A DNA stretch of 48,759 nt, taken from the NCBI RefSeq assembly GCF_004010195.1, contig NC_057754.1:7352434-7401192 (forward strand), given 5' to 3'. The notes beneath the pieces are model-generated. The model ran no database searches and was not told the origin of the DNA. It worked only from the letters and a program-made list of their open reading frames with translations. The DNA is from Chiloscyllium plagiosum. Taxonomy: Eukaryota. Positions 1 to 48,759 of this stretch are shown here, in pieces. How positions within the stretch are numbered: the stretch's first letter is position 1; every line of letters starts with the position of its first letter. A program made the position numbers and the translations under genes.

Positions 1-423
1 GAGAGAGAAAGTGAGGGAGTGTGGGAGAGGGAGAAAGGCAGTGGGAATGAGGGAGTGAGAGAGAAAGTCAGGAAGAGAGAGTGAAAGAGAGAGAAAGGGA
101 TAGGGAGGTAAACAGGGTATCAGAGAGGGAGTGAATGGGTGAGAGAAAGAGAAATGGAGAGAGACAAAGGGACAAGGAGAGGTAATGAGGAAAGCAGAAG
201 TGAGGGAGAGGGAGTGTGGGAGTCAGAATGAGGGGGTAGAGAGAGGGAGTGTGTGTGGCAGACAGAGAGAATTAATTGTTGGTATGTAGGTGGAGCAGTG
301 AGGGAGGAGTGGACAGACCAAGGAGGGAGGAGAGAAAGAGATGGAGGCAGAGTGAGTGAATGAGGGAGGGAAGGTTTGAGGGAGAGGCACTGGGAGTGGG
401 AGATTGGAGGTAGTGAGGGTGTT
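1..423. repeat. Purine-rich (GA/GGA) low-complexity tract, intronic
   Basis: Almost entirely G/A dinucleotide-like sequence; similar CT-rich tracts at about 500-555 and 770-1070. Confidence 0.8.
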
Positions 424-559
424 TCAATGAGAGGGCAGTATTTCTGTTAGTGAGTGGAGAGCACTCTGGGAACTGTACCCTCTCTCTGCATGAAGTTCTC
501 CCTCTGCCTGAACCTCTCCTTCTCCCTCTCTCTCTCTCCCCTCTCTACCTCTTCTGCAG

Positions 560-744
560 CTTTCAACGTCACCATAAAGAGTGACCGAGCGGGGACGTGC
601 CTGGGATCCCAGTTGATTCACGCCTGTGTGGGTTACTGTGAATCCAGTGCGTTTCCCTCCAAGTCCTCTGTACTGCTGGCCAGTGAGTTCAAACACAACA
701 TCACCTCGGTGTCACAGTGCTGCACCATCAGCAAGATGCTAAAG
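560..744 (+). CDS. GPHA2: Glycoprotein hormone alpha-2 (thyrostimulin alpha), internal coding exon
   Basis: Polypyrimidine tract plus CAG acceptor (557-559) and GTCAGT donor at 745. Encodes (P)FNVTIKSDRAGTCLGSQLIHACVGYCESSAFPSKSSVLLASEFKHNITSVSQCCTISKMLK, matching the GPHA2 cystine-knot core (PFNVTVRSDRQGTCQGS..ACVGHCESSAFPS..HNITSVSQCCTIS) with both N-glycosylation sequons (NVT, NIT). Phase 1 start, phase 0 end. Confidence 0.95.
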
Positions 745-1070
745 GTCAGTGCATTAACACACTCTTCCAATCTCACTGTACCCTTCTCCTTCCTCTGTGA
801 CCTGTGATCTCTTACCCTCTCAATTTCTCTCTCTCCCTCTTCAGTGTTGTCTCACTTTCTCATTCCCTTCCTCCATATCCCTCTTCAGCCCACTCTCTCT
901 CTTTCTCTCCATCCCGCGTATCAGTCAATCTTTTTTTTTCTCACTCTCGTTTTCTCTCTCCTTCCCATTCTCTAACTGTACCTTTCCCTCCATCTCTTTC
1001 TGTATCCTTCTACCTCTCCTTTGTTATAAAGCAGAGATTGACACACCTCTCCCTCCCCCCTCCCCCCACC

Positions 1071-1857
1071 TGAGAAATAAGACCCTTTAATCGGTCAAAG
1101 TGGTGTGAGCTGCTTTTCAGCAACTTCTAGTGGTTAAAGAAAATAAATCCCTGGCACTTGCTTTAAAATCAACAAGTAATTTATTTATCAAACAGTGAAC
1201 AAATTAACTAGACTATTAACAAAGCAAATAAATCCCTTCTAACTACTAACAATTCCCGAATAAAGCAAGATTCCGATGGTGTGCTGTTCCAATAAATACG
1301 AGTCCCACTCGTATACGGGAAAACGAGAAATTTAGTCTCTCAAAATTGCAGCCAGATTATGCGTTTTCTGGAATGTTGTTGTGCCTTCTTCCATCAGGGA
1401 TGTTTTTTTTATTTCTGTAATTGGTAATGTTGTTATTTTGACGGAGCTTTCTCTAATTAATGGATGACTGTTAGATCCAATTTCTCTCAAGAGAAGTGAG
1501 GGTCATTCGCTCTAATGGTTGACAGCCTGTGCTGTCTGTATGTCCCCTTCTTTTATACCCTTGATGACATATAAATATTTCTTACATAGGATCGGTTCTC
1601 TGTTGTCAAACCCATCAGATATAAATTTAATAGGGTTTTCGGGTAGCTAAGTACCTGGTTCAAATTGATTGGCTAAACTCAAAAGTATGTTGTCTTGGTA
1701 AAAACTGATGCTTGGCCTGCTAACTGTACAGCCTTTCAATACAAACATTTCAGTTCCAGCTCTCTGGGTACTGGCAAATGTTTAAGCTGCTGCTCACAGG
1801 CATCCATTTTAATCTCTCAGCACAGAAAAAAGCACCATCTTTCAAAGGGACCACGCA
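1071..1857 (-). mobile_element. Putative LTR (3' LTR preceded by polypurine tract) in GPHA2 intron
   Basis: On the minus strand: G-rich purine tract (1862-1880), TG...CA ends, TATAAAA at about 1551-1557 and AATAAA at about 1180-1185 in U3-R-U5 order; AT-rich compared with the flanks. Confidence 0.5.
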
Positions 1858-1993
1858 ATGCTTCCCCCCGCTCCCCCCCCGGCCAACGTCCATGTATTTT
1901 ACAATTTTGCAAACACCAAATTCTAACTTCCTGCCTCCCAATCTACAATAACTCTACCCAACTTTACAACATACTCCCTCCCTCCCATATCTA

Positions 1994-2493
1994 NNNNNNN
2001 NNNNNNNNNNNNNNNNNNNNNNNNNNNNNNNNNNNNNNNNNNNNNNNNNNNNNNNNNNNNNNNNNNNNNNNNNNNNNNNNNNNNNNNNNNNNNNNNNNNN
2101 NNNNNNNNNNNNNNNNNNNNNNNNNNNNNNNNNNNNNNNNNNNNNNNNNNNNNNNNNNNNNNNNNNNNNNNNNNNNNNNNNNNNNNNNNNNNNNNNNNNN
2201 NNNNNNNNNNNNNNNNNNNNNNNNNNNNNNNNNNNNNNNNNNNNNNNNNNNNNNNNNNNNNNNNNNNNNNNNNNNNNNNNNNNNNNNNNNNNNNNNNNNN
2301 NNNNNNNNNNNNNNNNNNNNNNNNNNNNNNNNNNNNNNNNNNNNNNNNNNNNNNNNNNNNNNNNNNNNNNNNNNNNNNNNNNNNNNNNNNNNNNNNNNNN
2401 NNNNNNNNNNNNNNNNNNNNNNNNNNNNNNNNNNNNNNNNNNNNNNNNNNNNNNNNNNNNNNNNNNNNNNNNNNNNNNNNNNNNNNNNNNNNN
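1994..2493. other. Assembly gap, exactly 500 N
   Basis: Counted N run; a fixed round size is typical of scaffolding joins of unknown size and orientation. Confidence 0.95.
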
Positions 2494-4110
2494 TGCCTGA
2501 CTCTCTCTCCTCATAGCCCGATATCGGTCCCCAAACTAATCCCACTGCCCCACTCTCTCCCCATAGCCCTGTATCAATCCCAAACTAATCCTACTGCCCC
2601 ACTCTCTCCCCATAGCCTTCTATGAATCCCAAACTAATCCCACTGCCCCACTCTCTCCCCATAGCACTGTATCAATCCCAAACTAATCCAACTGCCCCAC
2701 TCTCTCCCCATAGCCCTGTATCAATCCCAAACTTATCCCACTGCCACTGTCTCCCCATTGCCCTGTATCAATCCCCAAACTAATCCCACTGCCCCACTCT
2801 CTCCCCATAGCCCTGTATCAATCCCAAACTAATCCCACTGCCCCACTCTCTCCCTATAGCCCTGTATCAATCCCAAACTAATCCCAATGCACCACCCTCT
2901 CCCCATAGCCCTGTATCAATCCTCAAACTAATCCCACTGTCCTGCTCTCCTCCCGTAGCCCTGTGTCAATCCCTAAACTAATCCCACTGCTCCAATCTCT
3001 CCTCATAGCCCTGTATCAATTCCCAAACTAATCCCACAGCCACACTCTCTCCATAGCCCTGTATCAATCCTAAACTAATCCCATTGTCCAACTTTCTACC
3101 CATAGCCCTGTATCAATCCCCAAACTAATTCTGCTAATTCCCATAGACCTGTACCTATCCCCAAACTAATCCCACTGTCCTGCACTCTCCTCACAGCCCT
3201 GTATCAATCCCCAAACTAATCCCACTGTTCCACTCTCTCCCCATAGCCCTGTATCAATCCCAAATTAATCCCATTGAGCCACATTCTCCCCACAGCCCTG
3301 TCTCAATCCCCAAACAAATCCCACTACCCCAATCTCTCCCCATAGCTCTGTAGGAATCCCAAACTAATCCCACTGCCCCTCACTCTCCCCATAGCCCTGT
3401 ATCAATCCCAAACTAATCCCACTGCCCCTCACTCTCTCCATAGCCCTGCATCAATCCCAAACTAATCCCACTGCCCCTCACTCTCCCCATAGACCTGTAT
3501 CAATCCCACTGCCCTGTTCTCTCCCCATAGCCCTGTATCAATCCTAAATTAATCCCAATGCCCCACTCTCTCCCCGTAGCCATGTATGATTTCCCAAACA
3601 AATCCCATTGCCCCAATCCCTATAGTCCTATATCAATCCCAAACTATTCCCACTGCCCCGCTCTCCCCATAGCCCTGTATCAATCCCCAAACTAATCCCA
3701 CGGCCTCACTCTCTCCGCATAGCCCTGTATCACTCCCCAAACTAATCCCACTGTCCCACTCTCACCCCATAGCCCTGTATCAATCCACAAACTAATCCCA
3801 CTGCCCCACTCTCTCCCCATAGCCCTGTATCAACCCCAAACTAATCCCATTGCCCTGTTCTCTCCCCATAGCCCTGTATCAATTTCACTCTCTCCCCATA
3901 GCCCTGTATCGATCCCCAAAGTAATCCCACTGCCCCACTCTTTCTCCATAGCCCTGTATCAATCCCCAAACTTATTCCACTGTTCCCACTCTCTCCCCAT
4001 AGTCCTGTATCAATCCCCAAACTAATCCCACAGCCCCACTCTCTCCCCATAGCCCTGTATTGATCTTCAAACTAATCCCACTGCCCCACTCTCTCCCCAG
4101 AGCCCTGTAC
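2494..4110. repeat. About 50-bp minisatellite (CCCCATAGCCCTGTATCAATCCCAAACTAATCCCACTGCCCCACTCTCT)n, about 30 copies
   Basis: Direct tandem units visible throughout; the array abuts the gap. Confidence 0.95.
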
Positions 4111-4559
4111 CCACCTGAAGCCTTCATGTCGTTTTTGCCAGCTAACTGAGTTGGTTCGTGATGCCAACGTGGTGGGTTGAATTCCTGCCCCGGCTGTGGT
4201 TACTGTGAAGGGTTCTGCACCTCTCCCTTCCCCTGAGCTGTGCTGGCTCTCAGCCTGAAGCGCCCCCAGTTGTCTGTCCCTGAGCTGAGAGGGCAGTCCT
4301 CTGATCTGGCAAAACTCTGGCGTCTTTCCCTTCAGCCGCGGTCGGAGCAAGTGGCCTCTTAACCGCCCTCAGGGATTTGGGTTACACCTCAACAGCAACA
4401 ATCGATCTCGAATCGCCCTCAAACGTGTGCGATAATCTCAGCGGGAGGAAGTCACCTCTCATTGTCCTCCCAGATGGATGTGAACCTCAGTCGAAACCAT
4501 TGATCTCGGGGTGTCGCCAACATTCTTTTCCTTTATCCCAGGTTGTTGTCAGCCTCTTA

Positions 4560-5003
4560 AGAGCAGGGTTGGGCAGTGGGCCATGGAGTGGGGTGGGGGG
4601 GCGTTAGGGCTGATTCCCTGCCAGTCTTCTGCGGTTACGTTAGGGCCCGGGTGTCTCTGGAGAAGGAGCTCGCGGTGTCCGCCAACACCCTGGAGTTGTT
4701 CAGGGAGAGGTGGGCGCCGCAGGGAGTGGAGCGCATTATACCCCCCTCCAACTCAGTTTTGATTTAATCCCTACCCTCCCCTTCCCTGTTTGGTCACACA
4801 GCTTTGATGTGAAGGGCACTGCTTGTCACTGGCCACTCGGGTGTTTCCTTTCTTCCTGGTGGTGGAATATAAATAAAGATTAACGCACTTGTATTTTTAC
4901 TCTGTCCGACAGTGCTGGGGTCAAATAAGCACTCCTGCTGCTGGATGATAGTATGGGGGAAAGAAAAGGCAATAAAAAGGAGAAAACTAGATTAAAAAAA
5001 AAC
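4560..5003 (+). mobile_element. Tx1/L1-group non-LTR retrotransposon, 5'-truncated 3' end
   Basis: ORF2 C-terminus-like GYVRARVSLEKE..FRERWAPQGV, a 3' UTR with AATAAA and an A-rich tail; close paralog at 45596-46041. Confidence 0.7.
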
Positions 5004-5136
5004 AACAGAGGGAGTCAGACACTCTGTTCACTCTGAGAGCTGTCCCTGAGGGAGCTGGATCAATGTGTGCAGGACTGTCCGTTCTGCACCACACAGTCAG
5101 TGCGCTTATTGGCTTTCCAACTGAGGAAGAGGGTAG

Positions 5137-6648
<1,512 letters not shown>

Positions 6649-8443
6649 ACTTTCACCTCCCGACTGTTGTCAACTGATCCGCATCACACCCATCCCTCAA
6701 AGGAAAAAAGTCCTTCGCCATCGACAAACTAATCCCGTCCTTTTCCCTCGACCGGTTCACGTCTCGCTACAGGAACAGCCAAAGGGGGTGAAACTGTCAA
6801 AACAAAACCAAAAACAAACTACGGTTTCTCACCGCCACTGGTGCCCCCTCCCCATACATATGTTCTCACTCTCCAAGATGGCGGCCGTTTTAGCTCAAGG
6901 GGAGCTCATGGTCAAGGGAAGGTTCCCCCCTGTCCCCATGCCCCCCTCCTGAAAAAGCCTCACAACTGAGTTCCAACTTCACTGAACCACTGGGCGTTGA
7001 GTCCTCTGGGAAGAGATTCCAGTGTCGGGGGGTAGAGAAAGAGGGATGGGAGCGGAGGGAGGGATGTGGAAAAAATGGAGTGGGGAGGGTGCAGTGTTGA
7101 GTTATCAGAAGGCCTCCTCTCTCTCCCGCTCCTTCCCTCCTTCACCTGGGGATCAAAGGCAAACCGGGTTCCAGTTCCCAGATAGACAAGGGCCTGGGGC
7201 AAATTGCACTTGGCCATTTGGTGGACCCCCCCCCACCCACTTCCTGCCGTATGCCCGGGTGACGCCATCTTGGAGGGCACGCCTCAGCCCCACTCTCCCC
7301 CACCTCAGTCCCTTGAGAGGTGCCTGTCCCGGCCTTACTCAACGGAGGGAGACTCCAGGAGAGAATTCCAAAGATTAACCACCCTCTTCCCCCAGCACGT
7401 CATTCCAAAACAATTAGCCCCTTGTCCTGAAACTGTGCCCCTCCTCTGCTCCGTGCTGGGGGACACGATGTCTTACCCTAATCGAAATGTTACACATTTC
7501 CATCTGACCACCTCCCATTCCTCCACACACACACACACATCCAGTCCGTTATGTACCCAGGGATCGCTCGGTTAAACTTCCATAAGGCAGTTGTGCCCTT
7601 CCTTAAATAAGGAGACGGGAACTGTGCACTTTCCACGGCCCTATGTGACAGTAGCGAATCTTCTCTAGTATTATGCGCGGATTATCCCGTCGTGACCGAA
7701 GGATAATGCTCGGTGTGGGTTCCCCACCTGCTTGCCGTGATCAAGCCTTAACACCGTGATGCGTGGTACGTGGGTGCCCAATTCCCGATTTTCCCATTTA
7801 CGGTCTGGTCTACTTTTCCGTTCCCCTCAGCCGCCCACTCACGGAACCCGCGGCTCCCCTCCCCCTCCTTGCTGCAGCCGCCATTTTGTTTTGTGGTGGT
7901 GGTGGTGGCGTCGTTGAGCCTGCCTGACCCATCAAGAGTTCCCCCTTCCCCGGGGGGATGTATTGACCAGTCCTTTGGTGGGTGGGGGGGGGGGTGGGGG
8001 GGGAATGGAATTTAACAGTGTAGATGTAAAGTCAGGACCAACTACCAACCTGTAAGGGTTGACCTGACATGTCCCTGTGAATATATCGTCCCCTCCTCCC
8101 ACCCCCCACCCCCGTCCCGTCCTGCGAACTCTTGGCTTTTCTCCATACACCGCATCCATCGGGTCCCCTTTATCAACCCTCAAACACACGGTTACCAGAT
8201 TCGGTCTGACGTGACCTTTCCTTCCAGGGATCTGTATCTGATCAGATTTACTTTGATTCCCCAGAATAATCGGACAATGTAAGTGTTTTACTCTTGACTG
8301 GGCTCTCCCTGAACTGCACACTGGCTACGGGTTAATCCTGATCAACATTTACTGTCACCAATGGATGGTCATTCTCTCTTCAGCGTGAACACACACACAC
8401 GCACACACACACACACACAGCCTGTTGCTTCCACCATGGTTAA

Positions 8444-8449
8444 AATAAA
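8444..8449 (+). terminator. Likely polyadenylation signal of TMEM151A
   Basis: First clear AATAAA after about 1.8 kb of mostly unique 3' UTR, followed by GT-rich sequence and then dense repeats. Confidence 0.5.
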
Positions 8450-8607
8450 TCATGAATATTTGGAGGTGTTTGTCTTGCTGTGACCTTGAAGATGTGCTGC
8501 TGAAGATGGATGTATACGAGCGATTAGGACTCCATTTTTTTCACCACGGTGGTAAATCCTACAGATATTCCACTGAGGGTGATGGTGAGGTAACTGGGCA
8601 GGCCAGT

Positions 8608-8870
8608 TATAGAACCCTTACAGTGTGGAAGCAAGCCATTCAGCCCACACCAACCCTCCATAGAGCGAGCTATTCGGATCCATCACCCCCCCACCCCCCA
8701 CCCTATTTTCCCTGGTCAACCCACCTATTCCTAGCCGCAATGGGGCAATTTAGCACATCCAATGTCACCCTGACCTGCGCGTCTTTGGGGGGAAACCAGA
8801 GAAACCGAGGGAAACCCCACGCAGACATGGAGGGGGGGGGGGGGGAGAAAGTGCAAACTCCACACAGACA
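8608..8870 (-). mobile_element. HE1-type V-SINE, degraded
   Basis: GGGCAATTTAGCA..GAAACCCCACGCAGACA..GTGCAAACTCCACACAGAC, the reverse complement of the HE1 core. Confidence 0.7.
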
Positions 8871-8874
8871 TCAT

Positions 8875-9420
8875 GGGATGTGGATGTTGCTAGCATTTGC
8901 TGTCCATTCCTAATTGTCCCTCTGTTGTGATGAGCCGCCATCTTGAACTGCTGCAGTCCGTAAGGTATGGGGGAAATCCCCCATCCCCTTGGGGAGGATA
9001 CTCCAGCAATGTTGAAGGAATGGCAATTTATTTCCAAGTCGGGACAGTGAGTGGCTTAGAGGCGAACTTGCAGGGTGGGTGGTGTTCCCATGTACCTGAT
9101 GCCCTTGTCCTTCTAGATGGAAGCACTACTGGGTTTGGAAGCTGCTGCCTCAGGACCTTCGGTGAATTTCTGCCGGGCATCTTGTAGATGGTACACACTG
9201 AGCGTCGATGGTGAAGGGAGTGGGTGTGGTGCCAATCAGGCTGGGGGAGCTTCTTGAGCGTTGTTGGAGCTGCCCACCCCCTCCAGGGGTATGTGAGGAG
9301 GATTCCCTCACCCTCCTGACTTGTGGCCTGTAGATGGTGGACAGTCTTCGGAGAGTTGAGGGGGTGGGGGGGAGTTACTTGCTGCACGGTTCGCAGCCTC
9401 TTGCAGCCACTGTGTTTATA
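8875..9420 (-). mobile_element. CR1/L2-group LINE 3' end
   Basis: Minus-strand translation AAPTTLKKL..HSLHHRR..CTIYKM; same family as 11335-11925. Confidence 0.7.
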
Positions 9421-9489
9421 TTGGAGAGTATCAAAAGTACACTAAAGCATTTAATATCGTGAAGGGCAGAAAGTATGTCTAAGGCAGTG

Positions 9490-10180
9490 ACTCTGACACC
9501 ACCATCCGTCCCTGGATATATCGTGCCCCACCAGCTTAGTTGGGAGGGATTTGCTCTGAGAGTCCTTCATGTTGACTCTGGACCTCAGGAAGTCTTGGAG
9601 GGTCAGTTTAAACATGGGCAAGGGACCCCATGTAACCTCTTCCCTCGGCTGATGCATTGGTACTGCCCCATATTGAACAACAGTTGGAAGAAGTACTGGG
9701 GATGGCAAAATGTACTCTGGGTGAGGGATATCAATGCCCCCATGAGTGGCTCAGCTACAGCACGACTGATTGAGCTGTTCAGGTTCTGAAGGGTGTAGCT
9801 GCTAGACTGGGTCTGCGGCAGATGGTGAGGGAGAGGGAACAAGAGGGAAAAACATACTTGACCCTCACCCTTACCAATCTCCCGGCTGCAGACACATCTG
9901 TCCGCGACAGTATCGGTAAGAGGGACCACCGCCCAGTTCTTGTAGAGACGTGATCACATTGAGAATACCCTCCATTCACTGTCACCATGCTAAATGGGAC
10001 AGACTTCGAGTAGATCTAGTTACTCAAGGCTGGGCATCCATGAGGTGCGGTGGGCTATCAGCAGCACAATCTGGAACCACTCACCCATGACCACCCAGTC
10101 AGGGGATCAACCCTGGTTCAATGGAGATGGGGGGGGGGCATGCCAGGAACAGCACCAGGCTGACCTGAAGGTGGGTGTCA
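9490..10180 (+). mobile_element. Degraded LINE endonuclease-region fragment
   Basis: PGY..DSGPQEV..KHGQG..QNVLWVRDIN (GDFN-like) APE endonuclease remnants with frameshifts. Confidence 0.55.
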
Positions 10181-10225
10181 GTCAGGAGAAGGAGAAAGTG
10201 GGGACTGCAGATGCTGAAGATCAGA

Positions 10226-10405
10226 GTCAAGAGAGTGTGTGGCGCTGGAAAAGCACAGCCGTTCGGTCAGCATCTGAGGAGCAGGAGAGTCAACGTTCCG
10301 CGTTATAAGCCCTTTGGGGATGGGCTGATACCTGAAACGCTGATTCTCCTGCTCCTTGGATGCTGCCTGACCTGCTGTGTTTTTCCAGCAACACACACTC
10401 TCGAC
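10226..10405. repeat. Inverted repeat built from Penelope-type terminal sequence
   Basis: Arm 10226-10312 is the imperfect reverse complement of arm 10322-10405; the same sequence terminates the Penelope copies at 31751 and 44620-44710. Confidence 0.75.
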
Positions 10406-10568
10406 ATCAATCACGTGAAGCTCCATAACTGTTACCTCCAGGACGCCAATAACAGGACGGTTCAATGATGGTAACACCAATAAATGTCAGGAGGCAGCGG
10501 CTATATGATCTCTGGTTAGAGATGGTCATTTCTTGAGACTGGTGTGGCATAAACGATACTTGCCACTT

Positions 10569-10864
10569 GGGCTCAGTGGTTAGCACTGCTGCCTCACGGC
10601 GCCAGGGACCCAGGATCGATTCCAGCCTCCGACAACTGTCTGTGTGGAGTTTGCACATTCTCGCACCCCCCCCCCCCCCCACCGTGTCTGCGTGGGATTC
10701 CTCCGGCAGTCCAAAGACGTGTGGGTTACGGTGAATTGGCCAAGCTAAATTGCCCCGTAGTGTTAGGAGACGGGGAATGGGGCTGGGTGTTTTGCTCTTC
10801 GGCGGGTCGGTGTGGACTTGTTGGGCCGAAGGGCCTGTTTCCACACTGGAGGGAATCTGATCTA
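10569..10864 (+). mobile_element. HE1-type V-SINE
   Basis: tRNA-like head GGCTCAGTGGTTAGCACTGCTGCC..GATCGATTCC, V-domain GTGGAGTTTGCACATTCTC and tail GGGCCGAAGGGCCTGTTTCC. Confidence 0.85.
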
Positions 10865-11003
10865 AAGTTCCGGAATTTATATATTGATGAACTGAAACCT
10901 GCAACCCATTCTAAAAGATGAAGGACTCAGCAGCGGTCCAGGTTTGTTCCAAATATTGCATCGGTTGCATGACACTGTCATGTTTTGCTATTAATTCTGT
11001 GTC

Positions 11004-11071
11004 NNNNNNNNNNNNNNNNNNNNNNNNNNNNNNNNNNNNNNNNNNNNNNNNNNNNNNNNNNNNNNNNNNNN
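11004..11071. other. Assembly gap (68 N)
   Basis: Counted N run. Confidence 0.95.
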
Positions 11072-11292
11072 AAATTGTCCCATAGTGTCCAGGGATGTGC
11101 AGGTTAGGGTGGATTGGCCATGCTAAATTGTCCCATAGTGCCCAGGGATGTGCAGGTTAGGGTGGATTGGCCGTGGGAAACACAGGGTTACAGGGATAGG
11201 GAAGGGGGTTTGTTTCTGGGTGGGATTTTATTTGGAGGGTCGGTGTGGACTCGATGGACCAAATGGCCTGCTCCCACACTGTTGGGATTTTC
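11072..11292 (+). mobile_element. HE1-type SINE 3' half with internal tandem duplication
   Basis: AAATTGTCCCATAGTG.CCAGGGATGTGCAGGTTAGGGTGGATTGGCC occurs twice, followed by the SINE tail. Confidence 0.7.
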
Positions 11293-11334
11293 TTGGTTCT
11301 TATCATTGAGTTGAAACTGGACTCGCCATATAAG

Positions 11335-11925
11335 TACTGTCTCTCCAAGAGTAGGTCAAAGGCTGGGAATCCTGCAGCGAGTGACTCCCCTCCTGACTCC
11401 CCCAAAGCCTGTCCACCATCGACAAGGCACGAGTCAGGAGGGTGAGGGAGTACTCCCCACTTGCCCCTGGATGCGGGGGGGGGTGCAGTTCCAACAACAC
11501 TCAAGAAGCTCGACACCATCCAGGGACAAAGCAGCTCCCACTTGATTGACAGCACACCCACTCCCTCCACCCCCGACGCTCAGGAGCAGCAGTGTGTACC
11601 ATCTACAAGATACACTGCAGAAATTAACCAGAGATCCTCAGACAGCACCTTCCCGACCCACGACCACTTCCATCGAGAAGGACAAGGACAGCAGATACAT
11701 GGGAATACCAGCCCGTTGCAAGTTCCCCTCCAAGCCACTCCCCATACCGACTTGGAAGTAATACGGCCGTTCCTTCAGTGTCGCTGGGTCAGAATCCTGG
11801 AACTCCCTCCCCCAGGGCATTGTGGGTCTAACCCACAGCACACGGACTGCAGCGGTTCAAGATGGCGGCTCACCCCCATCTTCTCAAGGGGCAACTGGGG
11901 ACGGGCAATAAAAGCACAATGTCCC
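11335..11925 (+). mobile_element. CR1/L2-group LINE 3' end
   Basis: EYSPLA..PTTLKKLDTIQ..AVCTIYK ORF2 C-terminal remnants, then a 3' UTR ending GGGCAATAAA. Confidence 0.75.
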
Positions 11926-12439
11926 TCGAACAAATGATATAACATGCCGATTTCGTCTTGTAAAGTGTCAGAAGCCTGGACGAGGTTGGAGAGGAAAGCG
12001 CAGAAGTTTTAGAAATGTGCGGTGAATCTGTGTGAAGGTTGTGGAAGTGGCTGGGTGGAGGAACAGGGTATGATTTCAGCCCCGGGTTCATGATGGAGGT
12101 TTAAATATGAGCCAGGAGGTTGTGGGGGTGGGGATGGTTGCTCTGGAGAAAGTGGTTGTCCTTGTGGGACAGGCACAGGCAAAGTCGGAAGGAGTTTGAA
12201 AACAGTGATGGGGCGAACACTGATGCAATTGGCTGGTATATCCCATGAAAATATTCCCCATGCTGCAGAGGAAATATCCACAGATTTCAATCGGGTCACC
12301 GATGTGTTACATTTTCTGGAAATTCCCCCATTCTTGACATGGAGAATGGTTTATAGGAGGAGATTGTGCCTCTGTCGGTGGATACGGTAGCCCAGGGGTA
12401 AGCCAATGAGCAGCAGGGTCACCACACATAATGGGAGCA

Positions 12440-12526
12440 TGATACCGCACTTAGGTGGTAGTGTGGGGGTTAAATTAAAAAAGAAAAAAAAAGAGAAAAA
12501 AAAGAAAAGAAAAAAAAAGGAAAAAA
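12440..12526 (+). mobile_element. Very short poly(A)-tailed retro-insertion (Tx1-like 3' tip) with 10-bp TSD
   Basis: AATGGGAGCA at 12430-12439 and 12527-12536 flanks TAGGTGGTAGTGTGGGGG plus an A-rich tail that resembles the Tx1 tail at 45962-46040. Confidence 0.75.
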
Positions 12527-12769
12527 AATGGGAGCACAATTCACACAGCGGGTCAATGAAAACGTGGATAGTTTGTCACCCACTGCTCCATTCGTCAGTC
12601 ATCAAGGTTATAGCACAATCAGCTTCCTGAGAGAGAGAGAGAGAGTGTGTGTGTGTGTGTCAGAGAATGATTGAAGGTTTGAGTGTGAGAGGGGGAAAGG
12701 AAGTGAGAGAGAATGGGTGAGACGGTGTGAGTAAGAAAGAGTGGACAGTTTATTATGGGCTGCTAATTC

Positions 12770-13790
12770 TGTCAGTGCAGCGCTCCCTCAGGACTGACCT
12801 TCCAACAGTGCGGCACTCCCTCAGCACTGATCCTCCGACAGTGCGGCATTCCCTCAGCAATGACCCTCCGACGGTGCGGCACTCCCTCAGTACTGACCTT
12901 CCAACAGTGCGGCACTCCCTTAGTACCGACCCTCCGACAGTGCGGCATTCCCTAAATACTGACCATCCGACAGTGTGGCACTTCCTCAAAACTAACCCTC
13001 CGACAGTGCAGCACTTCCTCAGTACTGACCTTCCAACAGTGCAGCACTCCCTCAATACTGACCCTCCGACAGTGCGGCGCTCCCTCAGCACTGACCCTCC
13101 GACCGTGCAGCACTCCCTCAGCACTGACCCTCTGACAGTGCGGCACTCCCTGAGTACTGACCCTCCGACAGTGTGGCACTCCCTCAGCACTGACCCTCCA
13201 ACAGTGCGGCATTCCCTAAATACTGACCCTCCGACAGTGTGGCACTCCCTCAATACTGACCCTCCGACAGTGCGGCACTCCCTGAGTATTGACCCTCCGA
13301 CAGTGCGGCACTTCCTCAGTACTGACCCTCTGACAGTGCAGCACTCCCACAGCACTGACCCTCCGACAGTGCGGCGCTCCCTCAGTACTGACCCTCCGAC
13401 AGTGCTGGGCTCCCTCAGTACTGACCCTCCGACAGTGCGGCACCCCTCAGCACTGACCCTCCGACAGTGCGGCACTTCCTCAGTACCGACCTCAGTATCG
13501 ACCCTCCGACAGAGCGGCACTCCCTCAGTACTGACCCTCCGACAATGTAGCACTCCCTCAATACTGACCCTCCGACAGTGCGGCGCTCCCTCAGTACTGA
13601 CCCTCCGACAGTGCGGCACTCCCTCAATACTGACCCTCCGACAGTGCGGCACTCCCTCAGTACTGACCCTCGGAGAGTGCAGCACCCCCTCAGTACCGAC
13701 CATCCGACAGTGCAGCATTCCCTCAGTACCGACCCTCTGACAGTGCGGCACTCCCCCAGTACTGACCCACCGACAGTGCCGCACTCCCTC
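12770..13790 (+). repeat. 33-bp satellite (CACTCCCTCAGTACTGACCCTCCGACAGTGCGG)n, about 30 copies
   Basis: Tandem 33-mers; they produce the spurious HSLSTDPPTVR ORFs. Confidence 0.97.
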
Positions 13791-14391
13791 TGTACTAGAG
13801 ATTGAGAGCTGGGTATGTCCCTGCGATGGTGTTACAGGGGGAATGCCTCCAGCTCTTGATCATGCTGACCCCTTGACGTCTGACACACATTGGATCAGGA
13901 GGGATCACTATGGGGTCAGGGCAGGTCAGAGGTCACACCCGCTTGAGCTCATGGAACCTGACAATTAACTCCAGCCCTGCTCTGTACCAAACTGGGCCCA
14001 GTGTTCCCCAGGACAGCAAAATCTGGTTTTAAGAAATCCGTTAGATCGGTGTATACCTCGCCGTACCTGTGTCAGTGTTTGTCACAGATCCTGTCACTCC
14101 GTTAAAGTCAGTGAGGCCTAACATTTGGCCCTCAGGTCTGAAGCAGCTTGCTGTCATTGTCAAACCTCCCTGATGCTCAGAGACAGGCACAGGCTCCCTC
14201 CAGTCATTCTTGGTCTCCCTCCTGTCACACCTCCTCAGTTCACGCGGCCTCTGACAGGCTCTGACATTTCACACTGAAAATGACCTCCTCCTTTTTGCCT
14301 CATCTGGGATCGCGTCAGATTCAGAGCTCCAAACCTGGCCATTCGGCCTATCAAGCTAATGTTGTAGAGATTACATTTGACGTCAACCAGT

Positions 14392-15240
14392 GTCATAGAG
14401 TCATAGAGAAGTGCAACATGGAAACAGACCCTTCGGTCCAACTTGTCCATGCCAACCAGATATCTTAAATTAATCTAGTCCCATTTGCCAGCACCTGGCC
14501 CATATCCCTCCAAACCCTTCCTATTCATATACCCATCCAGATGCCTTTTAAATGTTATCATTGTACCAGCCTCCACCACTTCCTCTGGCAGCTCATTCCA
14601 TACATGTACCACCGTCTGTGTGAAAGATTTGCCCTTTAGGTCTCTTTTATATCTTTCCCCTCTCACCCTAAACCTATGCCCTCTAGTTCTGGATTCCCCC
14701 ACCCCAGGGATAAAGACCTTGTCCAAATACCTATCCATGTCCCTCATAATTTTATAAACCTCCACAAGGTCATCCCTCACCCTCCGACGCTCCAGGGAAA
14801 ACAGCCTCAGCCTGTTCAGCCTCTCCCTGTAGCTCAAACCCTCCAACCCTGGCAACATCCTTGTAAATCTTTTCTGAACGCTTTCAAGTTTCACAACATC
14901 CTTCCAATAGGAAGGAGACCAGAATTGCACGCAATATTCCAACAGTGGTCTAACCAATGTCCTGTACATCCGCAACATGACCTCCCAACTCCTGTACTCA
15001 ATACTGACCAATCAAGGAAAGTCGACCAAACGCCTTCTTCACTATCTACCTGCGACTCTACTTTCAAGGAGATATGAACCTGCACTCCAAGGTCTCTTTG
15101 GTCAGCAACACTCCCCAGAACCTTTTCCATTATAAATCTTGCCCTGATGTGCCTTTCCAAAAGTGCAGCACCTCACATTTATCTCAATTGAACTCCATCT
15201 GCCACTCCTCAGCCCATTAGCCCATCTGATCAAGATCCTG
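14392..15240 (-). mobile_element. CR1 (HER1-like) LINE 3' fragment
   Basis: YRTLVRPLLEYCVQFWSP..LESVQKRFTRMLPGLEGLSYRERL..WNELPEEVVEA; tail CTATGACTCTATGA. Confidence 0.93.
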
Positions 15241-15624
15241 TGGCCCCACATCCCTTTATCCCCTTCTCCCTCGTGTGTTAATCTGTTTCCCTTTTTTACA
15301 GTCTGCACCGTTCGCCTCACAATCTCTGTGGTGGTGAGGTCCTAAGACCGCACCATGATCCGAGTAAAGTCGGAAGCAGTAGAAAAGGCCATTTAGCCCC
15401 TCTAGTATTCTTCATCTTCGATATGATCGTGGTCAATCACATTGTGGCCTGGATCCCCACTCAAACCCAGCCTTGAATGAGTTCGGCAGGTCTCTCTACA
15501 ATGCTCACTGGGGAAGAGAATTGAGAAGACCATCCACCGAAAGAAATTCTCTCCATTTAGGTCGTCACTGGAGCCCCCACCCCCCCCCAACTCCATTCTG
15601 AGACCATCTCTCCTCAAAGAATTT

Positions 15625-16350
15625 CGTCCCTGGGCCTTGAGGAAAACAGGAAGTACAGGAGGGAATTTAAGGAAAGCAATTAAAAGAGCACAAAGGGCAC
15701 ATGAGAAAGACTGGGAGAGGGAGAATCCTGAGGTAATTTCCACACGCAAGAAAGGGGAGTGGTTAACCAGGGGAAAGAGTAGAGCCTGATCAGGGAGCAA
15801 GGGGGCAATCTGTGTGTGAAGCTGCGGGATATTGGAAGGGGGGGGGGGTCGAGCGAATACTGCTCTTCAGTCTTCACTCTGGAAAAGGAGTACTGAGGTA
15901 CGGGATTCAGGACAAGGGACTGCGTGGAACTTGCGCAGTTTGGCACAGGAAATGGGGAAGGTAGTGGTGGCTTTATCGGGCTTACAAACAGAAAATTCCC
16001 CGATGAATTGTATCCCAGGCTGCTGTGGGAGGGTGAGGCAGGGGCTCTGTTGCAAATTTTTAATTCCTCCCTGGTCACGGGGGGGGGGGGGGGGGGGGGG
16101 GGTGAAGGGGGGGATGTACAAGAGGACTGAGGGACAGCTAGCATGGTTCCACTTTTTAAGATGGGTGGTGTAGTGATGAACCTGGAAATTACAGAGTCTC
16201 ATGTCAGTGGTAGGGAAACTATTATAGAAAATTCTGAAGGAGAGAATCGTCACTTGGAATGGAAATGGGTTAATTAGGGATAGTCAGCGCGGCTTTGTCA
16301 GAGTGAAGTCATGCTGAACAAATTTGTTAGCTGATGTATGGATTTCAGCA
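15625..16350 (+). mobile_element. Degraded CR1 ORF2 internal fragment
   Basis: KFPDELYPRLLWE..ALLQIFNSSLVTG (the KSPGPD..PR.L region upstream of RT). Confidence 0.7.
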
Positions 16351-16361
16351 CAAGGTGCCAA

Positions 16362-17492
16362 TAGACAATAGGTGCAGGAGTAGGCCATTCTGCCCTTCGA
16401 GCCTGCACCACCATTCAGTATGATCATGGCTGATCATCCTTAATCAGTACCATGTTCCTGCCTTATCTCCATAACCCTTGATTCCACTATCCTTGAGAGC
16501 TCTATCCAACTCTTTCTTAAATGAATCCAGAGACTGGGCCTCCACTGCCCTCTGGGGCAGAGCATTCCACACAGCCACCACTCTCTGGGTGAAGAAGTTT
16601 CTCCTCATCTCTGTCCTAAATGGTCTACCCTGTATTTTTAAGCTGTGTCCCCTGGTTCGGCACTCACCCATCAGCGGAAACATGTTTCTAGCCTTTTTCA
16701 CTACCTGCTGTNNNNNNNNNNNNNNNNNNNNNNNNNNNNNNNNNNNNNNNNNNNNNNNNNNNNNNNNNNNNNNNNNNNNNNNNNNNNNNNNNNNNNNNNN
16801 NNNNNNNNNNNNNNNNNNNNNNNNNNNNNNNNNNNNNNNNNNNNNNNNNNNNNNNNNNNNNNNNNNNNNNNNNNNNNNNNNNNNNNNNNNNNNNNNNNNN
16901 NNNNNNNNNNNNNNNNNNNNNNNNNNNNNNNNNNNNNNNNNNNNNNNNNNNNNNNNNNNNNNNNNNNNNNNNNNNNNNNNNNNNNNNNNNNNNNNNNNNN
17001 NNNNNNNNNNNNNNNNNNNNNNNNNNNNNNNNNNNNNNNNNNNNNNNNNNNNNNNNNNNNNNNNNNNNNNNNNNNNNNNNNNNNNNNNNNNNNNNNNNNN
17101 NNNNNNNNNNNNNNNNNNNNNNNNNNNNNNNNNNNNNNNNNNNNNNNNNNNNNNNNNNNNNNNNNTCTCTCTCCCATCTTTCTTAAAAAGTGGTACAACA
17201 TTAGCCACCCTCCAATCTGCAGGAACTGATCCTGAATCAATCTTTCGAACTCTGGAAAATAATCACCAACGCATCCACGATTTCCCGAGCCACCTCCTTC
17301 AGTGCCCTGGGATGTAGACCATCAGGCCCTGGGGACTTATCAACCTTCAGACCTAACCGTCTCTCCAACACCAATTCCTGGCAAATATAAATTCCCTTAA
17401 GTTCAGGTCCTTCAGCCACTGTTACCTCAGGGAGATTACTTGTGTCTTCCCCAGTGAACACAGATCTGAAGTACCAATTCAATTCTTCTGCC
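16362..17492 (-). mobile_element. CR1 LINE spanning a 454-N gap (16712-17165)
   Basis: KVDKSPGPDGLHPRALKE..ANVVPLFKK before the gap; RTRGHSLK..FFTQRVVAVWNALPQRAVEA after it, in consistent orientation. Confidence 0.88.
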
Positions 17493-17537
17493 ACATGGGA
17501 GACTGATTGCGAAGGCTAAAGGACACAGAGTTTACTT

Positions 17538-17763
17538 ACTTAGCGTGGAAACAGGCCCTTCGGCCCAACAAGTCCACACCGACCCTCCGAAGAGCAACCC
17601 ACCCAGACCCATTCCCCTACATTTACCCCTTACCTAACACTACGGGCAATTTAGCATGGCCAATCCACCCTAACCTGCACATTTTTGGACTGTGGGAGGA
17701 AACCGGAGCACCCGGAGGAAACCCACGCAGACACGGGAAGAACGTGCAAACTCCACACAGACA
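17538..17763 (-). mobile_element. HE1-type V-SINE
   Basis: Reverse complement of the 43204-43512 copy (V-domain and tail). Confidence 0.88.
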
Positions 17764-17819
17764 GTTGCAAATTACTGGCCGTCCCTGGGTGGGCCTGCAC
17801 CACTAGCCTTTCTGTTAAC

Positions 17820-18830
17820 AGCCTTGAGGGAGATGGAACAGAAACTGGCTTCATAATGGGGTACAAAGGGTAGTGATTGAGTGACTGGAGGCCGGTGTCC
17901 AGCCGTGTTCCACAAGGACCAGCAGTGGGGACCCTTACTGCTTGTTAAACACAGAAATGATGAAAATATGGGGGGGCATGTTAAGCAGGTGGTGCCGAGA
18001 TCAGTAGAGTGGTTAATGGTGAAGAGGTTGGCTGTAGATTACAGGAAGATACAGATGTGTTGGTCAGATGGGGAGATCAGGTGTTTAATCCTGATGAGGT
18101 GCTGCACCTTGGAAGGAGAAAGAAGATGAGGGAGTATTTAACGAATGACAGGACACTGAGGAACAGAGGGATCTGGGGCTAATTATTCACAGATCCCTGA
18201 AGTCGGCAGAGCACATGAACAGGATAGTTAAGGCTTCATGGGACACTTGCTTTCATCAGTCGTGGGTAGAGTATGAGAGCAGGGAAGTAATGTCTGAGTT
18301 ATACAGTGGGTTGGTCAGGCCGCAGTCTGGACAGTTCTGGTCCCCTCACTACAGGACGGAGGTGATCGCACTGGAGGGGGTACAGAGGAGGTTCACCACG
18401 ATGTTCCCTGGGATGGAGACATTGAGCAACAAGGAGAGGGGAGGGGCACATGACTGAGGTGGATACGATTATGAGGGGGATGGACAGGATGAGTAGAGAA
18501 CAGCTGCTCCCCTTGGTAAAGGGGTCAATCATGGGGGGGGGGGCATAGTTTTAGGGTTAAGGGCGGGAGATTCAGAGGGGATTTGGGGATAAACCGTTTT
18601 TCACACAGCAGGCGGTGGGAATCTGGAAGGCACTGCCTGGGAAGGTATTGGAGACCGGAGACCTTCTGACCTTTAGAAAATATTTAGATGAGCGCTTAAA
18701 CTCTCATAACATTCAAGGACGTGCAACAGGAGCAGAAAATTGGGATTAGTGCACCTTTAATGGTAGTTATGTCAGTGCAGGCTCGATAGGCCGAAGGGTC
18801 CTGGCTATGCTGTATGAATCTATGATTGTA
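17820..18830 (+). mobile_element. Degraded CR1 RT and 3' end
   Basis: LVRPQ..QFWSPHYR.EVIALEGVQRRFT.M.PG motifs with frameshifts; TCTATGA tail. Confidence 0.8.
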
Positions 18831-18841
18831 TGAAAATCCTT

Positions 18842-20778
18842 AGAGCATATTCTGTAGAGCATAGAACAAAGAAAATAGAACACAAAGCATAGAGCACAGA
18901 ACAGAGAGCACAGAACAGAGAGCACAGAACAGAGAGCACAGAACATAGAACACAGAACATAGAACACAGAGCATAGAGCACAGAACATAGAGCACAGAAC
19001 ATAGAGCACAGAACATAGAGCACAGAACATAGAACACAAAGCATAGAGCACAGAACATAGAGCACAGAACATGGAGCACAGAACATAGAGCATAGAACAC
19101 CCCTCTGCACCCTCCCACTCCCAGGAATCAATCCCAATGGCTCCCTTGACCTGCAGTGATCCAGTGAAAGGACAGAAGTAAACAGAACAAAGAACATAGA
19201 ACATAGAGCATAGAACATAGATCAGAGAGCATAGAACATAGAGCCCAGAACATGGAACATAGAGCCCAGAACATAGAACATAGAGCATAGAACATAGATC
19301 AGAGAGCATAGAACATAGAGCCCAGAACATGGAACATAGAGCCCAGAACATAGAACATAGAGCATAGATCATGGAGCATAGAACATTGAACATAGAGCCC
19401 AGAACATAGAGCATAGAACATAGAACATAGTGCATAGAGCATAGAACATAGAGCATAGAACATAGAGCATAGAACGTAGAGCATAGAGCGTAGAGCATAG
19501 AACATAGAGCATAGAACATAGAGCATAGAGCATACAACATACAGCATAGAACATAGAGCATAGAGCATAGAACATGGAACATAAAGCATAGATCATAGAA
19601 CATAGAACATAGAGCATAGAGCATAGAGCATAGAACATAGATAAAGAACATAGAGCATAGAGCATAGAACATAAAGCATAGAGCATAGAGCATAGAACAT
19701 AGAGCATAGAACGTAGAGCATAGAACATAGAGCATAGAGCATAGACAATAGAGCATAGAACATAGAGCATAGAGCATAGAACATGGAACATAGAGCATAG
19801 AACATAGAACAAAGAGCATAGAACATAGAACAAAGAACATAGAGCATAGAGCATAGAACATAGACCATAGAACATAGACCATGGAACATACAGCATAGAA
19901 CATAGAGCATAGAGCATAGAACATAGAGATTAGAGCATAGAACATAGAGCACAGAACATAGAGCATAGAGCATAGAACATAGAGCATAGAACATAGAGCA
20001 TAGAACATAGAGCATAGAGCATAGAGCATAGAAAAAGAACATAGAGTATAGAGCATAGAGCATAGAACATAGAACATAGACCAAAGAACATAGAACATAG
20101 GCCATGGAACATACAGCATAGAACATAGAGCATAGAGCATAGAACATAGAGCACAGAACATAGAGCATAGAGCATAGAACATAGAGCATAGAACATAGAG
20201 CATAGAGCACTGAACATAGAAAAAGAACATAGAGCAGAGAACATAGAGAATAGAGCATAGAACATAGAAAAAGAACATAGAGTATAGAGCATAGAGCATA
20301 GAACATGGAACATAAAGCATAGATCATAGAGCATAGAGCATAGAACATAGAAAAAGAACATAGAGCATAGAGCATAGAACATAAAGCATAGAGCATAGAA
20401 CATAGAGCACAGAGCATAGAGCATAGAAAAAGAACATAGAGCATAGAGTATAGAGCATAGAACATAGAACATAGAACATAGAGCATCGAGCATAGAACAT
20501 AGAACATAGAACATAGAACAAAGAACATAGACCATGGAACATAGAGCATAGAGCATAGAACTTAGAGCATAGAGCATAGAGCATAGAACATAGAGCATAG
20601 AACATAGAGCATAGAGCATAGAGCATAGAAAATAGAGCATAGAACATAGAGCATAGAGCATAGAACATAGAGCACAGAGCATAGACCATGGAACATAGAG
20701 CATAGAGCATAGAACTTAGAGCATAGAGCATAGAACATAAAGCATAGAACATAGAGCATAGAGCATAGAACATAGAGC
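18842..20778. repeat. 7-bp satellite (CATAGAG/CATAGAA)n, about 1.9 kb, running into a gap
   Basis: Heptamer periodicity; source of the MLYALCS ORFs; unique island at 19100-19182. Confidence 0.97.
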
Positions 20779-21278
20779 NNNNNNNNNNNNNNNNNNNNNN
20801 NNNNNNNNNNNNNNNNNNNNNNNNNNNNNNNNNNNNNNNNNNNNNNNNNNNNNNNNNNNNNNNNNNNNNNNNNNNNNNNNNNNNNNNNNNNNNNNNNNNN
20901 NNNNNNNNNNNNNNNNNNNNNNNNNNNNNNNNNNNNNNNNNNNNNNNNNNNNNNNNNNNNNNNNNNNNNNNNNNNNNNNNNNNNNNNNNNNNNNNNNNNN
21001 NNNNNNNNNNNNNNNNNNNNNNNNNNNNNNNNNNNNNNNNNNNNNNNNNNNNNNNNNNNNNNNNNNNNNNNNNNNNNNNNNNNNNNNNNNNNNNNNNNNN
21101 NNNNNNNNNNNNNNNNNNNNNNNNNNNNNNNNNNNNNNNNNNNNNNNNNNNNNNNNNNNNNNNNNNNNNNNNNNNNNNNNNNNNNNNNNNNNNNNNNNNN
21201 NNNNNNNNNNNNNNNNNNNNNNNNNNNNNNNNNNNNNNNNNNNNNNNNNNNNNNNNNNNNNNNNNNNNNNNNNNNNNN
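20779..21278. other. Assembly gap, exactly 500 N
   Basis: Counted N run. Confidence 0.95.
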
Positions 21279-21344
21279 ATTAGCTGCCATGTTACCCGCA
21301 TTGTATGGAGACAACGCTTCAGGAAGGGGTTCATTGGCCACAGA

Positions 21345-22040
21345 GTGCTTTTAGATGGGGACCTTTTAGCGCAGGTTTGTAGCTCCTCGAAAGTGGAGTC
21401 ACAGGTAGACAGGATAGTGAAGAAGGTGATTGGTACATTTGGCTTTATTGATCACACTGAGTGTAGACATTGGGAGGTCATGTTGCAGCTGTACAGGACA
21501 GTGATTAGGCCACTTTTGGAATATCGTGTGCAACTCTGGTCTCCCTCCTATAGGAAAGATGTTGTCAAACTTTGAAAGATGTTCAGAAAAGATTTACATG
21601 GATGTTTTCAGGGTTGGAGGGTTTGAGCTATAGGGAGAGGCTGAACAGGCTGGGGCTGTTTTCTCTGGAGCGTCAGAGGCTGAGGTTTATGAAATCATGA
21701 GGGGCATGGATAGGGTGAACAGCCAACGTCTTTTTCACAGAGTAGGGGAGTCCAAAACTAGAAGACGTAGGTTTAAGGTGAGAGGGGAGAAATTTAAAAG
21801 GGGCATCTTTTTCACGCAGAAGGTAGCACGTGTAAGGAACGAGCTGTCAGAGGAGGTGGTGGAGGCTAGTATAATTGCAACATTTAAAAGACGTCTGGAT
21901 GGGTATATGAATAGGAAGAGTTTAGAGACATACAGGCCAAATACTGCAAATGGGACTAGATAGGTTTGGATATCTGGTCGGCATGGACTAGTTTGACCAA
22001 AGGGTCTATTTCCGTGCTGTACAGCTCTATGACTCTATGA
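21345..22040 (+). mobile_element. CR1 LINE 3' fragment
   Basis: LYRTVIRPLLEYRVQLWSPSYRKD..FFTQKVARVRNELSEEVVEA; CTCTATGACTCTATGA tail. Confidence 0.9.
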
Positions 22041-22734
22041 TTGTATGAGATGGCAGGTAGACATGAGGAGCAAGTCTTTTTAAAGAGCGACTTGAGGGTG
22101 TTGCATTCAGAGCTTTGCAAAAATATCTGGGCAGGTGGTGTCATAAATACAATTTAAAAATAGAAGCGTAGAGTACAAAGGCTTCACAAAACCCAAACAG
22201 AGTCCCAATTTGGCTCAATATTGTCCAGTTCTGGGCACCATACTTTAGGAAGGATGTCAAGACTTTGAAGAGGGTGTGGAGGGTGAACGAGACAGCTTTT
22301 GATTACCTGAAAGAGCTGGAGATGTTCTCAGAGAAGGGGAGATTTGCTAGAGGCGTTTAGAGTCATGGAGCGGCTCCACCAAGCAGATCAAAAGAATTGG
22401 TTTTCAACAACTGAAGGGGGCACAAGTTTAAAGAAAATGTGCAAGATTAGGAAAATGTCTGTTTCAAAATGAAAAGGCCATGTAGCCAAACAAATATCTG
22501 TCACCATTTTTAAAGGATGCTAACTCCAGACATTGATCATTCAATTATTTAGTGTTCACAAGTTAACACCACGTAAAACTTCTGTGGCTTTTCACCAAGC
22601 CCTTCTGTCAATACACACCACTGCAGATCGCTAAATTTCTATTCAGTTTTTCTATGTCAATAGTCACACTGTAGCGACAGGCTCTGGCCACCAGGAGGCA
22701 AGATGGAACCAAATCATAAAGATTCCCAAATCTG

Positions 22735-23110
22735 GAGAGAACAAAGAACAGTGCAGCTCAGGAACAAAGCCCACCCAGACAATACCAACACGAGATACCT
22801 TTCTAAGCTAAAGACCTTTTGCCTCTGCACAGTCCGTATCTCTCTATTCCTTCCCTATTCATATATCTGTCAAGTTGTGTCTTGAATGTTGCTAATGTGT
22901 CTGCCTCCACCACTTCCTCTGGCAGCTCATTCCATACACGCACCACCCTCTGCGTGAAAAAGTTGCACCTTATGTCCCTTTTCAATCTTTCCCCTCTCAC
23001 CCTAAACCTATGTCCTCTAGTTCTGGGTTGGCCCATCTGATCAAGGTCCCGTTGTACTCTGAGATAACTTTCTTCACTGTCCGATTTTAGTGCCATCTGC
23101 AAACTTAACT
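22735..23110 (-). mobile_element. CR1 fragments, internally deleted
   Basis: RTRGHRFRVRGE..FFTQRVVRVWNELPEEVVEA joined to a FADD-region remnant. Confidence 0.8.
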
Positions 23111-23484
23111 AACCATAACTTCAATATTCCCACTCAAATCCTACATCTTTGAGGACTCAATCTGCCTTCAGGTTTCCTGAGCCTCACCTATGCCTCCTTT
23201 TTCTTTTTGGCTATATCCAAAGCCACAGAGCTGAGAGTTTCGACAAAAATACAGATTTTATCTACGCCTTATTGATCTCCAGGTCTGTCTCTTAACTGTA
23301 ACTGTGATTTCCTCCAGAGAAAGGACACATTGTGATGTAGTGGGGTGGTAATGCCGAGGCCTAGATTGATGCTTATAGTCACAGGTTCAAATCCCACCAG
23401 AGCAGGTGGTGGAATTTAAGTTCAGTGAGGGGAAAGTGGAATTAAAAACTCTTCGCATGAATGATGACCACAGCAACTGTGATC

Positions 23485-23731
23485 AGGCAGAAGGTACAGA
23501 AGCCTGAACACACGCACCAGTCGGATTCGTAATAGTTTCTACCCTACTGTTGTTAGAATACTGAATGGACTCACAAACTCTTAACATTCACCTGTACCTG
23601 TGGTTTTGTTTTTGCCGCTGTTTACCTGTTATTTACTGTCTATGCTACTTAACTCTGTGAGCTGCTTGGATTGCTCACAAGACAAAGCTTTTCACTGTGT
23701 CTCGGTACACGTGACAATCAATTCAATTCAA
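23485..23731 (+). mobile_element. Rex1/Babar-like non-LTR 3' end with (ATTCA)n tail
   Basis: GRRYRSL..RIRNSFYP..RILN-type terminus; reverse-oriented copy at 47606-47835. Confidence 0.55.
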
Positions 23732-23859
23732 TTGTACTGCCCCCAATCCAGGCCCACTGCAAAGTTGTATGACTGAAATTGACTTGATTCAAGTCAACTA
23801 GCGATTGGCAACCAATGTTGGTCTTGCCATTAGATAATTCTTTGAAAAAGGCTCTGGTC

Positions 23860-24665
23860 AAACCGCATTTGGAATAGCACGGGCAGTATTTTGGGCCCTG
23901 TATCTAAGGAAGGATGTGCTAGCAATGGATAGGGTCCAGAAGAAATTTATGAAGCGCATATCACATGAGGAGCATTTGCGGGCTCTGGGTCTGCTCTCGA
24001 TGGGGTTTAGAAGGATCAGCAGGGGGTCTGATTGGAACTTACAGAATACCGAGAGGCCTGGGTAAAGTGGATGTTGGGAAGATGTTTCCAACAGTAGAGA
24101 GACTAGGACTCTAGGGCACAGCCTCAGAGTGAAGGGATGATGCTTCAGAACTGAGATGAGGAGGAATTTCTTCAGCCAGACTCTGTGGAACTCATTGCCA
24201 CAGAGGGCTGTGGACACCAAGACACAGAATGTCTTTAGGACAGAGAAAGGTGGTAAGGAAATCAAGGGTTATGGGGAGAAAGTTGGTAATGGGATCTGGG
24301 GTTATGGGAGAAAGTTGGTAATGGAATCAGGGGTTATGGGGAGAAAGTTGGTAAGGAGATCAAGGGTTATGGGGAGAAAGTTGGTAATGGGATCTGGGGT
24401 TATGGGAGAAAGTTGGTAATGGGATCAGGGGTTATGGGGAGAAAGTTGGTAAGGAGATATTAGGAGAAAGTTGGTAAAGGGATCAGGGGTTATGGGGAGA
24501 AAGTTGGTAAGGGGATCAAGGGTTATTAGGAGAAAGTTGGTAAAGGGATCAAGGGTTATGGGGAGAAAGCAAGAGAATGGGGTTGGGAAACACATCAGCC
24601 ATGATCGAATGGTGTAGTAGACTCAATAGGCCGAATGGCCTCATTCTGTTCCTATATCTTATTGT
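23860..24665 (+). mobile_element. CR1 3' fragment containing an about 32-bp tandem expansion (24255-24570)
   Basis: MRRNFFSQ.LWNSLPQRAV followed by about 10 copies of GGATCAAGGGTTATGGGGAGAAAGTTGGTAA before the normal 3' end. Confidence 0.85.
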
Positions 24666-24799
24666 CATTATAAAAGAATGCGAGAGATACAGTCAACAGG
24701 CAGTGATTGGCAGAAAGTGAATGGTACGTTGGCCTTCATAGTGAGAGGAGCAGGGATGTCTTGCTGCTGGGGCCTTACTGAGACCACAACAACACAGCA

Positions 24800-25590
24800 A
24801 CAGGTCCGTCGGTTCACTAAGACTACAGCAATGCATGATGCCTTTCCAAACTAAGAAGAGTGTCGCCTCAACACTGTCTGTATCCCTCTATTCCCTGTCT
24901 GTTCAGATGTCTGCCTCTAAAGTGTTGCTATTGTATCCACCCCCACCACCTCCTCTGGCTGCTCATTCCAACCCTCCCCCCTTTTACCTTAAACCTATGT
25001 CCCCATTCAATTGACATTTCTACTATTGGAAAAGACACCAACTATCCATTCTACCTGTCCCTCTGATAACTTTGTAAGCTTCTCTCAGGTCGCCCTTCGT
25101 CCTTCAATGTGAAAACAAAACAAGTTTGCCCTCATAGCCAATTCCCTCCGAACCAGAAAAATATCCTGATCAATCATTTCTGTGACCTTTCCAAAGCCTC
25201 CACATCCTTCTGGTAGTTTGGCAACCAGGACTGTACACAACTTCCCAAATGTGGACTAACTACTGTTCTATACAGCTTTAACATAGCCTGTCAATTTTTG
25301 TACTCGCTGCTCCAAGTGATGAAGGCAAGCAGGACATATGCTTTCTTGACCACCATATCCACTTGGGTCACCACTCTCAGGGAACCAGTATGCCTTGATC
25401 CCTCTGCATGTTGATGCTACTAAAGATTCTGCCATTTACTGATTACTTCCTCCTTGCATCAGATGTTCCAAAATGCATCACCTCACGTTTGTCCGAATAA
25501 ATGCCATCTGTCACTTCTCTGCCCAAGGCTCCGGCCTATCTATATCCTGCTCTATCCTCTGGCAACCCTCCTCATTATCCGCAGTTCCCC
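24800..25590 (-). mobile_element. Degraded CR1 fragment
   Basis: Similar to the minus-strand CR1 at 14392-15240 (CCACCACCTCCTCTGGC, CTTAAACCTATGTCCCC, AAAATGCATCACCTCAC). Confidence 0.7.
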
Positions 25591-25949
25591 CAATCCCCCA
25601 TATTGTGGGCGGTCTCCTTATCGGAGGAAGGATGTTCTGTCTATGCAAGGAGCACAATGAAGGTTTACCAGACTGATTCCCGGGATGGCGGGACTGATGT
25701 ATGAAGAGAAACTGGATATATTCACGAGAGACCTATACGATTCTAACAGGACCAGACAGGGTAAACGCAGGAGGCACGTTCCCGATGACCCGGGGAGCCC
25801 AGAACCGGGGGGGGTCACAGTCTAAGGATTATGGGGTGGGGCATTTTGGACTGAGATGGGGAGAAACGTCTTCACCCAGAGAGTGGGGTGGGGTGGTGGG
25901 CCTGTGGGATTCTCTGTTGCAGAAACATTGATTTTTCTCAGGAAGGAGG

Positions 25950-28716
25950 TCAAGGTCATGAGAAGACGCCAGCAAGCAAGAGGTTGGTTTGAAGTGACTC
26001 GGGAGCTTCTGCAATAAGGTGGGTGAACTTGCAGCATGGGCTGGTACCTGAGATTTCGATGTTGTGGCCGAGCAGCGACAGGAATGGTTGTTGCAGGTCC
26101 CGGGATTTAGATGGTAAAAGGGGTTGGGTGGTGGCATTGTTGGTCAAGGACAGTATTATGGTGGCAGAAAGGATGTTTGAGGACTAGGGTAGTATGGACT
26201 GAGGTTAGAAACAGGAAAGGAGAGGCCTCCAAATAGTTCCAGAGATGTAGAGGATAGGAGATGATCTTCGATAGAAGTGAGATTGACAGGGTAGTTATTA
26301 TGGGGGACTTAAACTTTCCAAATATTGACTGGGAATACTATAGTACAAGTACTTTAGATGGGTCCATTTTTGTCCAATGTGTGCAGGAGGGTTTCCTGAC
26401 AGGCCAACAAGGGTCGAGGCCACATTAGATTTGGTATTGGGTAATGAACCCGGTCAGGCATTAGATTTGAAGGCAGGTGAGCACTTAGGTGATAGTGACC
26501 GATATATTTAGTGATGGAAAGGCACATGTATATATCACAGGGCAAGAGTGATAGCTGGGGGAAAAGCAATTACGATGCAAATAGGGAGGATTTAGGATGC
26601 ACAGGATGGGGAAGGAAACTGCAGGGAATGGGTACAATTGAAATGTAGAGGTTATTCAAGGAACAGCTACTGCGGATACTTGATAAGTATGTACCGGTCA
26701 GGCAGGGAGGAGGGTGTCAAGCGTGGGAGCTGTGATTTACGAAGGAAGTTGAACCTCTTGTCAAGAAGAAGGCTGATATTAGGATGAGATGTTAAGACTC
26801 AGTTAGGGTGCTTGGAGAGCTACAAGCGAGCCGGGAAAAACCTAAAGAGAGAGCTAAGAGCCAGAAGGGGACATGAGAAGTCATCGGTGGATGGGATCAA
26901 GGAAAACCCCAAGGCTTTCTATAGGGATATCAGGAATAAAAGAATGACTAGAGTAAGAGTAGGGCCAATCAAAGATAGTAGTGGGAAGTTGTGGGAAGTC
27001 GAGTCAGAGGAGATAGGGGAAGTCTTAAATGAACATTTTTCGTCAGTATTCACACTGGAAAAAGATAACGCTTGTCGAGGAGAATACTGAGATACAGGCT
27101 CCTGGACTAGATAGGATTGAGGTGTACAAGGAGGAGGTGTTAGCAATTTTGGAAAGTGTGAAAATAGATAAATTCCCTGGGCCAGATGGGATTTATTCTA
27201 GGATTCTCTGGGAAGCCAGCGAGGAGATTGCCGAGCCTTTGGCTTTGATCTTAATGTCATCATTGTCTACAGGAATAATGCCAGAAGATTGGAGGATAAC
27301 AAATATTGTCCCCTTGTTCAAGAAGGGGGGGGGGGGGGGGGGGGGAGGTCCAACCCTGGTATTTATAGACCAGTCAGCCTTATTTTGGTTGTGGGTAAAG
27401 TGCTGGAAAGGGTTGTAAGAGATAGGATTTATAATCATCGAGAGATGAATAATTTGACTAGGGATAGTCAATGCGGTTTTGTGAAGGGTAGGTCGTGTCT
27501 CACTAACCTTATTGCGTTCTTTGAGAAGGTGACCAAACAGGTGGATGAGGGTAAAGGGGTTGATGTGGTGTATATGGATTTCAGTAAGGAGTTTGATAAG
27601 GTTCCCCACGGTAGGCTATTGCACAAAATACGGAGCCATGGGATTGAGGGTGATTTAGTGGTTTGGATCAGAAATTGGCTAGTCGAAAGAAGACAAAGGG
27701 TGGTGGTTGATGTGAAATATTCATCCTGAAGTTCAGTTACTAGTGGTGTACCGCAAGGATCTATTTTGGGTCCACTGCTGTTTGTCATTTTTATAAATGA
27801 CCTGGATGAGGGCGTAGAAGGATGGGTTAGTAAATTTGCAGATGACACTAAGGTCGGTAGAGTTGTACATAGTGACGAAGGATGTAATAGGTTACAGGGG
27901 GACATAGATAAGCAGCTGAACTGAGAGGTGGTGAATGCAGTGTAATCCGGAAAAGTGTGAGGTGATTCACTTTGGAAGGAGTAACAGGAATGCAGAGTAC
28001 TGGGATAACGATAACATTCTTCGTAGTGTAGATGAGCAGAGGGATCTCGCTGTCCAGGTACATAGATCCCTGCAAGTTGCCACCCAAGTTGATAGGGATG
28101 TTAAGAAGACATACAGTGTGTTAGCTTTTATTGGTAGAGGGATTGAGCTGCAGGTCATGCTGCAGCTGTACAAAACTCTGGTGAGGCTGCACTTGGAGTA
28201 TTGCGTACAGTTCTGGTCACCGCACGATAGGAAGGATGTGGAAGCTTTGGAAAGGATTCAGAGGAGATTTACCAGGATGTCGCCTGGTATGGAGGGAAGG
28301 TTTGATGAGGAAAGGCTGAGGGACTTGAGGCTGTTTTCGTTCAAGAGAAGACGATTGAGAGGTGAAATAATTGAGACATAGAAGATAATCAGAGGGTTAG
28401 ACAGGGTGGACAAGGAGAGCCTTTTTCCTCAGATGGTGATAGCTAGCATGAAGGGGCTTTAAATTAAGGGGTGATAGATATAGGACAGATGTCAGAAATA
28501 GTTTCTTTACTCAGAGCGTAGTATGGGCGTGGAACGCACTGCCAGCAACAGTAGTGGACTTGCCAACTTTAAGGGCATTTAAATGGTCATTGGATAGGCA
28601 TATAGATGAGAATGGAATAGTGTAGGTTAGATGGGCTTCAGATTGGTTTCACAGGTTGGTGCAACATCGAGGGGTGAAGGGCCTGTACTGCGCTGGAATG
28701 TTCTACGTTCTATGAG
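25950..28716 (+). mobile_element. Long CR1 (HER1-like) LINE: endonuclease, RT and 3' end, frameshifted
   Basis: GDLNFPNIDW endonuclease motif; [80 protein letters not shown]; (TTCTATG)-type tail. Confidence 0.95.
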
Positions 28717-29169
28717 TTGGATATAGTTCTTAGGGCTAGAGGGATTGAAGAGTATGGGGTTAAAGTGGGACTGAGTTGGATGATCAGCCACAATCTTATC
28801 AATGACAGAAATGCTCAAAAGGGTGAATGACCTATTCCTGCTCCTATTTTCTATGTTTCTATGACTGGACCCTTCAGCCCCTCAATCCTGCTCCACTGCC
28901 CAGCAAAATGGTGACTGATCAATCGATGTTTTGAATTCCACATTTCCAGCTACCCCGATAACCTTTGAACCCTCGATCTAGCATGGATCTATCTAATTCT
29001 ACCTTAAAAAGTTCAAAGACCCCCACCTTCACTGCCTTCTGAAGCACAGCTCCAAAGTCACACAGCCTTCAGAGGAAAACAAAGTGCTGCTTATTTATGT
29101 GTTCTAAAACAGTGTCCCCTTTCTGGACTGCGCCACACAAGGAAATACCCCTTCCACACCCATCTTGTC

Positions 29170-30045
29170 GAGATGAAGTGAAGTAGGTTATCAAAGATTA
29201 TAAAGAGATCTTGATCAATTGGGTCATTGGGATGAGGAGTGGCAGGTGGAGTTTAATTTGGATAAACACGATGTTTTGCATTTTGGTAAAATAAACAAGG
29301 GCAGAATTTATACAATTAAAAATAGGGCCTTGGGTAGTGTTGTAGGACAGAGAGACCTAGGGGTTCAGGTACCTAATTCTTTGAATTTTGCATCACATAT
29401 AATGGGGTGGTTGAGAAGGTGTTTAGCACGCTTGCCTTCATTGCTCAGTCCTTTGAGTGTAGGAGTTGGGACGTTCATGTTGAGGTTGTACAAGACATTG
29501 GTGAGGCCTCGTCTGGAGTACTGTGTCCAGTTCTGCTCACTCTGTTACGGGAGGAATAATATTAAGCTGGAGAGGGTTCAGGAGCGATTTACCAGGATGT
29601 TGCTGGGAATTGAGTTATAAGGAGAGACTAGATAAACTGGATTTTTTCCACTGGAGCATAGGAGGTTGAGCGGTGTCTTTATACAGGTTTATAAAATCAT
29701 GAGAGATGTAGATAAGGTGAATGGCAGATGTCTTTTCCCTAGGACAGGGAATTTCAAGACTGGGGGGGTATTTTTAAGATGTGAGGAGAAAGGTTAAAAA
29801 AAACATGAGGGGTAATTTTATTTATACAGAGAGTGGTTCGTGTGTGGAATGACCTTCCTGAGGAAGTGGTGGATGCGGGTACAATTACAATGTTTAAAAG
29901 ACATTTAGATAAGTACATGAATGAGAAAGGTTTGAAGGGCCAAGCGCAGGCAGGGTGGGACTTGTTTAGTTTGGCATCATGGTCAGTGTGGACTGGTTAG
30001 ACAGAAGGGTCTCTTTAGGTGCTGTATGACTTTATGACTCTGTGA
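29170..30045 (+). mobile_element. CR1 3' fragment
   Basis: WQVEFNLDK..LHFGK..LYKTLVRPRLEYCVQF..LERVQERFTRML. Confidence 0.9.
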
Positions 30046-30239
30046 TTCAGGATCTCCTATACTTCAATCAGGTCACCTCCCACACTTCCAAATCCCAGTG
30101 GAAACCAGCCCAGTTTGCCTAACCCTTTCCTCATAGGACAACCTGCTCATTCCAGATATCGATCTGGTAAACCTGCTGTGAACTGAACTCCAACGCAGTA
30201 ACATCCTCCCTTAAATAAGGAGACCAAAACATTTTTTTG

Positions 30240-30600
30240 GTTCATTTGCAAGAAGTGAGTGTCACTAACTAGTCTAGCATTTATTGCCCACCCCTAATTG
30301 CCCAGACAGCAGTTTAAGAGTCAATCATTTCTGTAGGTGTCAAGTCGCATGTAGGCCAGACCAGGTAAGGATGGCCAATTTCCTTCCCTAAAGGACATTA
30401 GTGAACCAGATGAGTTTTTCCCCAATAATCAACAACTGATTCATGGTCATCATTAATAACTTACTTAAGTCCAGATTTTTAATTGAAATCAAATTCCACC
30501 ATCTACCAAGGCAGGATTTGAACCAAGGTCCGCAGAACATTACCTGGGAATCTGGATTAACAGTCTATTGATAATAGCACTAGGCCATCACCTCCCCTTA
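30240..30600 (-). mobile_element. tRNA-derived SINE (SacSINE1/DeuSINE-like)
   Basis: Minus-strand GGTTCAAATCC B-box and head; TTTATTGCCCACCCCTAATTGCCC tail shared with LINE 3' ends; partial + copy at about 23335-23480. Confidence 0.55.
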
Positions 30601-30614
30601 GCATCTCACTAGTG

Positions 30615-31330
30615 TCATAGAGTCACTCAGCAAAGAAACAGATCCTTCGGTCCAATCAGTCCATGCCAATCATAGTCCCAAACTAAACTAGTCCCATCTG
30701 CCTGCGCTTGGCACATATCCCTCCAAACATTTCTTCTTCATGAACTTAGCAAATGTCTTTTAAACATTTTAACTGCACCCGCATCCACCACTTCCTCTGG
30801 AAGTTCATTCCACAAATGAACCACTCTCTAGGTAATAAAATTGCCCTTCTTGTCTTGTTTAAATCCTTCTCCTCTCACCTTAAAACTATGCCCCTTAGTC
30901 TTGAAATCCCCCTCCCTAGGGAAAAAAGACTTCTGCCATTCACCTTATCCATATCCTTCATTATTTTATAAACCTGTATCAGGTCACCCTTGAGCCTCCG
31001 ACGCTCCAATGAAAAAAGTCGCAGCCTATCCAGCCTCTCCTTATATCTCAAATCCTCCATTCCCGGCAACATCCTAGTAAATCTCCTCTGAATCCTCTCC
31101 AGCTTACTAATATCCTTCTTATAACAGGGTAACCTGACCTCCATACAACCCCCCAGACGAGGCCTCACCTACATCCTGTACAACCTCAACATGACATCCC
31201 AACTCCGATACTCAAAGGACTGAGCAATAAAGGCAAGCGTGCTAAACACCTTCATAACCACCCTTTTGATGCAAATTTTAAAGAATTATGTGTCTGAAAC
31301 CCTCAGTCTCTCTGTTCTACAACACTACCT
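30615..31330 (-). mobile_element. CR1 3' fragment
   Basis: YKKDISKLERIQRRFTRMLPGME.L.YKERLDRL.LFSLERRRLKGDLI.VYKIM. Confidence 0.9.
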
Positions 31331-31750
31331 ATATAACTGAAGCATAAAATCCTTACTTTTGTAATCAGTTCCTCTCAATAGTTCAGGAAAATCATGGCAG
31401 TACTTTTCAGAATATATTCAAATATATTTGATCATGCAACACCCCAAGCATCTGTGGGGAGGGTTGGGGCGGGGGCGGGGGGGAGGGGGTATGACTTTAA
31501 CATTAGAGAGGCGCTTCATTGTTACCTCCACTCTTGATCACAAACCCTGACTCTGCTTCCTGTCTTCTGTATTCTGAACAAATCATGTTTTACATTCATC
31601 CAGTCATAGAGATGTACAGCATGGAAACAGACCCTTCGCTTCAACTTGTCCATGTCGACCAGATTTCCCAACCTAATCAAGTCCCATTTGTCAGCACTGG
31701 GCCCATATCCATCTACGTTCAGACAGGGTAAATAGCCATGGTCTTTTCTC

Positions 31751-32563
31751 TGTGCTGGAAAAGCACAGCAGGTCAGGCAGCATCCGAGGAGCAGGAAAAT
31801 CGATGTTTCGGGCAAGAGCCCTTCATTAGGAATACAGGCAGGAAGCCTCCAGGGTGGAGAGATAAATGGGGGGTGGAGGGGTAGGGCTGGGGAGAATATA
31901 GCCAAGAGTACAATAGGTGAATGGGGGTGGGGATGGAAGTGATAGGTCAGAGAGGAGGGTGGAGTGGATAGGTGGGAAGGGAGATAGACAGGTAGGACAG
32001 GTCATGGGGACAGTGCTGAGCTGGAAATGGGTAAGGTGGGGGGAGGGGAAATGAGGAAACTGGTAAAGTCCACATTGATGCCCTGGGGTTGAAGTGTTCC
32101 GAGGTGGAAGATGAGGCATTCTTCCTCCAGGCGTCAGGTAGTGAGGGAGCAGCGGTGAAGGAGGCCCAGGACCTGCATGTCCTCGGCAGAGTGGAAGGGG
32201 GAGTTGAAATGTTGGTCCACAGGGCGGTGCGGGTGTCCCGGAAATGTTCCCAAAAGCGCTCTGTGAGGAGGCGTTCAGTCTCCCCAGTGTAGAAGGGAGC
32301 AACGGATACAATAAATGACATTGGTGGATATGCAAGTGAAACTTTGATGGATGTGGAAGGCTCCTTTGGGGCCTTGGATGGTGGTGAGGGAGGAGGTGTG
32401 GGCGCAGGTTTTACAGTTCCTGCGGTGGCAGGGGAGGACGCCAGGATGGGAGAGTGGTTTGTTGGGAGGCGTGGACCTGACCAGGTAGTCACAGAGGGAA
32501 CGGTCTTTGCGGAAGGCGGAAAGGGGTGGGGAGGGAAATATATCTCTGGTGGTGGGGTCCATT
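31751..32563 (-). mobile_element. Penelope-like element 3' part (GIY-YIG endonuclease) inserted into a CR1 (flanks 31600-31712 and 32588-32912)
   Basis: CHRRNCKTCAH..FTCISTNVIYCIRC and YTGETERLLTERFWEH match the Penelope GIY-YIG domain; the CR1 halves continue on either side. Confidence 0.85.
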
Positions 32564-33254
32564 TGAAGGGAAATGTCGGCGGCTGTCGGCCATATCCCCC
32601 CAAACCCTTCCTATTCATATCCCCATCCAGATGCCTTTTAAATGTTGCAATTGTTCCAGCCTCCACCACGTCCTCTGGCAGCTCCTTCCATACACGTGCC
32701 ATCCTCTGGGTGAAAAAAAATGCCCCTTAGGTCTCTTTTATATCTTTCCCCTCTCACCCTAAACCCTATGCCCTCTAGTTCTGGACTCCCCCACCCCAGA
32801 GAAAAGACCATGGCTATTTACCCTGTCCATGCCCCTCATGATTATATAAACCTCCATCAGGTGGCCCCTCAGCCTCCGACGCTCCAGGGAAAACTGCCCC
32901 AGCTTATTCAGCCTTTCATCTCTATCTTAAACAGGGTGACCCCTTATTGTGAAAGAATGACCACTAGTTGCAGATTCTCCCCACAAGAGGAACCGTTCTC
33001 TCCCCATCCATCTTGTCGAGCTCCCTTAGGATCTTAGATGTTTCAACCAAATCACCTCGCATTCTCCGAAACTCCAGTGGACACAAGCCACCCCCATCCT
33101 GTCCGACCTCTCTGTGTAAGACAACCCACCCCATTTCAGTGATTTACCTGGGTAAACCTTCAACAAAAATAATCAGATTTAATAATTACTGCAGTTTATC
33201 AAAAGAGGGAGTTGGGGGCTCATGTGTATCAACTACTGAAGGTGCCAGAATATA

Positions 33255-33525
33255 GTAGAGAATCCCCACAGTGTGGAAGCAGGCCATTTGGCCCATCGAG
33301 TCCACATTGACCCTCTGAAATGCATCCCACCCAGACACAATCCCCGTAAACCAGCATTTCCTACGGCTAATCCACGTAGTCTATGCACCTCGGGATTCTA
33401 TGGGCAATTTAGCTTGGCCAACCGATTCTAACCTGCATAGCCCTGGACTGTGGGAGGAAACCGGAGCACTCGGAGGAAGCCCACGCAGACGCGCAGGGAA
33501 TCTGCAAACTCCACACAGACAGTGG
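33255..33525 (-). mobile_element. HE1-type V-SINE
   Basis: GGACTGTGGGAGGAAACCGGAGCAC..TGCAAACTCCACACAGACAG. Confidence 0.85.
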
Positions 33526-34589
33526 CCAGAGTACGATAGTGGTTTACAAAATGGATGGTGTCTAGGGCTTCAAAAATTGTTTCCATTCCTGGATCCCACT
33601 CTCACTCATCTCCACCCTCTCCCACACTCTCTTCAGGAGGTGAGGGTCCCTCAAGAAGGTGCAGAGGGACATTGACCAGAACAGTTCCCGGGATGGGGGG
33701 GGGGGGGCAATGGGTGGGGGTGGAAGGATTTTAGCTACCAGGTCAAGGGTCGCAAAGGCTCGGGGTCGTTCCTCTCAGAGCGAAGGAGATGAAGGGGAGG
33801 AGTCAGGGGTGAGATTTGATGGAGGTTGGTTGCCATGGCAACAGATTGGGCTAAGTCTGGGAAAGAGAAGCTCAGTCCCGTTGGCTGATGGGACAAGGAC
33901 TGGGCAGGGAGGAGACACAAGGTTGAAGGTTTTGAGGGTGAGGAGGAGTGAGGAGGAAGATTGATTTCCGCAGCGAGGGGGAACAAGCTGGAACCCGTTG
34001 CCCACGAGATGGGAGGGGAAGGAGAGGCGACGAACAATTTGAAGAGTTGTTTGGACAGGAACCTGAGGGGGAGTAAACTCGCAGGGCAGCGAAGGGGAGC
34101 ATGGAGGAGTTGAGGACCCGTCTGGACTGGTGGCACAGAGGGCCTGTTTTGACCAGACAGGATGAATGGCCTCATACACCGCTCTAACAAGTTTGCGACT
34201 ATCAAAAGGGAAGCCATTAAGTCCTTGAAAAGGGGGTGTTTACATGGCCATGAGAAAAAATGGAGTGAGAAGTCAATTGGGTAGCTATTCCAAAACGCTG
34301 ACACAGGCTGAGAGACATCGAGTCATGGAGATGTGCAGCGCAGACACAGACCCTTCGGTCCAACTCATCCATGCCGACCAGGTATCTGTAACTCACTGCC
34401 AGTGAGGTTACCAGAGGCAGAAACCCTCATCACATTTACAAAATTCATAGATATGCATTTGAAACACTCAAGGCTATGGGCCAAGTGCTGTGAAATGGGA
34501 TGAGGATAGGTAGATGTTTGATGGCCTGCACAGACGTGGTGGGCCGAAGGCTCCCTTTCTGTGCTGATAAACAATAAATGAGTATATTA

Positions 34590-34885
34590 AGGGTCATAGA
34601 GTTGTACAGCATGGAAACAGACCCTTTGTCAATGCCGACCAGATATCCTGAATTAATCTCGTCCCATTTGCCAGCACCCGGCCCATATCCCTCTAAACCC
34701 TTCCCATTCATATACCCACCCAGATGCCTTTTAAATGTCGTAATTGTACCAGTCTCCACCACTTCCTCTGGCAGCTCATTCAACACACTCACCACCCTCT
34801 GCGTGAAAACGTTGCCCCTCGTGTCCCTTTTATACCTTTCTCTTCTCACCTTAAACCTATGCCCTCTAGTTCTGGACTCCCCTAG
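34590..34885 (-). mobile_element. CR1 3' end
   Basis: RTRGHRFKV..FTQRVVSVLNELPEEVVE..GYGPGAGKWD. Confidence 0.9.
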
Positions 34886-35595
34886 ACTTGGCTCTTCCTG
34901 TTGTACAGGGTGGGGGTGGGGGACGTTGGTTTCGGTCGTTATCCAGGGAATTGCAGGCTCTGATTGGAACAGGATGCTCTCGCGAAAAGAGACCAGGAGT
35001 GTGGACCCCCATCTTCCCAAGCCTGGCCAAGGGGAGATGTGTACGCTCCAACGGGGGGGGGGGGGGGGAGAAAACACCTTCATAATCATGGGAGGGGCAA
35101 AAGAGAGAGAGAGAGGTGTGAAAAAAAAACTGAGGGAACATTTCACTGCAATGCAGTGTAATGCATTCCAAAATATCACCCCCCATCTCCACCAACATCC
35201 ACTCCACCCATCTCTTGCCCCCACTATCTTGCCCAGCCCCCCCCCAAAAAAAATCAGACAATTTTGGAGGAGGGTTTTCTTAAACGGTCTTCTGTTTCCT
35301 CCCCCTCTATGAATTAGCAGGCTCTGGGTGTCAAAATTGATATTTTTGCTAAAGGCGCACAGAATTGGTTAGAGGTGAACGTGACAGAGTGATCCCCCCC
35401 CCCCATTTACTGTATCCCTTTCTGCACCCACAGCAACACACACACCTCCCTCCTCTCCCCCTTTGAAGCTTCTTCTTTCTGGTGAAGGTGAAATTTAATT
35501 TCCTTGGTATTTCACTAACTCAGTAGGCAAGGGCGGCAATGCCATTCTCTGCGTCTGCGTTTGTGTGTGTGCGCGCGTGTGTTAGTCAGACTCAC

Positions 35596-35661
35596 CTCCT
35601 CTCTGATGTCTTGCAGGCTCGGGGTGTTACCTTCGTTCACCGCTCCTGACAAACTCTGCAT
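35596..35661 (-). CDS. TMEM151A: Probable first coding exon of TMEM151A (MQSLSGAVNEGNTPSLQDIREE)
   Basis: ATG with A at -3 and an in-frame TGA 12 nt upstream, 22 codons ending ...REE, and a perfect GTGAGT phase-0 donor (35590-35595). TMEM151 first exons end ...REE and exon 2 begins QRP in phase 0. Not in the supplied ORF track. Confidence 0.8.
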
Positions 35662-36087
35662 GATCTTTCTTCAGCCTCCCAGGCACAGGTCCAGCCGAGC
35701 GAAAACGCCATGTGGAAACGGCCAAGTCATTTCCTATCAGGGACAAAAGCTGCCCAGAGGGGGAGCAGGGCGATAGAGATACACAGAGAGAGAAAGAGCA
35801 GCTCCCCTTTCAATCCTCCTTAGTAAAGCACTGTGATCTTACCCTTACAGAGACACACACGGTGTGTATACAAAAGAGCCATCCTGCAGTATTCAGTTCC
35901 AATGAAGCATCTCACATATCCAAGTCTAGTTTTAATGTAAAGCTGAAAGGCATGTTCTAGCAATGGTCTCTGTTTTATATGCAGCACCTTCACTGCAATG
36001 TGTCCCTTTTTATGCATTTAAATCTGAAATTTCTTTGCCTCACCTAGCCACTGACCCCTGTACTCTACAATTTCTGCCTGAAATACA

Positions 36088-36103
36088 TAGCTGACGTCAG
36101 CTA
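36088..36103. promoter_or_regulatory. Full CRE (TGACGTCA) inside a perfect 16-bp palindrome near the putative TMEM151A promoter
   Basis: TAGCTGACGTCAGCTA about 430 bp upstream of the minus-strand ATG; TATA-like TTTAAATA on minus at about 36132-36139; unique sequence. Confidence 0.5.
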
Positions 36104-36214
36104 CCTTGGATACTGTTCCCAGCTCCTGCAATATTTAAAGGGGCAGGCCACGTCGTGATGCTTGTGGGGAACTGGGGGAGAGGAGGCTGCCTCACAACCC
36201 CATCCGGGGATAGG

Positions 36215-36470
36215 TCCAGAGTTTGTTGCCCCACCCTTAATTGCCCCTCTAGAAAGTGGTGGCAAGCCACCTTCATGAACCACTGCAGTCCGCGTGCTGT
36301 GGGTTAGACCCACAATGCCCTTAGGGAGGGAATTCCAGGATTCTGACCCAGCGACACTGAAGGAATGGCCGCTGTGTTTCCGAGTCAGGGTGGTGAGCAG
36401 CTCGCGGGGGATCTTGCATGGGCTCTTGTTCCCCTGTACCTGCAGCTCTTGTACAGGGGCAGCTGGTGGG
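36215..36470 (-). mobile_element. LINE 3' UTR fragment (family of 11335-11925)
   Basis: Reverse complement of about 11700-11910. Confidence 0.75.
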
Positions 36471-36494
36471 GGCTCTTGTTTCTTTTTCATATTG

Positions 36495-36910
36495 GGATCA
36501 TGGAATCCCTACGGTGTGGAAGCAGGCCATTCAGCCCATCAAGTCCACAACGACCCTCTGAACAGCATCCCACACAAACCCCTCCAGCCAATTCCTGTAA
36601 CCATGCATTTCCCATAGCTGATCCACCCTAACCTGCACATCTTTGGACACAATGGGACAATTTAGCACGGCCAATCCACCCTAACCTGCACATCGCTGGG
36701 CACTATGGGACAATTTAGCACAACCAATCCACCCTAACCTGCACATCCCTGGGCACTATGGGACAGTTTAGCACGGCCAATCCACCCTAACCTGCACATC
36801 TTTGGGAGGAACCCTGACAGACGTAGGGAGAGTGTGCAAACTCCTCACAGTCATCCAAAGGTGGAATGGAACCAGGCCCCGTGAGGCAGTAGTGCTAACC
36901 ACTAAGCCAC
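36495..36910 (-). mobile_element. HE1-type SINE with an about 55-bp segment repeated 3-4 times
   Basis: CCAATCCACCCTAACCTGCACATC..GGGACAATTTAGCA in tandem; tRNA head GAGGCAGTAGTGCTAACCACT. Confidence 0.8.
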
Positions 36911-37324
36911 TGTTCACTAAAGGGGCATTAGTGAACCAGGTGTGTTTATATGACAACTAGTGTTCGTTGTCAATGGTCACCATCTCTGAGACCAGTTAAA
37001 TTGCAGATTATTAATTGAGTTTATGCCCAACTTCTTAGACTGGACCACCTTGTAAAGGCCACCTACACTGTCTAGTCGGACATTTGTTAACCCAAGCGGT
37101 TATGGACATTCCCTAGCCCCAGGCAGATCCCTTGAAATGTAATCTCCACCATTTCCCCACTAGAGATGTGAGTCTTCAGAGAAAGCCAGTTCGAATCCAG
37201 GGCTAGCTATTACCAACGGGAACATTCCCCCCACATCCCCACTCCTCCATATCACTCCACAACCCTGCCTCCCACTTTCAAAGATGATATTAGACTACAC
37301 AGAGCACGGAGGGGATGTTAGGAA

Positions 37325-38060
37325 TCATAGAGTCATATAAATGTACAGATCCATCTTGTCCACGCTGACCAGATATCCCTAAGCTAATCTAGTCCCATTT
37401 GCCAGCATTTGGTCCATATCCCTCTAAACGATTCCTACTCATGTACCCATCCAGAAGCCTTTTAAATGTTAGAAGTCACATGACACTGGGTTATAGTCCA
37501 ACAGGTTTATTTGAAATCACAAGCTTTCAGGGCATGCTCCTTCATCAGTCCAACACCAGCATCTCCACATCATGGCCTCTTACATGTTGTAATTGTACCA
37601 GCCTCCACCACCTCCTCTGGTAGCTCATTCCATACACAGACCACCCTCTGTGTGAAAAAGTTGCCACTTAAGTCCTTTTTTAAATCTTTCCCCCTCTCAC
37701 CTAAAACCTATGCCATCTGGTTTTGGGGACAAGATCTTGACTGGTCACCCTATCCATGCCCCACATGATTTTATAAACCTCTATAAGGTCACCCCTCAGC
37801 CTCCGATGCTCCAGGGAATACAGCCCCAGCCTGTTCAGCCTCTCCCTGTAGCTCAAACCCTCCAACCCTGGCAACATCCTTGTAAAGCTTTTCTGAACCC
37901 TTTCAAATTTCACAACATCCTTCCTATAGCAGGGAGTCCAGAATTGAATGCTGTATTCCAAAAGTGGCCTAAACAATGTCCTGTACAGTCACAACATGAC
38001 TTCCTAACCCAATGCACTGACCAATAAAACCAAGAGTACCAAATGCCTTCTTTACTACCC
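37325..38060 (-). mobile_element. CR1 3' fragment with a short Penelope-type insert (about 37470-37580)
   Basis: RPLLEYSIQFWTP..VQKSFTRMLPGLEGLSYRERL; target duplication-like CCTTTTAAATGTT / CCTCTTACATGTT around the insert. Confidence 0.85.
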
Positions 38061-38304
38061 TAATAAAAAAAAGTAAAATTAAGACAAAGTTCATCACTGT
38101 TTAGTTAACTGCACCTGGGTCGGGGGAAGGCCGATTAAGGAACAATGGAATACCCTGAAGACGCAGCTGAGACGAGACTGCCATTCTGGGCCCAGAGCAC
38201 CACGCACGGCCATTGGAACACTGGGCCGGAACCTTCCGCCAAACAAGGCAGCCATGCTGGACCGAGATGACTAGGCCAGGACAAGGCTGCCATGTCCGAA
38301 CTAA

Positions 38305-38765
38305 ATTGCCTTCTCTTCCTTCAGGCGCCCAGGTCTAGATGCAGACCTGGAGCCTCGGCCTAGCCTGTGAATCCGGGCCTAGACCGCCTTTCTCCTCCTT
38401 CAGGCGCCTGGGCCTAGATGCGGATCTGGAGTCTCGGCCTAGCCTGTGATTCAGGGCCTGGACCGCCTTTCTCCTCCTTCAGGCGCACGGGCCTGGATGC
38501 GGATCTGGAGTCTCGGCCTAGCCTGTGATTCAGGGCCTGGACCGCCTTTCTCCTCCTTCAGGCGCACGGGCCTAGATGCAGATCTGGAGTCTCGGCCTAG
38601 CCTGTGATTCTGGGCTTAAACCGCCTTTCTCTTCCTTCAGGCGCCGGGCCTAGATGCGGATCTGGAACCTTGCCCTAGCCTGCGATTCCAGGCCAAGACC
38701 GCCTTTCTCCTCTTTCAGGTGTCTGGGCCTAGGCATGGACCCGGAGCCTCAGCCTAGCCTGCGTG
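38305..38765. repeat. 79-bp GC-rich tandem repeat, about 6 copies
   Basis: CCGCCTTTCTCCTCCTTCAGGCGC..CCTAGATGCGGATCTGGAGTCTCGGCCTAGCCTG recurs at 38463 and 38542 (period 79). Confidence 0.9.
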
Positions 38766-39511
38766 TCTAGGCCGGGGGAGTCAGCCCAGACCTGTTCCTT
38801 GCTCGACAGCAGATCCCGGGCTGGGCTGGGGGCGTTTCCGGTTTGTACTAGCGTCACTGCTGCCAGAGGCCTCCTCCCTCACCTGCCACTCTCCTGACTT
38901 TGAAGAAAAGAAAATGAACAAAAGAAAGGGAAAAAAAGCAAAAGTACAAAACAAAGAAAGAAAACTGACTGGAACGGATGCGTCCCTGTGCTCAGCACCA
39001 CCCTACTCTGCTGCTATCTTGAAATATTAACCAGGATCTCTGGATTAGTAGCTTGGTGATATTACTACAATGCCGCCATTTCCTCCAAGGTCATATCTCA
39101 GATGCCCATTTGCAGGGCCATTTATGTAAAGAAAGGACATCCAGGTTGCTACTCACAACCCAGGAGTGTTTGGCCTGGATCTCTGCAGCCTCTACGATGT
39201 TGTGGTCTATATTGACAGCCATTCTTTTGGCGTGATCCCATTAATTTTTAAAATATTGTGGCTGGGGAGAAAATAGCGGCTTGACTGAGTTTCAAAAGCC
39301 ATCCAATGAGGAGTCAGCTTGCTCTCTGGATGCACAGACTCCATGAGAATGAACAAGCCTGGAAGCCAATCACAGGAGAGTGAGACGGCGATGGTTGACA
39401 ACAGGAGCTGAGTCGTCCAGGTATAGGCCCAAAACAGAATTCACAATGTGATTGGTCAGGCCTGAGTTAGTACCTGCGAAACTTGTTATTTCACTGTGAA
39501 CTACCAGATTC

Positions 39512-40210
39512 ATTCTATATCTAACCCCATGCTGTACCTGTCCTGGATGCATTTGATGGGGACAGTACAGAGGGAGATTGACTCTATCTAATCCTGTGCT
39601 GTCCCTGTCCTGGGAGTGTTTGATGGGGGACAGTGTAGAGGGGGCTTTACTCTGTATCTAACCCTGTCCTGTACCTGCCCTGGGGAGTGTTTGATGGGGA
39701 CAGAATAGAGGGAGCTGTACTCTGTATCTAACCCAATGCTGTCCCTGTCCTGGGAGCGTTTGATGGGGGACAGTATAGAGGGAGCTGTACTCTGTATCTA
39801 ACCCCGTGCTGTCCCTGTCCTGGGAGCGTTTGATGGGGGACAGTATAGAGGGAGATTTACTCTGTATCTAACCCCGTGCTGTCCCTGTCCTGGGAGCGTT
39901 TGATGGGGACAGTATAGAGGGAGATTTACTCTGTATCTAACCCTGTGCTTTCCCTGTCCTAAGAGTGTTTGATGGGGACAGTGTAGAGGGAGACTTACTC
40001 TGTATCTAAGCCTGTGCTGTCCCAGTTCTGGGACTGCTTGATGGGGAACAGGGGAGAGAGAGTTTTACTAAGTATCTAACTCTTTGCTATTCCTATCCTG
40101 GGAGTTTTTGATGCGGGATGGTGTAGAGGAGGCTTTGCTCTGTATCTAACTCCATACTGTCCATATCCTGGGGTTGTATGATGGTGACAATGTAGAGCAA
40201 GCTTTACTTT
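39512..40210. repeat. 69-70-bp satellite (TCTGTATCTAACCCCGTGCTGTCCCTGTCCTGGGAGTGTTTGATGGGGACAGTGTAGAGGGAGCTTTAC)n, about 10 copies
   Basis: Tandem units, degenerating at both edges. Confidence 0.93.
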
Positions 40211-40845
40211 CAGTTTAAAAGTGTACAGAGAGTTTTACTAGTAGATAATTCCGTTATCCGGGCTTACTGTGCCTCCAGTTAAATGACACAGACGATGCCA
40301 AAAATGAATACCTCCCCCCACCTCCCGCTCAACTCATTAGCATTAACCAGTTTTCCGTCATGTAACTCCACGGGGGTTTTGGTGTATGAATGACTCATTT
40401 GAAGCCTTTCAGTCTTGATGTGTCTCTGTCCGGGTTTCAAACTGGTCACGTTCTGACTGCGACTGGCCCTGGAAGTGGTCCCCAGCCAAATCCCTCGCTC
40501 TCAGTCCTGCTCAGTACTTTCAGATCGCACTTTTTCCGGTAATTCTGACTGACTCCATTTCCCGCGCTCCCAACCCCCTCCACCCCCACGGCCTCTTGAC
40601 TGGCTCAATGCCCCAAGAGCTTTGGGTCATCCGGCTAGATCCCAGGGTGGATCCCCCGCTGATCAACAACCACCCGGACCAGAGAGGATCACTGGGCAGG
40701 GTAGGCCAAGTGTGGTGGTGAAGGCGTCTGCAGTGGGATAGCCACTCAACAAGCTGTAGGCTCACGGATGAATTGCGTCCATCTCTCTCTCGCAGTGAAT
40801 GGCTACCATTAATTTTATAATGCACTGTAACACCTCAAAGCAACA

Positions 40846-41169
40846 GCACAGCATGGTGGCTCAGTGGTTAGCACCGCTGCATCACGGCGCCAGGGACCCG
40901 GGTTCAATTCCCGCCTCGGGCGACTGTCTGTTTGGAGTTTGCACATTCTCCCCTTGTCTGTGTGGGTTTCCTCTGGGTGCTCCGGTTTCCCCCCACATTC
41001 CAAACATCTGTGAATTGGCCATTCTGAATTGCCCATAGTGTTAGGTGCATTAGTCAGGGGTAAATATAGGATAGGGGAATGGGTCTGGGTGAGTTGCTGT
41101 TTGGAGGGTCAGTGTGGACTTGTTGGGCCGAAGGGCCTGTTTCCATACTGTAGGGAATCTAATCTAATC
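40846..41169 (+). mobile_element. HE1-type V-SINE, full length
   Basis: A-box/B-box tRNA head (TGGCTCAGTGG, GGTTCAATTCC), V-domain and (AATCT)n tail. Confidence 0.9.
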
Positions 41170-41294
41170 AATAATCAGCAAACATCTTCAGTCCAAGTGA
41201 ATTCAGCCATCTCCTTCCCCTCACCTTAGCCCCATCCTCCAAAGCTGGATCCAATGCACTGAAACTTACCTTCCATTCTTTAAAAAGAGCAAAA

Positions 41295-42492
41295 CTATCG
41301 GAGGGTCAGTACTAAAGGAGCGCCACAATGTCAGAGGGTTTGTACTGAGGGAGTGCAGCACTGTTGGAGGGTCAGTACTGAGGGAGCACTGCAATGTTGG
41401 AGGGTCAGTACAGAGGGAGCACTGCAATGTTGGAGGGTCAGTACAGAGGGAGTGCTGCACAACTGGAGGGTGTGTACTGAGCTGGTGCTGCACTGTTGGA
41501 GGGTCAGTACTGAGGAAGCTCTGCACAATTGCAGGTTTGTAATGAGAGAGCACTGCACTGTTGGAGGGTCAGTGCTGAGGGAGTGCTGCACAGTTGAAGG
41601 GACAGTACTGAAGGAGAGCCGCACTGTCGGAGGGTCAGTACTGAGGGAGTGCCGTACTGACGGAGGGTCAGTACTGAGGGAGTGCTGCACTGTCAGAGGG
41701 TCAGTACTGAGGGAGTGCTGCACTGTCAGACAGTCAGTACTGAGGGAGTGCTGCCCTGTCAGAGGGTCAGTACTGAGGGAGTGCTGCACTGTTGGACGCT
41801 CAGTACTGAGGGAGTGCTGCACTGTCGGAGGGTCAGTGCTGAGGGAGTCCTGTACTGTCAGAGGGTTTGTACTGAGAAAGTGCTGCACTGTCGGAGGGTC
41901 AGTACGATATGGGAGCTGTATTGTCGGATGGTCAGTATTGAGGGAGTGCTGCACTGTCGGAGGATCAGTACGATATGGGAGCTGTATTGCCGGATGGTCA
42001 GTACTGAGGGAGTGCTGCACTGTTGGAGGGTCAGTACGATATGGGAGTTGTATTGTCGGATGGTCAGTAATGAGGGAGTGCTGCACTGTCGGAGGGTCAG
42101 TACGATATGGGAGCTGTATTGTCGGATGGTCAGTATTGAGGGAATGCTGCACTGTGGGAGGGTCAGTACGATATTGGAGCTGTATTGTCGGAGGGTCAGT
42201 ATTGAGGGAGTGCTGCACTGTCGGAGAATCAGTACGATATGGGGGCTATATTGTCGGAGGGTCAGTATTGAGGGAGTGCTGCACTGTCGGAGAATCAGTA
42301 CGATATGGGGGCTATATTGTCGGATGGTCAGTATTGAGGGAGTGCGGCACTGTCGGAGGGTCAGTACGATATGGGGGCTGTATTGTCGGATGGTCAGTAT
42401 TGAGGGAGTGCTGCACTGTCGGAGGGTCAGTACGATATGGGAGCTGTATTGTCGGATGGTCAGTATTGAGGGAGTGCTGCACTATCAGAGGC
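41295..42492 (-). repeat. 33-bp satellite, same family as 12770-13790, opposite orientation
   Basis: (GAGGGTCAGTACTGAGGGAGTGCTGCACTGTCG)n; 66-bp dimeric structure from about 41890. Confidence 0.97.
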
Positions 42493-43203
42493 ATTGACTC
42501 AATCTGCCCTCAGATACAGCCATTAAAGATTCCCGGGGCCTCAATTAGATAAAAGTCAGCAAGTGAAGCAATGTCACACAAATATAAAATCTGGTCATCG
42601 TCACAATGCCATTTGTTGGAGTCTTCTGTGCACCAATTAGCTGCAGCCCCATCTCTCCCCTCCCATATGGCATTAGATGGGTCCACTTCACTGAAGTCCA
42701 CCATTGGCTGTGAATCACTTTGGGGAAGTCCTGAGGTTGTGATAGGCCCTGGAGAAATGCATTAGTCATTCCTCTCTGTCAGTCTGCCATAATTGTCCAT
42801 TTGAGGCATCATTGGGAATTGGCGTCCTGTGCTGGGTTGAGGGGGGGTTGCTGCTGCATTACAAGAGAGGGTGAGAGAGAAATGGTCTTCTTAGGGTCCC
42901 GAGAAATCTTGGCAAGTGTTGAGTGTGCATTGGACAGGCAAGAGAATGGGGAGTGTAGATCAGATGGCCTACTTCAGATTGGGAGGTAAGGAGATGGGAC
43001 ACAGCTTTGAGCTGTTAATTCTGGAACTAATATGAGGGAGAACTTTGGAATAGATATCAACAGACTCCCAGATAGAGCAGAGGGGATATAAACTCTGATT
43101 GTTGGCTGTGATAGTAATCGGCGTGTTTGTCTGATCACCTTAACATGGTTGACACTTGGCTAAAGGAATGATTCAGTCCCATCTGGTATTGTACACCTGG
43201 TAT

Positions 43204-43512
43204 GGGCGGCACGGTGGCACAGTGGTTAGCACTGCTGCCTCACAGCGCCAGAGACCCGGGTTCAATTCCCGCCTCAGGCGACTGACTGTGTGGAGTTTGC
43301 ACGTTCTCCCCGTGTCTGCGTGGGTTTCCTCCGGGTGCTCCGGTTTCCTCCCACAGTCCAAAGATGTGCAGGGTCAGGTGAATTGGCCATGTTAAATTGC
43401 CCGTAGTGTTAGGTAAGGGGTAAATGTATGGGTGGGTTGCGCTTCGGCGGGGCGGTGTGGACTTGTTGGGCCGAAGGGCCTGTTTCCACATTGTAAGTAA
43501 TCTAATCTAATC
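43204..43512 (+). mobile_element. HE1-type V-SINE, full length, little decayed
   Basis: GGGCGGCACGGTGGCACAGTGGTTAGCACTGCTGCCTCACAGCGCCAGAGACCCGGGTTCAATTCCC..(TAATC)n tail. Confidence 0.93.
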
Positions 43513-44189
43513 TATATTGCACCTGTGTGTGTGTGTCAGTGTTAGCTCTTGTACATGTACAGTACGCACTGGCTAAAAGTGTGTGTGTGTGTGTATCTGT
43601 GTTAGCTCCTGTACATGCTAACACAGTAAAAGGGAATGATTCACTCCTATGTGGCACTGTACAGACCTCTGTTTGTGTGTGTATGCCTGTGTGCGTCTCA
43701 CACCTGTTTGACTATTCCCCTTCGGCTACTGATACAGTAGTAAACAAGCTGTCAGGTTTCACTGGGACGAGCTGAATGCAGCCTCTGCCTTCCTGGGGAC
43801 GCACACCAGGGGGCACCAGGCACCAGCTGTTGACTGTGGCTGTCCCACACTGCTTGTTCACAGTGGGCATCTCTGTACTGCTCCTACCTGTGTACTTTCC
43901 AACAGCTCAAGGGACAGGCTGAGGCCATTCAACCCTGCCGGCCTGTCCTGTTTTGCGAATAGATGTTGGCTGATCTGCATCTTTGCTCCATCCAACTGAT
44001 CGGGTTCCACTAATCTTCCATATCCCTGAAAATCTCAACTGTGTGAGGAGAGTGTTTCAGATTTCTCACTCCCCTCTAAGTGGGGATTCTTCCTGACGTG
44101 AAAGATGTTGTAATTTTAAGATTGTTGCACCTCTGGTCTCAGAGGAAACAGCTTCTCTCTGGCAACCTTACCAAATCCTTTAGGGGAAA

Positions 44190-44912
44190 GTGCGCTTCAG
44201 GGGACATCTTTGGGACTCCAGCATCAACCAACCCCACCGCCCCGTGGCTGAACACTTCAACTCCCCCTCTCCCTCCGCCAAGGACATGCAGGTCCTGAGC
44301 CTCCTCCATCGCCAAACCCTCACCACCCAACAACTGGAGGAAGACTAACTCATCTTCTGCCTCAGGACCTCCCCAACCCCATGACATCAATGTAGATTTC
44401 ATCAGTTTCCTCATTTCACTTCCCCCCCACCTTATCCCAGTCCCAACCTTCCAACTCGGCACCGCCCTTCTGACCCGCCCTACCTGTCCATTTTCCTTCC
44501 CACCCTCCTCTCCGACCTATCACCATTATCGCCACCTCCGATCGCACTCTCAGCTACATTCCACCCACCACTACCCCCTCCCATTTATCTCACCATCCCT
44601 CAGCTCACAGCCTTACTCCTGATGAAGGGCTTTTGCCCGAAATGTTGATTCTCCTGCTCCTCGGATGCTGCCTGACCTGCTGTGCTTTTCCAGCACCACG
44701 CTCTTGACTCTAATCCAAATCCTTTAATCATCTCAAATTCCCAGATTAGATTGCATTTCAATCTACTTCACAAACCCAGTCTGTGCAACCCCTCCTCAAC
44801 ATTTAGCCCCCTCTTCCTGATGAAGGGCTCCTCGGATACTGCCTGACCTGCTGTGCTTTTCCAGCAAACACACTCTCAACTCTGATCTCCATCTTCTGCA
44901 GACCTCACTGTC
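44190..44912 (+). mobile_element. Penelope-like 3' fragments (44190-44712 and 44812-44912)
   Basis: Reverse complement of the 31751-32270 segment; terminal CCTGATGAAGGGCT..GATGCTGCCTGACCTGCTGTGCTTTTCCAGC. Confidence 0.8.
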
Positions 44913-45299
44913 TCCCTGCAGTCCCCGGAGCGTTCTATTGAATCCGCACTGCACCCTGCAAGTTGAGTCTGTTCTGCCCGAAGATGCGGTGTCCAGGTTG
45001 AACGTGGTCACTCCCAATGGGTCTCTGCCCAGACCTTTACATCAGCAGGAACAAAACTTCAACACTGTGCAGCACAGAGACAGTCACCCTGAAAGGGGGT
45101 GGGGGGTGGAATGAGAAGCTGCCAGGGAGAGGCCACAGGGAGATGGGGACCCTGCTCAGACTATGCAGAGATAGGCCAAGAGGCACCAACTCTTGAGGTG
45201 AGGTTTGAAATGTGACAGGAGAGGGTATAACTCCCATTCAGCGTGGTGACATATCATATCTAGGGATGGACGGGAAAACACTATATTTACACTGTCAAG

Positions 45300-45480
45300 T
45301 CTCCAATGCACTGCCAAATGAGTTACAGACTGGAATCTAATCGAAGGGTTCAGGGTGGTTTATATGTAGAATAACAGATACCAGGGAGTAAGTTACAGAT
45401 TTGAATCTAATCAAGGTGTTCGAGGTGGTTTATATCTAGAATAACAGATACCTGGGTGTGAGAAACAGACTGGAATCTGT
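45300..45480. repeat. About 66-bp repeat (GAGTTACAGACTGGAATCTAATCGAAGGGTTC..ATATGTAGAATAACAGATACC), about 3 copies, resuming at 46170-46255
   Basis: Tandem units on both sides of the LTR-like insertion. Confidence 0.7.
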
Positions 45481-45486
45481 AGTGAT

Positions 45487-46169
45487 TGTAACAAGGTCAG
45501 CCAGGGGGAACCTCAGAGAATATGAGTTCCCTGATTGGGGCTGTTAATCCAGTCCAATCAGGAAGCCCTGGCTGACAGACAAGATCAGGAGTGTCGAGGG
45601 TTGACTGCCTGCCCCACTTCCGCGGTTACGTTAGAGCCCGGTTATCTCTGGAGAAGGAGTACACGGTGTCCACCAACACCCTTGAGCTGTTCAGGGAGAG
45701 GTGGGTACCGCAGGGAGTGGACTGCACTATTTTCCGTCTAATTCTATTTTTCTTTAACCCCTGCCCTCTCCTTCGCTGTTTGGTCACGCAGCATTGCCCT
45801 TTGATGTGAAGGGCACTGCTTGTCACTGGCCACTTGGGTGTTTCTTTTCCTTCCTGTTGGTGGGAATTAAATAAAGATTTGTACACCTTGGGTCTTTCAC
45901 TGTGTCTCATACCTGCACGCACACAACATAGGTGCTGGGGAATAAATAAGCACTACTGCAGATAGGCGGTAGTGTGGGGAAACAAAAAAAAACAAAAAAA
46001 TCAGGAAAAAAATAAACAGGAGTAAAAAAAATTTTAAAAAGAACAGCAGTGTTAGACTTCCTGTTCACTCTGAGAGCTAGCTCTGAGATCTGGATCAGTG
46101 TCAAGGCCTCTCCACATGTAAATAAAGAGGACTTGGTGACGCTTTACTGGCCTCTGTGGAGTTATTTCA
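45487..46169 (+). mobile_element. Short solo-LTR-like repeat (TG..CA) split by a Tx1-like insertion (45596-46041)
   Basis: Starts TGTAACAAGG and ends AATAAA..GTTATTTCA; the inner Tx1-like 3' end (GYVRARLSLEKE..FRERWVPQGV, poly-A) is flanked by imperfect CAGGAGTGTC / CAGCAGTGTT. Confidence 0.65.
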
Positions 46170-46364
46170 GAATTTAATCAAGGGATTTCGGAGGGGGTTA
46201 TATATAGAATAACACATCACCCAACTGTGCGTTATAAACTGGAATATATTCGAGGCGCTCAGATTTAACCTTTAACAAGCTTACACAAAGGAACCGCATT
46301 AGCCCTTCGGATCTATCCCATCATTCACCCTACCTCGAAATCGATTATTTTCTTAATTCCAGGT

Positions 46365-47572
46365 GCTTTGAATGGATGGTGGATGTAGGTACAATTACAA
46401 CATTTCAAAGACATTTGGATAAGTACATGAACAGGAATGGTTTGGCGGGATATGGGCCAAACACAGGCAAGTGGGACTAGTTTAGTTTGGGAAACATGAT
46501 AAGCATGGACTAATTGGACCGAATGTATGACTGCATGTCGTGTGACTCTATGGGAAATCTTCCAGGCATTGACAAGGAGAGGTAAATCAGGTCCAGAGTA
46601 TAAGAGAGAGAGAGAGAGAGTGCAGAGGCTAAACAGGAGCACTGAAGGCAGTCGAGAGAATGTGCAAACAAAACCTGCCCAAAACGGAGTGACTTCCAGG
46701 ACATTGGTTAGACCACTCCTGGAATATCGTGTCCAATTCTGGTCCCCCAGCTATAGGAAAGATATCGTTAAACTTGAAAGGGTTAAAAAAAGGTTTACAA
46801 GATGTTGTCGGGGTTGGAGAGAGTATAAGGAGAGGCTTAATAGACTGGGGACTGTTTTCCCTGGAGCGTTGGATGCTGAGGGGTAGTCTTATAGAGGTTT
46901 ATAAAATCATGAGAGGTATGGATATGGTGAATAATCAAGGACTTTTCCCCAGAGTAGGGGAGTACAAAAATAGAGGCCATCCATTCAAGGTGAGAGGGGA
47001 ATGGTATAAAAGGGACCTAAGGGGCAACATTTTCATGCAGAGGGTGAAAAAGTTGAGGTGCATGCATTTAAGGTGAGAGGGGAAAAGTTCAAAGGAGATG
47101 TGAGGCATAGGTCTTTTTAGACAGAGAGTGGTAGAAGTCTGAAATGTGCTGCCAGGGCTGATGGTGGAGTCAGGTATAATTGGGACGTTTAAGGGATTTG
47201 TAGATAAGCACATGAGTATGCAAGGAATGTAGGAATATGGACCAAGATTAGTTTATTTTGTGATCAAGTTCGGCACAACATCGTGGGCTGAAGGGCCCGT
47301 TGCTGTGCTGTATTGTTCTATGTTTTACGTCTTTTCCCTAGGGCAGGGGGGTCCAAACCTTGAGGGCACAGGTTTAAGGTGAGAGGGGGAAAAATTTAAA
47401 AGGTACCTAAGGGGCAACTTTTTCACAAAGAGGGTGGTGCATGTATGGAATGAGCTGCCAGAGGAAGTGGTGGAGGCTGGCACAATCACAACATTTAAAA
47501 GGCATCTGGATGGATACATTAATAGGAAGGGTTTAGAGGGATATGGGCCAAATTTTGGCATATGGGAATAAA
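46365..47572 (+). mobile_element. Cluster of CR1 3' fragments (46365-46550, 46700-47325, 47330-47572)
   Basis: RTLVRPLLEYRVQFWSPSYRKD and repeated RGH.FKVRG..WNELPEEVVEA segments. Confidence 0.88.
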
Positions 47573-47876
47573 TTACAGTAATTTAGGGATGTCTGGAGTT
47601 GGGAGTGAATTGAATTGAATTGAATTTATTGTCATGTGTACCGAGGCACAGTGAAAAGCTTTGTCTTGCGAGCAATACAGGCAGATCACAGAGTTAAGTA
47701 GCATAGATAAGTAAATAATAGGTAAACAGCGGCAAAAACAAAAACACAGGTACAGGCGAATGTTAAGAGTTTGAGAGTCTATTCGGTATTCTAACAACAG
47801 TAGGGCAGAAACTGTTGTGAAACTGGTTGGTGTGTGTTCCGCTGCACAATGATCCGGAGTGTTGGACAAAATTGAA

Positions 47877-48017
47877 AATCACACAACACCAGCTTATAAT
47901 CCAACAGGTTTATTTGGAGGCACTGCCTTTCGGAACGCCGCTCAGATGGCTAGCTCCGAAGGCTAGTGCTTCCAAGCAAACCTGTTGGGACTATACAGCC
48001 TGGTGTTGTGTGTGATT
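47877..48017. repeat. Inverted repeat (Penelope-type hairpin) about 320 bp upstream of the IkB ATG
   Basis: AATCACACAACACCAG..CCAACAGGTTTATTTGGA..TTCGGA pairs with TCCGAA..TCCAAGCAAACCTGTTGG..CTGGTGTTGTGTGTGATT. Confidence 0.75.
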
Positions 48018-48333
48018 ATTAAATGAAGTCACTGCTGGTTGCAGTGAAGTTGTTTGTTATTGGGAGTGTGTGTGTTTGTGTCAGACAGTGTGTGGTTTGC
48101 AGTGAGTTAATTCTAAAGGAGGCAGGTTTGTGGTACAGTCAGTGCATTAAAAGGGAAGGGAAGGGAAGGCAGCCTGCCTTTGCCTTTAAGTGTGCAGCCA
48201 GCCCAGAGGAGGAGGGTCTGAAGGACAGAGAGTTGCAGGCTGTGAAGGCTGGACTTGTGTCAGTTTGAGGAAAGAGGACAAGTCTCTCCAAGCCTGCTCC
48301 TGGTGATAGATAAATAACAAGGCCCCCTGAGCA

Positions 48334-48665
48334 ATGGCAGTGAGCCCAGGCGGGGACACCAAGGGCCTGCAGCTCCCCGACTCCCAGTGTGACTCTGGCC
48401 TGGATGGGGAGCTGGAGCGCCAGGAGCCCTGGGCCCTGAGCCTGGGCCTGGAGCCGGGGACGGGGACAGGGGCAGGGGCAGGGGCGGCCCCGGGCCCGGG
48501 CCCTCAGTGCGGGGCCTCCGGGGAGGACAGCTGCGACTCGGCCTACGCCTCGGACTTGCTGGAGACGTTCAGCGCTCGTTGCTCGCTGGGCTCGGCCGGG
48601 GGACAGGCCCCGGGCCCTGAGGCTCCCTTCGACCCCTGGGCCTACCTCAGCGAGGAGGGGGACAC
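48334..48665 (+). CDS. NF-kappa-B inhibitor (IkappaB family, epsilon-like), first coding exon
   Basis: GCAATGG Kozak context, GC-rich exon, DSQCDSGLD and CDSAYAS motifs (compare IkB-epsilon ESQYDSGIES and ADSTYGS). Ends AYLSEEGDT at the start of ankyrin repeat 1 with a phase-2 GTAAGT donor, the conserved IkB first-intron position. Confidence 0.85.
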
Positions 48666-48759
48666 GTAAGTGGTGCACTTTACCCCTCACCCTCACCCCC
48701 ACCCTCACCCCCGACCCCCACCCCCCTCCTCATTCATCACCCTCACACCACCCTCACCC

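Follow-up and report, generated by a model that had tools for sequence, protein, structure and literature searches.

The textbook count of canonical IκB lineages is three. IκBε, the product of NFKBIE, has no defined PEST according to the accessible part of PMC3009747. The degron of NF-κB2 p100 is DSAYGS, as given in the part of PMC6027159 that was available, and acidic residues may stand in for the second serine of βTrCP degrons (PMC10317156, available in part). Ohnologs that were kept in basal vertebrates and lost in mammals form a known class, and 135 shark-retained ohnolog cases are mentioned in the accessible part of PMC13450315.

In the present study, we analysed a window of 48,759 nucleotides from Chiloscyllium plagiosum, which contains the first coding exon of an IκB gene facing TMEM151A. 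We call this gene and its orthologs ε2. They resemble jawed-vertebrate NFKBIE in the N-terminal serine motifs, the IκB-type ankyrin domain (about 45-55% identity), the C-terminus of ε type without a PEST, a second motif of the form DSxYxS, and the linkage to a TMEM151 gene. They differ from it in forming a separate clade with nine diagnostic alignment columns, in being linked to TMEM151A and not to TMEM151B, in lacking DSGxxS, in coexisting with NFKBIE in the same genomes, and in being absent from the mammalian IκBs. NFKBIA and NFKBIB have the same canonical layout and fold (the predicted model matches 1nfi and 1oy3/1k3z), but ε2 is far less similar to them (145 and 117 bits) and has neither the acidic PEST tail nor DSGxxS. 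The best explanation overall, which we strongly favour, is that ε2, facing TMEM151A, is the duplication sister of NFKBIE and encodes a predicted cytoplasmic NF-κB inhibitor.

In the window, the exon translates into 111 residues that are the same as the first 111 of P0005 (XP_043538669.1), a 358-aa C. plagiosum RefSeq IκB labelled 'IκB epsilon-like'. The exon encodes the N-terminal signal-response region and the start of ankyrin repeat 1; the ankyrin exons lie past the window end, and the ankyrin data were taken from P0005. Contigs from three runs of three studies covered the exon, with matching that ended at 48667, at the donor, and with more sequence beyond. These spliced contigs came from runs with no RNA label on record and differed slightly from the window. 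Their matches started at 48172 (run X19), 48197 (X1) and 48209 (X17), from which the start of the probable 5' UTR was taken, although contigs cannot define the true start. The raw single-cell run X20, with about 1x depth on exon 1, was left out of the evidence. One strict pattern for the κB consensus had no match in the 21 kb upstream of the ε2 ATG, a result that proves little. An IκB-type ankyrin-repeat domain is present, as indicated by Pfam ankyrin domains on the orthologs. The predicted model (pTM 0.67) had pLDDT above 90 across most of the ankyrin region and a disordered N-terminus, and its top matches in the fold search were Bcl-3 (1k1a) and IκBα-NF-κB (1nfi, 43% identity), with IκBβ (1oy3/1k3z) also found.

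The first-pass annotation had described a divergent pair with ATGs about 12.7 kb apart, and we measured 12,673 bp between the ATG of TMEM151 exon 1 on the minus strand and that of the IκB exon 1 on the plus strand. Because of this distance, we do not claim a shared promoter. No N gap interrupts the sequence from 21279 to the end of the window. Between the ATGs, no further gene was evident: of the 60 ORFs of at least 65 aa, none reached the Pfam cut-off and two gave weak sub-threshold matches. The 22 residues of TMEM151 exon 1 are all identical to the N-terminus of the C. punctatum TMEM151 protein P0124 (tblastn E 1.6e-8) and are also the N-termini of P0250, P0246 and P0249. The gene has two coding exons; human TMEM151A has two exons and is located at 11q13.2 (PMC11250761, accessible part). 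Its identification as TMEM151A was upheld by a tree, drawn without human TMEM151A, in which it clustered with the tetrapod proteins in a clade of 20 rows that includes newt, caecilian, anole and turtle TMEM151A (SH-aLRT 100). RefSeq names the shark TMEM151A proteins '151B-like'. The features of the window are listed in Table 1.

Table 1. Features of the analysed window of C. plagiosum (positions are those of the window)
Feature	Position	Strand	Basis or remark
Glycoprotein-hormone alpha-type exon	562..744	+	Pfam Hormone_6, E 2.9e-5, 24.4 bits, just below the cut-off of 25
Segment between two 500-N scaffold gaps	2494..20778	.	Tandem repeats at both ends
TMEM151A coding exon 2	5209..6648	+	Pfam TMEM151 PF14857, E 5e-209; groups with TMEM151A; tandem acceptor (start 5209 or 5212)
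TMEM151A coding exon 1	35596..35661	-	22 codons; ATG 35661; donor GTGAGT
Probable 5' UTR of ε2	48172..48333	+	Contig match starts
ε2 coding exon 1	48334..48665	+	ATG 48334; phase-2 donor GTAAGT after 48665; residues 1-111 of P0005
First degron-like motif, DSGLDGE (residues 20-26)	48391..48411	+	Sequence; motif counts
Second degron-like motif, DSAYAS (residues 68-73)	48535..48552	+	Alignment A1; motif counts

P0005 scored 231-294 bits against seven IκBε ankyrin domains, 144.8 against IκBα, 116.9 against IκBβ and 111.4 against Bcl-3. A grouping with NFKBIB, against which the first-pass annotation had set its assignment to IκBε, was checked by scores only, and these agree with the assignment; IκBβ scored lowest of the canonical IκBs for the shark (116.9 bits), newt (100.7) and bichir (107) proteins. 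The C-terminus of ε2 ends LCPFDDVRLLGQPVV and aligns with that of IκBε (PFDD..L.G.PV); a PEST tail is absent, as in IκBε, and the DSxYxS motif is also common to both. On these scores, shared motifs and synteny, the window protein appears to be closer to IκBε than to IκBα, IκBβ or Bcl-3. In an Atlas search, IκBε ranked first and IκBβ third, with near-equal scores that did not discriminate between them.

A divergent ortholog of NFKBIB or NFKBIA, or a copy of one, might have been relocated beside TMEM151A. Two RefSeq labels read 'alpha-like' (Cetorhinus P0010; bichirs P0375/P0432), and our tree contained neither α nor β. We consider this very improbable: IκBβ gives the lowest scores, the best 120 homologs include no IκBβ label and their sole 'alpha-like' label groups in ε2, the C-terminus and the second motif are of ε type with no PEST tail, and the neighbour is a paralog of NFKBIE's neighbour. 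The bichir ε2 labelled 'alpha-like' scored 151.5 bits against IκBα, within its NFKBIE range (151-175). In a representative search, the best 150 matches contained 10 new IκB-sized proteins, none of them an α or β IκB (nine were NFKBIE-like and one was a bichir ε2), and the rest were mostly long ankyrin proteins. A metagenome scan yielded a teleost-like NFKBIE fragment, invertebrate p105/Relish-like genes and generic ankyrins, and nothing else.

Phylogenetic analysis placed ε2 in a separate clade with support of 100/99 (15 ε2 rows and 20 NFKBIE rows), and of 99/99 with 25 rows. Its members are from 16 elasmobranchs, three salamanders and two bichirs. As both the ε2 and the NFKBIE clade have chondrichthyan, ray-finned and lobe-finned members, the duplication appears to predate the split of sharks and bony fish. 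Both genes were found in nine species (seven elasmobranchs and two salamanders). C. plagiosum itself has, as had been anticipated, a separate NFKBIE-type protein (P0258, on a 138-Mb sequence) inside the NFKBIE clade. The window protein thus lies outside the NFKBIE orthologs proper: it has its own clade, its neighbour is TMEM151A, and the NFKBIE place is filled by P0258.

Salamanders and bichirs have long branches, and a warning from the tree tool noted that these meet; independent NFKBIE duplicates in sharks, bichirs and salamanders could therefore have been united by long-branch attraction. However, either long group stayed with the shark ε2 once the other was removed (support 100/100 without salamanders and 98/97 without bichirs), and AU tests rejected both lineage-specific groupings tried, namely a chondrichthyan-only duplication (p 0.010) and a salamander-only duplication (p 0.0007). 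Nine diagnostic columns are common to 16-17 of the 17 ε2 proteins and occur in at most two of the 23 NFKBIE proteins, and the linkage to TMEM151A is common to the group. Thus, we regard independent origins as extremely improbable. The sisterhood of ε2 to NFKBIE is a likely reading of trees that lack IκBα, IκBβ and the IκBs of jawless fish and thus a proper root. When three distant invertebrate NF-κB ankyrin domains served as the outgroup, the root came to lie, implausibly, within NFKBIE, whose monophyly was not rejected under this rooting (p-AU 0.31).

In 16 of the 17 species that list both, ε2 and a protein of the TMEM151A cluster are on sequences of equal listed length, which is read as the same chromosome and not as adjacency and is weak for the 1.2-1.5 Gb salamander chromosomes. 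In Mustelus, the two genes are on different small scaffolds. In C. punctatum, two Scyliorhinus species, Pleurodeles and axolotl (XP_069500977-981 and ...982), the RefSeq numbers of the two proteins follow each other directly or almost directly. By listed sequence length, NFKBIE shares its sequence with TMEM151B in newt, sterlet, echidna, swift and pika. The co-duplicated neighbours are thus found on different chromosomes, for one neighbour family only.

In elasmobranchs, ε2 is on sequences of 7-81 Mb and NFKBIE on sequences of 120-202 Mb. Duplicated vertebrate chromosomes show a known large/small pairing, which this size asymmetry fits, and many other paralog pairs of 6p21.1 and 11q13 are known. 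Both points argue against a reading, improbable in our view, in which the IκBε-TMEM151 block was copied by an ancient segmental event in the stem of the jawed vertebrates and not by duplication of the whole genome. Just two linked gene families were examined, with which a segmental and a genome duplication of the same age are indistinguishable, and the trees date the duplication only to before the shark/bony-fish split.

The first-pass annotation had proposed that this locus is the sister copy of an ancestral TMEM151-IκB pair from a genome duplication. The identity of TMEM151A, the ε2 clade and the separate P0258 support this proposal. We are highly confident in the ancient sister-copy history, and ε2 is likely the whole-genome-duplication sister of NFKBIE. 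The ancestral IκBε-TMEM151 pair would have been duplicated as a block before the jawed-vertebrate radiation, most simply in the second genome duplication. One product would be NFKBIE-TMEM151B, carried by a large chromosome; the other would be ε2-TMEM151A, whose chromosome in sharks is usually small. Several losses of ε2, with retention of TMEM151A, would have followed. The paralog was indeed kept in cartilaginous fish, as had been suggested, but is not confined to them, since salamanders and bichirs also retain ε2 on the TMEM151A-bearing sequence. ε2 is not among the published mammalian IκBs and appears to have been lost in mammals.

Predictions about the product come from its N-terminal motifs. 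The first motif lacks the second serine of DSGxxS. DSGxxS occurs in none of the 15 shark and ray ε2 proteins, four of which lack DSG wholly, and in none of seven chondrichthyan NFKBIE proteins; thus, its loss is not peculiar to ε2. The only lysine before the ankyrin domain, K10, is upstream of DSGLDGE, and a lysine at most 16 residues before the first DS is present in 8 of the 15. In the second motif, D68 and S69 are invariant in the 27 proteins of alignment A1. All 15 shark and ray proteins have DSAYxS, and eight of them have exactly DSAYGS, the hexamer at residues 865-870 of NF-κB2 p100. The ε2 motif, unlike that of p100, precedes the ankyrin repeats and belongs to a stand-alone IκB; its kinase and ligase are putative. 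The altered motifs suggest that degradation kinetics may be unlike those of the textbook IκBs.

Based on the degron biology described in the available parts of PMC6027159 and PMC10317156, ε2 probably acts as a signal-degraded inhibitor. It would retain NF-κB dimers in the cytoplasm, and phosphorylation of its N-terminal motifs would then trigger its degradation. The ankyrin stack (about residues 105-345) would mask the nuclear localisation signal of RelA or c-Rel dimers. IKK would phosphorylate DSAYAS (S69/S73), and perhaps S21 in DSGLDGE; SCF-βTrCP would ubiquitinate K10, and the proteasome would then remove the inhibitor. With the same history, ε2 could instead be a signal-resistant, stable inhibitor through decay of the DSGxxS degron, as the counts for DSGxxS and DSG would allow. 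We consider this unlikely, because DSAYxS is kept throughout, with the exact p100 degron in eight proteins, because acidic residues can replace the second serine, as noted above from PMC10317156, and because shark NFKBIE likewise lacks DSGxxS. A signal-degraded ε2 is therefore preferred. More speculatively, four canonical IκBs may have existed at the origin of jawed vertebrates, with the second, p100-like DSxYxS, and not DSGxxS, as the real degron of the ε pair; this we put forward as doubtful. If it is true, shark ε2 and shark NFKBIE would be degraded via a p100-type site, on which NIK-IKKα may act, and an overlooked conserved degron would be present in mammalian IκBε. The p100-like serine motif is conserved across IκBε proteins and could be tested in mammalian cells.

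Judged from sequence, ε2 is apparently an undescribed fourth canonical IκB lineage with a predicted function, which would be added to the NF-κB circuit of ancestral jawed vertebrates. A literature search made largely outside the subscription journals found no description of this paralog, and the one supplement of PMC13450315 that was searched gave no matches. Its history is of the same type as that of other ohnologs lost in mammals, and as retained ohnologs are common in sharks, the surprise is limited; it differs from the known shark-retained cases in that no description was found and that it survives also in bichirs and salamanders. The database labels ('epsilon', 'epsilon-like' and 'alpha-like' for ε2, and 'TMEM151B-like' for its neighbour) would be wrong and confuse orthology in immune and regeneration data from sharks, bichirs and axolotl. 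As axolotl, Pleurodeles and Polypterus are kept as laboratory animals, the function of ε2 is directly testable.

Exon 2 of TMEM151A, absent from the first-pass annotation, lies on the strand opposite to exon 1 of the same gene. The segment between the two scaffold gaps is probably misoriented, in whole or in part, by an inversion in the scaffold. The C. plagiosum RefSeq model P0248 has a different TMEM151A N-terminus, which is absent from the window. No overlap was found between the gap flanks. A real inversion disrupting TMEM151A is unlikely, given that each exon is intact and matches the colinear C. punctatum model with 98-100% identity. The glycoprotein-hormone alpha-type exon is presumably GPHA2. 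A pattern search on either strand did not find the last GPHA2 exon; thus, the middle segment cannot be oriented by this gene. The match of the alpha-type exon to the common alpha chain is only weak (E 0.05-0.3). Among the 80 longest of the 143 ORFs outside the interval of the divergent pair, Pfam gave one reverse-transcriptase match.

The window contains two divergent first coding exons, one of TMEM151 and one of an IκBε-type gene that we call ε2. As the first-pass annotation had described, TMEM151 exon 1 lies on the minus strand and the IκB exon on the plus strand; their ATGs are 12,673 bp apart in a stretch without gaps, and none of the 60 ORFs between them reached the Pfam cut-off. The four hits of a search with the exon-1 peptide of ε2 were shark proteins labeled 'NF-kappa-B inhibitor epsilon-like'. 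The Chiloscyllium plagiosum ε2 protein, P0005 (XP_043538669.1; 358 aa, on a 13.66-Mb sequence), contains all 111 residues of the peptide. In C. punctatum, Hemiscyllium, Rhincodon, and Stegostoma, the TMEM151 models begin with the same 22 residues that TMEM151 exon 1 encodes.

Features located in the window (coordinates are window positions)
Feature	Position	Strand	Remarks
Glycoprotein-hormone alpha-type exon	562-744	+	Probably GPHA2
TMEM151 exon 2	5209-6648	+	Strand opposite to exon 1 (-)
33-bp minisatellite family	12773-13796 and 41294-42491	opposite orientations	Long stop-free frames
7/14-bp tandem array	18856-20778		About 1.9 kb; adjoins gap
Decayed LINE, reverse-transcriptase fragment	26788-28378	+	Pfam RVT_1, E 1.1e-14
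TMEM151 coding exon 1	35661 (ATG) to 35596	-	22 codons, then GTGAGT
ε2 coding exon 1	48334 (ATG) to 48665	+	110 codons and two bases, then GTAAGT donor

Contigs from three sequencing runs of three studies (X1, X17, and X19) cover about 48170-48667 with a word depth of 30-78; their match to the window ends at the donor, and they extend another 380-1700 bases outside the window. A spliced transcript would give such a pattern; the runs are not recorded as RNA. Two substitutions, and 6-24 bases in a repeat-like stretch, distinguish the contigs from the window, so that they may come from alleles or relatives. A Gly/Thr/Ala/Pro-rich linker of variable length between two degron-like motifs (48426-48505) is shorter by 6-24 bases in the run contigs and by 6 residues in C. 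punctatum. Directly upstream of the 5' end of ε2 (47600-48000), short repeat elements attract many poly(A)-ended reads from other genome sites.

The phmmer scores of P0005 were 231-294 bits for the ankyrin domains of seven IκBε proteins, and 144.8, 116.9, and 111.4 bits for IκBα, IκBβ, and Bcl-3 in the PDB, respectively. Its C-terminus is of the ε type, without a PEST tail. Judged by score and C-terminus, ε2 is probably an ε and not an α or β; the vertebrate IκB sequences in the trees were those of ε2 and NFKBIE. Speaking against this assignment, the bichir ε2 scored about equally against IκBα (151.5 bits) and NFKBIE, the ordinary IκBε (151-175 bits), and higher against other ε2 (211 bits).

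The best 120 of 436 homologs formed two sets: one of close elasmobranch proteins (61-96% identity), and one with about 42-53% identity, to which the same sharks contribute a second protein; the salamander and bichir members came from cluster look-ups and were added. A mixture-model tree built from the ankyrin domains divided 15 ε2 from 20 NFKBIE sequences with supports of 100/99, and each side included chondrichthyans, ray-finned fish, and lobe-finned vertebrates. This division was also obtained with 25 sequences (99/99) and without one or the other long-branched group (100/100 and 98/97), and nine alignment columns were diagnostic. A duplication confined to chondrichthyans was rejected by the AU test (p 0.010), as was one confined to salamanders (p 0.0007). 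A root from invertebrate p105/Relish-like domains landed inside NFKBIE; the AU test did not reject the expected root (p-AU 0.31).

At least 21 named species have ε2: Lissotriton, Pleurodeles, Ambystoma, Polypterus, Erpetoichthys, and 16 elasmobranchs. The count is a minimum, since it covers only the best matches of both large searches, and divergent ε2 proteins score below ordinary NFKBIE; among the matches listed, no chimaera ε2 was found. The extra paralog proposed for cartilaginous fish is thus present in elasmobranchs, but it is not limited to cartilaginous fish. Both paralogs occur in nine species, including C. plagiosum, whose separate NFKBIE-type protein is a partial model (P0258) on a 138-Mb sequence.

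The neighboring gene had been taken as TMEM151A, and its exon 2 indeed fell in a clade of 20 sequences (SH-aLRT 100) with the TMEM151A of newt, caecilian, anole, turtle, and teleost, separate from 13 TMEM151B sequences (34 sequences, quick method, rooted with a third coelacanth paralog). That paralog, P0218 (Latimeria si:dkey-13p1.4), lies outside the A and B clades. Since the tree places the window exon 2 with TMEM151A, the RefSeq name '151B-like' on shark TMEM151 proteins is misleading. Several 'TMEM151B(-like)' proteins cluster with TMEM151A, and several ε2 proteins bear plain 'epsilon' or 'alpha-like' names; labels conflict with the trees for the database proteins P0137, P0129, P0131, P0133, and P0152, and P0008, P0009, P0013, P0010, and P0375.

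Human TMEM151A has two exons and is located at 11q13.2 (PMC11250761). In the window, the minus-strand exon 1 had been noted correctly; the plus-strand exon 2 had not been mentioned. Exon 2 lies inside a segment (2494-20778) with a 500-N gap at each side and tandem repeats at its ends. Both exons are intact and show 98-100% identity to the colinear C. punctatum protein; we infer that all or part of the segment is probably inverted in the scaffold. The head-to-head arrangement of ε2 and TMEM151 is independent of this putative inversion. The first 28 residues of the C. plagiosum RefSeq TMEM151 model (P0248) differ and are absent from the window; this N-terminus is probably spurious, as expected if the true exon 1 was out of the annotator's reach. 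TMEM151A exon 2 has a tandem acceptor (AAG CAG CAG, 5207-5212). Annotated isoforms come in pairs one residue apart both in C. punctatum (500/499 aa) and in salamanders (487/486 aa), so the alternative acceptor seems to be conserved.

As a proxy for linkage we compared, for each protein, the listed lengths of the longest sequences bearing it. By this measure, ε2 and a TMEM151A-cluster protein are on one sequence in 16 of the 17 species with both listed (12 elasmobranchs, three salamanders, and Polypterus), out of the 21 species with ε2. The exception was Mustelus, with the two proteins on two small scaffolds. In C. punctatum, S. canicula, S. torazame, axolotl, and Pleurodeles, the pair has consecutive or almost consecutive accession numbers, which indirectly suggests that ε2 adjoins TMEM151A in these species. 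In human, NFKBIE is presumably head-to-head with TMEM151B, and 6p21.1 and 11q13 show wider paralogy. NFKBIE and TMEM151B were on one sequence in newt, sterlet, echidna, swift, and pika; lungfish, whose listed length is a cap value, was left out of this count. Trout nfkbie is reported to adjoin 'tmem15b' and slc35b2 (PMC10299181). Among chromosome-scale elasmobranch sequences, ε2 lies on those of 7-81 Mb and NFKBIE on those of 120-202 Mb.

The ε2 proteins are already in RefSeq under automatic names, and our literature search found no published description of the paralog. NFKBI is not mentioned in the main text of the whale shark genome paper, nor in the main text or one supplement of the ohnolog database paper, which gives 135 shark-retained ohnologs and whose online tables may include the pair (PMC13450315).

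In the AlphaFold model of ε2 (pTM 0.67), the N-terminus is disordered and the ankyrin stack is predicted with confidence; the best structural matches of the stack were Bcl-3 and NF-κB-bound IκBα. Canonical IκBs cover the Rel nuclear localisation signal until DSGxxS is phosphorylated by IKK and SCF-βTrCP binding leads to degradation (PMC6027159). In the window protein, K10 lies upstream of a DSGLDGE motif, and DSAYAS occupies residues 68-73. Among 15 shark and ray ε2 proteins, none has DSGxxS, 11 have DSG, all have DSAYxS, and eight have DSAYGS, which in p100 is the degron that IKK1 phosphorylates (PMC6027159; PMC10317156, Table 1); the passages of these two papers on DSAYGS name it for p100 only. 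Salamander and bichir ε2 have one DSGFL(D/E) site, which fits the broader βTrCP consensus because its last residue is acidic, as that consensus allows (PMC10317156). By sequence, the second motif characterizes the ε family: it occurs in 7/7 chondrichthyan and 100/100 bony-vertebrate NFKBIE, the latter possibly inflated, being best matches to a motif-bearing query, and DSGxxS occurs in 0/7 and 66/100. Six shark NFKBIE proteins (P0016, P0019, P0027, P0028, P0033, and P0257) all have two DSSYGS and lack DSG, and the chimaera NFKBIE (P0018) keeps DSGLVES. We consider it likely that ε2 would act in the cytoplasm as an inhibitor until a signal triggered its degradation, mainly through the second motif.

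Elsewhere in the window, no other exons of the putative GPHA2 were found. On the minus strand, stop-free frames in the 7/14-bp array reach 518 codons, and shorter LINE 3' fragments are numerous throughout.
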